A DNA stretch of 64,000 nucleotides, from positions 21,156-85,155 of the forward strand of contig DAOULY010000004.1 of NCBI GenBank assembly GCA_034414595.1. Reading direction: 5' to 3'. The stretch is from Dehalococcoidia bacterium (GTDB lineage: Bacteria; Chloroflexota; Dehalococcoidia; SZUA-161; JAUWZY01). Both the position numbers and the translations under genes were made by a program. The notes beneath the pieces were generated by a model, which did no database searches, was not told where the DNA came from, and worked only from the letters and a program-made list of their open reading frames with translations. Below, piece by piece: positions 1 through 64,000 of the stretch; positions within the stretch are counted from its first letter, which is position 1, and the number at the start of each line of letters is the position of its first letter.

Positions 1-139
1 GGTTGTCGTAGACTTGGCACTGTCAACCGAGCTGGGGTCGTCCATTGATGATGTGGTCGATCTGATGGATTGGGCGAGGGCAAGCAAGAATTAACCGGTA
101 TGCATGTTGGTAAGGTGCTGAGCCAATTCGGTGAACTTG

Positions 140-1282
140 CTACTGGTTGCGCTGACGTAGCCTATCTATCTCGTACCGTACAGACTCCGATGGGTAACCT
201 TGGTTCAAAATGCCGAGCGCACGCTCCAAATCGGCAATCGCCAGGTCGTTTCTCCCCATCTCCTCCCAAATCTCCGCTCGCTGAGAGCAACTTTGGACAT
301 CGCTGCTATCTGCCAAGATTGCTCTATTTAGAATGAAAAGCGCTTTGCTCAGACTCTCGTTTGCCTCCTTCTCCCTGCCCAGCTGGCGCAACACATGTGA
401 GAGCTCTACATGGGATGCGGAGTCCGTGGGATCCAGCCAGAGGGCTACAAGGTATCCTCGCTCGGCCTGCTCATAAAGCCAGATGATTTCGTCGCCGAAT
501 TCGAGGTAAGGAATTGTCTCTCTGCCGCATACTCCAAATTTCAAATCACCGTATTGCACCCGCTCGTCACTCATCTCGCTTGGTGAGTGCTGTGGATATT
601 CTATATTAGTAGGCCAGATACCATATGCGTATGTGAGTATTAGGTCTGCTGCAAATTGATAGGCATTAGCCTTTCCTGAATAGCCGCGGGGATAGTCGGG
701 TTCCAACGAGAGTGCTTGGTCGAACCTTCTCAAGGCGCCGCTAAATGCTTCATCCAGCCCGAGGTAAGCTTGAGTAAACTCTGGCGCAGTGTCTCCGAGA
801 GGCAATTGTCTGACCTTGTGCACCTGGGACAGAATTTCACGAGCCTTTGTTTGAGCCCTAGAGAATGACCTCAAAGAGCCCGCTATGCTTTCTATTTTTG
901 AAGGGTCATCCGGCCCCATGACTCGCTGCTTTCCCGCATGCTCGTAGAATGACACGAGAGTACGCTTAAATAGCTGATTTACTGGGTCTAGGGCCAAAGC
1001 CTTTTCAAGGTCTGGAATCGCTGCCTCAGGGCCAAATATGGCAAGGCCACAAGGCCCACAGGCGGATTGGTAGTGCTTCCATGCTTCCCTGTTTCGGAAC
1101 AGATTCCCCAGTAAATCCTTCAGCTGCCCAACAACAGGCTTCTTTGCAGTCGACTCTGCTCCTGATTGTCGAGCACCGCAGTTAGAGCAGAAAGCCTTAT
1201 AATCAGCTATTAGTTTCCTGCAAATTTGGCATCTTTCCATTGAGCTATTGTACCTTTTGGCTGTCATTATACCTTCAGCCAC
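140..1282 (-). CDS. TPR-like repeat protein with N-terminal zinc-ribbon
   Basis: 380-aa ORF. N-terminal CQIC...CSNCG zinc-ribbon motif. The rest is helical repeats with TPR-like A/L/Y/P spacing (e.g. ALALDP, ALSLEPDYPRGY, ALWLDP). Confidence 0.6.
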   Translation of the reverse strand: MAEGIMTAKRYNSSMERCQICRKLIADYKAFCSNCGARQSGAESTAKKPVVGQLKDLLGNLFRNREAWKHYQSACGPCGLAIFGPEAAIPDLEKALALDPVNQLFKRTLVSFYEHAGKQRVMGPDDPSKIESIAGSLRSFSRAQTKAREILSQVHKVRQLPLGDTAPEFTQAYLGLDEAFSGALRRFDQALSLEPDYPRGYSGKANAYQFAADLILTYAYGIWPTNIEYPQHSPSEMSDERVQYGDLKFGVCGRETIPYLEFGDEIIWLYEQAERGYLVALWLDPTDSASHVELSHVLRQLGREKEANESLSKALFILNRAILADSSDVQSCSQRAEIWEEMGRNDLAIADLERALGILNQGYPSESVRYEIDRLRQRNQ

Positions 1283-1573
1283 CGCTTTTCGCCAACATCA
1301 AGAGCAAAAGAAAAGAGAGGTATCACCGATGGTTGAAGAGCTCAGTAAGCTGGACGTGCAGGGCACAGAGCCGATCGGGACCATAGGGTATCAAGTCTTA
1401 CTATCCCCCTTGGTCGCCAAAAAGAGTGACAGCGGGGGACTGGTTACCTTTCAGCCTAAAATCCGTCCTTTGAAGGATTGCATTCTGGCTCTATTGGTTC
1501 ACAATGGTATTAGGCGAGCAACACCTGAGGTTGGTGCTCGCTAACACTACCACAGCTGTAGGAGAACTGCCCC

Positions 1574-1990
1574 ATGAAAAATGTGCCGGGCCGACGTAAT
1601 AAGAAAAGCCCCTTGCCGCTGGTCAAAATCAGTGACGAGGGAGATAATGACTCCTTATCGCAACAGATAGAGCAGCTGCTTAAGCAGGAGATAGAAAACG
1701 GGCCTGATGTTGCAGCAATTGAATCTCAGGGCAAACCAGACAAGCCTGCGACGCAACCGCGCGTAGGTAAGGTTCTCATTATTAATGATGCGCCCCACGC
1801 CATCAAGCACGTAGCGCGTTGGCTGGCATTGACGAGCTATAACTACACCGTCGTCCAAAACGACGATGAGGCACAGCCCCTGTTGGAACAGGAGTCCTTT
1901 GACATCATTATGCGCAGCAGCGAGTTCTCCTTTACCCGGCATAGCTGGGCTTTCACGTTGCTGAAGCTTTGCAGATTGCGCAGAATTTGA
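1574..1990 (+). CDS. hypothetical protein with partial receiver-like segment
   Basis: 138-aa ORF. KVLIINDAP...FDIIM resembles the first half of a CheY-like receiver, but the remainder is missing. No clear RBS. Confidence 0.3.
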   Translation: MKNVPGRRNKKSPLPLVKISDEGDNDSLSQQIEQLLKQEIENGPDVAAIESQGKPDKPATQPRVGKVLIINDAPHAIKHVARWLALTSYNYTVVQNDDEAQPLLEQESFDIIMRSSEFSFTRHSWAFTLLKLCRLRRI

Positions 1991-2263
1991 TGTCATCAGC
2001 TTCATATCGTCGAGTGGGCTAAACCTCTAATGTGACCCGCTGCATCGCCTAACTGGGTGGTCCTCATCTTCGACTGTAATAAGGGGAATAAGTAAGGGAC
2101 ATGAGACTATCCTCAAACTTCATTCTTACGATAGCGGTGCCTTGTAGAAATTCATCCCTTGATTTACATTCAAGTTAAGTTTATGGCAATATCTTGACAA
2201 CCACGTTGCATGGCTATATCATTGGCACCAAGAGCAGTGAGGCATGAGGATTGCTGCATTTCG

Positions 2264-2303
2264 AGTTGATATGGGAAATCCCGGTTAAATAAATCATAAT
2301 TTA
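2264..2303 (+). repeat. conserved leader element Y, copy 1
   Basis: gttgatatgggaaatcccggttaaataaatcataattta directly upstream of the 2309 ATG. Near-identical to 6808-6848 upstream of an unrelated gene. Confidence 0.6.
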
Positions 2304-2308
2304 AAAAT

Positions 2309-2491
2309 ATGGGAGAGCAAGAAATTAAAGAAAAAAAGGATAAAAAAGGAATAGCTGGTGTTTTTATCCCAGCCGGTTTGTTTATTGGCATGGGAATCGG
2401 CTTCTTAACAGATAATCTTGTTCCTGGTATGTTTATCGGTCTTGGCGCAGGATTTGCACTATTTGCCATCTTCCTTTTCATTATAAGATAG
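2309..2491 (+). CDS. small membrane protein (two Gly-rich hydrophobic helices)
   Basis: 60-aa ORF. K/E-rich N-terminus followed by [17 protein letters not shown] and [19 protein letters not shown]. Weak RBS. Confidence 0.4.
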
Positions 2492-2601
2492 AAAAAGAAG
2501 TACGAAATATTTCATCGCCGTCACGGCACTTTTTCTCTCTACTACTGTACTTTTCTCTGAGCCAGTTACTAAAACAACAAAGTAATCTTGGGGGAATAAT
2601 T

Positions 2602-3552
2602 ATGAAAGCAATTGTATGCACAAAATACGGACCACCGGAAGTTCTTCAGCTCCAAGAGGTAGACAAACCTTCTCCCAAGGACAATGAAGTACTGATAAGA
2701 ATATATGCAACAACCTGTCACGTAGGGGATGTGAGAATTCGAAGTTTCAAAGTCCCTTTCTGGCAAATACTCCCTTTTCGAATATATTTAGGTCTTCTAA
2801 AACCAAAAAGACCTATACTAGGAATGGAGTTAGCCGGGGAGATTGAAGCAGTAGGCAAAAATGTAACACTATTTAAGGAAGGTGACCAGGTTTTTGCATT
2901 AGCCGGTTTTGGTTTCGGCGCTTATGCTGAGTACATATGTCTGCCTGAAAAACCTGAAGAAAGGGAGATTGGGAAAAAAGGGTTGGTGGCAATAAAACCG
3001 GTCAATACGTCATATGAGGAAGCCGCCGCCGTTCCTGGTGGGGGACTAACAGCATTGAGTATTCTTAGAAAGGCAAATATCCAGAGCGGACAAAAAGTCC
3101 TTATCTATGGAGCTTCTGGAAGTGTAGGTACTTATTCGGTACAGCTTGCCAAGTACTTTGGGGCTGAAGTTACCGGGGTATGCAGTACAACGAATCTAGA
3201 AATGGTTAAATCTCTGGGAGCCGATAAGGTAATTGATTACACTAAAGAGGATTTTACCCAAAGCGGTCAGACCTATGATTTTATCTTGGACGCTGTAGGC
3301 AAGATTTCGTCTTCACGAGGTAAAAAGTCTCTAAAGAAAAAAGGAATCTATTATAACGTTAATTATGTATCAGGCGACTTAAAGACTGGAGATTTAGTTT
3401 TCCTTAAAGAGCTTATTGAGGCGGGAAAGCTAAAAGCGGTCATAGATAGACGCTATCCATTGGAACAGATTGTCGAGGCTCACAGGTATGTTGAAACAGG
3501 ACACAAAAAGGGAAATGTAGTCATCACTGTGGCCCATGAGAGCAAAGGCTAA
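2602..3552 (+). CDS. NAD(P)-dependent medium-chain dehydrogenase/quinone oxidoreductase, paralog 1
   Basis: 316 aa. [16 protein letters not shown]-terminus, GASGSVG Rossmann motif, C-terminal [17 protein letters not shown] typical of the MDR/zeta-crystallin family. RBS gggggaataatt before the ATG. Confidence 0.9.
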
Positions 3553-4555
3553 CAAATTGGGAGGAATAATTATTAAAGCGATTATATGCACAAAATTCGG
3601 AACACCGGATGTTCTTCAGCTAAAAGAGGTAGAAAAACCTGTTCCTAAAGATAATGAGGTACTGGTAAGAATACATGCGACAACAGTAAACGCAGGGGAC
3701 TGTAGAATGCGAAGTTTCACAGTCCCTCCCTTGTTCTGGCTCGTCGGGCACATGGCTTTAGGTTTCACAAAGCCAAAGAAAGCCATACTTGGGATGGAGT
3801 TGGCCGGCGAAATTGAATCAGTGGGTAAAAATGTTAAGCGATTCAAAGAAGGTGAGCAGGTTTTTGGATCTACCTACTGGGAGAATTTAGGTGCTCATGC
3901 CGAGTACAAGTGCATGTCTGAAGACGGGATGGTGGCAATAAAACCGGCCAATACGACCTATGCGGAAGCCACCGCTGTTCCTATTGGAGGACTTACAGCA
4001 TTACACTTTCTTAGAGATAAGGCGAATGTTCAGAGCGGACAAAAAGTCCTTATCTATGGCGCATCCGGAAATAATGGGACTTTTGCGGTACAGCTTGCCA
4101 AGTACTTTGGAGCGGAAGTTACTGGAGTATGCAGTACCACGAATTTAGAATTAGTGAAATCTCTGGGAGCCGATAAGGCAATTGATTACACTAAAGAGGA
4201 TTTTACCAAAACCGGTGAGACCTATGACATTATTTTTGACACGATAGGCAAGATTTCGTTTTCACAATGTAGAAGCTCGCTAAAGGACAAGGGATTCTTT
4301 CTTGAAGCTGTCATGGTTGCTGTTCAAGCGCGATGGCTTTCAATGACAAGCGGCAAGAAAGTAATAGGTGGAGAAGGACCCGAAAAGATCGAAAATCTGA
4401 TTTTCCTCAAAGAACTTGTTGAGGCAGGAAAGATAAAACCGGTTATAGATAGAGCATATCCGTTGGAGCAGATTGCTGAGGCTCACAGGTATGTCGAAAC
4501 AGGACACAAAAAGGGAAATGTAGTCATAACTGTGGCCCATGAGAGCAAAGGCTAA
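3536..4555 (+). CDS. NAD(P)-dependent medium-chain dehydrogenase, paralog 2 (start uncertain)
   Basis: Highly similar to paralog 1, with the same C-terminal 20 aa and the same downstream caaattgggagga. The codon aligned with the paralog ATG is ATT (3572-3574). The only in-frame ATG is 3536, inside the end of paralog 1. Confidence 0.85.
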
Positions 4556-4573
4556 CAAATTGGGAGGAAACTC

Positions 4574-5560
4574 ATGAAAGCGATTGTATGCACAAAATAC
4601 GGACCGCCCGATGCTCTTAAATTTGAAGAGATCCCCAAGCCGACCCCAAGCGACGATGAAGTCCTGGTGGAAGTTCATGCAGCATCCGTAGTTTTTTCTG
4701 ACACGACTGTCGTGAGAGGTAAACCGTTCGTGGCCCGCCTAATGGGCCAGGGGCTGCTAAGACCAAAATACAAGATACCCGGAGTTGACATAGCGGGGCG
4801 GGTTGAAGCAGTTGGCAGAAATGTGAAGCAGTTTCAGCCAGGTAATGAGGTATTCGGGGACCTATCCCAGTGTGGTCGGGGCGGTTTTGCCGAGTATGTA
4901 TGTGCTAGCGAAAATGCATTGGCGTTGAAACCAGCTGGTATGACATTCGAGGAAGCAGCTGCTGTACCTCAAGCGGCAGTCGTCGCTCTGCAGGGTCTTC
5001 GCGATAAGGGGCAGATTCAGCCGGGACAAAAGGTCTTGATTAACGGTGCGTCTGGTGGTAACGGTACGTTTGCAGTGCAGATTGCCAAATCGTTCGGGGC
5101 TGAAGTCACCGGCGTGTGCAGCACGAGGAATTTGGACATGGTGCGCTCGATTGGTGCAGACCGGGTCATCGATTACACTCAAGAAGATTTCACCAAAAGC
5201 GCGCAGCGTTATGACCTGATTCTTGCTTGTGCGGGATATCGTTCGATTTTCGATTACAAACGTGCCCTGAGCCCCGGGGGGATTTATGTAATAGTCGGAG
5301 GCTCCACAGCTCGAATTTTACAAATTGTTTGTCTGGGACCATTGATTTCTATGACCACTAGTAAGAAAATGGGCATCCTGCTGCATAAACAAAATAAGGA
5401 CCTGGCTTTTATGATAGAGCTTTTGGAGAGAGGCAAAGTGAAACCTGTTATAGATAAAGTTTACCCGTTAAGGGAGGTTTCCGAAGCCTTCAGGTATTTT
5501 GGAGAAGGACAAGCCAAAGGAAAAGTAGTCATAACTGTGGAGCATAATAACAAAACCTGA
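4574..5560 (+). CDS. NAD(P)-dependent medium-chain dehydrogenase, paralog 3
   Basis: 328 aa. [23 protein letters not shown]-terminal GQAKGKVVITV. More diverged and more GC-rich than paralogs 1 and 2. Confidence 0.9.
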   Translation: MKAIVCTKYGPPDALKFEEIPKPTPSDDEVLVEVHAASVVFSDTTVVRGKPFVARLMGQGLLRPKYKIPGVDIAGRVEAVGRNVKQFQPGNEVFGDLSQCGRGGFAEYVCASENALALKPAGMTFEEAAAVPQAAVVALQGLRDKGQIQPGQKVLINGASGGNGTFAVQIAKSFGAEVTGVCSTRNLDMVRSIGADRVIDYTQEDFTKSAQRYDLILACAGYRSIFDYKRALSPGGIYVIVGGSTARILQIVCLGPLISMTTSKKMGILLHKQNKDLAFMIELLERGKVKPVIDKVYPLREVSEAFRYFGEGQAKGKVVITVEHNNKT

Positions 5561-5562
5561 TA

Positions 5563-5639
5563 ACCTTGCAGGACAGCAGGAAGCCATCAATCGCCTGCTT
5601 GATAGTTGTTACCGTGGTATCTTTCGTGTGAGTAGACAT
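5563..5639 (-). pseudogene. tyrosine recombinase N-terminal remnant (about 25 codons)
   Basis: Minus strand reads MSTHTKDTTVTTIKQAIDGFLLSCKV, matching MSKKVTTIKQAIDGFLLSCKV of the intact gene at 54724. It is truncated where it abuts the stop of the 4574-5560 gene. Confidence 0.8.
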
Positions 5640-5648
5640 TGAACCTCT

Positions 5649-5705
5649 CCTTCTTCTCTTCTGATTTGCGAGAGACGATATACGAGAATTTGGAGAAGGT
5701 CAATA
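5649..5705. repeat. junction repeat R (integrase 5'-flank sequence), copy
   Basis: ccttcttctcttctgatttgcgagagacgatatacgagaatttggagaaggtcaata matches 54734-54799, 8363-8428 and 9910-9973. Confidence 0.85.
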
Positions 5706-5993
5706 GCAAATCAATCGTGTTATTGCAAATATTTAAGGGCGGAAATAAACCTTACTTGGTGCGTGGCAAGGATCCCTACATAGGAGTTGGATCAAATGAT
5801 TATATTCCTCTAAGACATGAACCGAATGAATTAATAATAAGAGGTAGTTGATTGCCTACGATCGATCATCAATGGTAACCTTCATAATTCAATCCTCTAC
5901 TGATTTCCATTTCGCCTCATTTTACCCCGCAACATTCGTTCCAACTTCTGGAAACCAGCTTTATCTGCTTGGCGCGGGATCACCTCACATTGA

Positions 5994-6593
5994 TCATTCA
6001 GCACTCATCAAGTGGTCAGACAATTCTTTATCGGCACTTGTTTCTCTCAACGCTTCCTCGCGAGCCTTAGTATCTTCCGCAATACCATCTTTCACCATCT
6101 GCCATACGGCTAACACATATGAGAGCCAGCCGAGATCATATGCCGATTCGGCTTGTTGATTATGATTTGTGTTATCGTCCAGTGCGTATTGTCGGCAAAA
6201 CCACTCTTTGTTCTCGTTTTGCCGATCCGCGAAAGTCTTAACACCGGGTAGATGAAGAGCTATACGGCTGCTCGGAGCCTGCTCTTGACGTTGGAGAACC
6301 TCGAGACGATGGAAAAGGTCTTCAAAGTCTTGTAGAGAGGCCAACTGAACCCACAGCTTCGCGTCTTCATGACCCAGTGCCTCCCAGTCGATTTCTTGTT
6401 CGCGGTATTCTTGCCTAAGCCGTTCCACCGCTACTTGCATTCCCTCTTCATCATTTGCTAGAGCACTTGCGCGCTCATATGCTTTAATGCGTGCTTGTAG
6501 AGCACCTCGACAGACTTGAGAGATGTTGATTGCGTTTCTAAAGGGTTTTAGACTGGCTATAAGATCATCGGGCACATTGATACCGATTCTCAC
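5994..6593 (-). CDS. hypothetical protein with ribbon-helix-helix-like N-terminus
   Basis: 199-aa ORF with GTG start and a GGAGG RBS 5 nt upstream. The N-terminal MRIGINVPDDLIASLK...ISQVCRGALQARI looks like a CopG/RHH strand-helix-helix. The remainder is unassigned. Confidence 0.5.
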   Translation of the reverse strand: MRIGINVPDDLIASLKPFRNAINISQVCRGALQARIKAYERASALANDEEGMQVAVERLRQEYREQEIDWEALGHEDAKLWVQLASLQDFEDLFHRLEVLQRQEQAPSSRIALHLPGVKTFADRQNENKEWFCRQYALDDNTNHNQQAESAYDLGWLSYVLAVWQMVKDGIAEDTKAREEALRETSADKELSDHLMSAE

Positions 6594-6764
6594 AAGATAC
6601 CTCCGTATGTACTTACCTTAGATATTATACCATATTTGTCAAGCATACACACTATCATATACATACGCTTTTCACATCACTTTACTTCCCCCAGAAATCG
6701 GTCAAGAGTAAATGTTATTGTGTGTGCTGAAGGAAAGGGGGCTTACTTATATGCAGGAACTCCA

Positions 6765-6800
6765 ACTTAACAAGTGGTATCATTATTGGGGGCCGGTCAA
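6765..6800. repeat. junction repeat X, copy 1
   Basis: acttaacaagtggtatcattattgggggccggtcaa. Related copies at 8435-8469 and 10133-10158. Confidence 0.7.
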
Positions 6801-6807
6801 CCACAGT

Positions 6808-6848
6808 AGTTGATATGGGGAATCCCGGGGTTAAATATAATTTAAGGA
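6808..6848 (+). repeat. conserved leader element Y, copy 2
   Basis: gttgatatggggaatcccggggttaaatataatttaaggagg, running into the RBS of the 6858 gene. Matches 2264-2303. Confidence 0.6.
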
Positions 6849-6857
6849 GGAGAGAAG

Positions 6858-8315
6858 ATGGCGGTGCGAACTCGTGAAGAATATATTGAAAGCCTCAGGA
6901 GGCAAAGGCCTAAGGTTTATATGGCAGGAGAGAAAGTGGATAACATTGTCGATCATCCTGCCTTCCAAGCGGGGATAAACAATGCCGCGGTGACTTTCGA
7001 GCTAGGGCATGATCCCAAATACCAGGAGCTGGCGACGGTGATGTCTCCCCTTATCGGTGAGAGGATTAGCAGGTATACCCAAGTATATCAAGATGAAGGG
7101 GATGCCATCGCCACAGTAAAGCTAGCGAGAGGGCTTGCAGATTACTTATGCCCATGCTCCTACAGATGTCTCACTTCTAATCAGGTAAATGCTGCATGGG
7201 CACTCAGCTATGACATTGATCAGAAACATAACACTGAGTATCATCAGAGGGTTGTCAACATTGTAGAGGAGATTCAGAGAAACGATTGGATATTAGGGGG
7301 CTCATCAATAGATCCTAAGGGAGACAGAAGCTTAAGCCCTGGCCAGCAACTAGATCCGGATATGTATGTACGCGTAGTGGAGAGGAGGAAAGATGGCATA
7401 GTGTTAAGGGGAGCAAAGGCCAATAGCACGGCTGCCCCGTACACAAATATGGTAGGTATTATCCCAACGGGGCGGATTTCAGAAGCTGAGAAGGATTATT
7501 GTGTCGCCTGCTTTACCCCGGTGGATGCCGAAGGAATGACCTTCATATGTAGACCCCCAAACAGACCCCCTGAGCCAAAAGAGCTGGAGAATCCATTCAG
7601 CTCGAAACACGGTGGCCATGTGGAATGTATGCTAGTTCTCGACGATGTATTTGTACCTTGGGAGAGGGTCTTCATGTGCGGCGAGTATGAGTTCGCTCCC
7701 GCATTCGCGAGAATGAGGAACCCCGCACATGCCATGCATAAGTGTATGTGCCGATGGGTGGGTATAGACCTTGCCATCGGCGCTACTGCATTGATAGCTG
7801 ATTACAACGGCCTTGATCTAGAGAAAGCTCCTCACATATGGGATTATATCGTTGAGATGATCATGAGCGCCGAAATCATGTACTCGTGCGCACTTTCATC
7901 TGCAATGCAAGGCTCGAGACATGGTTCAGGAGTATATTTCCCAAAGGCAGCGCCAGCATCCGCTGGCAAGGTTTACGGAAGTAAGAAGATAGGCGAAGAG
8001 CATTTCTGGATGCAAGATGCCGCCGGTGGTTTAGTGGCGACGATGGCACCAGAGGAGGACTTCCAAAATCCAGAAACGGCAAAGATTCTGGAAAAATATT
8101 ATCAGGGGAGACAGGGCGTGCCAACAGAGCATAGAATACGCGCCATTAAGCTCATCGAGGACTTAATCGCATCTGATTTTGCCGCGTGGTATCAGGCCCT
8201 GTGTATTAGTGGAGGGGGGCCGCCGCTAAAGCACAAAAACGCCGTTATGGAGGAATATGACTTGGAGGAGAGTAAGAGGAAGGCAATGATCGCCGCTGGA
8301 ATAGTAAAGAAGTAG
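6858..8315 (+). CDS. 4-hydroxybutyryl-CoA dehydratase/vinylacetyl-CoA isomerase family protein (HpaB/AbfD superfamily)
   Basis: 485 aa. N-terminal REEYIESLRRQRPKVYMAGEKVDNIVDHP, PKGDRSL, KDGIVLRGAKA. Cys/His pattern CPCSYRC ... HAMHKCMC sits at the positions of the AbfD [4Fe-4S] ligands. Strong aaggagg RBS. Confidence 0.85.
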   Translation: MAVRTREEYIESLRRQRPKVYMAGEKVDNIVDHPAFQAGINNAAVTFELGHDPKYQELATVMSPLIGERISRYTQVYQDEGDAIATVKLARGLADYLCPCSYRCLTSNQVNAAWALSYDIDQKHNTEYHQRVVNIVEEIQRNDWILGGSSIDPKGDRSLSPGQQLDPDMYVRVVERRKDGIVLRGAKANSTAAPYTNMVGIIPTGRISEAEKDYCVACFTPVDAEGMTFICRPPNRPPEPKELENPFSSKHGGHVECMLVLDDVFVPWERVFMCGEYEFAPAFARMRNPAHAMHKCMCRWVGIDLAIGATALIADYNGLDLEKAPHIWDYIVEMIMSAEIMYSCALSSAMQGSRHGSGVYFPKAAPASAGKVYGSKKIGEEHFWMQDAAGGLVATMAPEEDFQNPETAKILEKYYQGRQGVPTEHRIRAIKLIEDLIASDFAAWYQALCISGGGPPLKHKNAVMEEYDLEESKRKAMIAAGIVKK

Positions 8316-8428
8316 TGACCTGCCCCCCCGAAAACGAGTCCAGGTCAAATGCTCTAGGTGTCTTTCTTCTCTTCTGATTTGCGCGAGACGATATACGAGA
8401 ATTTGGAGAAGGTCAATAGGGATGTGGG
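8316..8428. repeat. junction repeat L+R, copy
   Basis: L is 8316-8362, tgacctgcccccccgaaaacgagtccaggtcaaatgctctaggtgtc, with the inverted repeat TGACCTG/CAGGTCA. R is 8363-8428 and is identical in sequence to the integrase 5' flank. The repeat begins 1 nt after the stop codon of 6858-8315. Confidence 0.85.
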
Positions 8429-8434
8429 ATTACG

Positions 8435-8469
8435 ACTTAACAAGTGGTGTCATTATTAGGGCCGGTCAA
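8435..8469. repeat. junction repeat X, copy 2
   Basis: acttaacaagtggtgtcattattagggccggtcaa. Confidence 0.7.
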
Positions 8470-8565
8470 TGATTTGGCTTTTTTACAACTCATGTCTTTG
8501 CCATATATGAGTTTAGCCTCAAGTGGATTAATCGAGTTTTATTTCAACTTTGGTCGTCTTGCATA

Positions 8566-9795
8566 TTACAGATTGCCCATTAACTCCACAAGTAAATTCG
8601 TACAAACTTCACCGAAGTGTAAGTCATTTATATGCGCATCTAACTCTATAACCCTTACATCAGTATTGGTCAGATTCTTCTTTAGCGATTCTATGAACCC
8701 TTCATCAGCTATAGGATCATAGAAAAAACCCCCTTCTACATCGAACGGCGAGAGTCCGCGTTTCGGAAAGACAACCGCTGTTGGCGCTTTGGCTTCATTA
8801 AGCTTTTCAGCTACAAATTTCCCAGCTCTTTCTAACTCTTCTCTACTTGCTCTAAAATCAGTGAACAATGGACTCCACTGGTAGAAACTTCGGGTTTTAT
8901 ACATTGGAGGTATATTCCGAGGAGAGAAACTTAAAACGTCCATGAAGCCAGGTACAAATATATGAGGTGTGCCAGCCTTCACTATTGTCTCTAATCTTGA
9001 GATACCATAATTGGGTGCTGGGGATAGCTCTCCAACTATTAATTCTTGAATTATATCGTGCGTAATCATATTTAGAACAGCCATAATTGCACCTTCATTG
9101 ATGATGTCTTCCATGAATTTAGAGCCGATTCCCGCTGGTACAAAGATAACCATTTCATATCCTTTTTTCTCAAGTATTTCTTTAGCATAAAAAACAGCTA
9201 TTGTAGCACCCCCATACATAGTGGCACCTATTGCGTTTTTACCAGGCTCTACTTTCCTCCCTGCATTTTTAACCATGCCCGCTATGGCAGCAGCCGCATT
9301 ATCGAATGCGTTTTTTGTAAAGAAATTTAGAGGTTGCACATCACTAGGTAAGGCCAACACCATAACATCCCTTGTATGAACTATGTTTTCCATACCTGAA
9401 AGGCTCGCGACGGTGGTTATTATTAGCTTGGGAATGCCGAGAGGTAAGTGTTTCATTCCTGTTCCTGCCAAACATGCACCGTCATGACCTCCAACCGAGA
9501 TCACGCCATTAAATCTCCCTTCTAAATAAAACTTAGAAAGAATATTGGATATTCCTTCAGCCACTTTTTCCATTTGAACAATCTTAATTTCCTTTTCTAA
9601 GGCATCAACAGTATAGCCTATCGCTTTAGCAACTTCTTCCCTAGATATATCAGGGATTAAATGCCTAGGCCTGCCGCGCAAACTTGAATCCATAAGAAAT
9701 GTTTTCATACCCATTTCTTCTATCCTATTTTTAAGGTACTCTACTTCCTGCTCTTTAGTATCAAGTGTAGCAATAATGGCAACAACTTTATCCAT
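8566..9795 (-). CDS. UPF0261 / Tm-1-like ATP-binding domain protein
   Basis: 409 aa. The N-terminal MDKVVAIIATLDTKEQEVEYLKNRIEEMG is the characteristic start of the UPF0261 family. Two Rossmann-like halves. Confidence 0.8.
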   Translation of the reverse strand: MDKVVAIIATLDTKEQEVEYLKNRIEEMGMKTFLMDSSLRGRPRHLIPDISREEVAKAIGYTVDALEKEIKIVQMEKVAEGISNILSKFYLEGRFNGVISVGGHDGACLAGTGMKHLPLGIPKLIITTVASLSGMENIVHTRDVMVLALPSDVQPLNFFTKNAFDNAAAAIAGMVKNAGRKVEPGKNAIGATMYGGATIAVFYAKEILEKKGYEMVIFVPAGIGSKFMEDIINEGAIMAVLNMITHDIIQELIVGELSPAPNYGISRLETIVKAGTPHIFVPGFMDVLSFSPRNIPPMYKTRSFYQWSPLFTDFRASREELERAGKFVAEKLNEAKAPTAVVFPKRGLSPFDVEGGFFYDPIADEGFIESLKKNLTNTDVRVIELDAHINDLHFGEVCTNLLVELMGNL

Positions 9796-9863
9796 GAGCT
9801 TCCTTTCTCGACTTCTCCATTAAGGATAGAATAAGCCCTGGTCATAATTCTCGCAAGCTAGAT

Positions 9864-9973
9864 TGACCTGCCCCCCGAAAACGAGTCCAGGTCAAATGCT
9901 CTAGGTGTCCTTCTTCTCTTCTGATTTGCGCGAGACGATATACGAGAATTTGGAGAAGGTCAATCGGGATGTG
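9864..9973. repeat. junction repeat L+R, copy
   Basis: Same L element (9864-9909, one C shorter in the C-run) followed by R (9910-9973). Confidence 0.85.
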
Positions 9974-10132
9974 GTATAGAGTTTAGCTGTATTAGCTGTA
10001 AAAGATCAATTAGACGAAAAACAAACATGGTGCTATAATTTTGGCTACTAACAAAATGGAGAGTAGTTGTGGTAAAAACTCAAGAGGGTAAAAAGAAAGT
10101 ATACGTTCATGAACATACAAAACGAAAGCTAG

Positions 10133-10158
10133 GTGGTATCATTATTGGAGGCTGGTCA
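10133..10158. repeat. junction repeat X, partial copy 3
   Basis: gtggtatcattattggaggctggtca, just upstream of the 10181 start. Confidence 0.55.
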
Positions 10159-10180
10159 TGGCAAAAGGGGGGGTGTTCTG

Positions 10181-13100
10181 ATGAATAAAGTCATAGTACA
10201 CTTATCAGATCTTCATTATCGCCGTGGATGGATTGAGGAGCAAGGTGTTGTATTAAATGGGTTTTTTAAAGATTTGGGCAACCAATTGGCTAAGATACAT
10301 AACGCCGACTATTATTTGGTTTTTTCGGGGGATATTGTCCAATCTGGCGACGATTCCAACAGCTATGACGAATTTATCAGTAATTTTGATAATAAATTAA
10401 CCGAACTTGGAATTCCGATTAGTAACAGAATCTGTGTTCCGGGAAATCACGATGTCTCAACAGAGATAGTAGAGTTAGACAAAGTTACTCATGAAGGCGT
10501 GATATCTCAGAGGTTGGATGAGACATGTTTTAACGATTATATTTCTAATCCATCAAATATACTGACGGGTAAATTCCAGAAGTATAGTAAATTCGAACAA
10601 GCATTTGCAGAGTATGGCTTATCTTGTCCTACTACAATAACGGGAACGGGATGGACAATCGATGATAGCATTGGTATCTATTGTTTAAACACTGCCTTGT
10701 GTAGTATCGGCGGTTCGGCAAAAGGCGGCGAAGTTCACCCTGATAGGGGACGTTTGGCAATAGATACGCGCAAATTACATGCTTGGAACCAAGAGTGTCA
10801 ACATACTGTGAAAATACTTGTAATGCATCATCCACTCGATTGGTTAATTCCTTGGGCAAAGCAAGAACTTGAGACCATATTACGCAAAGATTTCGCTTTA
10901 TGTCTTTCTGGCCACGCACACGGTCAACATGTATTTCATTCAATTAACAAATATGGCTCTCTTGTCCAATGTTCTGCACCACCATTGTTTACAAAGAAAG
11001 CTGGCGAATTAGGATACTCGTTTATTAATATTAGCCCAGCAATAGGAGTGGTTGATATCACGTATAGACAGTGGACTAAACATCAAAGTTTTGTTGTAGG
11101 AGGGAGTTTCTCTGATTCCGACGATGGAAGAGTAATTATAGAAAAACGCGAAGAATCGCCCATTGATCGACTCCTTACAAAAAGATTGGAAGACGCGTTG
11201 GTGTCTTTTGCTTATCAACCCAAAATATGGATTGAACCGGTTCTAGCTAAGCGTCCAGAATATGCTCACACTGAAGGTAATAGAGATGATCCCAAGATTG
11301 AGGTATCTGATTTGGTTTCAAAGCCAAGATCAACGATAGTAAAAGCACCTCCTCAATTTGGATTAACTTGTTTAGCTCATTACCTTATCAAAAAAGCATG
11401 GCAAGACCAAGAATCAAAATGGCTATATCTTGATTCAAAGTATATGAAGTCTAATTACCCTGATGTTAGAAAATATATAGAGAGCGAACTCAGAAGCTTT
11501 GATTGTGAAATGCAAGATATTAAATGTTTAGTTCTTGATTCGTGGACTGATCGTATAAAAACATCCTTAACACTCCTGCAAAACGTTATTAAGCTATCTG
11601 GAGATGTTCCAGTCATCATTATGCAGGCTACTGATGACATTACCTTTGCTGACGAATCAAGTCAAACGCTTCATGGTAGAGAGTTCGACATTCTTTATTT
11701 ATGGGCACTAACTCGCGGGAATGTACGTAAGGTTGTCACTGATTATAATGAGAAAAAGCACATAGGGGATGATGATGCGGTCGTATCAAGGGTTGTATCA
11801 GACCTGGAAATGCTTAACCTTCATCGAACCCCGTTGAATTGCCTGACTTTGCTAAAGGTGTCTGAAATTGATTTTGACGAAAGCCCTGTAAATCGTACCG
11901 AAATGATAAAAAGAGTCCTATTTCTTATTTTTAATACCGAAATTCCTACGTATAAAAGCCGCCCAGACTTGAAGGATTGTGAGTATGTATTGGGGTATTT
12001 TTGTGAGATCATGCTCAGGCAGAGCCAATATTTTTTTACAAGGGATGACTTTTTAAATACTTTGGGGCAATTCTGTAAGGATAGGGTTATTGACCTTGAT
12101 GTCGACGTTCTATTCGATATGTTATATGATCATAACATTTTAGTTGATCACGGAAGTATCTTTAATTTTCGGTTTGCTTACTGGATTTATTACTTCGCAG
12201 CACACAGAATGTATCATGACAAGGATTTTGCTGATTTCATTTTCAAGGATATGCGATATGCAAACTATCCAGAAATGATTGAGTTTTATACAGGGATCGA
12301 TCGTCGCCGTGAAGACGCCTTAACTGTTTTAATAAAAGATATTCAAATAAATCGCAAAAAAGTGCAGAAAAAGAGTGGCCTTCCCAATGAATTAAATCCG
12401 TATCGACTTGCACGATGGAAGCCATCTGTCAAAACACTTGAACGGATGCATAGTGAAATCAGCAATGGCGTGAAGGATTCAAATTTACCTAGCTCAGTCA
12501 AAGATCAATATGCAGATCGTCAGTATGAACCAGCACGACCTTATTATCAGGGTGTTAGAGATATTTTTTACGAGTACTCTTTACTGATACTGATGCAAAC
12601 AGTGAGAGCGGCATCAAGGGCACTTCGAAATAGCGATTATGTGTCTCCGAATATTAAGCGTCAGTTACTTGATGAAATCGGAGGTGCGTGGAAACAAATA
12701 TTGCAGGTACTAGTGGCTTTGACACCATTACTTGCCACGAAAAAAAAAGCTACATTCGATGGGGCAAACTTCCTCTTGTTAGGAAATTTCGGTGACACGC
12801 CTGAAGAGAGATTCAACATGATATTGAGTGAGCTTCCTAATAATGTCGTTACATGGTTTAAAGACGATCTGCTTTCACATAAAATGGGGCCTTTGCTGAT
12901 CGAGCGATCGAATGAAGAGAGCGATGATCTTAAAAAGCATAATTTTGTATTGTTATTGATTAAGCAAAGGCCTCGCAATTGGGTAATGCAGGTTCGAGAA
13001 TATATCAAGTCCATTTCGAAGAATTCATTTTACCTTATGGACGTATATGTACAGCTCTATATTGAATATGAATATAGTTTTACATCTCCTGATACTTTAC

Positions 13101-13216
13101 GTGAAATAAAGTACCTTATTAAAACGGCTGCAGCTAAACAATTTTTTGGAGCTATTGGGGAAAAGTCCAGAGGCAAGGTTCCAGACGCAGCACTGCCAGA
13201 GAGGTTGGTTGAGTGA
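10181..13216 (+). CDS. calcineurin-like metallophosphoesterase fused to a STAND/AAA-like NTPase module with degenerate P-loop
   Basis: All five MPE motifs are present: LSDLHY, FSGDIV, PGNHD, VMHHPL, SGHAHG. The central IVKAPPQFGLTCL sits where a Walker A would be (Gly to Ala, Lys to Leu). A CLVLDSW Walker-B-like strand follows, then a long helical C-terminal region. The ATG at 10181 follows aaaggggggg. The longer ORF from 10133 starts inside repeat X. Confidence 0.8.
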   Translation: MNKVIVHLSDLHYRRGWIEEQGVVLNGFFKDLGNQLAKIHNADYYLVFSGDIVQSGDDSNSYDEFISNFDNKLTELGIPISNRICVPGNHDVSTEIVELDKVTHEGVISQRLDETCFNDYISNPSNILTGKFQKYSKFEQAFAEYGLSCPTTITGTGWTIDDSIGIYCLNTALCSIGGSAKGGEVHPDRGRLAIDTRKLHAWNQECQHTVKILVMHHPLDWLIPWAKQELETILRKDFALCLSGHAHGQHVFHSINKYGSLVQCSAPPLFTKKAGELGYSFINISPAIGVVDITYRQWTKHQSFVVGGSFSDSDDGRVIIEKREESPIDRLLTKRLEDALVSFAYQPKIWIEPVLAKRPEYAHTEGNRDDPKIEVSDLVSKPRSTIVKAPPQFGLTCLAHYLIKKAWQDQESKWLYLDSKYMKSNYPDVRKYIESELRSFDCEMQDIKCLVLDSWTDRIKTSLTLLQNVIKLSGDVPVIIMQATDDITFADESSQTLHGREFDILYLWALTRGNVRKVVTDYNEKKHIGDDDAVVSRVVSDLEMLNLHRTPLNCLTLLKVSEIDFDESPVNRTEMIKRVLFLIFNTEIPTYKSRPDLKDCEYVLGYFCEIMLRQSQYFFTRDDFLNTLGQFCKDRVIDLDVDVLFDMLYDHNILVDHGSIFNFRFAYWIYYFAAHRMYHDKDFADFIFKDMRYANYPEMIEFYTGIDRRREDALTVLIKDIQINRKKVQKKSGLPNELNPYRLARWKPSVKTLERMHSEISNGVKDSNLPSSVKDQYADRQYEPARPYYQGVRDIFYEYSLLILMQTVRAASRALRNSDYVSPNIKRQLLDEIGGAWKQILQVLVALTPLLATKKKATFDGANFLLLGNFGDTPEERFNMILSELPNNVVTWFKDDLLSHKMGPLLIERSNEESDDLKKHNFVLLLIKQRPRNWVMQVREYIKSISKNSFYLMDVYVQLYIEYEYSFTSPDTLREIKYLIKTAAAKQFFGAIGEKSRGKVPDAALPERLVE

Positions 13217-13221
13217 GACGA

Positions 13222-13317
13222 TTAGCCTCCCAGTCTATCCACCGGACTATATTTCTTGTGTGCCTCCACTGCATCATAGCATCTCACTGCCTGGCAATAC
13301 TGATTATTAGTCATCAT
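13222..13317 (-). pseudogene. tyrosine recombinase C-terminal remnant (32 codons incl. stop)
   Basis: Minus strand reads MMTNNQYCQAVRCYDAVEAHKKYSPVDRLGG*, matching MMTNRYCQAVGCYDAIESHKKYSPVDNLSFK* of the intact gene, including the catalytic-Tyr region. Confidence 0.8.
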
Positions 13318-13319
13318 GC

Positions 13320-13344
13320 CCTGCCCCCCCGAAAACGAGTCCAG
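13320..13344. repeat. junction repeat L, left part only
   Basis: cctgcccccccgaaaacgagtccag, joined directly to the integrase C-terminal remnant. Confidence 0.7.
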
Positions 13345-13420
13345 TTAAAATTTTAGACTATGGACTAAAGGAAATGGGGACGCAATGGGAGGAGTCAAGC
13401 AAAAACCTGTTATTACTAAA

Positions 13421-13462
13421 TGGCAGCGGAGGGATTCGACCCCCCGACCAAAGGCTTATGAG
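13421..13462 (-). other. tRNA(CAU) 3'-half-like copy (anticodon loop to acceptor end); candidate att site
   Basis: Minus strand ctcataagcctttggtcggggggtcgaatccctccgctgcca, versus ctcataagcctttggtcgcaggttcgaatcctgccgctgcca in the tRNA at 56007-56078. The sequence 5' of the anticodon loop does not fold as a tRNA. Confidence 0.65.
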
Positions 13463-13752
13463 ATTAGCCCTCGAAAGGCTGGCAACCGCTTGCCTCCTTT
13501 CGAGGTACATTATCACAGGATTTCCCGGATCAGTCAACATCTGATCCTAGATACTTCTTCGTGCATAAATATGAGACTACGATATCTAATACATAGAACT
13601 CCAGACACGATTTTCAAGGCGGTGTTTCCCTTCGCCTAGATTGGCCTCGGTTGACCTTACACAGTTAGCAGATCGTGTGATGTACTGTGGAGCAGATAAG
13701 AGATGACCAGCTCATCTCCCTTTATCCGCCTGCAGCTTTTCACTCCGGTCTA

Positions 13753-14252
13753 CACCATCTCCAGGTTCGAGGATATATTAGGGGATATAGGAAGGACAGC
13801 TATGTCCGTCAAAGGTCGGTGACTCCCAAACTGTGGAGGAGGAGGGAGTATATCTCCAATGCTTCTCCACGACACTCAGTTGAAGTATTCAGTGGTAGTT
13901 ACATTTCCACCGTCGTCCTCGTCATTTCCCTTTGCTACTAATGCGAGCTTTTAGCTCGTCCTTACGGATATCATTTTCGGCATCACTGTCCGCCATTCGG
14001 GTCCTGCATCACCTCCGGGTTTGAGGATGTATCAGAGGATAAAAGGAGGATAGCTATGTCCGTCAAAGGTCGGCGATCCCTAAAGTCTGGTCAGGAAGAG
14101 GGTCAGGGTGAGGAGGGTCAGGAGGAGGGTCAGGGTGGAGGAGGAGCTTTCACCACCACCACCTCCCCCTCCACCTGTCACTTCGTTGTCAATGCGAGCT
14201 TGTGCTTCTCCCTGCGTATACGACCTTTCGCGTCGTTGTCCGCATCTCCGTG
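13753..14252. repeat. two tandem ~250-bp units with a G/A-rich low-complexity tract
   Basis: Unit 1 is about 13753-14006 and unit 2 about 14007-14252. Both contain ...gaggat.t.t.a.ggat...agctatgtccgtcaaaggtcgg... and ...aatgcgagctt... The units differ by indels that break every reading frame. Confidence 0.6.
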
Positions 14253-15020
14253 CGATAGCGCGTTCAAGATACGAACTGATCCCCTAGACTTGAGTGCTAT
14301 AGTGATACCTTGCGCAAGTCTCCGGATCCCCGATGCATGGCAACTCAGCTACGATGGAGCTAGTACCACAAGTATACCATCAAGCAGAGGTTGTAGCAGC
14401 AGCATGCTGGATAGATGTCGGATTCATGACGCATGGCCCTGGGAAAGCGTCCTATCGCTCTTCACGAGGTGAGCAATGACTTCATGAACGTAGGAGCAAC
14501 CTGGTTGCCTTCCGCAAGACCGTAACTTGCCTGGCTGATGCCGGTAGGTCGCTGTCGCCCCATTGAATAACGGTGTTCGGGCTCACTTTGGGAACGAATT
14601 CTACCATGGGGTAGGTTCGCTTTCTACATATCCCCACATTCAGGATGCCTTGGTGTTCTGTACATGCCCATATTCGTAATGCTACCCCAGTATTTCCAAT
14701 ATTACAGCCAATGCTACCCAAACCCAGATTGGGAGCGTGTCCTACGGTAGATGAGATTACCACTCCTATCTATGGTAATCTAGAAACAGGAACAAGCTAG
14801 TTCTACCCAGGAATCAGGTCGTTTCAGTGACCATGCTCTCACTCCAGCACAGGAATATGGTGCTGAACATTACCGGCTGTACTTTTCGATGTTTTGTATT
14901 CTAGCCAACATCAGGACCACGAAAGAAGTCATGGCTATGTGGTCTTTTGGCAGTCAACAGCAGTTTTTTCTCATGGCATTTTTAAGGCTTCTAAAAAGTG
15001 GTAAGGCTTTTTGGAATGGT

Positions 15021-16439
15021 TTAGGGGATGAGACCCTTCTTAGAAAGGAGCGGCTTGAGATCTACCATGTGGCCATCTAAAGCCGCATCCTTCTCGCTTA
15101 GACCCAGGGCTAGTGCCATGAGCTGAGTGAAGTAGAAGATCGGCATCCTATACTCGTGGCCTTCCCTCCAACTCAGTGCTGGTTGCCGCCAGTCGAGGTT
15201 AGCGTTGCACATCGGGCAGGCGATCACTATGGCATCCGCACCCACTGCTTGGGCGTTGTCCAATATCCGCTGAACGAGATTGAGGCACTTGTCGGTATCG
15301 ATAATGCTCAGACTGCCGCCACAGCAGTCGGTCTTGAAGGACCAATCAAGCGCATCAGCACCGCACGTCTCCATCAAGTGGTCCAAATTCATTGGGTATT
15401 CCGGGTGCTCAGCTCCGGTCACCTCCGGTGGCCGTGTGAGCAGGCAGCCGTAGTAGCACACTACCTTCAATCCAGAGAGGGGCTTCTTCACCTGCTTGGC
15501 TAACACCGACAGCCCCACGCGTTTGACGAAGGTATCGATCGCATTCTCAATCTCCACCCCACCCTCATACTCATAGCCTAACTGCTTAGTGACATTATCT
15601 TTCACCGAGGGGTCAGCATTGATGTTGTAGGCAGCGTGCTTGAGCCTTGAGAAGCACATGGCGCAAGGAACAGTCACTGCTTTGTGGCCCTTGCTTTCGA
15701 TCAGGGCCAAGTTCTTCAGAGACAGGGCAGTAGCCAGTTCCTGAGAGTTCCAGTGGGCTGGGGTGCTCCCACAGCAGAGCCAGCCTTTGGGTTCCTCAAG
15801 CTCCAACCCCAGGGTATTGGCCACGGCACGGAAGGATCTATCGTACTCGGAAGCACTGGCGTGAAGAGAGCAGCCGGGATAATAGGCAACAGCATTGGCA
15901 AGAGGCTGTGAGCCCTCTTTGCGGCGAAGTTTTCGGGGGTAGCCAGCTCTTTTAGGGGTGAGTTTGAGACGCCCGGCGCTGAACATCTTCATGCCGAGGA
16001 AGGCATCTTTAAAGGGCTTCCTCCTTCTCAGATTCATCTCCAGCATAAGACCCAGCTCGTACATTCTCCCCCACCAATTGATGGAGCGCAGGCCGGCATT
16101 GATAAAAGCTGTTGAGGAGGGCATTATGGGATCGATCTTCTGCTCTTGGGCTATGATCTTCAGGGTATCAATGACCTGAGCGATATCAATGCCATTGGGA
16201 CAGCGAGTAGTGCAGGTTTGACAACTAGCGCAGAGCCAGATGGCCTCGGAACGCAGCACCTCCTCCAAACGCCCCAGTTGCAGCAGCCGCATCATCTGGT
16301 TCGGCTTCAGATCCATCTCCGAGGAAAGGGGACAACCCATGGTGCAGTTTTTGCACTGATAGCAAAGTAGAATGTTTGCGGCACATCTTTCCCTCATCAA
16401 GTCCGCTGCGCTCTTGGCTCCTGATGCTGCTGTAGTCAT
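15021..16439 (-). CDS. hdrCB: heterodisulfide reductase HdrC-HdrB fusion protein
   Basis: N-terminal 2x[4Fe-4S] motifs (CYQCKNCTMGCP, CASCQTCTTRCP) followed by two CCG domains (YYPGCSL...WLCCGS; CYYGCLL...DCCGGS). Start set at the ATG at 16439, 6 nt after GGAGG. The track ORF extends to 16505, into metF. Confidence 0.9.
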   Translation of the reverse strand: MTTAASGAKSAADLMRERCAANILLCYQCKNCTMGCPLSSEMDLKPNQMMRLLQLGRLEEVLRSEAIWLCASCQTCTTRCPNGIDIAQVIDTLKIIAQEQKIDPIMPSSTAFINAGLRSINWWGRMYELGLMLEMNLRRRKPFKDAFLGMKMFSAGRLKLTPKRAGYPRKLRRKEGSQPLANAVAYYPGCSLHASASEYDRSFRAVANTLGLELEEPKGWLCCGSTPAHWNSQELATALSLKNLALIESKGHKAVTVPCAMCFSRLKHAAYNINADPSVKDNVTKQLGYEYEGGVEIENAIDTFVKRVGLSVLAKQVKKPLSGLKVVCYYGCLLTRPPEVTGAEHPEYPMNLDHLMETCGADALDWSFKTDCCGGSLSIIDTDKCLNLVQRILDNAQAVGADAIVIACPMCNANLDWRQPALSWREGHEYRMPIFYFTQLMALALGLSEKDAALDGHMVDLKPLLSKKGLIP

Positions 16440-16452
16440 CGCTATCCTCCAT

Positions 16453-17376
16453 TTACAAAACGGGGCGAGGTAATAGCCCAGCCTTTTCGACAATGGTGGG
16501 AACAATAGATTCCCAGCCCACTGCCATTATATGGATGCCGTGTATACCTTCTATTTCCTTGAGTTGCTCAATTATCTCTAGGCAGATCTTAACCCCTTCC
16601 TCCTTGGCATCCTTGGCGTCCTCCAACCTGGTGATAATTTCATCTGGGACCGTAACGCCGGATACGTAGTCCCGCATATAGCGAGCGGAGCCGGCTGATC
16701 TGGGAGGGATGATCCCCGCCAGAATATGAGCCCGCTCGTGGAGGCCGCGATCCCTCACCATCTCCATCCAGCGGGCAAAACGGCCAACATCGAATACTGC
16801 CTGGGTCTGGATGAAATCGGCACCGGACTGTACCTTCTGGGCCAAACGGATGACCCGGTACTCAAAGGGGTCAGCAAAGGGATTGGCAGCAGCCCCGATG
16901 AAAAGAGGAACATCACCACTGACCTCTTCACCACAGAGGAACTTTTTCTCGTCGCGTAGCATCTTTAGGGTCTGAATAAGTTGCATAGAGTCGATATCAA
17001 AGACATTCCTGGCCCCAGGGTGGTTTCCGAAATTCTGGTGGTCTCCGGAAAGACAAAGGATATTGCCGATACCCAAGGCTATTGCTCCGAGCACATCGCT
17101 CTGGAGGGCAATACGGTTGCGATCCCGGCAGACCATCTGCATTACCGGGTCGACGCCAAGCTGCTTAAGGATAGCGCAGCCCGCTAGGCTAGACATGCGA
17201 ACGATAGCAGTTTGGTTATCGGTTACATTGAGCGCCTCGCAGCACGCTTTGAGCGCCTCACCCTTTCGAGCTACTACCTGTGGCGAACTGCCCTTCGGCG
17301 GGCCGATCTCCGCCGTTACCGCGAATTGCCCGCTTTCGAGCACCTTCTCTAGATTAGTACCAGCTTTCATAGGCAA
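16453..17376 (-). CDS. metF: 5,10-methylenetetrahydrofolate reductase (acetogen type)
   Basis: 307 aa. FAVTAEIGPPKG, ALNVTDN, CLSGD, TQAVFD motifs of the MetF TIM-barrel. Sits between metV and hdrCB, as in MetFV-Hdr clusters. Confidence 0.9.
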   Translation of the reverse strand: MPMKAGTNLEKVLESGQFAVTAEIGPPKGSSPQVVARKGEALKACCEALNVTDNQTAIVRMSSLAGCAILKQLGVDPVMQMVCRDRNRIALQSDVLGAIALGIGNILCLSGDHQNFGNHPGARNVFDIDSMQLIQTLKMLRDEKKFLCGEEVSGDVPLFIGAAANPFADPFEYRVIRLAQKVQSGADFIQTQAVFDVGRFARWMEMVRDRGLHERAHILAGIIPPRSAGSARYMRDYVSGVTVPDEIITRLEDAKDAKEEGVKICLEIIEQLKEIEGIHGIHIMAVGWESIVPTIVEKAGLLPRPVL

Positions 17377-17409
17377 CCTCTCATTTAAGAATGGAGTTTT
17401 ATAGGGTAG

Positions 17410-18102
17410 CTAATCGCTCACTTCTGCTCTTCCACTTATGTTGAGGTCCTCCCTGACAACCTTTCGAGGTCCTTTGGCATAGCTGGAACTCCAATCCCTG
17501 GGAGGCTTGAGTTCCTCCATGCTAGCCAGCAGCCCCAGTTCTTTGAGGCGGTCGTAGATAAGCTGCCAGGCACAGGGGGTATCGGCTGATACCTCACATT
17601 TGCTATCCACTGACCCCCCGCATGGGCCATGCATTAGGCTCTTGGCGCAACGAGCGACGGGGCAGACACCCGCTGTGCTTTCCAGCTGGCAGTTGCCGCA
17701 GCCAAGGCAGCGCTCGGCCCAGACTCCCTGCTCCAGAGGCAGCCCGTAGAACAAGGTGTTGACTCCAGGGAGGACTCGCACCTTGGAAAAGCGTTCAGCT
17801 ATGGCTTGAACGCCTACGCCACAACCCAGAGACAGCACCGCGTCACATCCCTTGATCTCATCGGCGACGGCGTCCAAGTATTCCCACTCGCACTGGCGGA
17901 TGATAGTTCTTTCTCGCACGTCTTTCTCGTGCCCATCCACCCCATCAGCCAGGCGAAGTGTCGATGCCAAAATACCCACTTCCTTTTCTCCGCCAGCGGC
18001 ACAGACAGTGACGCACGTGCCACAGCCTAAAACAAGCACCTGATGGTATTCTCTGAGCATCTGCCTTATTTCTTCCAGAGGTTTCTGTTCCGCTATAATC
18101 AT
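17410..18102 (-). CDS. metV: methylene-THF reductase-associated Fe-S/zinc subunit MetV
   Basis: 230 aa. LVLGCGTCVTVCAAGGEKE at the N-terminus and a Cys-rich C-terminal half (CLGCGNCQL, CPVARC, GPCGG), typical of MetV. Confidence 0.85.
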   Translation of the reverse strand: MIIAEQKPLEEIRQMLREYHQVLVLGCGTCVTVCAAGGEKEVGILASTLRLADGVDGHEKDVRERTIIRQCEWEYLDAVADEIKGCDAVLSLGCGVGVQAIAERFSKVRVLPGVNTLFYGLPLEQGVWAERCLGCGNCQLESTAGVCPVARCAKSLMHGPCGGSVDSKCEVSADTPCAWQLIYDRLKELGLLASMEELKPPRDWSSSYAKGPRKVVREDLNISGRAEVSD

Positions 18103-18106
18103 ATTA

Positions 18107-18541
18107 CTAGCGCTCCTTGGCTTTGTGTTTCACTGGGCTGGGGCCCAACCCTTTGATGCGCTCACTCATCTCGGTAGCTATTTCGGCAAAGCGGGGGCCT
18201 TGTGCCGACGAGAGGTTGAACATGTCCAGCCGACCTGCACCTAGGCCAACCTTCTCCAGTATTTGCTTGGCCCGGCTCACTCTTCGCTTGGCATCATAGT
18301 TACCTGCCATGAAGTGGCAGCTTCCTTCCTCACAGCCAGCAACAAACACCCCGTCTGCGCCTTCCTCGAAGGCCTTGAGTATGAGTATTATATCTGCCCG
18401 CCCACTGCACGGTAGCTTCACGATCTTGACATTGGGCGGATATTGCAGTCGCATGGAACCCGCGAGGTCAGCAGCAGCGTAGGCGCAGTAGGTACAGCAA
18501 AAAGCCACTATCTCCGGTTCAAAGCCGTTTTCAGATGCCAT
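18107..18541 (-). CDS. mvhD: MvhD-like hydrogenase iron-sulfur subunit D
   Basis: 144 aa. EPEIVAFCCTYCAYAAADLAG...KLPCSGR...VAGCEEGSCH is the MvhD/FlpD signature. Confidence 0.9.
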   Translation of the reverse strand: MASENGFEPEIVAFCCTYCAYAAADLAGSMRLQYPPNVKIVKLPCSGRADIILILKAFEEGADGVFVAGCEEGSCHFMAGNYDAKRRVSRAKQILEKVGLGAGRLDMFNLSSAQGPRFAEIATEMSERIKGLGPSPVKHKAKER

Positions 18542-18644
18542 GACATTCTCCTGACTTTATACCCTTTATCAGTGCTTCTCGTTCCTAACCATCGCGATGG
18601 GAAGTTGGGAGCACCGTACTTGCCTAAAGCGTGGCTAGGGCCAG

Positions 18645-21600
18645 CTAATGTTTCATAAGCGCTTCAGCCTTGGCCTCTATCTGGACGTCGCGGTAGTGGA
18701 GCAGTCCGATAGCCTTGGCTGGACACTCCGCAGCGCATATTCCGCAACCCTGACAGTTCGCCATCTCGACCTCAGCTACTCCCTGGGCATTGATCTTGGG
18801 AACCTGATAGGGACAGATACGGCAGCAAGTAAGGCAGCCAACGCACTTATCTGGATCTATCTTCGATACTGCACCACCGACTTCCAGATGCTCCTTGGAC
18901 AGGATCGCCGTCGCCCGGGCGGCAGCCGCCATGGCCTGGGCTATGGTCTCATCGATAAACTTGGGATAGTGGGCCGTGCCACAGAGGAAAATGCCCTCGG
19001 AAGCAAAGTCCTCCGGCCGTAACTTGACGTGAGCCTCGAGGAAGAATCCTTCCTGGGTCAGAGGCACTTTGAAAGTCGGGCTCAACTCCTTGGCCGAGGG
19101 ATCGGGCAAAACAGCAGTTGCCAAGGCCAGGATGTCGGGCGATAGTTTCAGTTCCTCATTCAGGTTCGGCTCCAGCACTGTGATCTGGAGTCGGCCATCA
19201 ACCGTTTCCACGCGGGGCAACTTCTCATCCGTATAGCGAATAAAGATGACCCCTTTTTCCCGGGCCTCCGTATATAGCCTTTCCTTGAAGCCGTAGCTCC
19301 GCAGGTCCTTGTGTAGCACATAGACTTTGGCTGAAGGGCTAAGCTCTTTTGTCTTGATCGCGTTCTTAATGGACACCGTGCAGCATATGCGGCTGCAATA
19401 CTTGCTCTTTTCTTCCCAGGGGCCAACGCAGAGAATCATGGCCACTTCGCCTGCCTTGGCTACCTCATCCGGGCTTTTCTGGATCCGTTCCTCAAGGTCA
19501 CCCATAGTCATCACCCGTTCGTCTTGGCCTAGGAGATACTCATTGCCCCGATATTCCTGGCCACCAGTGGCCATGATGGTGACCCCGTGCTCGATGAGGC
19601 GCTGGGTTGGATCATCCAACGATGCTATGGTTGTTTTGAAGTTTCCCACGAAGCCGCCTGTCTTCAACACCCGCGCTCTGGTAATGACTTCTATATTGTG
19701 GTTCGCCTCTACTCTTTCGATGAGGGAATTCACATAGGCTCGAGGATCGCCGCCCTCTACGGTATTCCACATATGGAGCAGGCGGCCTCCCAACTCCTGC
19801 CCTTGTTCAAGGAGATATACCTGGAACCCCTGCTCTGCCAGTACCAGGGCTGCTGTCATCCCGGCCACACCTCCTCCCACCACCAGTGCCGCGTGACTCA
19901 GACCCAGATGTTCTTTGTGCAAGGGCTCAAGCAGGGCTGCCCTGCCAACGGCCATGGCCACCAGAGACTTTGCCTTCTTGGTCGCTCTCTCTGGATCATG
20001 GCTGTGAACCCAGCTGCACTGGTCTCGAATATTGGCCATCTCGAACAGGTAGGGATTCAGCCCGGCCTCACGAATGGTATCCTGGAATAGGGTCTCGTGA
20101 GTCCGAGGGGTGCAGCTCGATACCACAACCCGGTTGAGCCCAAACTCGGCAATCCTCTCCGTGATAGTCTTCAGCGCGTCGGCCGAGCATGTATACAACA
20201 GATGATCGGCACTTACAACATGGGGAAGCGTCTTGGCAAACTCGGCGACACTGTCTACATCCACCACCCCGGCGATGTTGGAGCCGCAGTGGCAGACAAA
20301 CACGCCTATGCGAGGTTCAGCGCCCTCCACATCGGTCTCCGGTGGATAGACCTTCTCCGAGAGCATCGTTCCGCGGGACTTGCCCACTAGGCTCAGCGCG
20401 CCCGCCGCAGCCCCGCTGCCCTCGGTAACGCTATCCGGGATATCCATCGGCTCATGGAAGGTACCAGCGACAAACACACCGGGGCGGCTGGTCTCAACCG
20501 GGGAAAAGGGGGTGGTGTAGCAGAAACCGCTTTCATTGATCTTGATGCCCAGGGACTGAGCTATCATGTCTGCACCCATTGGTGCCTCCATCCCCACGCT
20601 GAGCACCACCAAGTCAAATTCCTCTTCGAGCAGTTCCCCGTTCTCCTTCTGATACCGGAGCAGCAAATTGCGGTTCAGCGGCACTTCCCGCAACGAAGAG
20701 GGATGGCAGGGGATATACTTCACTCCTTGATTGATGGCCCGCTGGTAGAATGCGTCAAAGCCTTTGCCAAATGCCCGAATATCCATATAGAAAATGTTGC
20801 ACTCAACTCCAGGGGCATGATCTTGGGCTAACATAGCTTCTTTAGTAGCATACATGCAGCACACGGAGCTACAGTACTGGTGCTTCTGGTCTCTTGACCC
20901 TATGCACTGGAGAAAGGCAATGCGCTTCGGCTCCTCGTGGTCAGAGGGACGCTCCAAGTGTCCCCTAGTTGGGCCCGAGGCGCTGAGCATCCGCTCAAAC
21001 TGCATGCTGGTTACTACGTTGGCATAACGGCCAAACCCAAACTCCTCAGAAAGCCGGGTGTCGTAGAGCGAATAGCCAGGGCAAGCCAGCACAGCGCCAA
21101 CATTGAGCTCAATGAACTCATCTTTCATCAGGTGATTGGGCGCGTTGGCCTGGCATGCTGCTACGCATTGCAAACACTCGGAGCAGACAGCGCAGTTCAG
21201 GCACCGTTTGGCCTCCTCGATAGCAGACTGCTCGTCCAGGGTCAGTACTACTTCATCAAAACTCCTCTTTCTCTTCTCTGCATCCAGCACCTGCGGCCAA
21301 TTTCGAGGCTGTTTCACTACGGCATCCTTGGGCACGTCTTGGACCTTTTCCAGCTTGGCTGGCCGGTCACCTTTAAGATCGATCCGGCGTAGCCAGTGAT
21401 CGATGGAAATGGCAGCCTCCTTGCCGGCGGCAACGGCCTCGATAACGCTTGCCGGTCCGCTCACAGTATCACCGCCAGCAAAGACACCGAGGTAGCCAGT
21501 GTGCAGTGTTTCGGGATCCACCACGATAGTGCCTCGGCGGGAGAGATTCATCCCTTGGGCAGCGGACAAAAAGTCCAGGTTAGGCCGCTGTCCCACAGCA

Positions 21601-23075
21601 TAGATGACCGTGTCTGCCTCCAGAACGTGCTCCGAGCCCTCGATGGCATCCACATGCAGGCGCCCCTCATCATCGAAGAACATGCTCCGCAAGTTGAGGC
21701 ACTCCACGCCAGCCACGTGTCCGTCATCCTGCCCAATGATCCTAGTGAAGGTGCGTGAGGGATGAATAACTATGCCCTCGCCTTCCCCTTCCTCAATTTC
21801 GGAGGGGTCGGCAGGCATCTCTTCTCGAGATTCAACGCAAGCCATATGTACCTCAGATGCACCCAAGCGAAGGGCACTGCGGGCACAATCAAAGGCTACA
21901 TTGCCACCACCGAGGACAAGTACCCTTTGCCCGACCTCGACCTTCTTCCCCAAGTTGATATCCCGCAGGAAAGAAAGGCCAACCAAGGTTCCCTTGAGAT
22001 CGTTGTCCGGAATGTTCAACCTGCTGCCGTGTTGGGCACCGACAGCAATGAAGGCCGCCGCATAGCCCTGCCTGGAGAGATCATTCAGTGTCAGTCCATC
22101 GCCCACGGGGGTATTGGTCTTAATCTCTACCCCCAAGCCCTCAATGTAGTCGATTTCTCTCTTGAGGACCTCTTTGGGTAGGCGGTATTCAGGAATTCCC
22201 ACAGCCAGCATACCTCCGGCTACGGGCAGCGCCTCAAAAACGGTAACTCCGTAGCCCTGCTGCACCAAATCATAGGCACAGGCAAGACCAGCCGGCCCGG
22301 AACCGATGATGGCGACTTTCTCTTCCTTGGTCCTCTCGATAGGAGAGACCTCTTCCCGGCCTGCCCTAAGCTCGTAGTCAGCGGCGAAGCGCTTGAGTGC
22401 CATGATAGCCAGTGGCTCGTCTACCTTTCCACGTTCGCATTCTCGTTCGCAGGGGTGAACACATACCCGTCCGCACACAGAGGGGAAGGGCATAGTATTT
22501 CTGACCACTTCTAGCGCCTCTTTGAACTTACCCTGCGAGATGAGGGCAATGTAACCCTGGGCTTTCACACCCGCTGGGCAGGCATGGCGGCAGGGGGACC
22601 AGCCCCTCTTTTGGATGGCGAAGACTTTTGGTATAGCCTGTTGGAAGGGGATATAGATGGCCTTGCGCATGCCTAGGCCTTCGTCAAACTCGCTGGGGAC
22701 TCCCACCGGGCAAACCTGGGCGCATTCGCCACAGCCGGTACACTTCTCCGTATCTATGTAGTTGGCATGGCGCAGTATGGTGGCGGTGAAGTGTCCCGGC
22801 TCACCGGTGAGCTCGACTATCTCACTATTGGAGAGTATCTCAATATCCTTGTGGCGACCGCATTCTACTAGCTTGGGGGAGATTATGCACATGGCGCAGT
22901 CATTAGTGGGGAAGGTCTTGTCAAGTTGTGCCATCTTGCCGCCAATGGACGGGCTCCTCTCTACCAGGTAGACCTTGATGCCCGATTCTGCCAGGTCGAG
23001 GGATGCCTGCATCCCCGCAATGCCACCCCCCAGCACCATTACTGCCCCAATTGGGTTTGTTCCATCGTCGCGCAT
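18645..23075 (-). CDS. hdrA: giant HdrA-family fusion: HdrA-like module + GltD/NfnB-like NAD(P)H module + second complete HdrA module
   Basis: 1476 aa. GGGIAGMQA FAD site and KCTGCGECAQVCP. Then SPCRHACPAGV...CGRVCVHPCERECERGK with GSGPAGLACA and GGGNVAFD (GltD-like). Then AKRCLNCAVCSECLQC. The second module starts RIGVFVCHCGSNIAG with GGGVAGMTAA and ends in two CxxCxxCxxxCP motifs. Confidence 0.9.
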   Translation of the reverse strand: MRDDGTNPIGAVMVLGGGIAGMQASLDLAESGIKVYLVERSPSIGGKMAQLDKTFPTNDCAMCIISPKLVECGRHKDIEILSNSEIVELTGEPGHFTATILRHANYIDTEKCTGCGECAQVCPVGVPSEFDEGLGMRKAIYIPFQQAIPKVFAIQKRGWSPCRHACPAGVKAQGYIALISQGKFKEALEVVRNTMPFPSVCGRVCVHPCERECERGKVDEPLAIMALKRFAADYELRAGREEVSPIERTKEEKVAIIGSGPAGLACAYDLVQQGYGVTVFEALPVAGGMLAVGIPEYRLPKEVLKREIDYIEGLGVEIKTNTPVGDGLTLNDLSRQGYAAAFIAVGAQHGSRLNIPDNDLKGTLVGLSFLRDINLGKKVEVGQRVLVLGGGNVAFDCARSALRLGASEVHMACVESREEMPADPSEIEEGEGEGIVIHPSRTFTRIIGQDDGHVAGVECLNLRSMFFDDEGRLHVDAIEGSEHVLEADTVIYAVGQRPNLDFLSAAQGMNLSRRGTIVVDPETLHTGYLGVFAGGDTVSGPASVIEAVAAGKEAAISIDHWLRRIDLKGDRPAKLEKVQDVPKDAVVKQPRNWPQVLDAEKRKRSFDEVVLTLDEQSAIEEAKRCLNCAVCSECLQCVAACQANAPNHLMKDEFIELNVGAVLACPGYSLYDTRLSEEFGFGRYANVVTSMQFERMLSASGPTRGHLERPSDHEEPKRIAFLQCIGSRDQKHQYCSSVCCMYATKEAMLAQDHAPGVECNIFYMDIRAFGKGFDAFYQRAINQGVKYIPCHPSSLREVPLNRNLLLRYQKENGELLEEEFDLVVLSVGMEAPMGADMIAQSLGIKINESGFCYTTPFSPVETSRPGVFVAGTFHEPMDIPDSVTEGSGAAAGALSLVGKSRGTMLSEKVYPPETDVEGAEPRIGVFVCHCGSNIAGVVDVDSVAEFAKTLPHVVSADHLLYTCSADALKTITERIAEFGLNRVVVSSCTPRTHETLFQDTIREAGLNPYLFEMANIRDQCSWVHSHDPERATKKAKSLVAMAVGRAALLEPLHKEHLGLSHAALVVGGGVAGMTAALVLAEQGFQVYLLEQGQELGGRLLHMWNTVEGGDPRAYVNSLIERVEANHNIEVITRARVLKTGGFVGNFKTTIASLDDPTQRLIEHGVTIMATGGQEYRGNEYLLGQDERVMTMGDLEERIQKSPDEVAKAGEVAMILCVGPWEEKSKYCSRICCTVSIKNAIKTKELSPSAKVYVLHKDLRSYGFKERLYTEAREKGVIFIRYTDEKLPRVETVDGRLQITVLEPNLNEELKLSPDILALATAVLPDPSAKELSPTFKVPLTQEGFFLEAHVKLRPEDFASEGIFLCGTAHYPKFIDETIAQAMAAAARATAILSKEHLEVGGAVSKIDPDKCVGCLTCCRICPYQVPKINAQGVAEVEMANCQGCGICAAECPAKAIGLLHYRDVQIEAKAEALMKH

Positions 23076-24358
23076 AGAGCGCCCCTTTCAATCTACATTA
23101 CTGGCAAGCGCAGAGAGGGTTTCCATAGATGTTTGGTAGACGCCGTCCCAGTATAGTACAACTCGTCATTTTTGTCTAGTTTCTGTACAGTTTTAGTGGG
23201 ATGCCCCTGTTTTTAATACTACCTATAATTGGAGAGTTCTTGCCTTTTCCTCTGCTCGGTTGGCCTTCTCTACTTGGTTCTTCTCTTAGTATTGCTTGGC
23301 ATACTTAGTGTGAGGCCGCCAACTACTGTAATCTTGCCTCCAGGCTCGCCGAGGAACGCGACGACCCTATCATGTGAATCTTCAGCAAATCAAAGAGGGG
23401 GAGCTGGGGTATCAATAGGTAGAACTTTTGAGGTGGCCTTTGCTCTCACCATTTGACCCGTCAGCTACCATATGTCAATTCTAACATCAAAAACTAGGCT
23501 CTGCAAAGGGTAAGGAGCAGTTTCTCTGGCAACATTGCGATGTTGTGTTCAAGCCAACATTTTGGGACCACTAGGGAAGACGATTTATCCAATATCTCTT
23601 GGATAAATCGCCATGAAGGGGAAATCTCTCTGATTAGAAGCCAGTTGCTTACTCATATAGAGTTGGCCGAACGAGTCGAGTATGGGGAAAACAGTCTGAT
23701 TATGAAAATGAGCACAGTGGGTGGCGAAGGAAGCATAGTGGCACTTTGTGGTGGCTATTCACTCAGCTGCTTTCATATTCCCAACCTCCAGTTGAACATC
23801 AAGCCCTTCAGGAATATGGGTGGCTTGGTTGGGAAGCGCTTAACTGATCCGTGTTCAATAGGTGGAACCAGGATATAGAGCCCCTTCAATCCAGGGATCA
23901 ATGCTGGATGGTGGGGCAACATTCCACTCAATCGATTCCTTCGGCAGTGTTACATCAGGCAGTACCAGCCGCTCGCCAGAAGATATACCTGGTGGGTTTT
24001 CAAATTTCACATTCACATGTCCTGGAGCGAATACATACAAATCACCAAAGCTCGAACCAGTATCATCCTGTAAAAGCCAGACCTGACCACTGCTCACCTG
24101 AGCATAGTCAATATACTTCTTAGTCACCCCAGAGAATATGTGTCCCATATCACACATGCCTGAAGTAGAGGATTTTCTGCTGGAGAAGCCCTACGCTCAA
24201 TGGACGCAGGAGAAGTGCAATTTATGCTGTTCGGGGTCAGTGAAGAATCTGAGTTTTCGGTCGCTCCGCTACAATTTCTTTCGTCGTCGGAATTTCGTTG
24301 AACTAAAGGGGAACCTCAGCGACCACTGTTGTTCCCTTGCCTAGCGCAGACTGCACAG

Positions 24359-24568
24359 TCAGGGTGTCGTTGACCAACCTGCCCCGCTCGTGCATTCAGC
24401 AGTCCTCTTCTGTTTCACGCTATTGTTGTGCTGCCTCACCGCAACTATGTGTGTTTCTAGTTCGCACAGGTGGCCGCACTGAAGACATTGCTCGTACCAG
24501 CCATTCTGGTCTTTGTCGACCACCACATCACCTTTGCATCTTGGGCAGCTTTTGAATCTTATTATCAT
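24359..24568 (-). CDS. small zinc-ribbon protein
   Basis: 69-aa ORF with CPRC...CLQC, immediately downstream of otsA. Confidence 0.4.
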   Translation of the reverse strand: MIIRFKSCPRCKGDVVVDKDQNGWYEQCLQCGHLCELETHIVAVRQHNNSVKQKRTAECTSGAGWSTTP

Positions 24569-24610
24569 CTCGGTCGCACTCCTCTGCCAATCTGTTTTAT
24601 CCTCTGGCCT

Positions 24611-26152
24611 CTATCTGATTGCTATCGGCAACCGCTCAGCCACAGTATGCAAGTCTTTCAACTGTCTCCAAAACCAGTGGGTGATGTCTTCCTCTTTGAT
24701 CTTCTTTCTAAGCTTCTCGGCTCTGCTTCTTTTTTCTTCCATTGGCATGTCTAAAGCCTGACACAGTGCCTCAACCGTTCCTTCAACGTTAGTAGGGTCG
24801 ATGGAAATCGCGCCATCTCTAAGCTGTTCGGCTGCTCCTGCTTCTTCTGACAGGACGAGTACCCCATTCTTAGTATTCACGATTGGCCCTTCTTTGGCCA
24901 CCAAGTTCATGCCGTCGGCCACTGGATTTACTAGCAGGACATCGTACAAACGCATTCCCGCTATGGCCTGAGGATAGTTGTGCTCATAGAACAAGTTTAT
25001 CGGGTTCCAGCCATCCCTCCCATACTTGGTATTTATCTCGTTGACCAGCGCAAACACTTCATGAGTATATTCTTGATATTGCTTTAAGTTAGTGCGTGAA
25101 GGAACCATAAAAGCCAGCAAACTCACTTGGCCCAAAAGATGAGGATTGCGTGCCAGAAGCATGTCGTAGGCTTCGAAGCCCAGGAGAATGTTCTTGGTGG
25201 GTTCAACTCGATCTACACGTACTATGGTTTTTCTCCCGAGGAAGGGTCGAATCTTTTGCTCGTAGCCTATTACCTCCTCTGAGTTAGCGAGCCTCTGTAG
25301 TTCGGCGACATCTACGGATATGGGGTAGGCATTGACCTTAGTCTGATGTCCATTGAAGTGAATGGTACGCTCTTGATGATCTACCCGCGCTTCCTCCAGA
25401 GCGAACTCACATGTATACAGGAAATTGTCTACGTCTCGCGTGGTCTGTAGACCCACAATGTCGCAGGAACACAGGCTTTGGCATATGCTCCTAGACACGG
25501 ATATAGGAAGGATCATCCACTGTTGGCATGCTGGCCAGGGGATATGGATGAAGTGATGGATGAGTGCATGTGGTAGCCGAGCCCTGATAAGTCCTGGTGT
25601 TAGATAAAGATGGTAGTCGTGGACCATGACATAGGGTGAATCCTCACCGTCGGCCTCAGCTACCACAGCCTCAGCAAAGGCTTGATTGGCTGGAACGTAC
25701 CCATTCTCCCAGGCATCCCATACCTGCTGGTCTATGCTGGTGTTACATGAGTGATTCAACATTTTGTGCTGGAAGAACCAGAGGAATGTGTTGGAGAAGA
25801 CGCTATAGTACTTATCATACGTGCCCTTGGGAACAAGAACGAAGCGGAGGTAGGACCTGTGGCCATCAAGGGAGGTAATCAGCGTTCCATTGCGGGAAAC
25901 CTCGGCGGCATACCGATCTCCTTCGCCCATGGCACAAGCAACCCATGTGAAATCCATATATCTGCTCAGGGCACTTAGAGCTATGGCAACACCACCGCCA
26001 GCTTTCGTCGCCTGCAGTCTCCCATCTTCAGATACATGGTATTCGATGGGACCTCGATTGCTAGCAACGATAAGGCGTCTGGAGTTACCTATCTCGTCAA
26101 ATAGTCCTGCCAGGCAAGCACCGTTGCTGCCATTCAATGCGAAAAAAGACAT
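24611..26152 (-). CDS. otsA: alpha,alpha-trehalose-phosphate synthase (GT20)
   Basis: 513 aa. LIVASNRGP, FLWFFQH, VHDYHL, LVNPVADGMNLVAKE are GT20/OtsA signatures. A related glucosylglycerol-phosphate synthase cannot be excluded. Confidence 0.85.
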   Translation of the reverse strand: MSFFALNGSNGACLAGLFDEIGNSRRLIVASNRGPIEYHVSEDGRLQATKAGGGVAIALSALSRYMDFTWVACAMGEGDRYAAEVSRNGTLITSLDGHRSYLRFVLVPKGTYDKYYSVFSNTFLWFFQHKMLNHSCNTSIDQQVWDAWENGYVPANQAFAEAVVAEADGEDSPYVMVHDYHLYLTPGLIRARLPHALIHHFIHIPWPACQQWMILPISVSRSICQSLCSCDIVGLQTTRDVDNFLYTCEFALEEARVDHQERTIHFNGHQTKVNAYPISVDVAELQRLANSEEVIGYEQKIRPFLGRKTIVRVDRVEPTKNILLGFEAYDMLLARNPHLLGQVSLLAFMVPSRTNLKQYQEYTHEVFALVNEINTKYGRDGWNPINLFYEHNYPQAIAGMRLYDVLLVNPVADGMNLVAKEGPIVNTKNGVLVLSEEAGAAEQLRDGAISIDPTNVEGTVEALCQALDMPMEEKRSRAEKLRKKIKEEDITHWFWRQLKDLHTVAERLPIAIR

Positions 26153-26311
26153 TTCTATCCTCCCAGCCAGATATTCAATTCATCCACCACAGCAACAACC
26201 AAAACCGAGACCAGTCCGGGGGAAACCGTTCTCTTTCTTGGCCTGGATAGCTTTGCTCGCCGGACGTGATTCTTCATCTCATCTCCAGTACTTTATGTTG
26301 CTTCTTGTTCC

Positions 26312-26551
26312 TCATTGCCCGGCTTGTATGGCAAAGCAGGTGGTGACCTGCTTGATACCTTCGATAGCGCGAATGTCTATCAGGTCTGTTTGGGCGATCG
26401 ACTTAGCATCGGGCCTCTCCAGGATGGCGACCAAGCTATAAGGGCCAGTTACCGCCTCCACAGCCACAACTCCGGGTGTATTATGCAAGGAGGCCACAAC
26501 CTGCTGCTTGTGAAGATCGTCCGTTTCAATCAAAAAGTACGCCCTTCTCAT
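26312..26551 (-). CDS. stand-alone Lrp/AsnC-type ligand-binding (RAM) domain protein
   Basis: 79 aa. RAYFLIETD...VVASLHNTPGVVAVEAVTGPYSLVAILE has the beta-alpha-beta-beta-alpha-beta pattern of AsnC_trans_reg domains. No HTH. Confidence 0.6.
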   Translation of the reverse strand: MRRAYFLIETDDLHKQQVVASLHNTPGVVAVEAVTGPYSLVAILERPDAKSIAQTDLIDIRAIEGIKQVTTCFAIQAGQ

Positions 26552-26633
26552 CCTGTCCTTACCTCGTTGGATGCCTTGGTCTTGGCACTCTTGTTAAGTA
26601 CCACAGCAGCAAGGGCAAGACCGCTGGCCACTC

Positions 26634-26864
26634 TTACATGTGCTTGAGCATCAGATCGAGCGTTCGCTGCCAGTTCTGCCGCTGGCGGATGCGCTCGAGC
26701 ATCAGATCAATTATCTGCTCCACGGCTCTCTTATCCCGGAACTTATTGCGGCACGCCGTGGAGCAAAAATAGGCGATCTGAGACGAGGAGGAAAAGTCTA
26801 TCAGTACTGTGTCCGCTGGCTTTAACTCTCTCTCGCAAATATGGCACAAACTAACGTCACTCAC
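26634..26864 (-). CDS. small TRASH-like zinc-finger protein
   Basis: 76 aa. CHIC-x23-CSTAC is close to the TRASH C-x2-C-x19-22-C-x3-C pattern. Overlaps the stop of the CBS gene by 4 nt. Confidence 0.45.
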   Translation of the reverse strand: MSDVSLCHICERELKPADTVLIDFSSSSQIAYFCSTACRNKFRDKRAVEQIIDLMLERIRQRQNWQRTLDLMLKHM

Positions 26865-27289
26865 AATGCCCTTACCTCCTTCAGCTTGGCCGTCTTTGTG
26901 AGAACCATGGCGGCCAAGGTAAGATTCTCACAGATCAAGTTCTCCAGGGTGAGAAGACCGAGGAGCCTTCGGCTCTGAACCACGGGCAATACTCTGATGC
27001 CGTGATCCGCCATCACCTTGGCTGCTTGTATTATGTCCTTGCCTGGCGAGATCGCGGGGCAGTAGCTGTTCATCACCGATCTGGCTGGTTCTGAAACCGG
27101 ATCAATGGCCGCAGCCACAATGCCGGTGACGATCTCTCTTTCAGTGATTAGCCCGCAAAACTTCCCGTTGTCACAGACTGGGATGAACCCGGTTCCGGAG
27201 ATCTTCATTTGGTGGGCCACTTCGATGACTGGTGTAGAAGGAGGGACAGAAACGAACTCGGCAGTCATGCAATCTCTGACTTTCAACAT
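26861..27289 (-). CDS. CBS-pair domain protein
   Basis: MLKVRDCMTAEFVSV...GIRVLPVV... gives two CBS motifs. Start set at the ATG at 27289, which has an upstream GGAG. The track ORF extends to 27346 without an RBS. Confidence 0.8.
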   Translation of the reverse strand: MLKVRDCMTAEFVSVPPSTPVIEVAHQMKISGTGFIPVCDNGKFCGLITEREIVTGIVAAAIDPVSEPARSVMNSYCPAISPGKDIIQAAKVMADHGIRVLPVVQSRRLLGLLTLENLICENLTLAAMVLTKTAKLKEVRAL

Positions 27290-27711
27290 ACGTTTTTTCT
27301 CCACTATTTGGGAAAAGGCCGTGCCCAAATTACAACCATATCTCACTTATATCTCACTTATGATTCAGCGTTGAGATGGCTGTTGCTCTAATCTCAGCGC
27401 TTAGTGATAGAACGCAATGGATAGAAATGTACCCAGGCTCTTGAGTAAACTCCCGCTCAGCACACTTAAGTGCTTCACTGTTCGCCATCTACTCCTCATC
27501 TTCCTGGGCACGCACTCATCCTAACCCTCAGGGGCTGGAATTCCATCCGCCATAGCACATATTTTTATCCCGAATAAAATACCTAAATTTGGCTGTGCCA
27601 TTTCGGTCAGAGCACTAAGCAATCCTCGTACGCAGGTTTGTCGCCGATCGGTAAGCATACCCTTTGACAATCCTTTTAGGTTATGGTTAAACTCATTTTT
27701 GGCAGGACACC

Positions 27712-28371
27712 GTGGAAAAGATCAGGGTTCTGGTTGCTGATGACCACCCGGCATTTCGTGAGGGCTTATGCCGCCTCTTGGAGGATGAGGAGGACTTCGA
27801 GATAGTGGCTATGTCAGCGGATGGTGAGGAAGCCATCCGGATGGCAAAGGAGTTCGTGCCGGACGTGGCCATAATCGATGTTGCCATGCCAGTGGTCAAC
27901 GGCATTGAGGCCACTAGGCAGATCAGGGCAGCGTGCCCGGCCACTTCAATCCTCATGGTCAGTGCCTATGGCTATGAGTCATATATGCTTGCCGCTCTGC
28001 GGGAGGGTGCAGCTGGATATGTGTTGAAAGATGCTCCTCTCCGCGAGCTGGTCAATGCTGTTCGCTCGGTGCATGTCGGAGAGGCTGCGTTTGACCTAAA
28101 GACCCTCAGAAAAATCCTGCGGCGCTTGGCAGATGAGAAAGGCGAGGAGAGGACAGGTCTTGAGGTATTGCATAGCCGTGAGCTTGAGGTGCTCAAGCTC
28201 GCAGCCAGGGCTATGAGCAACAAAGAAATTGCAGCGGAACTCGTTATCAGCGAACGCACCGTTCAGACACATATGTTCAATATCTTCAGAAAGCTGGGTG
28301 TGGGTTCCCGTATGGAGGCCGTGCTCCGAGCCATAAAGGAAGGCTGGCTCGGCCACGATGATCTGCCTTGA
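27712..28371 (+). CDS. NarL/LuxR-family response regulator
   Basis: Receiver (RVLVADDH...IIDVAMP...SAY) plus a C-terminal LuxR HTH (LHSRELEVLKLAARAMSNKEIAAELVISERTVQTH). Confidence 0.9.
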   Translation: MEKIRVLVADDHPAFREGLCRLLEDEEDFEIVAMSADGEEAIRMAKEFVPDVAIIDVAMPVVNGIEATRQIRAACPATSILMVSAYGYESYMLAALREGAAGYVLKDAPLRELVNAVRSVHVGEAAFDLKTLRKILRRLADEKGEERTGLEVLHSRELEVLKLAARAMSNKEIAAELVISERTVQTHMFNIFRKLGVGSRMEAVLRAIKEGWLGHDDLP

Positions 28372-28398
28372 TAGCTGCATTTCCAGTGCAGGCGAGTT

Positions 28399-29883
28399 AT
28401 GGAAGATACTGAGCGTCGACCCGACAAGTCAGACACCATTGTGCGCAGCCCTCATCTCTGGGTAATCGCTGCTCTGATAGTCATTCTTGGTTTGAGTTAC
28501 TATGCTGACCAGTTCGGTTCAAGCTTGATCCTCTTCGGCGAGAAGTTCTTTACAAGCGAGTATCTTCATGACCTGCATCGTTCCCTATTCCTGATCCCTA
28601 TGCTCTATGCTGCTGCTGCGTTTCACCTCAGAGGGGCACTGGTGGTTTCCTTTGTCGCCCTGTGCGTAGTCCTGCCCCGGGCTATTTTTATCTCTCCCAA
28701 TCCCGACCCAATATTCAGGGCAGTGATCTTTATCGTGCTTGCTGGCCTCGCCGCTGCCCTGCTTGGCTTGGAGCAAGATCGAAGACAGAGGGAGAGAGCC
28801 GCCGTTCGCGAGCTGGACTCGGCTCATCAGGAGCTTCAGAGCAGCACCGAGCTGCTCAGGGCTTCTGAGGCACGCTACCGCGACTTATTTGACAGTGCCA
28901 GCGAGGCCATCTTCATTCACGACTTGGAGGGCAACATTGTTGAGGCCAATCAAGCGGCGGCAATGCTCACTGGCTACAGGGTTGAAGAGCTGGCACGGAT
29001 GAACATGTCCCAATTACTCTCCGCCGAGAGCTTGGAATCTGATATGGAAAGGCAGCAGGGCCTGCTCGAAGGTACGGCTGCCACTCAGCGCTACGAATTA
29101 GAGCTGATCACGAGGGACGGGGCCAAGCGGACTATCGAGTCGGTGGCCAGGCTGATCAGTGCAGATGGTCAGCCAGCCAGTGTCCAAGAGATTGTCAGGG
29201 ACGTAACAGAGCAAAAGCAGATTCGTGAGAATCTACAATTCTACATTTCTCAGATCACTAGGGCTCAAGAGGAGGAGCGAAAGCGTATCTCACGCGACCT
29301 GCATGACGAGACAGCTCAAGGCCTAGCTAGCCTGCTGCTAGACATCGAGGCTATATGTAGGGGCAGGGACCAATTATCAGACGAAACAATGCGATACCTG
29401 GAGCAACTTCGTGCCAAGGCCAGAAGCATAATGGATGAAGTGCGTCGCTTTAGCCACCAGCTGCGCCCTGGGATTCTTGACCAAATTGGCCTTGTCCCAG
29501 CGCTAGAAATGCTAGCCGATGAGCTAAAGGAGGGGGGAGGAATCGATGCTTGCGTCCAGGTAATTGGTGCCAAGCGGCGCCTATCACCCGAGGCGGAGTT
29601 GGTGCTGTTCCGCATTGCTCAGGAGGCGCTGAATAATGTCAGGAAGCACTCTCAGGCAACAGAGGCTGCCGTCAGGGTCGAATTTGGCTCGGAGAAGGTA
29701 AGGCTTGAAGTCAGCGATAATGGCAAGGGATTTGAAGCACCAAGAGTACTAAGCGATTTGGCCAGTGGCGGCAAACTGGGACTGATCGGTATGCATGAGC
29801 GGGCCCGATTGCTTGATGCTAGCTTCTCGGTTGAGTCACATCTAGACAAAGGGACGGCGGTGCAGATTGAGGTGGCAGGGTAG
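28399..29883 (+). CDS. membrane sensor histidine kinase (PAS, HisKA_3, HATPase_c)
   Basis: N-terminal hydrophobic helices, then a PAS-like ARYRDLFDSASEAIFIHDLEGNIVEAN, an H-box RISRDLHDETAQ, and an ATPase N/G boxes NNVRKHS...DNGKGF...GLIGMHER. Confidence 0.9.
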   Translation: MEDTERRPDKSDTIVRSPHLWVIAALIVILGLSYYADQFGSSLILFGEKFFTSEYLHDLHRSLFLIPMLYAAAAFHLRGALVVSFVALCVVLPRAIFISPNPDPIFRAVIFIVLAGLAAALLGLEQDRRQRERAAVRELDSAHQELQSSTELLRASEARYRDLFDSASEAIFIHDLEGNIVEANQAAAMLTGYRVEELARMNMSQLLSAESLESDMERQQGLLEGTAATQRYELELITRDGAKRTIESVARLISADGQPASVQEIVRDVTEQKQIRENLQFYISQITRAQEEERKRISRDLHDETAQGLASLLLDIEAICRGRDQLSDETMRYLEQLRAKARSIMDEVRRFSHQLRPGILDQIGLVPALEMLADELKEGGGIDACVQVIGAKRRLSPEAELVLFRIAQEALNNVRKHSQATEAAVRVEFGSEKVRLEVSDNGKGFEAPRVLSDLASGGKLGLIGMHERARLLDASFSVESHLDKGTAVQIEVAG

Positions 29884-29904
29884 GTCTTGTATCTCTATGT
29901 TGAA

Positions 29905-31893
29905 CTAAAGCGGAACTTCAGCGACTACTGTTGTTCCCTTGCCTGGCGCAGACTGCACAATCAGGGTGCCGTTGACCAACCTGACCCGCTCGTTCATCCC
30001 GGCCAACCCCAGCTTGCCCAGGCTAGCAAGGTCTCCCGGCCTTTGCGGTAATTCAAAGCCCTTGCCATTATCGCTGACGCTCACCCGTACCTCGTTGTCG
30101 TTGAACTCTATGGTAAGCTTGGCTGCCGAAGCTCGAGCGTGTCGCCATATATTCCTCACTGCCTCCTGGGCGATACGAAACAGCATCACCTCTACCTCGG
30201 GACGCAGACGTCTGGCCTCGCCAGTCACTTCAAAGCTGGTAGCAATCCCCTGTTTTTCCAGGTCACTGGCTAAGAGTTCCAGCGCTGGCAGCAATCCGAG
30301 GTCATCCAGCACTGAGGGTCTTAGGTCATGGCTGAAGCGACGCAGGCCCTGCAATGTAGCTTCTACTTGCTGCTTGAGGTTGGCCACGTGTTTAGGGCTT
30401 TCCTCTGAAAGCTCACCATCGCTAGAAGCAATCTTGTCTAACTGGCGTGAAATGACGATTAAGTTCTGCACTGTATCGTCGTGTAATTCCCGGGCGATGC
30501 GCTTGCGCTCCTCCTCTTGGGCCCGGGTCAGCTGCTCTAGGTAGTAGCGAAGGTTCTCCTGCATCCGCCTTTCCTCCGTTACGTCCCTGGCAGCATGCTG
30601 AAAACCAATTGGTTGCCCATCACGGGTGATCAAACTGGTCGTCATCTGCACAATCGCCTTTGCTCCACCTTTCTTGACCAATTCCACCTCACAACGATGG
30701 TCAACGGGCTCGTTCTGAAGTAATCCCTGCTCAATCTCATCAATGTATGGTTTGCTATCCTCGGCGATGAGTTGCCCGACGTTTATACCCTTTAGCTCCT
30801 CTGAGGAATACCCGGTGACATTCTCACAGGCCCTGTTGGCGGCGATGACGTTGCCTTCCAAGTCATGCAGCCAGATAGCATCGCTGGCATTCTCAAACAA
30901 GTAGCGATACCTCTCCTCCGATTGCCGCAACTGTCCCAGCGCTTGCTTAGTCTCCTGATAAAGACGGGCATTTTCTAGGCCGACGCCGATCTCATAGCCA
31001 ATGCTGCTCAGCAGCTCAACTTCATCGGTGTGAAACTGCCAGGGCGTGTGCTTGGCTACACAAAGGGTGCCCACTACCGTTCCTTTGGAGCGCAAAGGAA
31101 CGATGAGCTGAGACCTTATTCCCTCTGTGATTACTACCTCTCGGCTCAGCAGCGGGTTGATGGTAGCATCCTCCACCATAAGTGGTTCTCCCGTTTTAGC
31201 TACTGTTCCATTGAAGCCCTCTCCCACCTTCACCCTCCTCACTCCGGCCACGAATTCCTCTGAGACCCCTTTGTAGAACTCCAGCTCGAGCTCCTGCTCC
31301 TTGACGTTCAGCAAGTAGATCAAAATCACCTCTACACTCATTATTTGCATGACTCTACCAGAGACGAGATGGAGGATCTCATTGAGTTCCAGGGACTGAC
31401 TGATGAGATTGGAGATGGCGTTCAAGGTGGCCAGTCGTTGCTCATTCTTCTCGATGACGGCAACGTGCTGGCGCAGTTCCTCTTGAGCGGCTTCCAGCCA
31501 TAGCATTGCGACCCGGCGGCGCTCCTTCTCCCTCTCATACCCCTGGAACCAAGTATTCACCAGGGCGCCAATAACAAGGACAAGGGTCGTCTCTATCAGA
31601 GCATCAGCCGGGGCGGGCGAGACAAATATGGCCCGGGGGAACATAACCACGGCAGCGACCACCAAACAGGTCAGCCCTCCCCTCAGCCCATAAATGAACC
31701 CCCCGTAGGTTATGGGAAGGAGGAATAGGACTCGCTCCATTGCATGGCGAGTCAGCCCGAATTGAACTGACTCTAGGAAACTTACCTGCTCGTTGTAGTG
31801 AAGCAATGTGCCTATGGCAAACATGGCCACCAAGAGCCAGAAATGAGGGCTTTGAACGATTCTGGGCAATCTCTTCGCCAGTTTTGCTGCCAT
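29905..31893 (-). CDS. membrane sensor histidine kinase (GAF, PAS, HisKA_3, HATPase_c)
   Basis: Paralog of 28399-29883 with an extra GAF-like segment. H-box RIARELHDDTVQ. DNGKGF...GLAGMNER. Confidence 0.9.
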   Translation of the reverse strand: MAAKLAKRLPRIVQSPHFWLLVAMFAIGTLLHYNEQVSFLESVQFGLTRHAMERVLFLLPITYGGFIYGLRGGLTCLVVAAVVMFPRAIFVSPAPADALIETTLVLVIGALVNTWFQGYEREKERRRVAMLWLEAAQEELRQHVAVIEKNEQRLATLNAISNLISQSLELNEILHLVSGRVMQIMSVEVILIYLLNVKEQELELEFYKGVSEEFVAGVRRVKVGEGFNGTVAKTGEPLMVEDATINPLLSREVVITEGIRSQLIVPLRSKGTVVGTLCVAKHTPWQFHTDEVELLSSIGYEIGVGLENARLYQETKQALGQLRQSEERYRYLFENASDAIWLHDLEGNVIAANRACENVTGYSSEELKGINVGQLIAEDSKPYIDEIEQGLLQNEPVDHRCEVELVKKGGAKAIVQMTTSLITRDGQPIGFQHAARDVTEERRMQENLRYYLEQLTRAQEEERKRIARELHDDTVQNLIVISRQLDKIASSDGELSEESPKHVANLKQQVEATLQGLRRFSHDLRPSVLDDLGLLPALELLASDLEKQGIATSFEVTGEARRLRPEVEVMLFRIAQEAVRNIWRHARASAAKLTIEFNDNEVRVSVSDNGKGFELPQRPGDLASLGKLGLAGMNERVRLVNGTLIVQSAPGKGTTVVAEVPL

Positions 31894-31911
31894 GGTTGTG
31901 CCTGGGCTGTC

Positions 31912-32640
31912 TTAGGACTCGGATATATCCTCTAAGGTGAGAAGTCCTTTCTTCAGCCCGCAGATCACGGCCTCAGTGCGCGAACCCACCATGAGCTTGT
32001 TGAAGATGTTACCCAGATGGGCCTGAACGGTGCGTACGCTCAGGTCGAGCTTGTCGGCGATTTCCTTATTGCTCCGTCCCCTGGCAGCCAGCCGCAGCAC
32101 TTCCATCTCCCTGTCGGTGAGTTCCTGGCCCTTAGGCTCCTTGATGCCAGAACGGACAAAGCGGTCCAGAGCCTTGCGGGCAATAACAGGGTGTAGCACT
32201 GATTCGCCAGCGTGCACTGCCCGAACAGCTTCAATTACCTCCCGCCCCCGGACGTCTTTCAGCAAGTAACCGGCGGCCCCGGCCTCGAGAAGGGCGAAGA
32301 CGTACTGATCGTAGTCATAGGCGGTCAGTATCAACACCGCTGTGCTTGGTGAGATGACTTTTATCTGCTTGGTAGCCTCAATCCCGTTAAGCTTGGGCAT
32401 GGAGATGTCCACTATGGCCACATCAGGCTTGAGTTCCTTCACCAGCCTGACCGTCTCTTCGCCATCTCCAGCCTCGCCGATGACCTCCAGGTCGGCCTCC
32501 TTTTGCAATAGCTCGCGGGTGCCATCGCGCACCACCACATGGTCATCGGCAATAACGACGGTGATCTTATCCTTGCTCACGCTCTCATTATATCCCGCAC
32601 AGGATGCAAGTTCAACCGACATAACAACTAGAAAATCCAT
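31912..32640 (-). CDS. NarL/LuxR-family response regulator (start uncertain)
   Basis: ITVVIADDH...IVDISMP...TAY receiver plus LTDREMEVLRLAARGRSNKEIADKLDLSVRTVQAH. The true start may be the internal GTG near 32580. Confidence 0.85.
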   Translation of the reverse strand: MDFLVVMSVELASCAGYNESVSKDKITVVIADDHVVVRDGTRELLQKEADLEVIGEAGDGEETVRLVKELKPDVAIVDISMPKLNGIEATKQIKVISPSTAVLILTAYDYDQYVFALLEAGAAGYLLKDVRGREVIEAVRAVHAGESVLHPVIARKALDRFVRSGIKEPKGQELTDREMEVLRLAARGRSNKEIADKLDLSVRTVQAHLGNIFNKLMVGSRTEAVICGLKKGLLTLEDISES

Positions 32641-32810
32641 CGGTCTCTTAGGCCAAAGTGCTTATTACCCCAAGACCAACATAGGTCGGCTTGCCGATGT
32701 GGCCTGTATACATGGATGATATGCTGTTATTGGATGAGGTAAATCTTACCGATTTATGGGAGCAGTAGATGCTGGTTGCATTATTTCTGCTCTTGCCTTG
32801 TTGAGGGTGG

Positions 32811-33914
32811 TTGAACATGGGGCCGAGCGCTTTACGGATAGGCCAGGAGCAACTATTAGAGGCGCGGCAGGAACTCAGGTTAGCCCTGCGCTTGGAGCAG
32901 GTGAACCTGCTGGAGCTCAGCGAGGCGGAGTTCCAACGTCTCATCCGTGAGGTGGAGAGCAGTCCCCTATTTCAGAAGCTCCGCCGAGAAGAGAAGTTAG
33001 TTCACTACCAGAAATTCCCCCGGGCGGATATTTCTCCTCACTTCTACGAACTCAAAGAAGAAATCCTGGCTGATGAGGGCTCCCTGGATGTGGAGCGACT
33101 TCTGCACCATCGGGAGGAAGTGGTAGGCTTGATCAGGAGGCTGGGGTTAGAGAGATTCAAAAGCTATTTTCTCTACCCGGATGAAGAGATGACGGTGGAG
33201 GAGATCGCTCAGGATTGTGGACTCAAACCCGCTGAGGTGGAGAGAATCCACGATTTTCTGGATGACTTCTCCATCATGAGTGAGTTCTACCATCCCTCCA
33301 CCCTCAGCCCCAGCCGTGTGCACTATTCCAGGATCGCCTCCATAGAGAGGAACTCCGGAGGTTTCATTATCGGTTATTTTTGTCCCTCCAGCGCCCGCGG
33401 GAAGTATGTTATCGATCACGAAAGATTTGAGGAGCTGGAGAGCCACGGCTATTTCAACAAGAGCGAGACCAAGGAAATTAGGAGACTGCTCCAGAAACTG
33501 CAACTTATCAATATGCGCAAGGATGTCCTGCATCGAGCACTCGAGATGGTGGTGGAGCGACAGAGGCTTTACCTGGAATCGGCTGATGAGAAGTCCTTAT
33601 TGCCTTTCACGCAAAAGGAGGTGGCTGAGAGGCTGGGGGTGGCTCCCAGCACCATCACTCGGGCGATAAGGAACAAGAGCATTGATACTCCTTGGGGTGA
33701 GGAGAGGCCTCTCAAGGACTTCTTCCCCGGTCCGAAGAAGTTCAAGAAGGAGATGATCGGGCAGGTGCTTGGGGAAGGTGGTCCGCTCAGCGACCGAGAG
33801 TTAAAAGCCCGTTTGGAAGAGCGGGGGATTTCTATCTCACGGCGATCCGTAGCCCGGCTGCGGAAGGAACTGGAGATTCAGTCGATGCGTGTTGCAGTGG
33901 AAGAGAGTGGCTGA
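32811..33914 (+). CDS. rpoN: short sigma-54 (RpoN)-like factor
   Basis: 367 aa. Gln/Leu-rich region-I-like N-terminus (LRIGQEQLLEARQELRLALRLEQVNLLELS...SSPLF). C-terminal HTH TQKEVAERLGVAPSTITRAIRNKSIDTPWG..PLKDFF and an RpoN-box-like ISRRSVARLRKE. About 60-110 aa shorter than typical RpoN. Confidence 0.75.
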   Translation: MNMGPSALRIGQEQLLEARQELRLALRLEQVNLLELSEAEFQRLIREVESSPLFQKLRREEKLVHYQKFPRADISPHFYELKEEILADEGSLDVERLLHHREEVVGLIRRLGLERFKSYFLYPDEEMTVEEIAQDCGLKPAEVERIHDFLDDFSIMSEFYHPSTLSPSRVHYSRIASIERNSGGFIIGYFCPSSARGKYVIDHERFEELESHGYFNKSETKEIRRLLQKLQLINMRKDVLHRALEMVVERQRLYLESADEKSLLPFTQKEVAERLGVAPSTITRAIRNKSIDTPWGEERPLKDFFPGPKKFKKEMIGQVLGEGGPLSDRELKARLEERGISISRRSVARLRKELEIQSMRVAVEESG

Positions 33915-33916
33915 AG

Positions 33917-35878
33917 GTGAGCGTTATATATACGCTATCGGAGAAGTGCCGCAGGTGTTATGCCTGTGTCCGCAACTGTCCGGTAAAAGCGATCCGCATC
34001 AGGCAGGGCCAGGCCGAAGTGGTGAAGGAACGCTGCGTCAGCTGTGGGACCTGCGTACAGGTCTGCAGCCAAGGGGCCAAGCAATATGAACGGGGTACTG
34101 GAGCTGTGTGGAATATGCTGGACGGTCGCTTACCAGTGATTGCTCTTCTCGACCCCTCTTTCCCGGCAGCATTTCCTGAGGCGCAGCCTGGCCAGGTGGT
34201 CACTGCTCTTCAAAAGCTGGGCTTCAGCGAGGTGATGGAGGCCGCTTTTGGCGCTGAGCTCATCGCCATGAAATACAAACAGTTGCTGGAAAGAAAAGGT
34301 GACAAAACCCTCATAGTGTCCCAGTGTCCTGCAGTGGTAGCCTATGTGGAGAAACATCACCCTGAGTTGATTCCTAATTTGGCACCTATAGTATCCCCGA
34401 TGATCGCCATGGGGCGTTTGATCAAGCAGAAACACAATCCTGCGGCTAAAGTGGTCTTCATCGGACCCTGTATCGCCAGAAAAAATGAAGCAGCGGATGA
34501 AAAAGTGGCCGGTGCGATTGATGCTGTACTGGCCTTCGTCGAACTCCGTGAGATGCTGTCCGCCAGGGGGATCGATCCCTCTCGTGAGCCGCTCAGCGAA
34601 TTCTCCGGGCCTCAGTCACGCACTGCCCGGGCACGTCCCCTTTATGCAAGTTTCCTCAGGTTGGTACCTCACTCGGACGATTCCAGGTTGGAGAGGGTAA
34701 TTGTAGCCAGGGTGAAAGAGTATGCCATCCAGGTCTTTCGTGATCTGGCTGAGGGACATATCAGGCCCCCTATTGTGGATGCCTATTTTTGTCCTTGCAT
34801 TGATAGCCCGTTTATCGGGAATGAGCTGAGTTTCTTTCAGAGGCGGGAGCTGATCGCCAATTATGCCGGAGACCAAACAAAGCTTGAATCAGACGAGGGT
34901 GAGATTATTGAAGAGTACGCTGACATCGATCTCAGGCGCTCTTTCACCGCAGGGACACCTTCTCGGCCACATGCTACTGAGCAGGAGATCGAAGAGGTGC
35001 TGGCTCGGATCAACCGAGCAAAGCCGGAGGACAGACTTGATTGTGGGGCCTGCGGCTATAATACCTGCCGTGAGATGGCGATCGCCATTTGTCAGGGCTT
35101 GGCCGAGGACGAGATGTGCTGGCCTTACCTAATCGAGCGATCTGAGGCTACCCAGCAGGAACTTATTCAGACAGAGAAGTTGACATCACTTGGCCAGATT
35201 GCTGCCGCCATTGCCCATGAGATCAACAACCCGCTGGCAGGGGTTCTGATTTATATCAAACTACTACTGAAGAGGGTTGGCGCGAATACTCTTAAGAGTG
35301 AGGACCTCTTAAGCTATCTTCCCAAAATGGAGTCAGAGATTAGCCGCTGCTCTGGCATCATCCGCAATCTTCTGGACTTCGCCCGACAAAAGGAGCCAAT
35401 GTTCCGGGAGGTGAATATCAACCAAGTTCTGGAAAATGCATTTTCCCTGGTAGCACATCAGGCTCAGATGCAGAACATCGAGGTGAGAAAAGAACTGAGC
35501 CCGTCTCTGCCCGTTATTGTTGCTGATCCTGACCAGCTCCAGCAGGTGTGTACTAACCTCGTTCTCAACGCCATCCAGGCAATGCCTCAGAGTGGCATGC
35601 TGACTCTGCGCACTGCCACATTTGATGATCGGGTCAAGATTGACATCGGGGACACCGGCTGTGGCATCCCTAAGGAAAATCTGCCCAGACTTTTCACTCC
35701 CTTTTTTACTACCAAGGAGAGGGGAAAAGGAGTCGGACTGGGATTGGCTGTGGTTCATGGGATAATCGAGCGACACAAGGGGAAAATAGAGGTGCAGAGC
35801 GAGGTGGGGAAGGGAACCACCTTCAGCATCTATCTGGGAGTCTCCAGTGGAGAAGAAGATCAAAATCCTGGTCGTTGA
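33917..35878 (+). CDS. sensor histidine kinase with N-terminal 2x[4Fe-4S] + [FeFe]-hydrogenase large-subunit-like domain + RnfB-type Fe-S motif
   Basis: CRRCYACVRNCP/CVSCGTCVQVC. The hydrogenase-like core is LQKLGFSEVMEAAFGAELIA...VSQCPAVVAYVEKHHPELIPNLAPIVSP...FIGPCIARKNEA...FCPC. Then LDCGACGYNTCREMAIAIC. Then HisKA LGQIAAAIAHEINNPL and HATPase DTGCGI...GLGLAV. Confidence 0.85.
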   Translation: MSVIYTLSEKCRRCYACVRNCPVKAIRIRQGQAEVVKERCVSCGTCVQVCSQGAKQYERGTGAVWNMLDGRLPVIALLDPSFPAAFPEAQPGQVVTALQKLGFSEVMEAAFGAELIAMKYKQLLERKGDKTLIVSQCPAVVAYVEKHHPELIPNLAPIVSPMIAMGRLIKQKHNPAAKVVFIGPCIARKNEAADEKVAGAIDAVLAFVELREMLSARGIDPSREPLSEFSGPQSRTARARPLYASFLRLVPHSDDSRLERVIVARVKEYAIQVFRDLAEGHIRPPIVDAYFCPCIDSPFIGNELSFFQRRELIANYAGDQTKLESDEGEIIEEYADIDLRRSFTAGTPSRPHATEQEIEEVLARINRAKPEDRLDCGACGYNTCREMAIAICQGLAEDEMCWPYLIERSEATQQELIQTEKLTSLGQIAAAIAHEINNPLAGVLIYIKLLLKRVGANTLKSEDLLSYLPKMESEISRCSGIIRNLLDFARQKEPMFREVNINQVLENAFSLVAHQAQMQNIEVRKELSPSLPVIVADPDQLQQVCTNLVLNAIQAMPQSGMLTLRTATFDDRVKIDIGDTGCGIPKENLPRLFTPFFTTKERGKGVGLGLAVVHGIIERHKGKIEVQSEVGKGTTFSIYLGVSSGEEDQNPGR

Positions 35879-37208
35879 CGATGAAGCCATTGTTCGTGAA
35901 GCGCTGAGCGAGTGGCTTAGGGACGCCGGATATCAGGTGCTCACTGCCGAAAATGGCCCCAGTGCACTGGAGCTGATCGAAAGGGAGAAAGTGGAGGTCG
36001 TCCTGGCCGATCTGGTGATGCCGGGCATGGACGGCCTGGAGTTGATGAGAAAAGCCAGGGAGATCTCACCACGTATCGGAGTGGTCATTATCACTGCCTA
36101 TGGGACTATACCCACTGCTATCACGGCGATAAAGGAAGGAGCCTACGATTTCATCGAGAAGCCATTCTGTCCCGAACGAGTGGAATCGGTCATCCAGAAG
36201 CTGGCAGAGCATCACCGGCTGATAAAGGAGAACATCTCCCTCCGGCAGAGACTGGAGGATCGCTACCGCTTTGAGAACATTGTCGCCAAGAGCCACAAGA
36301 TGCAGCAGATATTCGAGGTGGTGAGGACAATAGCCCAGAGCAATACCACAGTGCTGATCACCGGCGAGAGCGGCACTGGTAAGGAACTTATCGCCCGGGC
36401 GATTCATAATTTGAGTCCACGGCGGGAACGGCCATTCGTCGCGGTTAGCTGCGCTGCTCTGCCGGAGACCCTTCTGGAGAGTGAACTATTTGGACATGAG
36501 AGGGGTGCCTTCACCGGTGCTATCGCCCAGAGGAAAGGCCGATTTGAACTGGCCCACCACGGGACTCTCTTCTTAGACGAAATCGGTGAGATAAGCGCCA
36601 ACATGCAGGTTCACTTATTGCGAGTGCTGGAAGACAAGGAATTTACTCGTGTTGGTGGTACCCAGCCGAGTAAGGTGGATGTACGCATCATCTCGGCTAC
36701 CAATAAGAATCTCGAGGAGACGGTGGCCAGGGGTGAATTTCGGGAAGACCTCTACTATCGGCTCAATGTGGTTGCCATCCGCCTGCCCCCGCTCAGAGAG
36801 AGAGCCGAGGATATCCCTCTTCTGGCCCAGCACTTCTTGGATAAGTTCGTTCAGGAGAACCAGAAAGCTGACTTGGAATTGTCTCCTGATGCTATGGATT
36901 ACATCCTGAAATACGAATGGCCCGGTAATGTCCGAGAGTTGGAGAATGCTATCGAGAGAGCGGTAGTCCTGGCTCAGGACAGCCTGATCACTGCCGCTGC
37001 GCTCTCCCCGCAGAGTCATCTCACGCCAGCCAACGCATCTCCAGGGGAAAGCCTTGAAGAACTTGAGAAGAATCACATAGTCAATGTTCTTATGGCAACT
37101 GGGGGGAACTACAGCCAGGCGGCCAGAATCTTGGGCATTACCCGAACAACACTCTATAACAAAGTGAAGAGCTATGGAGTCGATGTAAAGAAATTGGTCA
37201 GTGGTTGA
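35847..37208 (+). CDS. sigma-54-dependent NtrC-family response regulator (REC-AAA+-Fis HTH)
   Basis: KILVVDDE...LADLVMPGMDG receiver. GESGTGKE Walker A, ESELFGHERGAFTGA (GAFTGA loop), LFLDEI. C-terminal GNYSQAARILGITRTTLYNKV. GTG start overlaps the kinase stop. Confidence 0.92.
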   Translation: MEKKIKILVVDDEAIVREALSEWLRDAGYQVLTAENGPSALELIEREKVEVVLADLVMPGMDGLELMRKAREISPRIGVVIITAYGTIPTAITAIKEGAYDFIEKPFCPERVESVIQKLAEHHRLIKENISLRQRLEDRYRFENIVAKSHKMQQIFEVVRTIAQSNTTVLITGESGTGKELIARAIHNLSPRRERPFVAVSCAALPETLLESELFGHERGAFTGAIAQRKGRFELAHHGTLFLDEIGEISANMQVHLLRVLEDKEFTRVGGTQPSKVDVRIISATNKNLEETVARGEFREDLYYRLNVVAIRLPPLRERAEDIPLLAQHFLDKFVQENQKADLELSPDAMDYILKYEWPGNVRELENAIERAVVLAQDSLITAAALSPQSHLTPANASPGESLEELEKNHIVNVLMATGGNYSQAARILGITRTTLYNKVKSYGVDVKKLVSG

Positions 37209-37272
37209 CCAATTTCTTTACAGGTCTACTACCAGCTTAGATAGAATATAGCAGAACCCACTGGGGGTGTAG

Positions 37273-37302
37273 GCTGTTCCGAAGCTGCGGAACAGCTTTT
37301 TT
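37273..37302 (+). terminator. rho-independent terminator after the NtrC-like gene
   Basis: gctgttccg / cggaacagc 9-bp stem, 6-nt loop, then TTTTTT. Confidence 0.8.
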
Positions 37303-37306
37303 GTTT

Positions 37307-37323
37307 TGGCCATCAAATTGCAT
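37307..37323 (+). promoter_or_regulatory. sigma-54 (-24/-12) promoter
   Basis: TGGCCATCAAATTGCAT versus the consensus TGGCAC-N5-TTGCW. GG and GC are separated by exactly 10 nt and the full TTGCA is present. It lies about 95 nt upstream of the 37418 ATG and directly after a terminator. Confidence 0.75.
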
Positions 37324-37417
37324 GTAAAAAGGGTGGAGAGGATAGAAAGGAAGGTGAGCGGAGATGAGAGACGCAGGAATTCAAAGGGAAATCGAATTGG
37401 GAAAGGAGGTAGAAGAG

Positions 37418-38458
37418 ATGAAAGGCAGACAAGGCATATTGGTAGTAGAGGACGAGACCATCATGAGGGAGTCGCTGAAGGACTGGCTGCAGGAAGGCGG
37501 CTATCAGGTGGCCACGGCTGAGGATGGGGAGCAGGCGCTACAGATGGCCCAGGAGCAGGAGTTCGGGGTTGCTGTTCTGGACCTGAGATTGCCAGGTAAG
37601 GATGGAATCGAGGTGCTGAGGGAGGTCAAGGAACGCCAGCCTCAGCTCAAAGGGATCATCATCACCGCCTACCCTTCGGTGGAAACAGCGGTGGAGGCGA
37701 TCAAGGTTGGTGCGGTGGACTATCTGACCAAGCCCTTTGCTCCGGACGAGCTGGAGAAGCTGATCGAGCAAGTGCTGGGGCCGGTGCAGCTGGAGATAAG
37801 ACCAGAAGCACACGTAGAGATCGTAGAAGAGGCTGTCGAGGAGGCCGAGGTCGAGGAGATCATAGCCATAACTGAGGAGGAGTTCCCAGTCCATCTCCAG
37901 CTGGGTAAGGAGCACTTTGCAGCCGGTCAGTTGCAAGAGGCACTGAAAGAATTTCAGGCTGTGCTCAAGGTCGCTCCAGGCAACATCGAGACCCGAGTCT
38001 GGATTGGGAAAACGACCAAGGCCATAGCCGAGCAAGGGACCGAGGCGGGAGCTGGAGGAGAGGCTATAGCTGCCGAGGCAAAACCCAACTACTGCGTATG
38101 GATGGCGATGGGTATGGTCTCCTATCGCGTCTGCACCAACAGCTACAACTGTGTCACCTGCGAATTTGACCAGACGATGCAGGAGAAATTGGCCAGCGGT
38201 GGGGGTACAGAGCTTGACGAGGTGCTGGAGAGATTCAAGAGACTACCCGGCTATCAAAGGCTCTGCCGCTATGCTCTGAAGGGTGACGTTACCCACAGGC
38301 TTTGCACTCGCCTTTTCCAGTGCGCCACCTGTGAGTTTGGTCAGATGATGGATGACGCCCTTCAGCTACAGCTTGCGCAAAGGCAGGCTGAGATAGCCGC
38401 CCGGCAGGAGGCTATAGGCAAGAAGGGGCAGAGTTGGTGGTGGCGCTATTGGGGCTGA
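37418..38458 (+). CDS. receiver domain protein with TPR-like linker and duplicated C-x12-C-x5-C-x2-CEF[DG]Q motif
   Basis: Start at the ATG after aaggagg. REC: ILVVEDE...[11 protein letters not shown]...IIITAY...KPF. Acidic linker, then HLQLGKEHFAAGQLQEALKEFQAVLKVAPGN (TPR-like). Then CVWMAMGMVSYRVCTNSYNCVTCEFDQ and CRYALKGDVTHRLCTRLFQCATCEFGQ. Confidence 0.85.
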   Translation: MKGRQGILVVEDETIMRESLKDWLQEGGYQVATAEDGEQALQMAQEQEFGVAVLDLRLPGKDGIEVLREVKERQPQLKGIIITAYPSVETAVEAIKVGAVDYLTKPFAPDELEKLIEQVLGPVQLEIRPEAHVEIVEEAVEEAEVEEIIAITEEEFPVHLQLGKEHFAAGQLQEALKEFQAVLKVAPGNIETRVWIGKTTKAIAEQGTEAGAGGEAIAAEAKPNYCVWMAMGMVSYRVCTNSYNCVTCEFDQTMQEKLASGGGTELDEVLERFKRLPGYQRLCRYALKGDVTHRLCTRLFQCATCEFGQMMDDALQLQLAQRQAEIAARQEAIGKKGQSWWWRYWG

Positions 38459-38487
38459 CTGCGGGACAGACCGTCGGAACCGTGGAA

Positions 38488-38521
38488 ACGGACCTACCCC
38501 TGAGCTCAGGGGTAGGTCCGT
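38488..38521. terminator. bidirectional terminator hairpin between convergent genes
   Basis: acggacctacccctgagctcaggggtaggtccgt, a perfect 17-bp-arm palindrome between the 38458 (+) and 38550 (-) gene ends. Confidence 0.8.
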
Positions 38522-38549
38522 TAGTTTCCGTAAATAGGAGGACTGAGGT

Positions 38550-39179
38550 CTATTCGGAGTTAAGCGCCTGCACTATGTCATAGTAGGATGCGAGTGCGCC
38601 GGTGGGGCAGAGTGGGTGACACTCTTTGCACTTAGGGCATTCCTCACGAGCTGTTTCCGGGAAGAACACCACCTCACGCTCTGTCCCACGGCCAATAAAG
38701 CCGATGGCGTGCTTCTGCTTCACCTCTGCACAGTAACGCACGCATAGACCGCAAAGAATGCAGAAGGTTGGCTCCGTGTCAAACTTCGTTGTTTTTATGT
38801 TGTACGGTATCCCGTACTCCCTTATTGCCTGGACCTCAGTTATGCCATATCGTATTCCGTAATCTCTTATTGCTTTGACTCCGGGAGCACGGGCCCAGGC
38901 CAGCTGTAATAGCATCTTGCGGATCTTGACCACCGGGGCAGATTCCGTCTCCACTGTAAGGCCTTCTTCAACAGGATAGACACACGAGGCAACCAAACGC
39001 GACCGTCGCCCGTTAGTTATCTCCACAGTGCACAGTCGGCAGGCACCATATGGGGCCAGTTTCTCATGATGGCAAAGGGTAGGGATGTCAACTCCCACAT
39101 TTCGAGCCGCTTCAAGGAGAGTCATCCCCTCCTCGGCTGTCACCTTCTTGCCGTCGATAGTCAAGTTGACTTCACTCAT
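38550..39179 (-). CDS. HoxU/NuoG-N-terminal-like [2Fe-2S]+[4Fe-4S] ferredoxin subunit
   Basis: LTIDGKKVTAEEGMTLLEAARNVGVDIPTLCHH...GACRLCTVEI ([2Fe-2S] fold), CILCGLCVRYC and CPKCKECHPLCP. Start overlaps the nuoF-like stop (ATGA-type coupling). Confidence 0.85.
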   Translation of the reverse strand: MSEVNLTIDGKKVTAEEGMTLLEAARNVGVDIPTLCHHEKLAPYGACRLCTVEITNGRRSRLVASCVYPVEEGLTVETESAPVVKIRKMLLQLAWARAPGVKAIRDYGIRYGITEVQAIREYGIPYNIKTTKFDTEPTFCILCGLCVRYCAEVKQKHAIGFIGRGTEREVVFFPETAREECPKCKECHPLCPTGALASYYDIVQALNSE

Positions 39180-41104
39180 TTTTCCCCGCCTCCTTTGCGT
39201 ATTACAGCTGTCCCTACTGCAACGGGTTCAGGCACTTTCACACCTGAGAGTTTAGTGACGGCACCAAAACGTGTTGGGCAAACCTCGAGACAAGTTCCAC
39301 ATTTGGTGCACTTCTCTTGATCTATGACATGGATAACGTTCTTGTCCCCCTCAATGGCTCCGACGGGGCAGTTCCTTAAGCAGATCATACAAGCCTGACA
39401 TTTTTCCGGTTCTATGTAGTAGGAAATCAACGCCTTGCATACCCCAGCCGGACAGCGCTTCTCTTTAATATGTGCAATATACTCATCCCGGAAGTAGCTA
39501 ATTGTACTGAGGACCGGGTTAGGAGCTGTCTGACCCAGAGCGCAGAGGGAAACAGCCTTAACCACCTCCGATATCTCCTCCAGTAACTCGATGTCCCCTT
39601 CCCTGCCCTCTCCGTCACAAATTCTATTGAGTATCTTGAGCATCTGCCATATGCCCTCACGGCAGGGAAGACACTTGCCACAGGACTCGCTCTTGAGGAA
39701 GTCAAGGAAGTATCTTGCCGTATCTACCATGCAAGTTTCCTCATCCATGACGATCATGCCGCCCGAGCCCATCATCGAGCCGAGCTTGCCGAGCTCATCG
39801 AAGTCTACCGGCGCGTCGAGGTATTGCTCTGGAATCACTCCGCCGGAAGGGCCACCTGTTTGAACAGCTTTGAACCTCTCGCCTCCTCTAATTCCCCCGC
39901 CGATTTTGTACACGATATCCCGCACAGTAGCACCCATGGGCACTTCTACCAGGCCGGTGTTGTTCACCTTGCCTACCAGGGAGAATATCTTTGTCCCCTT
40001 GCTCCCTTCGGTGCCAATGGACCGGAACCAGTCAGCACCTTGGTTGATAATAAGCGGCACATTGGCCCAGGTCTCCACGTTATTGAGGTTTGAGGGATTG
40101 TCCCAAATTCCCTTGACCGCAGTGCGGATGTACTTCGGTCTGGGCTCGCCCACTTTCCCTTCTATCGCAGTCATCAGGGCGCTCGATTCGCCGGAGACAA
40201 AGGCCCCGGCCCCTCGATGGATGGTGACGTGAAAGTCGAATCCGGAGCTGAGGATATCTTCACCCAGGAGCCCGTACTCCTCTGCCTGTTTTATGGCGGT
40301 CTCCAGGTTTTCCACCGCCAGGGGGTATTCCTGTCGCACATAGACAAAGCCTTCAGTCGACCCGATGGCATAAGCCCCGATGATCAAGCCCTCCAGCACG
40401 CTATGAGGGTTTCCTTCCATCAGGCTCCGGTCCATGTAAGCGCCAGGGTCGCCTTCATCGCAGTTGACGATGACAAATTTTGGCTCTCCTGGGGCATCGC
40501 GGCAGGTCTTCCATTTCCTGCCGGCGGGGAATCCCCCACCACCTCTACCCCGCAGGTTTGCTTTATCCACCTCGGTCAGGACCTGCTCCGGGGTCATCTG
40601 AAACAGAGCCTTGGCCAGCGCGGAGTATCCCCCCAGAGCGATGTAGTCCTCGATGCTCTTGGGGTCGAGTTTAGTGTTGTTGGCAAGTACAATTCGCTGC
40701 TGGTGTCGATAAAAAGGTATTTCATGTTCATGGACTATCTTCTTTCCTGTGACGGGGTCATCATAGAGCAACCTCTCAACGAGCTCTCCTTTTGCTGTAC
40801 TGGCTACTATCTCCGGTACGTCCTCCCGCTGTGCGTTGCAATAGCAAATCCCCTCTGGGAAAATAACAACAAGGGGTCCCCTCTCACAGAAACCGTGGCA
40901 ACCAGTCCTCCTGAAATCTATCTTTTGCTCTAAACCATTTTTCCTGAGTTCCTCGACAAAAGCAGTGACAACTTCCTCGCTTCCGTAAGCGTGGCAGCCG
41001 GTACCGGAACAGATAGTGATACAAAGTTTTTTGGGGTCCCTCTGGGCCAGGATTTCTTTCCTGAATTCTTCCAGTTCTGTTGCTGATAACAGCCTGTTGG
41101 CCAT
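39176..41104 (-). CDS. NuoF-like NAD(H)/FMN subunit, bifurcating-type (HydB/HndC/Bfu-like) with extra N-terminal [2Fe-2S] and C-terminal 2x[4Fe-4S]
   Basis: 642 aa. CSGTGCHAYGS...CHGFCERGP N-terminal domain. GRGGGGFPAGRKW, CDEGDPGA, ESCGKCLPCREG (N3 cluster). C-terminal CQACMICLRNCP and CTKCGTCLEVCP. Confidence 0.9.
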   Translation of the reverse strand: MANRLLSATELEEFRKEILAQRDPKKLCITICSGTGCHAYGSEEVVTAFVEELRKNGLEQKIDFRRTGCHGFCERGPLVVIFPEGICYCNAQREDVPEIVASTAKGELVERLLYDDPVTGKKIVHEHEIPFYRHQQRIVLANNTKLDPKSIEDYIALGGYSALAKALFQMTPEQVLTEVDKANLRGRGGGGFPAGRKWKTCRDAPGEPKFVIVNCDEGDPGAYMDRSLMEGNPHSVLEGLIIGAYAIGSTEGFVYVRQEYPLAVENLETAIKQAEEYGLLGEDILSSGFDFHVTIHRGAGAFVSGESSALMTAIEGKVGEPRPKYIRTAVKGIWDNPSNLNNVETWANVPLIINQGADWFRSIGTEGSKGTKIFSLVGKVNNTGLVEVPMGATVRDIVYKIGGGIRGGERFKAVQTGGPSGGVIPEQYLDAPVDFDELGKLGSMMGSGGMIVMDEETCMVDTARYFLDFLKSESCGKCLPCREGIWQMLKILNRICDGEGREGDIELLEEISEVVKAVSLCALGQTAPNPVLSTISYFRDEYIAHIKEKRCPAGVCKALISYYIEPEKCQACMICLRNCPVGAIEGDKNVIHVIDQEKCTKCGTCLEVCPTRFGAVTKLSGVKVPEPVAVGTAVIRKGGGEK

Positions 41105-41112
41105 ATCCCCTC

Positions 41113-41574
41113 CTACTCATAGCTTTGGAGAATCTCTTCCACTTTGGAAAATGGCAGTTTGCCATGATACTTGCCATCTACCACCATCACTGGTCCCAGA
41201 GCACAGCAGCCGAGGCAGTTAACCGCTTCCAGGCTGAACTTCAGGTCCGGCGTTGTCTCACCGGGCGCAATGTCGAGAATTTGCTGGGCTCGCTCCAAGA
41301 TGCGCCGCGAGCCCCGAACGTGGCAGGCGGTGCCCATGCAAACAACGACCTCATGACGCCCTTTGGGAACCAGGCTGAAAGCTTTATAGAAGGTAGCTAT
41401 ATGGTATATCTGAGGTAAGGGGACACCGAGCTTCTCGCTGACCGATATCAGAGCCTCTCTGGGCAACCAGCGGTGTTCACGCTGAATATCGAGAAGAATC
41501 TGAATCAGGGCACTTTTATTATGACTTCCGTACTTGCCAACGATTTCATCTACTTCGATAGGTGCCTGAACCAT
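41113..41574 (-). CDS. NuoE/HoxE/HydC-like thioredoxin-fold [2Fe-2S] subunit
   Basis: 153 aa. ALIQILLDIQREHRWLP, VCMGTACHVRG, CLGCCALGPVMVVDG. Confidence 0.9.
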   Translation of the reverse strand: MVQAPIEVDEIVGKYGSHNKSALIQILLDIQREHRWLPREALISVSEKLGVPLPQIYHIATFYKAFSLVPKGRHEVVVCMGTACHVRGSRRILERAQQILDIAPGETTPDLKFSLEAVNCLGCCALGPVMVVDGKYHGKLPFSKVEEILQSYE

Positions 41575-41906
41575 TTGCTCATCACCTCCTCTACGGGTAG
41601 CTTATCATGCGCACCTATAGCCCACATCGGCTGACGGGCCTATATTTGGCTTGGATTAGGTAAGCACTTTGGCCTAAAGGGTTCTTTATTACAAGTGTCC
41701 CGCTATGCCTAAGTGCTTGGCTGAAGCTTTGGGAGAGTTAGCCCACTCTCCCAGGTTGTCGCCCCGCACACCCGCACAATTGCTTAGAAGTTGGCAAATC
41801 TTTCTAGGCCTTTTCTTCGCCCAAAGATAAGTCGGCCAGCCGATGCGGCCTGTGATGCGCAGCTGTTAGGCTATGGCTGGAAAGAGGAGAGGGGAGCAAA
41901 AGAGAG

Positions 41907-42122
41907 ATGGAAGGAACGGTAAATACTCTAAAGACAGTCCTCGACATCACTATTAGGTTTGGCCTTCCGGTAATAATGTTGTTCCTGGTGGGCTGTCTCC
42001 TCCAGCGGACTGAGTTGCTGGTGCGAGCTGTCTCTCGCCTGCTTGGGGAGCACGAAGATAATGGCGCGGAAGCGTTTGCCGCCAGTGAAGACTGGCGCGC
42101 GGAAGAAAAAGAGAGGGGGTGA
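41907..42122 (+). CDS. small single-pass membrane protein (uncertain)
   Basis: 71-aa ORF with one hydrophobic helix (FGLPVIMLFLVGCLL). Purine-rich tract before the ATG. Confidence 0.3.
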   Translation: MEGTVNTLKTVLDITIRFGLPVIMLFLVGCLLQRTELLVRAVSRLLGEHEDNGAEAFAASEDWRAEEKERG

Positions 42123-42128
42123 AGAGCG

Positions 42129-42365
42129 ATGGAAGCATTCTTGACGATTATGTTGGTGCTGGGCATCTACATTGTGGCACCTGCTCTGATCGGGCTTGCG
42201 ATCGTTGGTGTCGCAATTCTGTCAGCGCGCAGGGCTAGGGCTCGCACGGCAGCACGAGCTAGGGCCGAGCTTGCGGCCGAGCTCACAGCCAAGCCGGAAG
42301 CTGAGCTTGGGCAAGAGGCACCGGTGCATGTGGTGGTAGGCGGAAGGCGTGAAAGGCGTGGTTAG
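42129..42365 (+). CDS. small single-pass membrane protein, paralog of the HdrC N-terminal helix
   Basis: IMLVLGIYIVAPALIGLAIVGVAIL versus ILLVLGIFIVAPALIGFGIVGVVVL at the N-terminus of 42530-43309, followed by an Arg/Ala-rich tail. Confidence 0.45.
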   Translation: MEAFLTIMLVLGIYIVAPALIGLAIVGVAILSARRARARTAARARAELAAELTAKPEAELGQEAPVHVVVGGRRERRG

Positions 42366-42401
42366 TGTGTAACAGTCTGGCTTGTATCCGTCGGGGACGG
42401 T

Positions 42402-42439
42402 GAGAAAGTTGGCGCCGGCTGAGAAAGCTGGCGCCAGCG
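42402..42439 (+). repeat. tandem 19-bp direct repeat upstream of hdrC
   Basis: gagaaagttggcgccggct followed by gagaaagctggcgccagcg. Each contains the GGCGCC palindrome. Lies 90 nt upstream of the hdrC ATG. Confidence 0.7.
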
Positions 42440-42529
42440 GTGAACAAAACTTGAGGAGAACAATAGCGGAGATATCAGGTCAGGGGTTAGAGGGGGAGGG
42501 TTAATAAGACGAAGGCAAAGAGGTGAGTC

Positions 42530-43309
42530 ATGACAGTAATATGGGCCATACTTCTGGTGCTGGGCATCTTCATCGTCGCCCCAGCGTTGATTGGCTTTGG
42601 GATAGTCGGAGTTGTGGTCTTGCGCCGCCGGGTTCACATGGCTCGGGCTCAGGCGCAGTTTACCCGGGCAGCAGCTACCTATAGAGACGGCATTAATTTT
42701 GTGGATGAAGTCTGCGCTGTCCCTGGTGGCGAAGGCGTCCGCACTTGCATCCAGTGCGGCATCTGCTCAGGCTCCTGTCCCAATGCAAATGTGATGGACT
42801 ATACACCACGGAAGATCATTGCTCTGGTGCGCGCCGGGGCGCGGAAGGAGGTACTGTCGAGCAACTCGATGTGGTACTGTCTTTCCTGCTACCTTTGCAC
42901 GGCGCGCTGCCCGCGGGGCATTAAACCAACAGATGTCATGTATGCCCTGAAGCAAACTGCTATCCAGCACGGTTTCAAGTATGGGCCAACTGATGCCCCT
43001 ATTATGTACCGAACCTTTGTTGATGCTATCAGCGGCAACGGGCGCGTCCACGAGTTTGGGATGATGAGAAACTTCTACTTGCGGACCAACCTGTTCAAAG
43101 CGATAGGAATGCTTCCGGTAGGCTTGGGCTTGCTCCGACACGGGCGCATGCCTTTTAGAAGTGAAAAGATGAAGGGGGCAGCTCAGGTTCGGACCATAAT
43201 CGAAAAGGCTCGGATGCTGGAGACTGCCCCGCCCAAGATGGTTGAAAAAAACGAGACTGTGGAAGAAGCTCAGCCGATCTTAACGCATACCACGGAGGTG
43301 AGGAAGTGA
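42530..43309 (+). CDS. hdrC: heterodisulfide reductase subunit C with N-terminal transmembrane helix
   Basis: CIQCGICSGSCP and CLSCYLCTARCP (HdrC 2x[4Fe-4S]), preceded by a 25-residue hydrophobic helix. Stop overlaps the hdrB GTG start. Confidence 0.88.
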   Translation: MTVIWAILLVLGIFIVAPALIGFGIVGVVVLRRRVHMARAQAQFTRAAATYRDGINFVDEVCAVPGGEGVRTCIQCGICSGSCPNANVMDYTPRKIIALVRAGARKEVLSSNSMWYCLSCYLCTARCPRGIKPTDVMYALKQTAIQHGFKYGPTDAPIMYRTFVDAISGNGRVHEFGMMRNFYLRTNLFKAIGMLPVGLGLLRHGRMPFRSEKMKGAAQVRTIIEKARMLETAPPKMVEKNETVEEAQPILTHTTEVRK

Positions 43310-44184
43310 GATATTACGCCTACTTTCCCGGTTGTTCGCTTGAAGGTACGGCAATACCCTACAAGCTGTCCATTCAGGCGGTGAGCAAAGCTTTGGGGGT
43401 CGAGCTGGTTGAACTCGAGGACTGGAATTGCTGCGGAGCTTCGGCCTATAGCTCGGTGGACGAACTGGTATCCACATGCGTCTCAGCCCGCAACTTGGCC
43501 CTGGCGGAGAAAACCGGGCTTGATCTGGTAACTGCCTGCAGTGCTTGCTATACCACCTTGAATAAGGTGAATTCTGCGCTGAAGCAATACCCACAGCTAA
43601 AGGCCAGCGTGGGTGAGGTGCTATCCGCAGTTGGTCTAGAGTACAGAGGGACTGCCAGAATAAGGCATCTGGCCCGGGTTCTGCTGGAGGATATCGGTTG
43701 CGAGGCTATTGCCAGTGAGGTACGGCAGCCACTTGAGGGGCTAAGGGTAGCGCCTTACTACGGGTGCCAGCTCGTCCGGCCCCACCCTAGTCTAGACAGC
43801 GCTGAATTTCCTGACTCCTTGGATCGCCTTATGGAGTCTCTCGGTGCTGAGGTGACTGTTTTCCCGCTCAGGGCTCGCTGCTGCGGCGCATCCCTGATTA
43901 TCTCCCAGCCGGAAGTGGCTCTGGGCCTGATCCGTAAACTCCTTGATAACGCTGTGGAGAATGACGCTCAGTGCTTGGTGACCGTTTGTCCGCTGTGCCA
44001 GACGAACTTAGATGTATACCAGGGCAAGGTTGCCTCCAAATTCCAGGTAAAATATGACATTCCCGTATTCTTCTTTACGCAACTGGTGGGGCTGGCTCTG
44101 GGGCTGGGCTTCAAAGAGCTTGGCATAGATAAGCTGGTCGTGCCAGCTGAGAAGTTGCTGACTCAGCATAAGGTTAGAGTTTAG
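43306..44184 (+). CDS. hdrB: heterodisulfide reductase subunit B
   Basis: Two CCG domains: YFPGCSLEG...NCCGAS and YYGCQLVRP...RCCGASL. Confidence 0.92.
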   Translation: MRYYAYFPGCSLEGTAIPYKLSIQAVSKALGVELVELEDWNCCGASAYSSVDELVSTCVSARNLALAEKTGLDLVTACSACYTTLNKVNSALKQYPQLKASVGEVLSAVGLEYRGTARIRHLARVLLEDIGCEAIASEVRQPLEGLRVAPYYGCQLVRPHPSLDSAEFPDSLDRLMESLGAEVTVFPLRARCCGASLIISQPEVALGLIRKLLDNAVENDAQCLVTVCPLCQTNLDVYQGKVASKFQVKYDIPVFFFTQLVGLALGLGFKELGIDKLVVPAEKLLTQHKVRV

Positions 44185-44192
44185 GAGGCCAG

Positions 44193-47100
44193 ATGGAGAC
44201 GAACGGACGGAGAATAGGCGTCTATGTTTGCTACTGCGGGTCGAACATTGCGGGCATGGTTGATGTGGAAGAAGTGGCCGAATTTGCTCAAGATATCCCT
44301 GGGGTGGTGGTATCCCGAGCGTACAAATACATGTGTTCCGAACCGGGTCAGGAACTCATCAAGAAGGACATCCGAGAACTCGGAGTCGACCGGGTAGTAG
44401 AGGCCTCCTGTTCACCCCGGATGCATGAGCCCACCTTTCGGCGTGCCCTACAGGACGCGGGACTGAATCCCTATCTGCTGGAGATGGTCAATCTTCGGGA
44501 GCACTGTAGCTGGGTTCATGAGGATAGGCTGGCAGCTACGGAGAAGGCCAAAGCACTGGTCAACGCAGCGGTGAGGAGGGTCTACTACCATGAGCCCCTG
44601 GAAACTAAGGAGGCACCGGTTAATCCCAACACCTTGGTGGTGGGGGGAGGGATTGCGGGGATTCAGGCGGCTCTGGAGATCGCCAACGGGGGTTACAAGG
44701 TCTACCTGGTGGAGCGTGAGCCCTCCATCGGTGGTTACATGATCAAGCTCGATAAAACTTTCCCCACGCTCGACTGTTCGGCCTGTATCCTCACTCCCAA
44801 GATGACCGATGTGGGCCAGCACCCGAACGTGGAGCTCATGAGCTACAGCGAAGTGGCAGATGTTTCGGGCTATGTGGGGAATTTCAAGGTCAAGATAAGG
44901 AAGAAAGCAAGGTATGTAGATGAGACCAAGTGTACTGGTTGTGCTGAGTGTTCCAAGGTCTGTCCTGTTGAGGTGAAGAGCGAATTTGAAGAGGGCCTCG
45001 CCAATCGCAAGGCGATCTATATCCCCTTCCCCCAGGCCGTGCCCAATAAAGCGGTCGTAGACAAGCATGGTTACCCACCCTGCCGGGCGGCCTGTCCCGC
45101 CGGCGTCAATGCTCAGGGTTATATCGCCCTTATCTCACAGGGCAAGTTCAGAGAAGCTGTTGATGTGGTGAGGCGGACCATGCCTTTTCCTGGGATATGC
45201 GGGCGGGTTTGCACCCACCCCTGCGAAATCGATTGTGAACGGGGGAAGATCGATGAGCCTGTTTCGATCAGGAGCTTAAAGCGCTTTATAGCTGATTATG
45301 AGCTGAAGGTGGGTAGGGAGAAGGCCACTCCGGTCAAGCTGAGTAAAGAGGAAAAAGTGGCTGTCATTGGCTCTGGGCCGGCGGGCTTGGCTTGCGCTTA
45401 TGATCTGGTCGGGATGGGCTATCCGGTGACCGTGTTTGAGGCCATGCCCGAGCCTGGAGGCCTGTTGCGTTATGGAATTCCGGAATATCGTCTACCTAAG
45501 AAGGTGCTGAATAATGAGATAGACTACATCAGAGAATTGGGTGTGGAGATCAAGACCATGACCCCGGTGAGGGATTTGTCTCAGCTCTTTAAGCAGGGCT
45601 ACAAGGCCGTTTTCTTGGGAACCGGGGCAAGTGTGAGCCGGAAGATGGGCATTCCAGGCGAGGAGGTTGCGGGGGTGCTCCATGCCCTGTCGTTCCTGAA
45701 GCAATCCCACTCCGGGGCCAGGGTAGGCTTGGGGCGGCGGGTGGCAGTGGTCGGTGGTGGCAACGCCGCCGTTGATGCCGCCAGGGTGGCGTTGCGCTTG
45801 GGTGCTGAAGATGTCACCATTGTCTATCGCCGTTCTCGGGCAGAGATGCCTGCTGTTCCCAGCGAGGTCGAGCAGGCCGAACGTGAGGGAGTGAAGATTC
45901 AGTTCCTCACCGTTCCGGTTCAAATTCGGTCCAAGGATGGCATGTTGGTGGGCATGGAATGCATCCGGATGGAGCTTGGCGAGCCCGATGCCAGCGGGCG
46001 CCGCCGGCCGGTTCCGATCAAGGGCTCAGAGTTCACCATCTGGGTGGACAACGTGATCATTGCCACCGGCCAGGCTGTGGATAAAGCTCAGCTCCCATCC
46101 GAGTTGGTGTTCACCGACTGGGGCACGATCTCCGTTGACCCGGTCACGCTGGAGACGAACATCAGCGGGGTGTTTGCTGGTGGGGATGTGGTAGCTGGGC
46201 CGGCGGATGTTATTGCAGCTATTGCCGCAGGGAAGGAAGCCGCTATATCCGTTGATCGTTATCTTAGCGGAGTTGACATGAGCGAAGGGAGACCCAGGGC
46301 TATTAGCAGGGTTGCTGAAGTGGCTAAGGAAGGTGTGGAGGCAAGACCCCGGGCGACTATGCCATTGCTGGAGAGCAAAGGACGGCTTGACTCTTTTGCC
46401 GAGGTTGAACTCGGCTTTGATGAAAAGAGGGCTATCGAGGAGGCCAAGCGCTGTTTGAACTGTGGCGTCTGTTGTGAGTGTCTAGAATGTGTCAAGGCCT
46501 GTGAGGCCCAGGCTATCAATCATGAGATGAAAGGCGATATCATAGAAGTAGAAGTGGGCAACATCATCCTTGCCACCGGGTATCAGCAGTTCGATCCCTC
46601 GGTCATCCCGCAGTACGGATATGGGAGGTATGATAATGTTGTCACTGGCCTTGAATTAGAGCGGATGATCAATGCCTCTGGCCCTACTTCTGGTCAGGTC
46701 TTGCTTAAAAATGGCCGGGAACCTGAGAGCGTCGCCATAATACACTGCGTGGGCAGCCGCGATGAGAACTATCATGAATATTGCTCCAGGGTCTGCTGCA
46801 TGTACGCTCTGAAGTTCTCCCATTTGCTCAAGGAACACATCCATGGTGTCCAAGTATACCAGTTCTACATTGACATGCGTTGCTTTGGCAAGGGTTATGA
46901 GGAATTCTACAACCGCCTTCTGGCGGAAGGGGTGAATTTCGTTCGCGGCAAACCCGGCGAGATCACTGATGTGGCCGAGACGCCAGAGGAGCGAGGCAAA
47001 CTCGTCATACAGGTTGAGGATACCCTCGCCGGACAACAGCGCCGCATACCGGTTGACATGGTTGTCCTCTGCAGTGCTCTGGAGCCACGAAGTGACTCCG

Positions 47101-47546
47101 ATGAAGTCGCTCGGCTCTTCCGCATCAGCAAGACCGCTGATGGCTTCTTCCTGGAGAGGCATCCCAAGCTCGATCCAGTGGCTACCCCCAGCGACGGAAT
47201 CTATGTGGTTGGCTGTTGCCAGGGGCCCAAGGACATCCCTGACACGGTGGCCCAAGCTTCAGCGGCGGCCGCTCGAGCCCTGGCTTTGATCAGCAAGGGG
47301 ACAGTGGAAATAGAGGCGGGCATTGCGGCAGTCGATGAGCAGCTATGCTCCGGCTGTAAGACCTGCATCATGCTCTGCCCTTATAGTGCTATCTCCTTCG
47401 ATGAGGAGAAAGAGGTCTCCGTTGTCAATGAAGCAGTGTGCAAGGGATGTGGCACCTGTGCCGCGGCATGCCCTGCCGGCGCTATCACTGCTCGGCAATT
47501 CACCACTGAGGAAATAATGGCTCAGATCGAGGGGGTGCTGGTGTAA
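44193..47546 (+). CDS. hdrA: heterodisulfide reductase subunit A with inserted GltD/NfnB-like NAD(P)H oxidoreductase module (HdrL-like)
   Basis: 1117 aa. RIGVYVCYCGSNIAG, GGGIAGIQAA, KCTGCAECSKVCP. The insertion is PPCRAACPAGV...CGRVCTHPCEIDCERGK, GSGPAGLACA, GGGNAAVD. It then resumes AKRCLNCGVCCECLEC...IHCVGSRD...CSRVCC. C-terminal CSGCKTCIMLCP/CKGCGTCAAACP. Confidence 0.92.
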   Translation: METNGRRIGVYVCYCGSNIAGMVDVEEVAEFAQDIPGVVVSRAYKYMCSEPGQELIKKDIRELGVDRVVEASCSPRMHEPTFRRALQDAGLNPYLLEMVNLREHCSWVHEDRLAATEKAKALVNAAVRRVYYHEPLETKEAPVNPNTLVVGGGIAGIQAALEIANGGYKVYLVEREPSIGGYMIKLDKTFPTLDCSACILTPKMTDVGQHPNVELMSYSEVADVSGYVGNFKVKIRKKARYVDETKCTGCAECSKVCPVEVKSEFEEGLANRKAIYIPFPQAVPNKAVVDKHGYPPCRAACPAGVNAQGYIALISQGKFREAVDVVRRTMPFPGICGRVCTHPCEIDCERGKIDEPVSIRSLKRFIADYELKVGREKATPVKLSKEEKVAVIGSGPAGLACAYDLVGMGYPVTVFEAMPEPGGLLRYGIPEYRLPKKVLNNEIDYIRELGVEIKTMTPVRDLSQLFKQGYKAVFLGTGASVSRKMGIPGEEVAGVLHALSFLKQSHSGARVGLGRRVAVVGGGNAAVDAARVALRLGAEDVTIVYRRSRAEMPAVPSEVEQAEREGVKIQFLTVPVQIRSKDGMLVGMECIRMELGEPDASGRRRPVPIKGSEFTIWVDNVIIATGQAVDKAQLPSELVFTDWGTISVDPVTLETNISGVFAGGDVVAGPADVIAAIAAGKEAAISVDRYLSGVDMSEGRPRAISRVAEVAKEGVEARPRATMPLLESKGRLDSFAEVELGFDEKRAIEEAKRCLNCGVCCECLECVKACEAQAINHEMKGDIIEVEVGNIILATGYQQFDPSVIPQYGYGRYDNVVTGLELERMINASGPTSGQVLLKNGREPESVAIIHCVGSRDENYHEYCSRVCCMYALKFSHLLKEHIHGVQVYQFYIDMRCFGKGYEEFYNRLLAEGVNFVRGKPGEITDVAETPEERGKLVIQVEDTLAGQQRRIPVDMVVLCSALEPRSDSDEVARLFRISKTADGFFLERHPKLDPVATPSDGIYVVGCCQGPKDIPDTVAQASAAAARALALISKGTVEIEAGIAAVDEQLCSGCKTCIMLCPYSAISFDEEKEVSVVNEAVCKGCGTCAAACPAGAITARQFTTEEIMAQIEGVLV

Positions 47547-47592
47547 AACAATCTGCCGACCTAGACAGAGTTTTGCCTAAGGAAATAAAAAG

Positions 47593-49842
47593 ATGAAACC
47601 AATATTGGTAGTAGATGACGAATCTATTATGAGGGAGTCTCTCCGAGATTGGTTAACCACCGGTGGTTATGAGGTAGAGACCGCTAAGGAGGGAGAGGAA
47701 GCATTAAGAACTATTGCCAAGCAGGACTTTGAACTTGTTATCCTCGACCTGAGGTTGCCAGGAAAGGATGGGATTGAAGTACTAAAGGAGGCCAGGATAC
47801 AAAGACCGCAGATTAAGGGGATTATCATTACCGCTTATCCCTCAGTGCAGACAGCGGTAGATGCGATGAAGGAAGGTGCTGTCGATTATTTACCCAAACC
47901 CTTTGAACTCGATGACCTTGAGAAAATAATTCGGGAGACTCTTGGACCAGTTCAGATAGAGATAGTGCCAAAGGCTGCCACTGGGACAGCTATAGCCGAA
48001 TTACCTCCTATAGTAGTAGAGGAAGTAAAGGCGAAAGAAGAGCCGGCACAGGTTGAGGAAGTGATTGATGAGGAGACGGGGAAAATATACCTGCCTCCTT
48101 GTCAGATAGCTTGCCCTATTGGAGAGGACATTCAACGAACTAATGCAATGATTGCCCTTCTTCCTCTGGATCCTGAGGAGGCTTCCAGCCAGGTAATAAA
48201 AATAGGTGATGTGATTTACGAGAAGAATCCTCTATTCCCAGTATGCAGCTATATTTGTGGGCTTTGTGAGAGGGAGTGCAATTGCAAAGACCAGACCGGA
48301 GCAATAAGAAGAAAGTTGCTCAAACGGTTTCTAACTGATTATTACCTTCCATACTTGGAAACCAAGCCACCAATTCCCTACCCTACTAAGGAAAAGGTTG
48401 CTGTGATTGGGGGAGGACCCGGGGGATTGATGTGTGCTTACATGCTTAGTAAAAAGGGATATCAGGTGACTATTCTGGAAATGAGTTCCCAGTTAGGGGG
48501 TGCTCTAAGATACATCCCTCGATATCGTCTGCCAACAAATATTATAGATACTACTTTAAATAATCTGGCAAGGATCGCCCATATTGATGTTAAATTCGGA
48601 GTAAAGTTGGGCAAGGATGGGAAAACGCTGGATGACCTTCAAAATGCAGGTTACCAGGCCATATTCATTGCTACCGGCACCCATTCTCCTAGACCCCTTA
48701 CTATTGAGGGACAACTAGTAACAGGAGCAAATCTAGATGGCGTCGAGTTCGGGTTGCATCTTCTCTCCGATGTGAACCAAGGAAAGGTCTCTACTCGGTT
48801 CCTTCGCCGGCTCTTTTCGGGTAGGAGGGTGATAGTAGTGGGCGGTGGCAATGTGGCATTTGATGTAGCAAGGTCTGTCCGGCGGCTCGACGGAGATGTT
48901 TCTATTGTCTGTCTCGAGTGTGAGGATAAATCTTCTAAGGATGGGGTTCCGGCCGATGTAGAAGAGATAGAAGGCGCTGAAGAAGAAGGCATAGAAATAC
49001 ATTATTGCCGGGGAATAGAAGAGATAATCGGAGAGGATGGAAAATTCAGAAAAATAAAATGCCCCCGTTGTATATCAGTCTTTGATGAACGCGGATTCAA
49101 TCCTAAATTTGACCGGAGTGATGCGATATATCTTGAGGGTGATGTGTTGCTGATTACCATAGGGCAAGGTTCAGAGCGGGCATTTTTCCAGCAGGAAGGC
49201 TTGTTTAATGATAAAGGCAGGCTTGATATCGACCAGTTTACTCTCATGAGCAATCGCAAAGAAGGAGTTTTCATTGGAGGCGATGTAAGGCGGGCAGGTT
49301 TTGCTGCGGAAGCAATGAGAGATGGGGTAATGGCAGCGGAGTCTATAGATCGCTACCTGAGGGGTGAGAACCTGAAGGCAGGCAGGGAAAAGGAATATGA
49401 AAATGCTGCTATCCCCCAGCTTATGGATTACAAGCCTCAACCTCAATTGGAATGGGCACCGGTGGAAGAGAGGCTAAACTTTGAATTGTTTGAAAAAGGG
49501 TTCACCCTGGAAGAAGCAGTGAAAGAGGCCAGAAGGTGCCTGTGCTGTGGCCCATGTAAAAGTTGTAAAGCGTGTGTGGCACTGGCACTTCAGCCTCAGA
49601 TACCACAAATTGAAATCGACCAAGATGTATGTAGCGGGTGTGGAATTTGTGTTGCCGTATGCAGCTACAATGCAGCCAAAATAGTGAAATCTGATAACGG
49701 GAGCGGGCTAGTATCAATTATAGATGACCTTAGGTGCAAGCGATGTGGTGTATGTATTGCTGCCTGTCCTGCTGAAGCCATTAACACTAACCAATTTACT
49801 ACTGAGCGCATTATGACTGAGATTGAGGAGGTGCTGGTATGA
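47593..49842 (+). CDS. receiver (CheY-like) domain fused to GltD-like flavoprotein and HdrA-type C-terminal ferredoxin domain
   Basis: 749 aa. REC: ILVVDDE...[11 protein letters not shown]...IIITAY...PKPF. Then [11 protein letters not shown]...[71 protein letters not shown]. The tail [16 protein letters not shown] mirrors the HdrA tail QFTTEEIMAQIEGVLV. The stop overlaps the mvhD ATG (ATGA). Confidence 0.88.
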
Positions 49843-50291
49843 GCTTCGAACCAAAGATCGTTGGCTTCCTGTGCAACTGGTGCTCTTATGCCGGAGCCGA
49901 TCTGGCAGGTACATCGAGGATCAAGTACCCTCCCAATGTGCGGGTAGTAAGGGTGATGTGTAGTGGGCGAGTGGAACCCGCTTTTGTGCTCAAGGCCTTC
50001 GCCTGTGGAGCAGATGGTGTGCTCATCTGCGGCTGCCATCCCGGAGACTGCCACTACATGGAAGGGAACTATAAAGCGGCCCGACGCATCCCTTTGCTCA
50101 AGGAAATGCTAAAGCAGTTTGGGATCGAGGAAGAGAGGGTTCGTCTTGAGTGGGTCTCTGCTTCTGAGGGCGATCGCTTCGCCGCCATCGTCAAGGACAT
50201 GACAGCTAAGATAAGAGAATTAGGACCTCTCGACTGGAACGAAAGGAGGCGAGGTGCAGAAGCTGAAACTGGCACTATACTGGTCGGCTAG
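49839..50291 (+). CDS. mvhD: MvhD-like hydrogenase iron-sulfur subunit D
   Basis: [21 protein letters not shown]...MCSGR...[10 protein letters not shown]. Confidence 0.9.
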
Positions 50292-51219
50292 CTGTGGTGG
50301 CTGCGATGTCGCTGTCCTCGATACAAATGAAAAGATCCTCGACATAGCTGAGATAGCCGACATCGTCTTCTGGCCCATAGCTCTGGATTTCAAGTATGAC
50401 GACGTCAGGGCCATGGATGACGGGAGCATCGATGTCTGTCTTTTCAACGGTGCGGTGAGGAACTCGGAGCAGGAGGAGATCGCCCGGCTGCTTCGAGCCA
50501 AGTCAAAAGTGATGGTGGCCTTTGGTGCCTGTGCCTGCTTCGGCGGCATCCCAGCCTTGGCCAACCTCACCAACAAGGAGGGGATATTCGAGCGGGCTTA
50601 TGTAGAGGCTCCTTCAAACGATAACCACACAGTGGCCTACCCCCAGCTCAAAACGAGTGTCCCCGAGGGAGAGCTCGAAATACCTGAGTTCTATGATACT
50701 GTCCTGGCACTGCATCAGCTGGTAGATGTGGAATACTTCGTGCCTGGCTGTCCACCTCCGGTGGACCTGATCTTGGAGTTTGTGAATATGCTGAAATCGG
50801 GCCAGCTTCCCCCGCCGGTGGCTGTGCTGGCCAAGGAGAAGTCGCTCTGTGATGAGTGTCCCAGGAAGAAAGAGGAGAAGAAAATTACTCGGATTTATCG
50901 ACCCCACCAGCTCATTCCTGAACCCGAGCGCTGTCTCTTGGAGCAAGGGCTAATCTGCCTCGGCCCGGCGACCAGGGGGGGCTGTGGCGCCCGATGCATC
51001 CTGGCCAACATGCCCTGCCGGGGCTGTTTTGGGCCTACGCCAGAGGTCACAGACCAGGGGGCCAATATACTCAGTGCAGTGGCCTCGATCTATGAGGTCA
51101 GGGATGAGGAGGAGATTACAAGGATGACAGATGAGGTGGTAGACCCAGCAGGCACATTCTACCGCTTCGGCATGTCAACCTCGCTGCTTCAAAGCAGGAG
51201 GGAGAAGGAGGCCAAATGA
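50254..51219 (+). CDS. mvhG: [NiFe]-hydrogenase small subunit, Mvh/group-3 type
   Basis: [18 protein letters not shown] (proximal cluster CxxC), [26 protein letters not shown] start after aggagg. Confidence 0.88.
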
Positions 51220-52721
51220 AGTTGGTAACCATTAACCCCATCACCAGGCTGGAAGGGCATGGAAAGATAGACATTTTCCTTGATGACGAGGGAAATGTGG
51301 CCAATGCCTACCTCGAGATTCCTGAGCTCCGCGGGTTCGAGAAATTCTGTGAGGGAAGGCCGGTGGAGGAAATGCCGCGGATAACCCCCAGGATTTGCGG
51401 CGTCTGCCCCGGAGCGCACCATATGGCCTCGACCAAGGCCACTGATGCTGTCTTTCATATTGAGCCACCGCTGGCGGCGAAGAAACTGCGGGAGCTTTTT
51501 TACTGTGCCCATATGATCCACTCCCATATCGCTCACTTCTACGCTCTGGCTGCTCCTGACTTTATCCCCGGCCCTATGGCTGACCCTAAGGAGAGGAACA
51601 TCCTGGGACTGATAGCCAAGGTCGGGCTCGAGGTCGGCAGTGAGGTGATCAAACACCGTGCCTATGCCCAGGATATACAAGCAGTTATTGGGGGCAAGGC
51701 AACTCATCCCGTCTGCGGCTTGCCGGGGGGGATGAGTAAAGCTATTACCGAGGAGGAACGGCGCGACTTTGAGGAAAAGGCCAGGAGCTTGGTCGAGTTT
51801 GGCAAGTTCTCACTAAAGCTGTTCGACGACTTGGTCCTGGCTAACAAAGAGTACCTGGATTTGATCTTAGGCGACATCTACACTATGAAGAGCTACTACA
51901 TGGGCCTGGTGGATGTCAATAACAGGGTGAACTTCTACGAAGGCGATATTCGGGTTGTTGATCCCGAGGGGAACGAATTCCACAGGTTCAAGCCTGCTGA
52001 GTACTTGGATTACGTAGCGGAGCATACGGAGCCCTGGTCCTATTTGAAGTTTCCCTTCTTGAAAAAGGTTGGCTGGAAAGGGCTGGTGGATGGGAGTGAA
52101 AGCGGGGTCTATCGGGTGAATTCCTTAGCTCGACTCAACGTGGCCGACGGTATGGCAACTCCGTTGGCTCAGGAAGAATATGAGCGGATGTTCCAGACTC
52201 TTGGCGGCAAGCCGGTTCACGCCACGCTGGCCTTCCACTGGGCGAGGTTGGTAGAGCTACTATATGCTGCCGAGCGACTGCTTGAGCTCTGCCAGGACGG
52301 GGAGATCACCGATCCCAATGTCCGGATCATCCCCACAGCTACCCCGGATGAGGGGGTCGGTGTGGTGGAGGCCCCGCGGGGCACACTGTTCCATCGCTAT
52401 CAGACCGATGATAAGGGCATTATCCAGAAAGTGAACTTGATCGTGGCTACAGTGCAAAATAATCCGGCCATGAACATGTCCGTCAGGAGAGCAGCTCAGG
52501 GTTTGATTCACAAGGGTAAGGTGGTGACCGAAGGACTGTTGAATATGGTCGAGATGGCATTTCGCGCCTATGACCCGTGCATGGCCTGTGCTACCCATAC
52601 CTTGCCCGGGCAGATGCCACTCGAGGTGGTTATCTACGATAGCAAGGGGCAGGTGGTTGAGAAGTTGAGTCAGCACTTGCATTCAGAGTCGACTGGCATA
52701 AGAGTGCAGGTAGTGACATAG
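51216..52721 (+). CDS. mvhA: [NiFe]-hydrogenase large subunit, Mvh/group-3 type
   Basis: ITRLEGHGKI, RICGVCPGAHH (N-terminal Ni-Fe ligands), C-terminal DPCMACATH followed by about 40 aa of cleavable extension. Confidence 0.92.
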   Translation: MKLVTINPITRLEGHGKIDIFLDDEGNVANAYLEIPELRGFEKFCEGRPVEEMPRITPRICGVCPGAHHMASTKATDAVFHIEPPLAAKKLRELFYCAHMIHSHIAHFYALAAPDFIPGPMADPKERNILGLIAKVGLEVGSEVIKHRAYAQDIQAVIGGKATHPVCGLPGGMSKAITEEERRDFEEKARSLVEFGKFSLKLFDDLVLANKEYLDLILGDIYTMKSYYMGLVDVNNRVNFYEGDIRVVDPEGNEFHRFKPAEYLDYVAEHTEPWSYLKFPFLKKVGWKGLVDGSESGVYRVNSLARLNVADGMATPLAQEEYERMFQTLGGKPVHATLAFHWARLVELLYAAERLLELCQDGEITDPNVRIIPTATPDEGVGVVEAPRGTLFHRYQTDDKGIIQKVNLIVATVQNNPAMNMSVRRAAQGLIHKGKVVTEGLLNMVEMAFRAYDPCMACATHTLPGQMPLEVVIYDSKGQVVEKLSQHLHSESTGIRVQVVT

Positions 52722-52733
52722 AAAGACGAGGGA

Positions 52734-53258
52734 ATGAAGACACTGATCTTGGGGCTGGGCAACCCGATTCTCAGCGATGATGGGGTAGGGCTTCACGTTG
52801 CTGCGGAACTCAAAGACAGGATTGACCAGCGAGAGGTAACCGTCATGGAGACCAGCATGGCTGGCCTGAACCTGCTGGACCTGCTGGTTGGCTATGATAG
52901 GGCTATCATCATCGATGCTATTCAGACTGTAGAAGGGGGGGCGGGGCAGATTTACCAGCTTGAGACGGGGGCGTTCGATACCAGCCGGCACTCTGCCTCG
53001 CCCCACGATGTTAACTTCGCCACTGCTCTTGAGCTTGGCAACAGGCTGGGTCTGGCTTTACCTCAACAAATTGACATCTTCGCCATCGAGGCGGCGGATG
53101 TGAGCACCTTCAGCGAGGAATGCACTCCTGAAGTGAGACAGGCGATCCCTGTTTGTGTTGAAGTGATCATCGAGGAGCTAAAAGGAGGCTCGAATGCACA
53201 GCTTGGCGATGGCCCAAAGCATTATGCAGGCGGCGCTCAGCGAAGCCGAGAAGCATGA
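52734..53258 (+). CDS. hydrogenase maturation endopeptidase (HyaD/HycI family)
   Basis: MKTLILGLGNPILSDDGVGLHVA...AIIIDAI...SPHD motifs. The 3' end overlaps the hypA-like start, so the functional end may be earlier. Confidence 0.85.
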   Translation: MKTLILGLGNPILSDDGVGLHVAAELKDRIDQREVTVMETSMAGLNLLDLLVGYDRAIIIDAIQTVEGGAGQIYQLETGAFDTSRHSASPHDVNFATALELGNRLGLALPQQIDIFAIEAADVSTFSEECTPEVRQAIPVCVEVIIEELKGGSNAQLGDGPKHYAGGAQRSREA

Positions 53259-53475
53259 GGGAAAGTGCATCAAAGAGCTCAGTGTTAAAGTGGGAGAACA
53301 CACTTTCCTGGAATCTGATTCGCTGCAGTTTTGCTTGGAGGCTTTGTCGAAGGGAACCATTGCCGAGGGGGCACAGATAGGGATTGAGCTTGTAGGCGAA
53401 ACCGATTGTGGCGATGGAAACCATGAGCTACATACTGATGAGGAGCTTGTGTCAATCACGCTAAAGCTGGAGTGA
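53194..53475 (+). CDS. hypA: HypA-like protein lacking the zinc-ribbon (possibly degenerate)
   Basis: MHSLAMAQSIMQAAL...SLQFCLEALSKGTIAEGAQIGIE matches the HypA Ni-binding N-terminus (MHE/MHS). The CxxC...CxxC zinc module is absent (93 aa). Confidence 0.6.
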   Translation: MHSLAMAQSIMQAALSEAEKHEGKCIKELSVKVGEHTFLESDSLQFCLEALSKGTIAEGAQIGIELVGETDCGDGNHELHTDEELVSITLKLE

Positions 53476-53484
53476 AGGGCCAGA

Positions 53485-53565
53485 ATGTGTGTAGCGATGC
53501 CGCACAAGGTGCTTGAAGTCAGTGAGAACGGCCGAGCTCAGATTGAGGTTGATGGCATCAGGTAG
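53485..53565 (+). pseudogene. hypC: hypC truncated after 26 codons
   Basis: MCVAMPHKVLEVSENGRAQIEVDGIR* has the MCxxxP HypC N-terminus and first beta-strands, then a stop. Full-length HypC is about 75-90 aa. Confidence 0.65.
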
Positions 53566-53750
53566 GCCATGCTTCGTTCAGGTGGATCGCCCCTCAAGCT
53601 GATAGAATAGGTTGTCCGGTTAGCAACAGCAGCTGGATGGTGAGGATTCACAAATACACCAGCTTGTTGGGAGAAAACGGTTGTTAAACAATAGTCCATA
53701 ATGTGTGGCAGGAGTAACGAAAGCTCGGAATGTTACTCCCAACTAACAAA

Positions 53751-53779
53751 AAGAGGCAGGGGATTCATCGTCCCCTCTT
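53751..53779 (-). terminator. putative terminator after the recombinase gene
   Basis: Minus strand aagaGGGGAcgatgaaTCCCCtgcctcttttt, directly after the TAG stop. Confidence 0.45.
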
Positions 53780-54724
53780 CTATTTGAAGCTGAGATTATC
53801 CACCGGACTATATTTCTTATGGCTCTCGATAGCGTCATAGCATCCCACAGCTTGGCAATACCTGTTCGTCATCATCAGCGTAGTATGCCCCAGTAACCTT
53901 TGCAGCATCAGGCTATCCCCTCCATTCTTCAGCCACGTGGTTGCGAAAGTATGCCGAAGCAAATGGGGATGGACATTAATGCCTGTCCTCTTCCTGAGCT
54001 TAATGAAGAGTGTCTCAACGCTACTGTCTTTCAGGGTAACTCCCTTCTCTGTCAGCCATAAGCTCTCATTGTGGCCATTTACCTTGCTTCGAAGTTTCAA
54101 GTATCTCCTTAATGCCTTCCATGTCGTATTGCCGTAGCGGACCACCCTTTCCCCTGTCTTTCCGTCAACCCTCATTAGCTGCTGTTCCATATTGATGTCC
54201 GCCATCTTAATATTGAGCAGTTCCCCTAACCGTAACCCGCAGTCTACCAGAACCAGGATTATGGCCTTGTTCCTTATCCCATCAAAGGTATCCGGAAGGC
54301 TTGATATTAGTTGATTTATCTCGGTACTAATAAGGGATTTTACAACCTTCTTCTCTGCCCTCGGTACTTTTATCTTAACCAGAGAATTGGTTTCCAAAAT
54401 GCCTTCGTTAACCGACCAATTTAACAAGGCTGATAATGCCCGATAGTATTTCTGGACAGTGGTGGAGTTCATAGGCTTCATGGCTCGTGGACAGGTACTA
54501 TTGAAGCGGTGAGGTGTTTCCCTGAGATAAGCCAGGAACTCTCTTAGGTGGTTTGTAGTTATGGCTGAAATATCATCCGGCCAGTTGTAATTAGTGGCAT
54601 ACCATAGAAAGCCTTTGAGCTTGTCCGAGTAACATTCAATCGTTCCGTAAGATTTCCCCTCTACCTTGCAGGACAGCAGGAAGCCATCAATAGCTTGCTT
54701 TATTGTTGTAACTTTCTTAGACAT
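53780..54724 (-). CDS. tyrosine site-specific recombinase/integrase (XerC/D-like fold)
   Basis: 314 aa. N-terminal SAM-like core-binding domain. Catalytic signature DCGLRLGEL (Arg), HLLRHTF (His-x-x-Arg), LLGH, TNRYCQ (Tyr). Only intact copy in the window. Confidence 0.9.
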   Translation of the reverse strand: MSKKVTTIKQAIDGFLLSCKVEGKSYGTIECYSDKLKGFLWYATNYNWPDDISAITTNHLREFLAYLRETPHRFNSTCPRAMKPMNSTTVQKYYRALSALLNWSVNEGILETNSLVKIKVPRAEKKVVKSLISTEINQLISSLPDTFDGIRNKAIILVLVDCGLRLGELLNIKMADINMEQQLMRVDGKTGERVVRYGNTTWKALRRYLKLRSKVNGHNESLWLTEKGVTLKDSSVETLFIKLRKRTGINVHPHLLRHTFATTWLKNGGDSLMLQRLLGHTTLMMTNRYCQAVGCYDAIESHKKYSPVDNLSFK

Positions 54725-54733
54725 TGAACCTCT

Positions 54734-54799
54734 CCTTCTTCTCTTCTGATTTGCGCGAGACGATATATGAGATTCCGGAGAAGGTCAATAGTGATGTGG
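54734..54799. repeat. junction repeat R, reference copy in the integrase 5' flank
   Basis: ccttcttctcttctgatttgcgcgagacgatatatgagattccggagaaggtcaatagtgatgtgg begins about 10 nt upstream of the integrase ATG. Confidence 0.85.
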
Positions 54800-54931
54800 T
54801 TAGGAGTTTTTGGTGCAAATCAAATATAAATAGAGTTCGCTTCAGAGTTGATTTTTACGTGATATAATTTATCCTCTAAGAGCTAATATTAATCATCCAA
54901 GCTCAGTGGATTTGCGAGAAGGAGTAACAAC

Positions 54932-55132
54932 ATGGCAAAAAAAGGAAGTAAAGTTCCATTACTCAAAGAATGCCCCCGGTGTCAGACTGAAGAATGGAGG
55001 CAGGAGGAACTCTCAATGTCTGGAAAATCTGGATTTATGGGTAGAACGTGGATATTCTGGGCATTTATATGTAAAGGGTGTGGTTATACAGAATTCTACC
55101 ATAAGGAAATCGCAGGAATGTTATGGAAATAA
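54932..55132 (+). CDS. small zinc-ribbon protein
   Basis: 66 aa. CPRC...CKGC. aaggag RBS 8 nt upstream of the ATG. Confidence 0.5.
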   Translation: MAKKGSKVPLLKECPRCQTEEWRQEELSMSGKSGFMGRTWIFWAFICKGCGYTEFYHKEIAGMLWK

Positions 55133-55201
55133 ACTATGCCTTGCTTATAAATAGAGTTAAAAACACCAAGTTTAAAGCAAAGTACTGAGAGGTTCTATTA
55201 G

Positions 55202-55337
55202 TGGCAGCGGAGGAATTTGAAGAAACAAGAATAGGCAAGCGTATAACTAACACTTGCCTCCAATAGCTAATATTCGGTTTGCTGAAGAGTTTAGGTCTCT
55301 ATATGTCGTTATTGAAAATCTTGCTCTTCAGAGTTTC
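55202..55337. repeat. ~135-bp direct repeat, copy a (starts with a tRNA-3'-end-like 21-mer)
   Basis: tggcagcggaggaatttgaag (17/21 identical to the 13421 tRNA-like copy, hand aligned), then the hairpin aggcaag...cttgcct and the 3'-end remnant of a small gene (ETLKSKIFNNDI* on the minus strand). Confidence 0.65.
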
Positions 55338-55338
55338 C

Positions 55339-55557
55339 TTAGAAACCACTGCCGTCAGGAACGCCGTCACCAGCATTAGGAGCAGGTCCAGGTCCCCCAT
55401 TTAGCCAGTCGTCCATCCCGCTGCCATCAGAGATCCCATCACCCGAATAAGGAGCAGGCCCATGCGGCCCGACCTCGGCCTCTGTTGCGGCGAATGCCAT
55501 ACTGGAGTGTAGAACAATCAGGGCTAAGACGGCGGCTATAATAAGTAGTATTCTCAT
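55339..55557 (-). CDS. small secreted Gly/Pro/Asp-rich repeat protein
   Basis: 72 aa. Signal-peptide-like MRILLIIAAVLALIVLHSSMAFA, then two repeats GPAPYSGDGISDGSG and GPAPNAGDGVPDGSG. aaggagg RBS 6 nt upstream. Confidence 0.65.
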   Translation of the reverse strand: MRILLIIAAVLALIVLHSSMAFAATEAEVGPHGPAPYSGDGISDGSGMDDWLNGGPGPAPNAGDGVPDGSGF

Positions 55558-55727
55558 ATTCTGCCTCCTTTTCTCCTTTATCAGCTATCGTTTTTCAGGC
55601 GCTAAGCTGGCGTTAAGCTTTCTTTATCTTGTGTTACGGATGTTTCTGCTTTCACTATATATAACGAAAAAAAGGAGAAAGTGTCACTTATACTGGATTG
55701 ATGAAAAGCGTTAAATGGTTTTTCTGG

Positions 55728-55866
55728 TGGCAGCCACCAGCTTCCAAGAAAACAAGAATAGGCAAGCGCAACTAACCCTTGCCTCCAATGGCTACTATTC
55801 GATTTACCGAAGAGTTCAGCCCTATATCTCGTTATTTAAAATCTTACTCTTCAGAGTCTCCCACTC
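55728..55866. repeat. ~135-bp direct repeat, copy b
   Basis: tggcagccaccagcttccaagaaaacaagaataggcaagcgcaactaacccttgcct... aligns along its length with 55202-55337. Confidence 0.65.
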
Positions 55867-55977
55867 ACTCATGGTCAGGACACAGAGATTGCCCTCTTCA
55901 CCAATTTCAACATGGTCATCAGCTAATTTCACTACGGGACAGCAAGAACCCTCTGCACACAGATAAATGATTTTCAC
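55822..55977 (-). CDS. small Cys-rich protein (51 aa, below the ORF-track cutoff)
   Basis: GTG start 7 nt after aaggagg. Reads MKIIYLCAEGSCCPVVKLADDHVEIGEEGNLCVLTMSEWETLKSKILNNEI*. Its 3' end lies in repeat copy b, and copy a retains a remnant of it. Confidence 0.5.
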   Translation of the reverse strand: MKIIYLCAEGSCCPVVKLADDHVEIGEEGNLCVLTMSEWETLKSKILNNEI

Positions 55978-56006
55978 CTTCGTACCTCCTTATTCCTTAA
56001 TTTTAA

Positions 56007-56078
56007 TGGCAGCGGCAGGATTCGAACCTGCGACCAAAGGCTTATGAGTCCCTTGCTCTACCCCTGAGCTACGCTGCC
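56007..56078 (-). tRNA. tRNA with CAU anticodon (Met, or Ile2 if lysidinylated); CCA not encoded
   Basis: Minus strand GGCAGCG-TA-GCTC-AGGGGTA-GAGC-A-AGGGA-CTCATAA-GCCTT-TGGTC-GCAGG-TTCGAAT-CCTGC-CGCTGCC-A. This is a cloverleaf with a 7-bp acceptor and a GTTCGAATC T-loop. There is one A:G mismatch at 31:39. Confidence 0.85.
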
Positions 56079-56118
56079 ACATTTTGAATATAGCAATCAC
56101 AGATATTTGATGTCAACC

Positions 56119-57309
56119 TCATCCCCTGGCGGCAAGAAGCGCCACCACCCTGCCCAGTACCCTGTGGGCCACCTCAGTCTTAGACAGCAGTGGCAGATGC
56201 TCCGTACCCTGGCTATCGATGAGGATTACCCGGTTGGTATCCACGGCAAAGCCGCTATCAGGAGCGGTGACGTCGTTGGCCACAATGAGGTCGAGCCCTT
56301 TCTCCGCCAGCTTCTTCTTGGCGTTTCGCACCAGACGCTCTGTTTCGGCAGCAAAGCCAACCTTTAGCGGCCCTGAAATCTGGCTCAGGATGTCTGGATT
56401 CGGCACCAGCTCCAGAGTCAGGGGCTTAGCAGCAACTCTCTTAATTTTACTCTTAACCGGAGTCGCTGGACGGTAATCGGCTACCGCCGCAGCCATGATC
56501 ACAGCATCGGCCCCGCCCGTCCGCTGCATGATGGCGTCCTGCATCTGTAGCGCAGTCTGGACCCAAACAACCTCAACACCAACCGGAGGCTTGAGCGCGG
56601 TTGGCGCGCTGATCAGGATCACCGTAGCCCCGCGGTCTCTGGCAGCCGCGGCGAGGGCATAGCCCATCTTCCCCGAGGAGCGATTGCTGAGATAACGGAC
56701 GGGATCGAGGGCCTCCTGAGTTCCCCCAGCGCTGACCAGTATTTTTCGCCCTGCCAGGTCGCCGCCCTGGCCCAGAACCTGGTGAATCGTGCCCAGGATT
56801 TCATCCATCTCAGCCAGGCGGCCCAGGCCCACAGCCCCCGAGGCCAGTCGCCCATAGCCCGGACCTACGATGATGAAACCTCGAGAGCGGAGCTTTTCTT
56901 GGTTCTGCTGGGTTATATCATTCTGGTACATGCCGAGGTCCATGGCCGGGGCCAGGATTATCGGGGCACTGGTGGCGAGCACGGTGCAGCTCAACAAGTC
57001 ATCGGCGATTCCTGTTGCCAGTTTGGCCATGGTGTTGGCGGTTGCCGGGGCGATGACCACTGCGTCGGCCCGCTCCGCCAGCGCAACGTGCTCCAGGCTG
57101 AACTCGGTGACCGGGGCGAACATGTCAACCAGCGCCGGTCGGTGAGTAATGGCACGAAAGCTGAGCGGGGTCACAAACTCAGTGGCAGCCTTGGTCAGGA
57201 CCACATCAACGTTGATCCCCTCTTGGCTGAGCTTACTGGCCAGGTCCACCGCTTTGTAGGCGGCGATGCTGCCGGTAACTCCTAAGACGACGGTCTTACC
57301 AGAGAACAT
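56119..57309 (-). CDS. coaBC: bifunctional phosphopantothenoylcysteine decarboxylase/synthetase
   Basis: 396 aa. VVLGVTGSIAAYKAVDL flavoprotein N-terminus. C-terminal CoaB half with ISNRSSGKMG. Confidence 0.92.
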   Translation of the reverse strand: MFSGKTVVLGVTGSIAAYKAVDLASKLSQEGINVDVVLTKAATEFVTPLSFRAITHRPALVDMFAPVTEFSLEHVALAERADAVVIAPATANTMAKLATGIADDLLSCTVLATSAPIILAPAMDLGMYQNDITQQNQEKLRSRGFIIVGPGYGRLASGAVGLGRLAEMDEILGTIHQVLGQGGDLAGRKILVSAGGTQEALDPVRYLSNRSSGKMGYALAAAARDRGATVILISAPTALKPPVGVEVVWVQTALQMQDAIMQRTGGADAVIMAAAVADYRPATPVKSKIKRVAAKPLTLELVPNPDILSQISGPLKVGFAAETERLVRNAKKKLAEKGLDLIVANDVTAPDSGFAVDTNRVILIDSQGTEHLPLLSKTEVAHRVLGRVVALLAARG

Positions 57310-57317
57310 ACCCCTCC

Positions 57318-58088
57318 CTATCGCTTAGTATTCAATTCATGGATTATGCGTAATCCGTTCAGAGTCAGATCGGGGTCCACCAGCTCGATGACCTTGGTCT
57401 CCTTGGCGATGAGATCGGCGAAGCCTCCGGTGGCGACTACCCGGGCCTCCTCAGCGAGCTCATGTTTGATCTGGGCCACCAGTCCCTCCACCAACGCAAC
57501 ATAGCCAAATACGATGCCTGCTTGCATGGCGGAGACGGTATTTTTGCCGATGACCCGCTTGGGACGGACCAGTTCAACCCGGGGCAGTTTGGCTGTGCTC
57601 TGAAACAGGCCTTCGGCGGCTACACCGATGCCTGGGGCCACAGCGCCACCAAGGTAATCGCCTTCCTGTGATACCACGTCGAAAGTGGTGGCGGTGCCGA
57701 AGTCGATGACGATCAGTGGACCTCCGTAGAGACGGTGCCCGGCCACCGCATTGATAACACGATCAGTACCGACCTCGCGCGGATTGTCCATCCGGATACG
57801 AACCCCGGTTTTCATCCCTGAGCCGACGACTAATGGCGAGATTTTTAAATAACGCCGACACAGCTCATCAAAGGTGCTTACCAAGGGCGGGACTACACTG
57901 CAAATAATCGCTTCCTTGATATCGGACAGGGAGATTCCACTGTTGGGCAAGAGGTCTAACAGTATCGCCGCATATTCATCTGCCAGCTTGTGTACGTCGG
58001 TGGCAAGATGCCAGGTGGCGCTGAGCCTATCATCTCGGAAAACTCCGATAGCGATAGTGGTATTGCCAATATCAACTGCCAGCAACAT
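57318..58088 (-). CDS. coaX: type III pantothenate kinase
   Basis: MLLAVDIGNTTIAIGVF..., IVIDFGTATTFD, ASKHA-fold motifs. Confidence 0.9.
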   Translation of the reverse strand: MLLAVDIGNTTIAIGVFRDDRLSATWHLATDVHKLADEYAAILLDLLPNSGISLSDIKEAIICSVVPPLVSTFDELCRRYLKISPLVVGSGMKTGVRIRMDNPREVGTDRVINAVAGHRLYGGPLIVIDFGTATTFDVVSQEGDYLGGAVAPGIGVAAEGLFQSTAKLPRVELVRPKRVIGKNTVSAMQAGIVFGYVALVEGLVAQIKHELAEEARVVATGGFADLIAKETKVIELVDPDLTLNGLRIIHELNTKR

Positions 58089-58123
58089 TTCAATGCAATC
58101 ATTATAGCGGAGTTCGGCTGCGG

Positions 58124-59305
58124 CTACAATGTCGTTTGCGGGAACATGGCACTGGCTGCGGCGGTGACCACGCGGTAGACCTCCTGAAGGGGTAGACCAT
58201 GTTCCACGGCGAGACGGCGGCAGTCTTCATATTCCGGCACCATGGCCACTGGGGTGCCATGAAGCCGCTTGACCTTGACCAGGGCTCGACCTAAGCTGGT
58301 CATGACCTCCATCACTTCACGCTCCGCCTCGTGGCGGCGCACCGCCTGGACTCGGACCCCGAGAGTTGAGGTCTCACGGAGTATGGTCTCAACCAGTGCC
58401 CCCTCAGCCTGGGCCCGGGCCAGGACGGAGAGCGTGACCGCAGGCCGGTTCTTCTTCATCTGAATGGGCACGAACCAAACATCCGCAGCCCCTTGAGCCA
58501 GCAGCTGCTCCATAACATAGCCATAAAGCTCTGGGTTCATGTCGTCGATGTTGGTCTCGAGAAGCAGCAGGTCCGCTTCGGTGGGCTCGAGCGCTTGCCC
58601 CAGCCAGAGCCGCAACATATGGCGAGCGCCGATGCCATAGCCAATGCGCTCCAAAGCTATCACCGGTCGCTCAAAGGAAGCCAGAGCTGTAATGATAGCA
58701 GCTGCAGTGGGGGTCACCAGCTCTCCAACCTCTGAGGTGGGGCGCACCGGTGCCTGGGACATGGCCAGTAGTTCCAGAGTTGCCGGCGCTGGGGCGGGCA
58801 GGGTACCGTGGGCACTATCTATGGTGCCGCTGCCCAGAGGCAGAACTGAGGCCAATACTCGCTCCACGGCGAGGAACTCCAGTCCCAGCAGGACGCCGAT
58901 GACGTCGATGATGGCATCAACAGCGCCCACCTCGTGGAAGTGCACCTCTTCCACTGCAATGCCGTGCACCTTGGCTTCAGCCTCAGCCAGGCGGCTGAAG
59001 ATAATAGCCCCTTGCTCCTTCACCGATTGTGGCAGGTCGCTGGCGGAGATTATATTGAGGATCTGGCTGAGAGAGCGATGCTCCGTTTCCTGGCTCTGAT
59101 CGAGGGAAACGGTAACTTTGGTGCCGGCTAGCGGACCATGCCACGCCTTTTCCGCTAGAAGCTGATAGCCAGTGAGGGGCAGCTTGGATAGCTGGGAGAT
59201 TAGTGCCTCAAGGGGCAAGCCGACATCGACCAAAGCGCCGAGGAGCATATCGCCGCCGGCCCCGGCAAAGCAATCGAGATAAGCGACCCTCAAGACAGCC
59301 CCCAA
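58124..59305 (-). CDS. larC: nickel-pincer cofactor nickel insertion protein LarC (DUF111)
   Basis: YLDCFAGAGGDMLLGALVDVGL, HFHEVGAVDAIIDVIG, C-terminal ACT-like half. Confidence 0.88.
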   Translation of the reverse strand: MGAVLRVAYLDCFAGAGGDMLLGALVDVGLPLEALISQLSKLPLTGYQLLAEKAWHGPLAGTKVTVSLDQSQETEHRSLSQILNIISASDLPQSVKEQGAIIFSRLAEAEAKVHGIAVEEVHFHEVGAVDAIIDVIGVLLGLEFLAVERVLASVLPLGSGTIDSAHGTLPAPAPATLELLAMSQAPVRPTSEVGELVTPTAAAIITALASFERPVIALERIGYGIGARHMLRLWLGQALEPTEADLLLLETNIDDMNPELYGYVMEQLLAQGAADVWFVPIQMKKNRPAVTLSVLARAQAEGALVETILRETSTLGVRVQAVRRHEAEREVMEVMTSLGRALVKVKRLHGTPVAMVPEYEDCRRLAVEHGLPLQEVYRVVTAAASAMFPQTTL

Positions 59306-59806
59306 TCACTCCCGGATAATCAGCCTGATCTTGTGCTTGCGCCATAGATCGGCTTTGAGCTCCCAATCGGTCCAGTGCTTATACGTCTCCCCGCTTTCCA
59401 TGTTGAGGACGAAGGCAATGACCGCAGGGTAATATCGGGAGTAGATGAGTGCCTGTCCAATGGCGGAGCCGACCTTTGACTCCAGCTCACCTCCGCCTTT
59501 GACCAGCTTCAACACAAAGGCCACCGCAGGGAACTCGGTGACCTCTATGGCCAGGTCAGGGCAAAAATCGGTGCCGAAGATGGAGATCGGCTGCAACCCC
59601 TTGGCACGCTCCTGGATTTCGTAGGGCAGGCCCAGAGGGCCGAATTTCCCTTGGGCGAACTTCCGCACTGCCCGGATCACATCAGCCTTCAGCCTGGCCT
59701 CACTGCGATACTCGGTTTTGAGGGAGGCAGCCAGAAGCTCGTTGGAGAGCTGGTCTACGAAATCAGCAGCACCGAGATAGCGAAGTTCCTCAGCCATGAG
59801 CAGCAC
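59306..59806 (-). CDS. hypothetical protein inserted between larB and larC
   Basis: 166-aa ORF abutting the larC start and overlapping the larB stop. No motif recognised with confidence (FCPDLAIEV...VLKLVK is only vaguely PD-(D/E)xK-like). Confidence 0.55.
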   Translation of the reverse strand: MLLMAEELRYLGAADFVDQLSNELLAASLKTEYRSEARLKADVIRAVRKFAQGKFGPLGLPYEIQERAKGLQPISIFGTDFCPDLAIEVTEFPAVAFVLKLVKGGGELESKVGSAIGQALIYSRYYPAVIAFVLNMESGETYKHWTDWELKADLWRKHKIRLIIRE

Positions 59807-60533
59807 TCCGGTTGATCATAGCGGCAAGATAGCCCGCGCCAAAGCCGTTATCGATGTTTACCACTCCTACCCCAGGAGAACAGCTATTGAGCATGGCGAG
59901 CAAGGGGGCCAGTCCACCAAAGCTGGCACCATAGCCGGCGCTGGTGGGCACGGCGATCACCGGCACTGCCACCAGACCGCTGATGATGCTGGGCAATGCT
60001 CCCTCCATGCCAGCCACGACGACCACCACCCTGGCCTGGCGCAGTCGTGGCAGCTGATCGAATAAACGATGAATGCCGGAGACACCGACGTCATAGGCTC
60101 GATCAACCTCGTTGCCCATGAGTTCGGCGGTGATTGTGGCCTCCTCGGCCACCGGCAGGTCTGCAGTCCCGGCACTGACCACCGAGACCCCAGGGTCAGG
60201 AGTAGTGTCCTGAGTTCGGTCTACGGTGATGGCACGGGGAACGGGGTGATAAACAGCCTCTGGCACCCGCTCCTGGACCAGGGTGAAGCACTCCTGGTCA
60301 ACGCGGGTCACCAGCACCTTATCGGCATTGGCTGCTACACGCTCGACAATAGCGACCACTTGCTGCTTCGTCTTTCCCTGGCCGAAGACCACTTCGGGAA
60401 AGCCACGGCGCAGCGCCCTATGATGGTCGATCTTGGCGAAGCCTAAATCCTCATAGGGAAGGAGACGCAATTCTGCTATCGCCTGCTCAACAGGAATCTC
60501 ACCGGATTTCACCCTGCTCAAGAGTTGGGACAA
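59790..60533 (-). CDS. larB: nickel-pincer cofactor biosynthesis protein LarB (AIR-carboxylase-like)
   Basis: DHHRALRRGFPEVVFGQGKT, VVVVAGMEGALPS, VPTSAGYGASFGG...VNIDNGFGAG. Confidence 0.9.
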   Translation of the reverse strand: MSQLLSRVKSGEIPVEQAIAELRLLPYEDLGFAKIDHHRALRRGFPEVVFGQGKTKQQVVAIVERVAANADKVLVTRVDQECFTLVQERVPEAVYHPVPRAITVDRTQDTTPDPGVSVVSAGTADLPVAEEATITAELMGNEVDRAYDVGVSGIHRLFDQLPRLRQARVVVVVAGMEGALPSIISGLVAVPVIAVPTSAGYGASFGGLAPLLAMLNSCSPGVGVVNIDNGFGAGYLAAMINRSAAHG

Positions 60534-60563
60534 ATGCTCCTCGTCGATGCTGAGCCCACCTCT

Positions 60564-61967
60564 CTATGTGATTTCCGTGTGGCCAGCAAGATAGCATTTG
60601 GGGTCGGTGAGCATCTTCGCTGCCTTGCGTAGCCTTTTCAGGTGGGACAATGAGAATCGTCCGCTGCGCAGCCGACCTACGGCCTTCTTGATGCCACCGC
60701 CCCCGGCCATGGAACGCTCGGAGACGCTGGCATAGAGTTTGCTCAATTCGTTATAGAAATCGGGGAGGGGGAGTTTGGTGGGCAAAACGGCGTGGAGGCC
60801 ATCAAAAAGCTCATGATTTCTGGTCACGATACTTTCCTTCACCTGAGCGAAAAGGTCGGTGCCGGGAAGCGGCGTCAGCACCGTGAACTGGGTGGTCCTG
60901 ATGCGGAGCCTCTCCACATATTGGCGCAGCCTGGCGAAGCCTTCAACGGTTTCCTCAGGGTCCACTATGAAGGCGGCCACCACTCCTACCCCGTGGGAAT
61001 AGAGAATATCCAGGGCCTTCTCATTGTTCTCCACGGTGTTGTTCTTGTTGACTGCCTTGAGTGCCTCCTCATCGATCTTCTCAAAGCCGATGAACACTCC
61101 TCCAAGCCCGAGCTCGCTCCAAAGAGGGACCAGATCTGGATGCTTGACGATGGTATCGCTCCGGGCTTGGATATAATACTGCTTCTTGATCTTGTTTTCC
61201 TTGATCAGCTCTGCAAGTTTTTGCGCACGGGGGACGTTGCTGAGGAAGTTGTCATCCGAAAACAGGATGGCATCGGCATCCACGGTGAGCAGTTCTTCGA
61301 GCACCCTCTCGGCACTCTTGAACCTGACCTTGTCCTGAAAGAATTTATGCACTGAGCAGAAGTTGCAGCGGTAGGGGCATCCCCTGGCGGTCTCCACCAG
61401 GGCCACAGGATGCTCAAAGCCGAGAAAATACTGCTTTCGCAGTGGTTTGGACAGGTGGCGTGCGGGGAGCGGAAGCTGATCCATGTCCTTGACCAGGCTT
61501 CGTGTCCCGGTGAGGACCTGCTCTCCATCCTGGTTCAAGGCCAGCCCAAGAACCGACCTCAGGTCGCCATTTTGGCTTAGGCGCGACACCAGCTCGGCGA
61601 ATGTTGGCTCGCCTTCTCCGATGACAATGGCATCGATGAAGTCACTGATGAAATCTTCGGGAGTCAGTGAGGCATGATGACCACCGATAACCACGAAGGG
61701 CTCACATTGGCTCTTCTTGGCAAACTCAGCGATCCGCAATGCTGCGTTGACATCCATGGTAAAAGAGCAGGAGATGGCGCAGATATCAGGCTGGAATGAG
61801 GAGAGGGTGCCTGCCAGGGTGTCGTGATCAAACAGGTCCAGTAGCTTGAGGTCATGCCCCGGCTCCAAAGCAGCAGCAATGTACTCCAGGCCCAGCGGCT
61901 CCAGGCACATAAGCCCGGCCAGGCCCAATTCCTCCTTTTGCCTCGGCTGTATCAACAGGATCTTCAT
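60564..61967 (-). CDS. B12-binding domain radical SAM protein
   Basis: N-terminal cobalamin-binding-like Rossmann (KILLIQP...ICAISCSF...VVIGGHH), then ARGCPYRCNFCSV (CxxxCxxC). Confidence 0.88.
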   Translation of the reverse strand: MKILLIQPRQKEELGLAGLMCLEPLGLEYIAAALEPGHDLKLLDLFDHDTLAGTLSSFQPDICAISCSFTMDVNAALRIAEFAKKSQCEPFVVIGGHHASLTPEDFISDFIDAIVIGEGEPTFAELVSRLSQNGDLRSVLGLALNQDGEQVLTGTRSLVKDMDQLPLPARHLSKPLRKQYFLGFEHPVALVETARGCPYRCNFCSVHKFFQDKVRFKSAERVLEELLTVDADAILFSDDNFLSNVPRAQKLAELIKENKIKKQYYIQARSDTIVKHPDLVPLWSELGLGGVFIGFEKIDEEALKAVNKNNTVENNEKALDILYSHGVGVVAAFIVDPEETVEGFARLRQYVERLRIRTTQFTVLTPLPGTDLFAQVKESIVTRNHELFDGLHAVLPTKLPLPDFYNELSKLYASVSERSMAGGGGIKKAVGRLRSGRFSLSHLKRLRKAAKMLTDPKCYLAGHTEIT

Positions 61968-61983
61968 TTACCACCCCCCAAAT

Positions 61984-62712
61984 TTATCGTTCTATAACAA
62001 GTGCTTCTTCTTCCTCGAAGGAAGCAACTGGAAGCTGGTTGGCACCACGCAGGTGCTGCAGATAGACCAGGGCTTTCTTGGTATCACTGGCCACCCGGGC
62101 CCGTTCGGAGTTCCGCAGCCGATATTGGAACAGCCAATAGGTGAACTCCCTGAGCTCGGAGACGTTGATGCTGTCGCCGTGGTCGTAGCCTGTTTCCTCG
62201 CGGAAGCGCTGGAGCAGGCTCAACTGGTCGGTCCCGTAGATTCGGAGATAGCTATCTTGGGAATGCTCCTGGAACACATGAGCCCGGCGCTCCTTATCGA
62301 TCTCATCCTCCACGGTGAGGAGCAGGGCCCGCTCCACAACTATCCCGTAGAAGTAGTTGAGGTAGGCGCGATACTTGGCGCTGCCGATGAGCGTCTTGAA
62401 TTCCTGCTCAGTGAGCTCAAGAGGTGGCTGGCCCGAGAAGAGGAAATCCACCATCTCCTGCTCCGGAACCAGCCCATCGACCTCCTGGCACAGGCGCTCA
62501 GCGAGGAGCAGCCAGTCGAAGGCCTCGCCCGCGATGAGATAGCGATAGTGACGCCCCTGATATGTCTCCTCGGCGGATATCCAGAGCCCCATGGCCTCAA
62601 GCAGGGCCAGATACCAGTGCTTGCCCGAGATCAGCGCCTGCTTGAAGTGCTCTATAGCCTCCTTGTCCCCGGAGACATTTGGCAGCTCTTTCTCTTTCCT
62701 CTTCTTCACCAT
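61984..62712 (-). CDS. conserved hypothetical protein
   Basis: 242-aa ORF with normal K/E/Y/F-rich composition, 7-nt overlap with the polX stop, and 16 nt upstream of the radical SAM gene. Preferred over the antisense 345-aa ORF. Confidence 0.6.
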   Translation of the reverse strand: MVKKRKEKELPNVSGDKEAIEHFKQALISGKHWYLALLEAMGLWISAEETYQGRHYRYLIAGEAFDWLLLAERLCQEVDGLVPEQEMVDFLFSGQPPLELTEQEFKTLIGSAKYRAYLNYFYGIVVERALLLTVEDEIDKERRAHVFQEHSQDSYLRIYGTDQLSLLQRFREETGYDHGDSINVSELREFTYWLFQYRLRNSERARVASDTKKALVYLQHLRGANQLPVASFEEEEALVIER

Positions 62713-64000
62713 CTCGACCCTAACAGCGCCTCTACAGGCTTGGTGTTCTCAATGTCATCGGCCTGGCACCAGCCCCGCCGCGCCACCCTGATGCCGAAGC
62801 GCATCAGGGCAAGCTGGTCCACACTGTGGGCGTCGGTGCCTATGACCAGCTTCACCCCCAGCTCCCGCGCCCGAAACACATGAATATCCTTGAGGTCCAT
62901 TCGATCGGGCATGGCGTTGATCTCCAGCGCGGTGTTGGTGCGAAGTGCTGCCTTGAATACCTCTTCCATGTCGATACTCACCGGCTCCCGCTTTCCCAAG
63001 CGTCGGCAGGTTGGATGGGCCAGGACATCGACATGGGGACTCTCCAGCGCCTTGAGCACCCTGCGAGTCATCTCGGCCTCACTCTGGTCCATCGCTGAGT
63101 GTACCGCCGCAATCACGATGTCGAGCTCCGACAGAATCTCATCGGCAAAGTCCAGAGAGCCATCGGCTCTAATATCAACTTCGATTCCTGTGAGTATTCT
63201 AATCCCATTTAGGGTTTGATTCAATCCCCCAATCTCAGCAATTTGCTGCCTCAGCCGCTCCTCATTCAGCCCGTGGGCGATGCCCCGCCCGGCGGAGTGC
63301 TCGGTGATGGCGATATATTGATAGCCCCGCGCCCTGGCGGCCAGGGCCATGGCTTCGATGGAGTCATGACCGTCGCTCCACTCGCTGTGAATATGGAGGT
63401 CGCCTTTGATATCGGAGAACTCGACCAATCTGGGCAATGTGCCGCTCTCCGCTCTCTCTATCTCGTCGCGCCCTTCCCTGAGCTCGGGGGGGATTAAATC
63501 GAGGCCCAATCGGTGATAATAGCCCTCTTCGGTGGGGAACTTCTCGGTCTTCTTCGCCTTCAAGGCAGTGATGCCATATTCGCTGATCTTGAGCCCCTGT
63601 CGCACCGCCCGCTCTCTGAGGGCGATGTTGTGGTCCTTGCTCCCGGTGAAGTACTGGAGCAGGGAGCCAAAGCAGTCCTCCTCGACCATGCGCAGGTCAA
63701 CCTGGAGCCCGGCGCCGACGATGACGCTGGCCTTGGTCGTCCCCTGGACCAGCACCTCGTCAACCTGCGGCAGCTCGATGAAATTTTGCAGCACCTGCTC
63801 TGGCTCAGAGGCCGTGCCCATGATATCGAGGTCGCCGATGGTCTCCTTAAAACGGCGCAGGCTCCCCGCCGCCACCAGATTGTGTGCCCCGGTGCGCTCT
63901 CTCAGGGCCGGTATGATGCTCTCTACTACTTCCATGGCCTGCCCCAGCGGCACCCGCTGGTCCTTGCGCCGCAATGCCTGGACGCGGCGCAGGATGTTCT
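62706..64000 (-). CDS. polX: DNA polymerase X family protein with C-terminal PHP domain (5' end outside window)
   Basis: GSLRRFKETIGDLDIMG (Pol-beta nucleotidyltransferase), DLHIHSEWSDG...ITEHS...GTDAH (PHP). The reading frame stays open to the window edge. Confidence 0.88.
   Translation of the reverse strand, partial: NILRRVQALRRKDQRVPLGQAMEVVESIIPALRERTGAHNLVAAGSLRRFKETIGDLDIMGTASEPEQVLQNFIELPQVDEVLVQGTTKASVIVGAGLQVDLRMVEEDCFGSLLQYFTGSKDHNIALRERAVRQGLKISEYGITALKAKKTEKFPTEEGYYHRLGLDLIPPELREGRDEIERAESGTLPRLVEFSDIKGDLHIHSEWSDGHDSIEAMALAARARGYQYIAITEHSAGRGIAHGLNEERLRQQIAEIGGLNQTLNGIRILTGIEVDIRADGSLDFADEILSELDIVIAAVHSAMDQSEAEMTRRVLKALESPHVDVLAHPTCRRLGKREPVSIDMEEVFKAALRTNTALEINAMPDRMDLKDIHVFRARELGVKLVIGTDAHSVDQLALMRFGIRVARRGWCQADDIENTKPVEALLGSRW

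Follow-up and report, generated by a model that had tools for sequence, protein, structure and literature searches.

A low-G+C segment of a Dehalococcoidia genome as a probable decayed tRNA-Met island reworked by IS3-family ends and a trapped integrase promoter

The window (the whole 64-kb stretch of DNA analysed here) contains an AT-rich segment in which single genes alternate with short repeats, termed L, R and X (Table 1). Its G+C content is 0.38-0.49 over positions 2001-14000 and 0.50-0.60 for most other DNA of the window, in line with the AT-richness reported in an earlier, sequence-only reading of this DNA; the other low-G+C 1-kb bins lie at 23-25 kb and 48-50 kb (four bins, 0.46-0.49) and at 54-56 kb (0.43). 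A scan of the window for tRNA-Met 3' sites found no tRNA fragment at the left edge of the segment. The three tandem MDR paralogs (repeat families D1, D2 and D4; 62-88% identity), the third of which occupies 4574-5560, are followed by an integrase remnant that begins 2 nt past the last stop codon. The genes between the repeats (HpaB/AbfD, UPF0261, Metallophos plus STAND NTPase and a 199-aa ORF) are unrelated and lie on both strands, and the Pfam and NCBIfam matches agree with the earlier description of them as functionally unrelated and in both orientations. The 199-aa ORF, which had been labelled RHH-like, matched nothing in Pfam, NCBIfam, PADLOC or PDB sequences. The STAND protein matches the PADLOC model PDC-S60 (E 4e-57, residues 5-926) and scores under the cut-off of the NCBIfam DS8 anti-phage model; we regard it as a candidate single-gene anti-phage defence protein.

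Table 1. Features of the low-G+C segment and of the integrase and tRNA-Met region of the window. IRR, right inverted repeat.
Feature	Coordinates	Strand	Basis or remark
AT-rich island remnant	2001..13462	.	right bound, tRNA-Met 3' fragment; left edge by G+C only
Three zinc-type MDR dehydrogenase genes, tandem paralogs	2602..5560	+	Pfam ADH_N/ADH_zinc_N
Integrase N-terminal remnant, 25 codons including start	5563..5639	-	5563-5612 90% identical to 54663-54712
R copy A, with RBS, still joined to the N-terminal remnant	5640..5706	-	TTGACC-17-TATCGT at 5703-5675
199-aa ORF	5994..6593	-	no family match
X copy A, solo IRR of IS3-family IS	6756..6799	+	tip GGTCA at 6799
HpaB/AbfD-family flavoenzyme gene	6858..8315	+	Pfam HpaB_N, HpaB
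Shell C, 154 bp	8316..8469	+	IS left end 8316-8362, R 8363-8430, IS right end about 8435-8469
UPF0261 family gene	8566..9795	-	Pfam UPF0261, UPF0261_C; NCBIfam PRK02399
Shell E, 295 bp	9864..10158	+	IS left end 9864-9909, R 9910-9977, 150-nt spacer, IS right end 10129-10158
Metallophosphoesterase + STAND NTPase gene	10181..13216	+	Pfam Metallophos, nSTAND_NTPase4
Integrase C-terminal remnant, 27 codons	13236..13316	-	81 nt, 78% identical to 53797-53877; tblastn E 8e-10
Longer IS left-end remnant, about 70-85 nt	13317..13395	+	homology to >100 loci, 13317 to about 13390
3' fragment of tRNA-Met, from the anticodon loop to the CCA end, att-type direct repeat	13419..13462	-	89% identical to 56005-56048
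Intact Xer-like tyrosine integrase, 314 aa	53780-54724	-	Pfam Phage_integrase 6.6e-33
R, native copy, promoter + 5'UTR of the intact integrase	54725..54809	-	directly 5' of the integrase gene
Short decayed tRNA-Met 3' fragment	55202..55223	-	18/22 match
Intact tRNA-Met (CAU), integration target	56006..56079	-	ARAGORN; Rfam tRNA 68 bits

The intact integrase belongs to a family with 467 homologs at E<=1e-30, and its best models are Xer-like (XerA, 174 bits; XerC, 157 bits), both scores being below cut-off. Element R is the promoter and 5'UTR of this integrase and is integrase-specific: a TTGACC-17-TATCGT motif is present on its integrase strand, eight other Chloroflexota/Dehalococcoidia contigs (L002, L003 and L147-L152; two of the eight are Dehalococcoidia MAG contigs) have it immediately 5' of an integrase homolog, and it occurs in 0/120 of the insertion sequence (IS) loci described below, among the matches listed. 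As proposed in the sequence-only reading, R therefore marks former integrase genes wherever it is found, and copy A keeps 25 integrase codons. The recurrence of R at three sites besides the one directly 5' of the recombinase start was confirmed to within a few bases: copy A (5648-5706) shares 96-98% identity with the remaining short copies, which span about 8361-8430 and about 9908-9977, and 92% with the intact one at 54733-54809. No further copies of R, L or X were found elsewhere in the 64-kb window. Both integrase remnants reported from the sequence alone were also found, namely the N-terminal one abutting the stop of the third MDR gene (90% identity over its first 50 nt) and the C-terminal one, which at 13316 abuts a partial copy of L starting at 13317. 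A tblastn alignment running the latter remnant into L (to 13344) was rejected as an overrun, the DNA homology to the integrase ending at 13316 and the IS homology beginning at 13317. That an IS tip abuts the remnant at 13316/13317 indicates that the IS inserted into that integrase gene. In contig L003, the match to an IS right end beside an integrase remnant was too weak (score 11 over 29 nt).

Sequence comparison identifies L as the left end (first 47 nt) and X as the right end (last ~37 nt, right inverted repeat) of one IS3-family IS. We located L at 8316-8362 and 9864-9909, with a partial copy at 13317-13351 (91%), and X at 6756-6800, 8426-8469 and 10133-10158 (IS right end of shell E from 10129), i.e. 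at or near the positions given in the sequence-only reading, which had listed two L copies with a TGACCTG/CAGGTCA pair and three X copies. This pair lies within the IS end; the possibility that an internal deletion had turned the CAGGTCA of L into a remaining IS right tip was rejected, since GTCAAATGCTCTAGGTG aligns as the homolog of positions 28-45 of the IS left end. The L core, the 20-mer CCCCCCGAAAACGAGTCCAG, matched at least 120 metagenome contigs; among the matches listed, TGACCTG precedes it in 111/120, an OrfA start (MVRKSYTPEQIINKLREAE...) follows ~60 nt downstream in 57/120, and an integrase homolog is present in 2 of the at least 120 contigs. Full copies carrying the L and X sequences (1209-1273 bp) have the two consecutive ORFs of the IS3 family, an HTH OrfA and a DDE OrfB, and the window has the ends only, tblastn having found neither a full-length IS nor a transposase gene in it. 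The full copy of contig L035 (1165-2377) encodes OrfA (PF01527) and an OrfB (rve, rve_3, HTH_21) that scores 234 bits against the NCBIfam IS3 transposase model NF033516 (cut-off 160). The closest annotated relatives are named "IS3 family transposase" (68% identity), and a copy in Afipia has the same TGAyCTGCCCCC...GGGGGCCAGTCA ends. L begins with TGACCTGCCCCCC and X terminates in GGGGGCCGGTCA; imperfect terminal inverted repeats with TG...CA tips, TGACCTGCCCCC ... GGGGGCAGGTCA, occur in L035, in L040 and in metagenome minis of 67-140 bp that retain both IS tips without a transposase. The X copy at 6756 is almost identical (94% over 35 nt) to the IRR of L040 (ACTTAACAAGTGGTATCAyTATTGGGGGCmGGTCA), located 1209 bp from the IRL. 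The TGACCTGCCCC ends presumably resemble those of the IS407 group.

A target-site duplication (3-5 nt) was found at 0/14 of the full or mini IS copies in the metagenome loci and at neither shell of the window. Because 0/14 copies of this IS show one, the search at the shells is uninformative; either the IS lineage leaves no duplication or many copies have recombined, which lowers confidence in the assignment to an IS sub-group, not in the identity of the ends. In viral contigs, the L and R patterns had no matches, and the 22 scattered single matches of the X pattern (15 specified bases) were taken as chance. The proposal that L and X are integrase junction or att elements fails, as they are IS3-family termini with almost no integrase association in at least 120 metagenome contigs. 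The competing idea, also raised in the sequence-only reading, of generic dispersed repeats holds for L and X, and not for the integrase-linked R. Compared with known IS3-family elements, L and X match both ends of 1.2-kb elements encoding OrfA (HTH_Tnp_1) and OrfB (DDE rve); this lineage differs from the family in showing no flanking duplication at 0/14 copies, and the window in lacking an autonomous copy.

At two places, the IS ends enclose R to form the composites that we call shells C and E. Both are short, lack a transposase and keep the IRL and IRR tips in inverted orientation, like MITEs; unlike MITE-like derivatives of the IS3 family, they hold a foreign insert, the tyrosine integrase promoter/5'UTR, between these ends. 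In both L47-R fusions the RBS, the start codon, the entire integrase and nearly the entire IS are gone. The terminal inverted repeat of shell C, TGACCTGCCC / GGGCCGGTCA, matches at 9/10 positions. The R-X spacer is 0 nt long in shell C versus 150 nt in shell E, where it contains a rightward TG-extended promoter-like site at 10011-10039. The junction between IS nucleotide 47 and the 5'UTR is the same in both shells, whose L+R parts are 96.5% identical over 115 nt, and this identical junction suggests a single origin.

A feature overlooked in the sequence-only reading is the 44-nt tRNA-Met 3' copy at 13419-13462, near the integrase C-terminal remnant. The window has three tRNA-Met 3' sites only (13421, 55202 and 56007), the last in the intact tRNA, which is the sole Rfam match in the window at gathering thresholds, and the second in one member of a pair of repeated ~525-nt modules that lie between the tRNA and the integrase (76% identity of 55172-55338 with 55698-55861). 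A tyrosine integrase near a tRNA gene with a distal repeat of its 3' end is the layout of a tRNA island, and the same layout occurs in L002 and L147-L152. In 5/5 long relatives, 1.5-9 kb separate the integrase from an intact tRNA-Met upstream of it; in L002 the two are adjacent. The relatives bear from 1 to at least 7 tRNA-Met 3' fragments (22-46 nt) around the integrase, reaching as many as 8 att copies within 11 kb, and they also have solo copies of R and remnants of the integrase; in L148 a 376-nt module (5538-5913) is repeated at 14020-14395, and in L152 each side of the integrase has the same two modules, with their order swapped. These comparisons identify the 3' end of tRNA-Met as the predicted att site of the integrase family, and they support the proposal that in the relatives this family builds tandem arrays at one site.

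The att repeats that separate successive array units in the relatives are missing from the segment of the window, where our scan found no tRNA-Met fragment at any L-R-X junction or inside 2001-13400, so that the modules are not demonstrably separate integrations. Moreover, the conserved distal-att flank of the relatives (aactgGCC + CTCATAAG) was not found in the window, and the flanks of L002 show no synteny with it. The 40 kb from the tRNA fragment (13419) to the integrase (53780) consist of core-looking metabolism genes of normal G+C, which leaves a simple tandem-island layout unproven for the window. The view of the segment as an island gained by horizontal transfer, whose integrase copies have decayed, is supported. 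Similar features are known from the ssrA islands of Dehalococcoides, which use the serine recombinase DsiB and have a 20-bp repeat (PMC3146451), and from the tandem, tRNA-anchored tycheposon-type islands of Prochlorococcus (bioRxiv 10.1101/2020.12.28.424599). The likeness lies in site-specific integrations that follow one another at a single small-RNA gene's 3' end, in 3'-end direct repeats, fragmented integrases and partial tRNAs within a low-G+C variable region, and in a cargo of defence and niche genes; of these features, the window has a tRNA-Met gene plus two of its fragments, and an intact integrase plus two integrase remnants. It differs from the ssrA islands in its Xer-like tyrosine recombinase and its tRNA-Met target, and from both kinds of island in that IS debris takes the place of att repeats between the modules at 5563-13462.

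From these lines of evidence, we propose that the segment is probably a genomic island in decay that the debris of transposons has reworked, and not an integron-like cassette platform. It would be the decayed rest of one or more islands from a family of elements, common in Chloroflexota/Dehalococcoidia, whose Xer-like tyrosine integrase targets tRNA-Met, and its three "junction" elements would have two unrelated origins, R deriving from the integrase and L and X from the IS3-family IS. An IS of this family inserted into an integrase gene, and deletions in the disrupted locus may then have generated, a single time, the IRL47-R-IRR composite. With both IS tips retained and correctly oriented, the composite would behave as a non-autonomous, MITE-like element, and it may have been copied to a second intergenic site by an IS3 transposase acting in trans or through recombination between copies of the IS; as the window has neither a full-length IS nor a transposase gene, the source of the transposase is assumed. 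Copying of an IS-tipped composite would make similarity begin and end exactly at the IS tips, and would make the island look as if it had been cut into single-gene modules. We hold this explanation as a whole, a decayed tRNA-Met island with IS3-end debris and a trapped integrase promoter, to be likely, and we likewise expect that the L-R-X junctions are not integrase recombination sites. Of the scenario put forward in the sequence-only reading, repeated site-specific insertion followed by decay of the integrase copies, tandem-island accretion and integrase decay are supported, whereas L/R/X as integrase sites are not, the repeats that cut the modules being IS debris.

That scenario in its original form, in which L, R and X are att-type ends and a tyrosine recombinase inserted single-gene modules site-specifically, through tandem accretion or on an integron-like platform, appears very unlikely. 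It draws on the linkage of R to the integrase, on the integrase remnants flanking the segment and on the relatives' integrase arrays of small repeat-bounded modules, some duplicated or permuted; however, the modules of the relatives are bounded by tRNA-Met 3' fragments, not by L/R/X, and no such fragment lies between modules here, while L and X are the termini of an IS in contigs that are otherwise unrelated. Similarly to integrons, the window combines a tyrosine recombinase with mostly single-gene, unrelated modules separated by short repeats, but its genes lie on both strands, its intact integrase is 40 kb from the module array, and its repeats are IS ends plus a promoter. As for IntI (additional domain), the integrase reaches 55 bits with TIGR02249 against a cut-off of 265, and 27.9 with PRK15417 against 435. 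No attC-type hairpin is present: the L-R-X DNA folds at -10.4 kcal/mol, more weakly than 199/200 shuffles (z +1.8), consistent with the remark in the sequence-only reading that canonical attC structure could not be recognised. With the IntI scores, the absence of such a fold and the nature of the repeats, the integron-like platform suggested there is not sustained. We also consider it unlikely, if less so, that the Xer-like integrase family maintains a cassette-type array at tRNA-Met in Chloroflexota, with tiny, often single-gene modules between 22-46-nt tRNA-Met 3' fragments that are moved, duplicated and re-ordered in trans; the segment would represent an ancient stretch of an array of this type, with its att sites erased, and the L47-R-X shell a mobile divergent-promoter unit for the UPF0261 and STAND genes. 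The repeated module of L148 and the swapped modules of L152 fit this idea.

The same elements might have arisen without any mobilisation, the L47-R-X units by segmental duplication, unequal crossing-over or gene conversion, after which recombination between IS copies, and deletions, would have shuffled and trimmed the cargo. This doubtful alternative presumes an island that once had several full IS copies, and it accords with shells that lack target-site duplications, with the several solo IS ends in direct orientation, a substrate for deletions, and with the presence in the window of two shell copies only, about 1.4-1.6 kb apart. With just these two copies, and with an L-R fusion that is absent from the 2 MAG contigs and from the 120 metagenome loci among the matches listed, MITE-like mobilisation is indistinguishable from segmental duplication. 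Nevertheless, the similarity of the units begins at the IS left tip and stops at the IS right tips, with unrelated DNA outside, as predicted by transposition of an IS-ended unit and less expected from an arbitrary duplication, and the difference in R-X spacer length also speaks against duplication. The order of the modules could, finally, be an assembly artefact, the repeats of 60-115 nt being 96-98% identical and thus open to mis-joining in a metagenome contig, and short-read unitigs from the same samples do break inside R, showing that the assembly graph branches there. We deem such an artefact extremely improbable: independent Logan unitigs from two runs, obtained by exact-protein look-ups, reproduce the order of the window, confirming R_A-ORF-X_A-HpaB-L_C (99.96-100%; 5653-8362 at 99.96%) and R_C(part)-X_C-UPF0261-L_E (100%; 8388-9900); diagnostic substitutions, together with a C6/C7 tract, distinguish the repeat copies from one another; and even a wrong order would leave the identity of L, R and X unaffected.

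Nothing here is new in kind. Our finding corrects a tempting misreading, as repeats that resemble cassette junctions near integrase scars are IS ends fused to an orphaned integrase promoter. It also provides the diagnostic ends, TGACCTGCCCCCCGAAAACGAGTCCAG ... AAGTGGTATCAyTATTGGGGGCAGGTCA, of an IS3-family element abundant in sediment Chloroflexota, and it indicates that an integrase family very common in Chloroflexota (467 homologs at E<=1e-30) has its attachment site in tRNA-Met. The variable, defence-carrying regions of these genomes are shaped by site-specific accretion and IS debris alike.

The elements R, L and X, which recur between the single-gene modules of the AT-rich segment (5563-13462), are real and restricted to the positions that the sequence-only reading had assigned to them, and the two integrase remnants that it described are present. 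The two copies of L joined to R are 96.5% identical across 115 nt. Unitigs of two sequencing runs recover 5653-8362 and 8388-9900 with 99.96-100% identity, and break within R, as expected of a repeat. The genes between the junctions are unrelated, as had been claimed (HpaB/AbfD-family, UPF0261, Metallophos + STAND and a 199-aa ORF without match); three MDR paralogs stand in tandem to their left. The G+C content is low across 2-14 kb (0.38-0.49, versus 0.50-0.60 for most of the other window), and 0.43-0.49 also occurs in a few 1-kb bins at 23-25, 48-50 and 54-56 kb.

Positions of the integrase, tRNA-Met and repeat features in the window
Feature	Position	Remarks
Integrase, intact	53780-54724 (-)	314 aa
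Integrase remnant, N-terminal	5563-5639	
Integrase remnant, C-terminal	13236-13316	
R (n=4)	54733-54809; 5648-5706; 8361-8430; 9908-9977	first copy beside the intact integrase
L	8316-8362; 9864-9909	
L, partial	13317-13351	
X	6756-6800; 8426-8469; 10133-10158	
Junction units (L-R-X)	8316-8469 (154 bp); 9864-10158 (295 bp)	IS left tip at start, IS right tip at end
tRNA-Met, intact	56006-56079	1.3 kb from integrase
tRNA-Met 3' copy, 44 nt	13419-13462	anticodon loop to CCA; ~100 nt from C-terminal remnant
tRNA-Met 3' copy, short, decayed	55202	

R lies directly 5' of the start codon of the integrase, an Xer-like tyrosine recombinase, and reads TTGACC-17-TATCGT on the integrase strand, followed by a GGAG-type ribosome-binding site. 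A 21-specified-base R pattern searched in 185,579 species genomes gave only two matches, both in Dehalococcoidia MAG contigs where an integrase homolog follows R; R is also directly upstream of the integrase gene in five long related contigs (L147-L150 and L152; integrases 86-89% identical). As R precedes integrase start codons in the window and in relatives, it is the integrase promoter and 5' UTR. Solo R copies without integrase occur in the related long contigs (e.g., L149 18867-18943), and every orphan R is the scar of a lost integrase gene, in agreement with the initial view of R.

L and X, likewise taken for integrase junctions, proved to be something else. The L core CCCCCCGAAAACGAGTCCAG matched at least 120 metagenome contigs; among the matches listed, TGACCTG precedes nearly all, and the base before it is random, which marks it as the tip of an element. 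In 57 of the 120 matches listed, an ORF (MVRKSYTPEQIINKLREAE...) starts ~60 nt downstream of the core. The element at 1165-2377 of the metagenome locus L035 encodes OrfA (PF01527) and OrfB (rve, rve_3, HTH_21), scores above the cut-off of the NCBIfam IS3 transposase model and terminates in ...AAGTGGTACAACTACTGGGGGCAGGTCA; the leftmost X is nearly identical to the right end of a 1209-bp IS copy in L040; and the nearest annotated relatives, genes named 'IS3 family transposase' on alphaproteobacterial plasmids, have ends of the same kind. From these lines of evidence, L is the IS left end from nt 1 to nt 47, and X is the final ~37 nt at the right end; the supposed TGACCTG/CAGGTCA inverted repeat falls within the left end. 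The IS has no special tie to recombinases, since an integrase homolog occurs in only two of the 120 IS loci among the matches listed. In the partial L, ~80 nt of the left end remain. Its tip abuts the C-terminal remnant, which indicates that an IS inserted into the integrase gene now left as this remnant.

Minis of 67-140 bp that keep both tips but have no transposase are common among the IS loci. None of 14 IS copies from metagenome loci L027-L133 (eight full-length, 1105-1273 bp; six mini, 67-140 bp) has a 3-5-bp target-site duplication, a lack that is unusual for the IS3 family. An 81-aa protein adjoins the integrase-R-tRNA-Met locus in the related contig L002 (511-756) and the full IS copy in L035 (2811-3056), with 78% identity between the two, which suggests related Dehalococcoidia as the source of the IS-bearing contigs.

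In both junction units, the IS tips enclose R, here stripped of start codon and ribosome-binding site. The longer unit has a further 150 nt, which include a TG-extended promoter-like site facing right. IS nt 47 is joined to the identical 5' UTR base in both, and the fusion therefore has a single origin. Deletions in an IS-disrupted integrase locus would have left a composite of left IS end, R and right inverted repeat (IRL47-R-IRR), which, with both tips kept, could be copied like a MITE. The main alternative is that the units arose by local duplication or IS-IS recombination. The absence of target-site duplications at the units is uninformative, since the 14 other copies of the IS also lack them, and no L-R fusion was found outside the two units in related MAG contigs and the listed metagenome IS loci. 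An integron-like cassette platform is not supported, as the integrase fails integron-integrase models and the fold of L-R-X is weaker than that of its shuffles.

Nearly the whole phosphoesterase-STAND protein (10181-13216) can be aligned with PDC-S60, a PADLOC candidate for defence (E 4e-57). The protein also matches the NCBIfam DS8 anti-phage model, though weakly, and is probably a single-gene defence system. Other repeats were observed. A ~40-nt repeat (2264-2304 and 6808-6845; AGTTGATATGGGrAATCCCGG..TTAAATA; 81% identity, marginal E 0.007) lies upstream of a 60-aa membrane-protein ORF and of the HpaB-family gene, and a decayed X-like sequence may exist near 2213-2235, at the left edge of the island. 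Just right of the tRNA fragment, two tandem ~254-nt units (13741-14243; 64% identity overall, 79% across an 87-nt core) overlap short ORFs, of which one contains a repeat rich in Gly/Glu. A 99-nt direct repeat is present at 24297-24395 and 29899-29997 (92% identity, 5.6 kb apart), and a PAS/GAF histidine-kinase gene has the second copy at its 3' end.

The site used by the integrase is the 3' end of tRNA-Met, not an L-R-X junction. The tRNA-Met gene and its 44-nt copy are direct repeats 42.5 kb apart, and between them lie the intact integrase and ~40 kb with redox and regulatory genes that look like core genes; in the T-arm, fragment and gene differ by paired changes, which preserve the base pairing. 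This 40-kb stretch (13463-53780) has normal G+C and encodes MTHFR, Hdr-like proteins, hydrogenases, NuoF-like proteins, sigma-54 and two-component systems. Either these genes are the cargo of an unusually large metabolic island (42.5 kb) that has the tRNA at one end and its fragment at the other, or two AT-rich parts were separated by a rearrangement. Between tRNA-Met and the integrase, two ~525-nt tandem modules, each with a small minus-strand ORF, share a 168-nt end region (55172-55338 and 55698-55861; 76% identity), and one includes the decayed tRNA-Met fragment. No tRNA-Met fragment was found within 2001-13400, and the modules of the segment are therefore not demonstrably separate integrations.

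An intact tRNA-Met lies 0.6-9 kb from the integrase in L002 and in all five long relatives. These relatives also have one to at least seven further 3' fragments on both sides of the integrase, of two length classes (~22-31 nt and 38-46 nt). Small modules starting at such fragments are duplicated on both integrase sides with 97-99% identity in L148 (5538-5913 and 14020-14395) and L152 (5297-5631 and 16118-16450; 6576-7023 and 15687-16134), with swapped order in L152, which suggests that single modules move or recombine at att sites. L149 and L150, two related contigs, each have at 11181-11243 a 21-codon remnant of an integrase C-terminus, in which 86% of the amino acids match the window integrase; it lies downstream of the intact gene, at a distance of ~250 nt, and is a further sign of repeated integrase turnover at this locus.

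Because the relatives show multiple tRNA-Met fragments, integrase remnants, and some duplicated or permuted modules between the fragments, tandem accretion at tRNA-Met is a trait of this integrase family. Such accretion resembles that of the tandem Dehalococcoides ssrA islands (PMC3146451), and tycheposon-type islands, where partial tRNAs are scattered and integrases fragmented (bioRxiv 10.1101/2020.12.28.424599). Thus the initial interpretation is borne out in part: integrase scars and island accretion stand, but neither the reading of L and X as integrase junctions nor that of an integron-like platform does. The segment consists of IS3-derived shells within a decayed tRNA-anchored island, both of known kinds.

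What the first reader, a model, noticed from the sequence alone, without database searches (positions are those of the whole stretch)
10181..13216. Metallophosphoesterase fused to a STAND-like NTPase with a disabled P-loop, carried as a single-gene module
The N-terminal ~330 aa have all five calcineurin-like phosphoesterase motifs intact. The next ~250 aa have the strand-loop-helix layout of a STAND/AAA NTPase. At the Walker A position the sequence reads KAPPQFGLT, so the Lys is replaced by Leu. A Walker-B-like CLVLDSW follows, and then ~450 aa of helical, repeat-like sequence with no match I can name. An effector enzyme plus an NTPase-like switch plus a C-terminal sensor region, in a lone AT-rich gene bracketed by integrase scars, is the layout of many single-protein anti-phage or conflict systems such as the Avs/NLR-like families. 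I do not recognise this particular combination as a named system.
Basis: partly seen in the sequence, partly recalled or inferred. Interest (0 to 1): 0.6.

Follow-up and report, generated by a model that had tools for sequence, protein, structure and literature searches.

The report
Lysine-less phosphoesterase-NLR-like antiphage gene
This horizontally acquired gene encodes a one-protein, NLR-like candidate phage-defence sensor with a phosphoesterase "warhead"; it is related to the tested E. coli system DS-8 but sits in a large branch that has replaced the ATP-binding lysine DS-8 needs.

Summary
Window 10181-13216 (+) is one intact 1011-aa gene. It has a complete calcineurin-like metallophosphoesterase domain, a NACHT-like NTPase fold and a helical C-terminal region. 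The Walker A position reads APPQFGLT, with Leu in place of Lys.

The combination is not unnamed. It matches PADLOC candidate PDC-S60 (E 4e-57). It is a distant relative of DS-8, a validated E. coli single-protein metallophosphatase-NACHT defence in which the Walker A mutant K375A abolishes protection.

The Lys-to-Leu change is not decay. It is shared by 129 of 130 representatives that have the motif (29-58% identity). The Walker B Asp, the P-loop Gly and Thr/Ser, and an RTP motif stay conserved. dN/dS is about 0.27.

The same lysine-less module is fused elsewhere to DUF4062 NADase, SIR2, trypsin, PNP, CHAT, kinase and lipase-like domains, which is typical effector swapping.

Close homologues lie in a defence island and in a primase-bearing mobile element. 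A DUF4062-fused relative lies inside a type I restriction-modification operon. No partner gene is conserved.

The gene has the lowest GC of the genome and was not found in 60 relatives. It lies between junction repeats related to an integrase/tRNA-Met site.

This scan had already flagged the same lysine-less clade in several other genomes.

Verdict: a new variant of a known kind. No function was tested.

The parts
10011..10039 (+). Promoter-like site (TAGACG, 17 nt, TG-extended TATAAT), about 140 nt upstream of the start
   Evidence: Consensus scan, 10 of 12 matches. This is a pattern match only.
10164..10173 (+). G-rich ribosome-binding site, 7 nt before the ATG at 10181
   Evidence: Read directly from the sequence.
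10181..13216 (+). Whole gene: 1011-aa metallophosphoesterase + lysine-less NACHT-like module + helical C-terminal region (stop codon included)
10181..11140 (+). N-terminal calcineurin-like metallophosphoesterase domain (residues 1 to about 320), the predicted effector
   Evidence: Pfam PF00149, E 2.9e-12. All five metal-binding motifs are invariant in the family. Structural matches are YydB, 5'-nucleotidases and Mre11. There is a weak match to the DS-9A phosphoesterase model.
11312..11710 (+). P-loop NTPase-like nucleotide-binding domain (residues about 378-510)
   Evidence: AF2 secondary structure. Foldseek matches to NLR NACHT, ORC and RFC. PDB profile match to RFC3, E 0.03. Alignment to canonical NACHT/AAA_14-positive relatives.
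11345..11368 (+). Walker A position, APPQFGLT (residues 389-396), with Leu395 in place of the lysine
11525..11545 (+). Walker B strand CLVLDSW (residues 449-455); D453 is invariant
11714..12220 (+). Helical and winged-helix domains after the NBD (residues about 512-680). They include the invariant RTP motif (549-551) and the Pfam nSTAND_NTPase4 match (617-673, nt 12029-12199).
12221..13213 (+). C-terminal all-helical region (residues 681-1011), the predicted sensor. It is not covered by the DS-8 model.
   Evidence: AF2 model. The DS-8 model match ends at residue 677. The region is conserved in the family. No internal repeats were found.
9863..9984 (+). Left junction repeat: a 35-nt hairpin element (9863-9897) plus a copy of the integrase-upstream stretch (9908-9984)
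13236..13462 (+). Right junction. It comprises an integrase-3'-end-like stretch (13236-13317), the 35-nt element (13317-13351) and a tRNA-Met 3' fragment (13419-13462).

Best explanation
The gene encodes a single-protein, NLR-like (STAND-type) anti-phage or anti-mobile-element sensor. It belongs to the DS-8 / PADLOC PDC-S60 superfamily.

Proposed mechanism (inferred, not shown):
1. The helical C-terminal region recognises an infection-derived trigger.
2. The NACHT-like module then drives a conformational change or oligomerisation.
3. This switches on the N-terminal metallophosphoesterase.
4. The phosphoesterase most likely hydrolyses nucleotides (dNTP/dNDP, NAD+ or signalling nucleotides), which stops phage replication or aborts the infection.

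This protein belongs to a large, old sister clade in which the Walker A lysine is replaced by leucine. The rest of the pocket is kept: P-loop Gly, Thr/Ser, Walker B Asp and the RTP motif. The switch therefore probably works without canonical lysine-dependent ATP hydrolysis.

The gene arrived by horizontal transfer. It sits as a lone cargo gene between remnants of integrase/tRNA-Met junctions.
For: Family assignment:
- PADLOC PDC-S60, E 4.1e-57 over residues 5-926.
- NCBIfam DS8_antiphage, E 2e-43 over residues 7-677.
- DS-8 is validated. Its mutants D52A and N84A (phosphoesterase) and K375A (NACHT) all abolish defence.

Fold:
- AF2 model with pLDDT 86.3.
- Foldseek matches to NOD2, NAIP/NLRC4, NLRP9, NLRP3 and NLRC4 at E 4e-8 to 1e-6. 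Matches to YydB and 5'-nucleotidases cover the N-terminal domain.

Lys-to-Leu is an evolved state:
- L395 is present in 116 of 118 close homologues.
- Of the top 150 representatives, 130 have the motif. Of these, 129 lack Lys and 1 has it, while the Walker B Asp is invariant.
- Canonical relatives have GK[T] at the aligned position.
- dN/dS of the NTPase-like domain is 0.27, the same as the phosphoesterase domain.

Effector swapping on the same module:
- Partners are DUF4062, Trypsin_2, SIR2_2, PNP_UDP_1, CHAT, Pkinase, DUF676, SMEK_N and an FAD oxidoreductase.
- These variants are nested among phosphoesterase forms on the module tree.
- DUF4062 is an experimentally shown NADase defence effector.

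Context:
- A DUF4062 paralogue lies between hsdS and hsdR, next to a nucleotidyltransferase + S-4TM pair.
- A 78% homologue lies between a Cap4-nuclease-NACHT gene and a GHKL ATPase gene.
- An 88% homologue lies in a Prim-Pol/D5 element.
- No neighbour family recurs in more than 9 of 52 loci.

Horizontal transfer:
- Lowest GC in the genome.
- Not found in 60 related genomes.
- Found in 151 of about 185,000 species genomes across many phyla.

Effector chemistry:
- A related Calcineurin-CE phosphoesterase depletes dNTPs and cleaves NAD+ in vitro.
Against: - No experiment exists for this gene or for any lysine-less member that I could find.
- The scores to the DS-8 model (148 bits against a cut-off of 790) and to PDC-S60 (192 bits over about 920 residues) show only distant relationship.
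- DS-8 needs its Walker A lysine, so extrapolating its mechanism is uncertain.
- In this genome, and in several others, the neighbours are metabolic genes, not defence genes.
- Defence-island enrichment was not computed systematically.
- The substrate of the phosphoesterase is unknown. The DS-8 authors propose a cyclic nucleotide, and a nuclease activity is also possible.
- The trigger is unknown.
Confidence: 0.65

Rival explanations
1. The defence role is the same, but the NTPase-like pocket is still a working ligand switch. It binds ATP/ADP or another nucleotide-like ligand without the lysine, and that binding gates activation. 'Disabled' would then be wrong.
For: The motif is among the best conserved stretches of the protein. 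G394, T/S396, D453, R549 and P551 are invariant or nearly so, even across effector-swapped relatives. One clade member has GKT and a canonical relative has GRT at the same place, so the site tolerates basic residues.
Against: Loss of the Walker A lysine normally cripples nucleotide binding and hydrolysis in P-loop NTPases (established knowledge), and K375A kills DS-8. No compensating invariant basic residue was identified in the domain: K388 is only 62% conserved.
Confidence: 0.3
2. The phosphoesterase domain acts as a DNA/RNA nuclease (Mre11/SbcD-like) that degrades phage or host nucleic acid, rather than as a nucleotide-pool or signal hydrolase.
For: It matches a PADLOC 'Effector / Endonuclease' model, E 5e-13. 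It weakly matches SbcD. Mre11 is among the structural matches.
Against: Better structural matches are YydB and the 5'-nucleotidases UshA/CD73. The best PDB sequence matches are Lmo2642 and GpdQ-type phosphodiesterases. The related Calcineurin-CE effector acts on dNDP and NAD+. The DS-8 authors align their domain with SMPDL3A.
Confidence: 0.2
3. It is a housekeeping or regulatory phosphoesterase (for example in signal transduction or metabolism) with no role in conflict.
For: Several homologues lie among metabolic genes, and in this window the neighbours are metabolic.
Against: There is no conserved neighbour or operon. It was not found in 60 relatives. Its GC is extreme for the genome. The N-terminal enzyme is exchangeable for NADases, proteases, a kinase and PNP. 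It is homologous to a validated defence protein.
Confidence: 0.05
4. It is a decaying relic: the P-loop mutation marks an inactive gene on its way to loss.
For: It lies between decayed junction repeats in a patchwork, AT-rich segment.
Against: The 1011-codon frame is intact. It is 88% identical to a homologue, with dN/dS 0.29 in all three domains. The same Leu is conserved across hundreds of sequences in many phyla.
Confidence: 0.03

Closest known systems
DS-8 (E. coli WP_032203427.1, working name MNAC; DefensePredictor, Science 2026, PMC13092281; NCBIfam NF053861)
   Same: Both are single proteins of about 1010 aa. Both have an N-terminal metallophosphatase with the same catalytic motifs (DS-8 D52/N84, here D51/N89) followed by a NACHT-type module. 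Homology is detectable over residues 7-677. DS-8 is experimentally shown to block phage.
   Different: The score is far below the family cut-off (148 against 790 bits). The Walker A lysine that DS-8 requires (K375A is dead) is Leu here. The C-terminal third (residues 678-1011) is not matched by the DS-8 model. I could not obtain the DS-8 sequence itself for a direct alignment.
PADLOC PDC-S60 (phage defence candidate, single gene; models PDLC05051 for the phosphoesterase form and PDLC05050 for the DUF4062 form)
   Same: PDLC05051 matches residues 5-926 at E 4e-57. The two PADLOC models mirror the phosphoesterase/DUF4062 effector alternation that I see.
   Different: PDC-S60 is a candidate without published tests, as far as I could find. 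The Klebsiella plasmid relative scores 402 bits against PDLC05051 and has the canonical GKT, while this clade scores about 190 bits and lacks the lysine.
Avs / bacterial NACHT (NLR-like) defence proteins
   Same: They share the tripartite logic: swappable N-terminal effector, central STAND module, C-terminal sensor. They are also single-gene, horizontally mobile and sometimes in defence islands. DUF4062/NIR is a proven effector of an Avs2 protein.
   Different: No PADLOC Avs or bNACHT model matched. The NTPase belongs to the nSTAND4-type lineage. The Walker A lysine is absent. The sensor is not a recognisable TPR/LRR/WD40 array.
Inactive STAND modules (iSTAND, iSTAND2, inactive nSTAND2 partner) of Kaur, Burroughs, Iyer and Aravind (eLife 2020/2021; PMC8195603)
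   Same: They set a precedent for STAND modules with eroded NTP-binding motifs in predicted conflict systems. Those modules are proposed to act as invader (nucleic-acid) sensors.
   Different: Those are components of multi-gene systems (MoxR-vWA ternary systems, or a two-gene nSTAND2 pair). Here the lysine-less module is fused directly to the effector in a lone gene. Apart from the lysine, its pocket residues are conserved rather than eroded.
PUA-Calcineurin-CE-HAD (DS-9-type) nucleotide-depletion system (bioRxiv 10.64898/2026.01.15.699771)
   Same: It uses a conflict-type calcineurin-like phosphoesterase as effector. The domain here weakly matches the DS-9A model (E 1.7e-9). The known chemistry is dADP to dAMP, and NAD+ cleavage in vitro.
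   Different: That system has a different sensor (a PUA-like domain binding m6-dAMP), a partner HAD phosphatase and filament assembly. Here there is no PUA domain, no HAD gene and an NLR-like switch instead.

Membership tests
Calcineurin-like metallophosphoesterase (PF00149) | Five metal-binding motifs: DxH, GD, GNH[DE], H, GHxH | tested here: met
   D10/H12, G50-D51, G88-N89-H90-D91, H216-H217 and G244-H245-x-H247 are all invariant in 53 homologues. Pfam E 2.9e-12, above the gathering score.
STAND / NACHT-like P-loop NTPase | Walker A [AG]x4GK[ST] | tested here: not met
   The sequence is APPQFGLT, with Leu395 at the Lys position. It aligns to GVKEAGKT and GNRESGKT of canonical relatives. Leu is conserved in the clade.
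STAND / NACHT-like P-loop NTPase | Walker B hhhhD | tested here: met
   In LVLD453, the Asp is invariant in 53 homologues and in all representatives that have the region.
STAND / NACHT-like P-loop NTPase | NBD + helical + winged-helix fold resembling solved NLR/AAA+ structures | tested here: met
   Foldseek matches to NOD2 (E 3.9e-8), NAIP/NLRC4, NLRP9, NLRP3 NACHT and NLRC4, followed by ORC and RFC. Pfam nSTAND_NTPase4 matches residues 617-673. A relative aligned along the whole region matches Pfam NACHT and AAA_14.
STAND / NACHT-like P-loop NTPase | Nucleotide binding or hydrolysis that controls oligomerisation | not testable with these tools
   This needs biochemistry. The model coordinates could not be inspected.
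DS-8 (NCBIfam NF053861, equivalog) | Score at or above the curated cut-off (790 bits) | tested here: not met
   148.3 bits, residues 7-677 only.
DS-8 (NCBIfam NF053861, equivalog) | Catalytic phosphoesterase residues required for defence (D52, N84) | tested here: met
   The equivalent residues D51 and N89 are present and invariant. The equivalence rests on motif position, not on a direct alignment with DS-8.
DS-8 (NCBIfam NF053861, equivalog) | Walker A lysine required for defence (K375) | tested here: not met
   Leu395 is at that position.
DS-8 (NCBIfam NF053861, equivalog) | Protection against phage | not testable with these tools
PADLOC PDC-S60 | Match to model PDLC05051 or PDLC05050, as a single gene | tested here: met
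   E 4.1e-57, with profile positions 3-936 of 1027 covered. No conserved partner gene was found. PADLOC's own thresholds were not available to me.
Avs (AVAST) families | Match to Avs-type STAND models | tested here: not met
   No Avs model appears among the PADLOC hits at E <= 1.
iSTAND ternary systems (MoxR-vWA-iSTAND) | Neighbouring MoxR AAA+ and vWA genes | tested here: not met
   The neighbours here are UPF0261, an HpaB-like gene and Hdr/MetF genes. No MoxR or vWA family was among the ten most recurrent neighbour families that were annotated, from 52 loci.

The most novel reading that the evidence does not exclude
A widespread, ancient clade of NLR-like bacterial immune proteins has replaced the Walker A lysine by leucine. 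The clade has at least 130 clusters at 50% identity, spans more than ten phyla and uses at least ten different effector domains. It keeps the rest of the nucleotide pocket under purifying selection. That would mean a STAND switch that assembles without canonical ATP binding or hydrolysis, or one that reads a different ligand. This mode of NLR activation has not been described experimentally, and it contrasts directly with the lysine-dependent relative DS-8.
Probability: 0.4. Interest if true: 0.65.

Novelty: new variant of a known kind. Interest (0 to 1): 0.5.

Why it matters
STAND/NLR proteins from bacteria to humans are thought to depend on nucleotide binding at the P-loop for activation, and the tested relative DS-8 loses defence when its Walker A lysine is mutated.

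A large natural clade keeps the fold, the effector logic and the purifying selection but carries Leu at that position. This offers a ready-made comparison. It asks whether NLR-type assembly can be nucleotide-independent, or gated by something else.

It also adds a metallophosphoesterase 'warhead' whose substrate is unknown to the growing set of nucleotide-targeting immune effectors.

For annotation, it shows that 'metallophosphoesterase family protein' genes of about 1000 aa in many phyla are probable defence genes.

Tried and rejected
- Rfam, at gathering and at permissive thresholds, found no RNA family in 8250-15100.
- Pfam on nine stop-to-stop frames of the 1.8-kb gene-poor stretch 13217-15020 found nothing (a tenth query in the same call, the 5994-6593 ORF, gave only sub-threshold hits). 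A whole-genome Phage_integrase search found no hit within window 8000-16000. So there is no recognisable integrase pseudogene.
- PDB sequence-profile searches gave only phosphoesterases for the full family. For the shared module they gave marginal RFC3 hits (E 0.03).
- I looked for C-terminal repeats with self-BLAST and hhalign between segments and found none.
- I tried to obtain the DS-8 sequence. Only its accession and mutants were found in the supplement, so there is no direct alignment.
- The Nicastro et al. 2023 paper on Calcineurin-CE is not held in the library.
- Swarozyc and Evangelion (DUF4062 systems) were checked as possible tested relatives of the sensor module. Their AUX regions are small HTH/winged-helix or compact domains, not this STAND-like module.
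- A first dN/dS run without alignment was wrong because of compensating indels, and was redone on a codon alignment.
Full report
**1. What is there**

The ORF containing the finding runs 10133-13216 on the + strand. The ATG at 10181 is preceded by a G-rich Shine-Dalgarno sequence 7 nt upstream. It gives a 1011-aa protein, P0002. A promoter-like site with an extended -10 lies at 10011-10039.

- Pfam finds Metallophos at residues 5-248 (E 2.9e-12) and nSTAND_NTPase4 at 617-673 (E 8e-10).
- An AlphaFold2 model built on 53 homologues has mean pLDDT 86.3.
- The model shows an alpha/beta phosphoesterase domain to about residue 320.
- The P-loop-type domain has strand 385-389, a loop, then helix 395-408, and its Walker B strand is 447-455.
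- Helical and winged-helix domains follow to about residue 680.
- An all-helical region runs to the C-terminus.

**2. The observation**

All five phosphoesterase motifs are present and invariant in the family.

The sequence at the Walker A place is APPQFGLT. BLASTP against a Klebsiella grimontii plasmid relative puts that relative's GVKEAGKT exactly on it. The Klebsiella protein matches Pfam NACHT and AAA_14 over the same region. A Sphingomonas relative has GNRESGKT and a Sinorhizobium relative has SPQEYGRT at the same columns. The first-position Ala is permitted by the usual pattern, so the only deviation is Lys to Leu. The Walker B Asp (D453) is invariant.

The C-terminal region is helical, but I found no sequence repeats.

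**3. Not decay but a clade character**

- Among 118 full-length homologues (45-88% identity), G394 is invariant, L395 is present in 116 and T/S396 in all. The motif is one of the best conserved stretches of the protein.
- I searched 1.84 billion representative proteins with residues 323-1011. This gave 681 representatives at E <= 1e-3 and 208 at E <= 1e-30.
- In the best 150 (29-58% identity), the 'lysine' position is Leu in 112. It is Ala, Ser, Gln, Ile, Phe or Met in 17, and Lys in a single protein. The Walker B Asp never changes.
- Against the 88%-identical homologue, dN/dS is 0.26 for the phosphoesterase domain, 0.27 for the NTPase-like domain and 0.30 for the C-terminal region.
- An Arg-Thr-Pro motif (549-551) in the helical domain is conserved, and the RTP motif is also present in the Klebsiella relative.

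**4. What it is related to**

- PADLOC's candidate system PDC-S60 matches at E 4.1e-57 over residues 5-926.
- NCBIfam's DS8_antiphage model matches residues 7-677 at E 2e-43. The score is 148 bits against a cut-off of 790.
- DS-8 is a single-protein metallophosphatase-NACHT system from E. coli, validated in the DefensePredictor study. Mutation of two phosphoesterase residues, or of a residue critical for the NACHT ATPase, abolished defence. The supplement names these mutants as D52A, N84A and K375A.
- Foldseek against the PDB gives animal NLR NACHT modules as the best matches for the central part: NOD2, NAIP/NLRC4, NLRP9, NLRP3 and NLRC4. ORC/Cdc6 and RFC come next.
- For the N-terminal domain it gives YydB, the 5'-nucleotidases UshA/CD73 and Mre11.

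So this is a distant member of a known superfamily. It sits in a branch that differs in a residue its tested relative needs.

**5. Effector swapping**

A Chryseobacterium plasmid protein is 37% identical over residues 323-993. It also has the lysine-less loop (APSEFGLT), but it carries DUF4062 instead of the phosphoesterase. PADLOC has a second PDC-S60 model for that form.

Among representatives with non-phosphoesterase N-termini, Pfam finds the following:
- DUF4062 (15) and Trypsin_2 (12);
- single cases of SIR2_2, PNP_UDP_1, CHAT, protein kinase, a DUF676 alpha/beta-hydrolase, SMEK_N and an FAD/NAD(P) oxidoreductase.

I built a FastTree of the shared module with three canonical outgroups.
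- The deepest branches are phosphoesterase forms.
- DUF4062 forms appear at least twice.
- The trypsin forms appear once.
- The SIR2 and lipase-like forms are nested right next to the window protein.
- Some rows labelled 'other' are truncated ORFs, so the count of 18 changes is an overestimate.

DUF4062 has recently been shown to be a TIR-like NADase effector of phage defence. This pattern is the signature of an immune sensor with interchangeable warheads.

**6. Context and mobility**

In this genome:
- The gene has GC 38.6% against 53.4% for the genome, lower than every other 3-kb window.
- It was not found in 60 related genomes.
- The left flank is 9863-9984. It holds a 35-nt hairpin element that occurs seven times in the genome, plus a copy of the stretch just upstream of the intact tyrosine integrase ORF at 53780-54724.
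- The right flank is 13236-13462. It holds a stretch 79% identical to that integrase's 3' end, the 35-nt element again, and a 44-nt copy of the 3' part of tRNA-Met 56006-56079.

They are junction repeats, not recognisable integrase ORFs.

Elsewhere:
- The 88% homologue lies in an element with HTH_17 and a Prim-Pol/D5 primase.
- The 78% homologue lies between a 1970-aa Cap4-nuclease-NACHT gene and a GHKL ATPase gene.
- The DUF4062 paralogue is embedded between hsdS and hsdR, next to a nucleotidyltransferase + S-4TM pair.
- Other homologues sit among unrelated metabolic genes.
- Two clade motifs pick out 151 relatives in about 185,000 species genomes, spread over many phyla.
- In 52 loci with at least 5 kb on both sides, no neighbour family recurs in more than 9. 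The recurrent ones are generic families such as histidine kinases and ABC transporters, plus a Schlafen/AlbA_2 protein. A small Trypco1 gene recurs in three loci; the N-terminal form of those three loci was not determined.

The phosphoesterase form is therefore a single-gene system.

**7. How it probably works**

Shown: the domain order, the intact phosphoesterase site, the NACHT-like fold, the lysine-less but conserved loop, effector exchange and horizontal mobility.

Inferred: the C-terminal region senses a trigger, the central module changes conformation or oligomerises, and the phosphoesterase is unleashed.

By analogy with the Calcineurin-CE effector, the substrate is most likely a nucleotide. 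That effector converts dADP to dAMP and cleaves NAD+ in vitro. The 5'-nucleotidase-like structural matches point the same way. A nuclease activity, and the cyclic-nucleotide idea of the DS-8 authors, remain open.

The lysine is missing but the Gly, Thr/Ser, Asp and RTP residues are kept. So the pocket is either a structural hinge that no longer needs ATP, or it still binds a ligand in a non-canonical way. I cannot decide between these here.

Inactive STAND modules have been predicted before in multi-gene conflict systems. They have not been described as a directly effector-fused, single-gene clade sister to a tested lysine-dependent system.

**8. Earlier notes of this scan**

I ran the checks above first. 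Afterwards I found that the scan had flagged the same kind of protein in several other genomes. Those notes reached the same reading: DS-8-like with a lysine-less P-loop. The junction repeats of this window were noted separately. My results agree with these notes. They add the effector-swapping tally, the module tree and the neighbourhood survey.

**9. Verdict**

The gene is real, intact and horizontally acquired. It is very probably a single-protein NLR-like defence gene.

The kind is known (DS-8, PDC-S60). The lysine-less switch is a variant that is worth testing.

No function was tested here.

Noticed in passing
window 8316-8350, 9863-9897, 13317-13351; also G000 C1 (two copies), C2 and C16: A 35-nt element with a 7-bp stem (TGACCTG ... 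CAGGTCA) around a C-rich loop occurs seven times in the genome, always with a sharp left boundary. In four copies it extends into a roughly 60-nt unit ending in a G-run. One copy lies about 100 nt from a tRNA-Met gene. It has no Rfam match.
   Followed up: partly
window 5648-5706, 8361-8427, 9908-9984 versus 54733-54809: There are four copies (88-98% identity) of the roughly 70-nt stretch immediately upstream of the intact tyrosine integrase ORF 53780-54724 (minus strand). Three of them separate unrelated single genes: an HpaB-like gene, UPF0261 and the phosphoesterase-STAND gene. This looks like an array of old integration junctions at tRNA-Met.
   Followed up: partly
window 13217-15020: This 1.8-kb stretch has no credible ORF or Pfam match. 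It contains two diverged units of about 250 bp (13741-13846 and 13994-14102, 78% identical). A 364-bp segment (14534-14897) is 75% identical to another place in the genome (C2:268115-268478).
   Followed up: no
L017:5491-8115 (Chryseobacterium sp. SNU WT5 plasmid NZ_CP041688.1): The DUF4062 version of the lysine-less module is inserted between hsdS and hsdR of a type I restriction-modification operon. A nucleotidyltransferase + S-4TM effector pair is inserted with it.
   Followed up: yes
L074:9229-9570 and two other loci: A small Trypco1 (trypsin-co-occurring domain 1) gene recurs in the neighbourhood of three relatives; in L074 it lies just upstream of the match. If these are the trypsin-fused forms, which was not checked, that form may be a two-gene system, unlike the phosphoesterase form.
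   Followed up: partly
P0149; L019:5929-9153 (Sinorhizobium meliloti plasmid): One member inside the lysine-less clade has GKT at the Walker A place, a possible reversion. One canonical-type relative has GRT (Arg instead of Lys).
   Followed up: no
window 12206-12220 (residues 676-680): A conserved R-M-[HY]-H-D motif lies at the end of the winged-helix domain. R676 and M677 are invariant in the clade and absent from the canonical relatives. Its position recalls the MHD motif of plant NB-ARC proteins. This is only a resemblance.
   Followed up: no
Foldseek match 9a6c_B (B. subtilis YydB in the YydD-YydB model): The best structural match of the phosphoesterase domain is the uncharacterised B. 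subtilis YydB, which pairs with the ATPase-like YydD. This may be another phosphoesterase + ATPase conflict pair.
   Followed up: no

Follow-up and report, generated by a model that had tools for sequence, protein, structure and literature searches.

A predicted sigma-54 promoter upstream of a receiver protein with a conserved eight-cysteine domain in Dehalococcoidia

The locus and its signalling cassette

Within the window, a 64,000-nt stretch of Dehalococcoidia DNA, genes for a short sigma-54-like factor, a sensor histidine kinase and an NtrC-type sigma-54 activator are followed by a gene whose product joins a receiver (REC), a TPR-like unit and an eight-cysteine domain (Cys8), hereafter the REC-TPR-Cys8 gene (Table 1). 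The kinase contains 2x[4Fe-4S], [FeFe]-hydrogenase-like and FeS domains together with HisKA and HATPase_c, and the GAFTGA motif is visible in the activator translation. As a sigma-54, the short factor is divergent. NCBIfam rpoN gives it 94.5 bits (cut-off 277) with the C-terminal part alone matched, and the recognised part is the DNA-binding part only.

Table 1. Features of the cassette, the promoter region and the REC-TPR-Cys8 gene (positions in the window)
Feature	Position	Strand	Evidence or remark
Short sigma-54-like factor, 367 aa	32811..33914	+	Pfam Sigma54_DBD 76.8 bits
Sensor histidine kinase	33917..35878	+	Pfam Fe_hyd_lg_C 161.6 bits, HisKA, HATPase_c
NtrC-type sigma-54 activator: REC, AAA+ with GAFTGA, Fis-type HTH	35847..37208	+	Pfam 250.8 bits
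Perfect 17-nt inverted repeat TGTAAAGAAATTGGTCA / TGACCAATTTCTTTACA	37184..37222	.	straddles activator stop codon
Intrinsic-terminator-like hairpin, 11 pairs, and T-run	37271..37306 (hairpin 37271-37298)	+	closes activator operon
Sigma-54-type -24/-12 promoter (predicted) TGGCCATCAAATTGCA	37307..37322	+	GG 37308-37309, GC 37320-37321
REC-TPR-Cys8 protein gene, 346 aa	37418..38458	+	alternative in-frame start 37364 gives 364 aa
Receiver domain, aa 7-116	37436..37765	+	Pfam REC (PF00072) 113.8 bits, cut-off 30.2
Acidic linker aa 122-152, then three-helix TPR-like unit aa 153-206	37781..38035	+	translation, Pfam
Cys repeat 1: C226-x12-C239-x5-C245-x2-C248-EFDQ	38093..38173	+	translation; invariant Cys
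Cys repeat 2: C283-x12-C296-x5-C302-x2-C305-EFGQ	38264..38344	+	translation; invariant Cys
C-terminal helix and Trp-rich tail	38345..38455	+	tail SWWWRYWG at 38432-38455
Perfect 18-nt inverted repeat	38487..38522	.	between REC-TPR-Cys8 gene and convergent gene; z = -5.3

The genome containing the window is 97% complete. The sigma-54-like gene is its sole Sigma54_DBD match, and the activator gene is its only true Sigma54_activat gene, with other matches reaching 26 bits at most. As both genes are single in the genome and lie directly upstream, the cassette apparently serves a single promoter at 37307-37322. The order sigma-54-like gene, kinase, activator, REC-TPR-Cys8 gene is kept in most loci. 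Among 201 sampled Dehalococcoidia genomes, four have a full-length Cys8 gene, and all four carry a short sigma-54-like gene ~4.4 kb away (hypergeometric p ~1e-6 for the co-occurrence); any sigma-54 was found in just four further genomes of this sample.

The start codon of the REC-TPR-Cys8 gene is ambiguous: the ATG at 37418 has AGGAGG 8 nt upstream, and the ATG at 37364, which gives the 364-aa version, is the choice of public gene callers. The domain order given in the first-pass annotation (receiver, acidic linker, TPR-like helices, two cysteine repeats) was recovered, although the TPR_2 match at aa 158-189 is sub-threshold in Pfam (24.3 bits, cut-off 27). AlphaFold places three helices at aa 153-206 with pLDDT 80-95. 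In the receiver, E11/D12, D55, T83, Y102 and K105 are invariant across 42 homologs, and all residues of the phosphorylation chemistry are kept.

The proposed paralogy with the receiver of the Hdr-operon flavoprotein (47593-49842) is borne out by 66% identity. Identity to the activator's receiver is 44%, and to NarL-type regulators 26-30%. A short paralog with a receiver is encoded on contig 17. The alpha-1 helices of the REC-TPR-Cys8, flavoprotein and activator receivers are nearly identical; this similarity and the gene neighbourhood would be compatible with the branched phosphorelay suggested at first pass, which stays hypothetical.

The -24/-12 element and its flanks

The 17-nt stretch 37307-37323 (TGGCCATCAAATTGCAT) has the GG-N10-GC spacing and the TTGCA on which the first-pass annotation had based a sigma-54 promoter call. 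With a sigma-54 transcript start expected about 12 nt 3′ of the GC, the REC-TPR-Cys8 transcript is predicted to begin at ~37332-37336. The pattern TGGY-N7-TTGCW occurs five times in the window against 3.1 expected, which is not above chance; the other four matches (2443, 16340, 49746 and 60728) all lie within coding sequence, leaving the 37307 element as the only intergenic, correctly placed one.

Of 56 related loci, 51 have TGGC-N7-TTGC at a distance of 46-142 nt before the orthologous gene (consensus tTTGGCAAGAAAATTGCa); by chance, about 0.005 occurrences per 300 nt are predicted. The element is retained in two loci, L006 and L012, where the gene now lies apart from the activator. This phylogenetic footprint, together with a sigma-54-like gene and an activator in cis, supports the view that 37307-37322 acts as a sigma-54 promoter. 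In a PWM scan of the 2.8-Mb genome the site ranked second with 17.2 bits and was the top-scoring match between genes with a downstream gene; each of the rivals that we checked falls wholly or partly within a long open frame or lacks a usable gene 3′ of it. A loose sigma-54 pattern gave 194 genomic matches and was uninformative. A second, identical copy of the promoter 15-mer (C16:175006) lies within coding sequence. For hdrC and the nuoE-like gene, which is inverted here, we detected no upstream sigma-54 site, and neither did the PWM scan.

The palindrome at the activator stop codon reads TGTAAAGAAA-N-TTTCTTTACA and lies ~105 bp upstream of the -24 element; a distance of about 80-150 bp from the promoter was our criterion for an activator binding site. 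The palindrome occurs once in the genome, and relatives share its outer arms (TGTAAAGAA...TTCTTTACA), translocated copies included. It is probably the upstream activating sequence (UAS) to which the activator would bind. Between palindrome and gene, the terminator hairpin and T-run directly adjoin the -24 element, a juxtaposition that the first pass had reported correctly. A hairpin (dG <= -8 kcal/mol) with a T-run is found at the same place in 38 of 50 relatives, with different stem sequences.

The gene had also been described as monocistronic and closed by a perfect bidirectional terminator, and each statement held in part. The perfect inverted repeat at 38487-38522 exists, but its T-tracts are weak, so a role as bidirectional terminator is at most plausible. 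The monocistronic layout is correct for this genome, where the nuoEFG-like genes at 38550-41574 have the opposite orientation and do not share a transcript with the REC-TPR-Cys8 gene; the Hdr-Mvh proteins are encoded at 42530-52721. In relatives, however, the gene stands first in an operon with nuoE/F/G-like genes, and the monocistronic layout is thus specific to this genome. Same-strand downstream neighbours (n=29) include seven nuoE-like genes, nine further receivers, two Hdr-like genes and two HycI genes.

The Cys8 domain and its distribution

Both cysteine strings quoted in the first-pass annotation are found exactly in the translation. The two repeats are homologous to each other (hhalign 99.3%, E 5e-20), and all eight cysteines are invariant across 60 diverse homologs that share 17-74% identity, as that annotation's conservation check had asked. 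The SWWWRYWG tail is conserved within a subfamily. The domain has a pI of 5.8 here and of about 7 at the median. AlphaFold run on a diverse domain alignment gave a model with pLDDT 85.6 and pTM 0.72, in which each repeat has a beta-bridge adjoining Cys1 and Cys2 and places Cys3-x2-Cys4 at a helix N-terminus; in a full-length run on a shallow alignment of 42 close homologs the cysteine domain was poor (pLDDT 31-51) and unusable.

The Cys8 domain is new to the protein-family and structure libraries that we searched, in agreement with the earlier failure to assign the pattern to a named domain. Whether the query was the whole protein or the Cys8 domain alone, Pfam and NCBIfam up to E = 10 gave nothing beyond chance level for Cys8, and the C-terminal 100-130 aa had no Pfam zinc-ribbon or zinc-finger match at E <= 0.01; the profile search suggested at first pass thus yielded no characterised zinc-ribbon family. 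Against the PDB, phmmer gave 0 sequence matches to the domain, a profile search gave nothing better than E 4.8, and Foldseek with the pLDDT 85.6 model gave 0 matches at E <= 10; against BFVD, Foldseek of the domain model returned nothing significant. We rejected zf-CHY, the best Pfam match, with E 0.02 and a score of 15.9 bits where the cut-off is 31.3. A 2x[4Fe-4S] bacterial ferredoxin was rejected on spacing (x12, x5, x2, not C-x2-C-x2-C-x3-C-P) and the lack of a Fer4 match, and the two-CW domain (NF045718) on the lack of an NCBIfam match. The literature that we searched on the motif, on GcvH-like Cys-rich fusions and on kinase-linked sensory hydrogenases of Dehalococcoidia describes neither the domain nor the circuit. 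Because the eight cysteines are invariant, a metal or Fe-S module is plausible, and each four-cysteine repeat probably holds one metal centre, Zn or Fe-S.

Hundreds of receiver proteins carry Cys8. In P0132, and likewise in L001 and L003, the TPR-Cys8 unit is placed at the N terminus of a histidine kinase as its input. In P0261 and P0280 the fusion partners of Cys8 are HoxU-like Fe-S modules. Fusions to GcvH-like proteins make up 38 of 60 sampled architectures, and Cys8 lies N-terminal to GcvH-like proteins in at least 1,780 protein clusters. Its use as kinase input and in GcvH-like fusions suggests that Cys8 is a portable module and not simply a response-regulator output. The gene contexts of Cys8-GcvH fusions (L091, L094-L096) contained no consistent partner and were uninformative.

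Proposed role and comparison with known systems

On balance, and with slightly better than even confidence, we read the REC-TPR-Cys8 protein as the dedicated target of a self-contained cassette and as a phosphorylation-controlled, metal-binding sensor or adaptor on NuoEFG-like and Hdr-Mvh enzymes. The kinase would sense H2 or redox state through its [FeFe]-hydrogenase-like Fe-S domain and phosphorylate the adjacent activator, which would bind the palindrome at the end of its own coding sequence and open the promoter, read by the cassette's short sigma-54-like factor. The terminator just upstream would shield the REC-TPR-Cys8 gene, in this genome apparently the sole target, from read-through. 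The product would be a phosphorylatable receiver joined through the acidic linker and TPR-like unit to Cys8. If this receiver is a further substrate of the kinase, the arrangement would be feed-forward, and TPR-Cys8 could then serve as an adaptor, redox-sensing or partner-binding, on the NuoEFG-like diaphorase, the Hdr-Mvh enzymes and signalling proteins encoded nearby.

A bolder version, which we put forward tentatively and consider doubtful, takes Cys8 to be a new two-centre Fe-S or redox-metal family. When the H2-sensing kinase phosphorylates the receiver, Cys8 would dock on the NuoEFG-like diaphorase or Hdr-Mvh and gate electron flow; a histidine kinase, and the large family of non-lipoylated GcvH-like proteins in sulfate reducers, would also have Cys8 as their redox input.

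Other explanations have to be weighed against the sensor or adaptor reading. The protein might be a phosphate sink or negative-feedback receiver that competes with the activator for phosphoryl groups of the kinase and damps the response, with Cys8 as a zinc-stabilised dimerisation or stability element. That the gene is the cassette's sole visible output, that its receiver resembles the activator's, alpha-1 included, and that several extra receiver genes lie downstream in relatives would all fit; we nevertheless judge this unlikely, since a sink has no need for a TPR-Cys8 unit whose eight cysteines are invariant across architectures as varied as kinase inputs and GcvH fusions. Less probable again is a nucleic-acid-binding output, in which two Cys4 zinc fingers or ribbons would bind DNA or RNA and make the protein a second-tier transcription factor. 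Cys4 pairs with C-x2-C at a helix N-terminus are frequent in nucleic-acid-binding zinc modules, and the sub-threshold zf-CHY matches point weakly in this direction, but the pI of the domain, its commonest fusion partner (a GcvH-like lipoyl-type domain), its use as a kinase input and the absence of matches to zinc-finger families or solved structures in our searches argue against it.

The promoter assignment has its own alternative: TGGC-N7-TTGC might be another regulator's operator or part of the terminator, with the gene read from a sigma-70 promoter or by read-through. The atypically short sigma-54-like factor could be taken this way. Against it, the element has exactly the spacing and the invariant GG and GC dinucleotides of a sigma-54 site, and where gene and upstream operon are separated it stays with the gene. 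The stretch from the terminator hairpin to the start codon showed no sigma-70-like site, and the strong terminator would block read-through. Sigma-54-like genes also co-occur with the REC-TPR-Cys8 gene in Dehalococcoidia. We judge this alternative to the promoter the least probable of the explanations considered.

The locus offers a testable private sigma-54 system in which a single factor and a single activator apparently serve a single promoter; it belongs to an uncultured lineage of Dehalococcoidia with a patchy distribution, where sigma-54 is otherwise rare. Cys8, itself unannotated, lies in well over 1,000 anaerobe proteins that carry a 'glycine cleavage H' annotation. Once its metal and partner are known, the route by which H2 or redox sensing reaches Hdr-Mvh and NuoEF-type enzymes would be explained and many uninformative annotations corrected. 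If the docking and gating reading is true, two-component signalling acts directly on electron-bifurcating metabolism.

Among the putative sensory [FeFe] hydrogenases (group C), HydDB includes a 'histidine kinase-linked' subgroup, whose likeness to the upstream kinase lies in the combination of Fe_hyd_lg_C, HisKA and HATPase_c; this classification covers the sensor and is silent on a downstream sigma-54 promoter or Cys8 receiver protein (PMC5037454). As a receiver without DNA-binding or enzymatic output, the REC-TPR-Cys8 protein resembles adaptors of the CheY, CpdR and RssB type, which act through protein-protein contacts, and its TPR-like helical repeat suits such partner binding; unlike them, it has an additional conserved eight-cysteine domain.

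Cys8 shares with WhiB-like [4Fe-4S] proteins (C-Xn-C-X2-C-X5-C) and other Cys4 Fe-S sensors a small, helical build, four invariant cysteines, spacings of 2 and 5 and anaerobe or redox contexts. In contrast to WhiB-like proteins, the spacing order is reversed (x12, x5, x2), the unit is duplicated and cluster binding is putative; the Cys8 protein has no Pfam Whib match. The two-CW domain is likewise small, Cys-rich and C-terminal on a receiver, namely the paralog directly downstream of the L058 ortholog; the NF045718 model matches that neighbouring paralog, whereas Cys8 has a different cysteine pattern and no match to the model.

In the HoxBC-HoxJ-HoxA system of Cupriavidus necator, H2 sensing controls sigma-54 hydrogenase promoters. 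The cassette described here likewise combines a hydrogenase-like sensor, a histidine kinase and an NtrC-family regulator with a predicted sigma-54 promoter. It differs in that sensor and kinase are fused, the sensor being an [FeFe]-hydrogenase-like domain, that the cassette carries its own short sigma-54-like factor, and that the apparent target is a Cys8 receiver protein, joined by nuoEFG-like genes in relatives, rather than hydrogenase structural genes.

Promoter and flanking structures of the REC-Cys8 gene

The first-pass annotation had placed a sigma-54 promoter with GG-N10-GC spacing before the gene for the receiver protein with the duplicated cysteine repeat (REC-Cys8), and the element TGGCCATCAAATTGCAT does have this spacing. 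Taken alone, however, the pattern is within chance in the window: TGGY-N7-TTGCW occurs five times compared to 3.1 expected, and the remaining four matches all fall within coding sequence. The match at 2443, which codes for LGAGFAL, lies in an unlisted small ORF (2310-2492, +) for a 60-aa, probably membrane, protein.

Comparison across orthologous loci is decisive between a putative promoter and chance. The comparison took in 56 loci from species-representative genomes for which 150 nt or more lay upstream; 51 of them have TGGC-N7-TTGC 46-142 nt 5′ of the gene (consensus tTTGGCAAGAAAATTGCa), against a chance expectation of ~0.005 per 300 nt. The element is constant among loci while the surrounding sequence diverges, and it is retained in L006 and L012, two loci in which the gene has relocated away from the activator. 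The promoter prediction is thus borne out by conservation and by the relocated copies. We note a second copy or near-copy 55-125 nt 5′ of the first in L012 (~5776-5790), L017 (~5777-5791), L068, and L050.

The claimed juxtaposition of terminator and promoter also held in the window, and a hairpin (dG ≤ -8 kcal/mol) with a T-run adjoins the -24 element in 38/50 loci. Because the stem sequences vary from locus to locus, this arrangement points to selection on hairpin structure. The palindrome further upstream occurs once in its own genome, and its outer arms TGTAAAGAA...TTCTTTACA are found again in relatives, translocated copies included; we infer that it is a probable activator binding site. 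Of the perfect bidirectional terminator proposed 3′ of the gene, the inverted repeat is indeed perfect, with a folding z-score of -5.3, but its T-tracts are weak.

Features of the REC-Cys8 locus, protein and related genes
Feature	Position	Details
Sigma-54-like gene	32811-33914 (+)	
Histidine kinase gene	33917-35878 (+)	
NtrC-type activator gene	35847-37208 (+)	
Perfect 17-nt inverted repeat	37184-37222	TGTAAAGAAATTGGTCA/TGACCAATTTCTTTACA; spans activator stop codon, ~105 bp upstream of -24 element
Hairpin and T-run	37271-37306	11 pairs; ends right at TGG of promoter
Sigma-54-type -24/-12 element	37307-37323	TGGCCATCAAATTGCAT; GG 37308-37309, GC 37320-37321, 10 nt between, then A
REC-Cys8 gene	37418-38458 (+)	
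REC	aa 7-116	113.8 bits; E11/D12, D55, T83, Y102, K105 invariant in 42 homologs
Acidic linker	aa 122-152	
Three TPR-like helices	aa 153-206	confident, pLDDT 80-95; TPR_2 24.3 bits, slightly under threshold 27
Cys repeat 1		C226-x12-C239-x5-C245-x2-C248-EFDQ
Cys repeat 2		C283-x12-C296-x5-C302-x2-C305-EFGQ
C-terminal helix, then tail	38432-38455 (tail)	SWWWRYWG
Perfect 18-nt inverted repeat	38487-38522	between REC-Cys8 gene and convergent gene ending 38550
Short paralog, own genome	C17:147274-147888 (-)	outside window
Short paralogs, relatives	L009:7169-7786, L011:7039-7701, L017:7033-7719, L019:7173-7781, L030:7155-7763, L033:5043-5657, L042:7085-7696	
Cys8-GcvH + GCV_H tandem pairs	L094:5887-7927, L095:5224-7242, L096:5873-7927	

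A cassette with its own sigma-54-like factor

Three closely packed genes immediately upstream of the REC-Cys8 gene encode a sigma-54-like factor, a histidine kinase, and an activator. The 367-aa sigma-54-like protein matches Pfam Sigma54_DBD at 76.8 bits and NCBIfam rpoN at 94.5 bits (cut-off 277), the latter in its C-terminal part only, and is divergent. Profiles recognize the DNA-binding part alone of this gene, the sole sigma-54-like gene of the genome. The sensor part of the kinase consists of 2x[4Fe-4S] and an [FeFe]-hydrogenase large-subunit-like domain, and the NtrC-type activator carries GAFTGA.

All genomes analyzed are metagenome-assembled. The genome carrying the window (97% complete, estimated contamination 5.45%) has exactly one Sigma54_DBD gene and a single Sigma54_activat match above 27 bits. 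When it was scanned with a PWM from the orthologous promoters, the window site ranked second (17.2 bits); the other matches that were checked lie in or overlap a long open reading frame or have no usable downstream gene. Because the sigma-54 and activator genes are single and the scan gave no checked rival site, the cassette appears to serve one promoter in this genome, that of the REC-Cys8 gene.

Cassette and target gene travel together and are patchily distributed. A full-length Cys8 gene is present in 4 of 201 evenly sampled Dehalococcoidia genomes, all four of which also have, on the contig of that gene and ~4.4 kb from it, a short sigma-54-like gene (369-375 aa); just four others have any sigma-54 (hypergeometric p ~1e-6, our own calculation). 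In this sample, the short forms occur exclusively beside the Cys8 gene, and canonical-length frames (486-528 aa) occur in three larger genomes.

The REC-Cys8 protein and its cysteine-rich domain

The open frame downstream of the promoter reaches 38458. Its start codon is ambiguous between ATG 37418, preceded by AGGAGG at a distance of 8 nt and yielding a 346-aa product (P0001), and the in-frame ATG 37364 chosen by public gene callers, which yields a 364-aa form (P0004); no domain is affected by the choice. The receiver, acidic linker, TPR-like helices, and duplicated Cys pattern described in the first-pass annotation are all present, with TPR_2 sub-threshold, and the protein resembles adaptor-type response regulators. 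The Trp-rich tail may serve to contact a membrane interface or a partner. As SWWWxYW, it is kept in one homolog subfamily and missing from the other.

The two Cys repeats, together the Cys8 domain, are mutually homologous (hhalign 99.3%, E 5e-20). When the C-terminal 131 aa were used as query in an exhaustive phmmer search, 214 clusters (50% identity) were recovered, and across 60 domain sequences (17-74% identity) the eight Cys of the motif pair alone are invariant, with Trp, Gly, and Gln nearly so. Profile searches of Pfam and NCBIfam returned no family even at E = 10 (top zf-CHY, 15.9 bits versus a cut-off of 31.3), and no PDB counterpart was found by sequence or profile search. Foldseek, run on a confident AlphaFold model from a diverse alignment (pLDDT 85.6, pTM 0.72), matched nothing in PDB or BFVD, and literature searches found no description. 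The Cys pattern belongs to no named domain, as had been proposed; Cys8 is a genuine, conserved domain without an earlier description. It fell outside every family for which membership was tested.

In each repeat of the model, a beta-bridge lies beside Cys1 and Cys2 and Cys3-x2-Cys4 sits at a helix N-terminus, which fits one putative four-Cys site per repeat that might bind Zn or Fe-S. A family of short paralogs (~200 aa) joins a receiver to a reduced module, H-x12-C-x5-C-x2-C, with only a vestige of the second repeat (QRLCRYASVHF) after it. Because this conserved form has Cys1 changed to His and the second repeat vestigial, it suggests local ligation, with a separate putative metal site per repeat. 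In many relatives, the short paralog lies immediately 3′ of the REC-Cys8 gene; in the window's own genome, it lies between a kinase gene (before) and a molybdopterin-oxidoreductase-like gene (after). At L058:7047-7814, a receiver paralog directly 3′ of the ortholog has a different Cys-rich C-terminal domain, which matches NCBIfam 'two-CW domain' under the cut-off of 35 (E 6.6e-6, 26.4 bits).

Among 60 sampled architectures, Cys8 is the N-terminal part of GcvH-like proteins in 38 and is fused to receivers in 8. Protein P0132 is TPR-Cys8-HisKA-HATPase_c, so the same TPR-Cys8 unit also serves a histidine kinase as its input end; in L001 and L003, a gene for such a kinase is the last of the orthologous cluster. 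In P0261 and P0280, HoxU-like Fe-S modules occur together with single Cys4 repeats and GcvH. Since it joins GcvH-like, kinase, and HoxU-like partners, Cys8 is a portable module, not specific to response-regulator output. The nature of these partners and the near-neutral pI of the domain (5.8 in the window protein, median ~7) argue against nucleic-acid binding as its probable function. Cys8-GcvH fusions make up at least 1,780 clusters in a profile search, mostly from Desulfobacterota, every one named merely 'glycine cleavage system protein H'. Fusions of 308 aa are paired in tandem with a 332-aa GCV_H paralog in Desulfobacterota, and the lipoyl-lysine position is not Lys in either of the two proteins inspected (P0143, P0167).

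Gene neighborhood and proposed circuit

In relatives (L001, L003, L012, L016, L034, L036, L044, L049, and L052), nuoE-, nuoF-, and nuoG/HoxU-like genes follow the REC-Cys8 gene by 6-30 nt on the same strand. In the window, these genes are inverted and convergent (38550-41574, -), and a search of 41575-41803, upstream of the inverted nuoE-like gene, gave no sigma-54-type site. Because of this inversion, the description of the gene as monocistronic applies solely to the window. Same-strand downstream neighbors (n = 29) include 9 further receivers, 7 nuoE-like, 2 Hdr-like, and 2 HycI genes.

Some redox subunits of this clade likewise carry a fused receiver, namely the Hdr-operon flavoprotein (47593-49842) in the window and a HoxU-like subunit in L003. 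The flavoprotein receiver is, as previously noted, a paralog of the REC-Cys8 receiver (66% identity), which shares 44% with the activator receiver and just 26-30% with NarL-type regulators nearby. In two-component systems, the alpha-1 helix bears much of the partner specificity. Since alpha-1 is nearly alike in the REC-Cys8, flavoprotein, and activator receivers, it is plausible that a single kinase serves all three.

The locus is best read as a feed-forward circuit. The kinase would activate the NtrC-type activator. Activator and private sigma factor would jointly drive production of the REC-Cys8 protein, and the same kinase would then also phosphorylate this product. We consider the promoter and cassette part of this circuit very probable. 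More tentatively, the TPR-Cys8 module may sense redox state or bind one of the diaphorase, Hdr-Mvh, or signaling proteins as its partner. The HoxBC-HoxJ-HoxA system of Cupriavidus is an H2-sensing sigma-54 system, and the proposed window circuit would work as that system does. HydDB (PMC5037454) lists 'histidine kinase-linked' sensory [FeFe] hydrogenases, to which the circuit is likewise related. What sets the window circuit apart is its fused sensor, its short private sigma factor, and the kind of target it would control.
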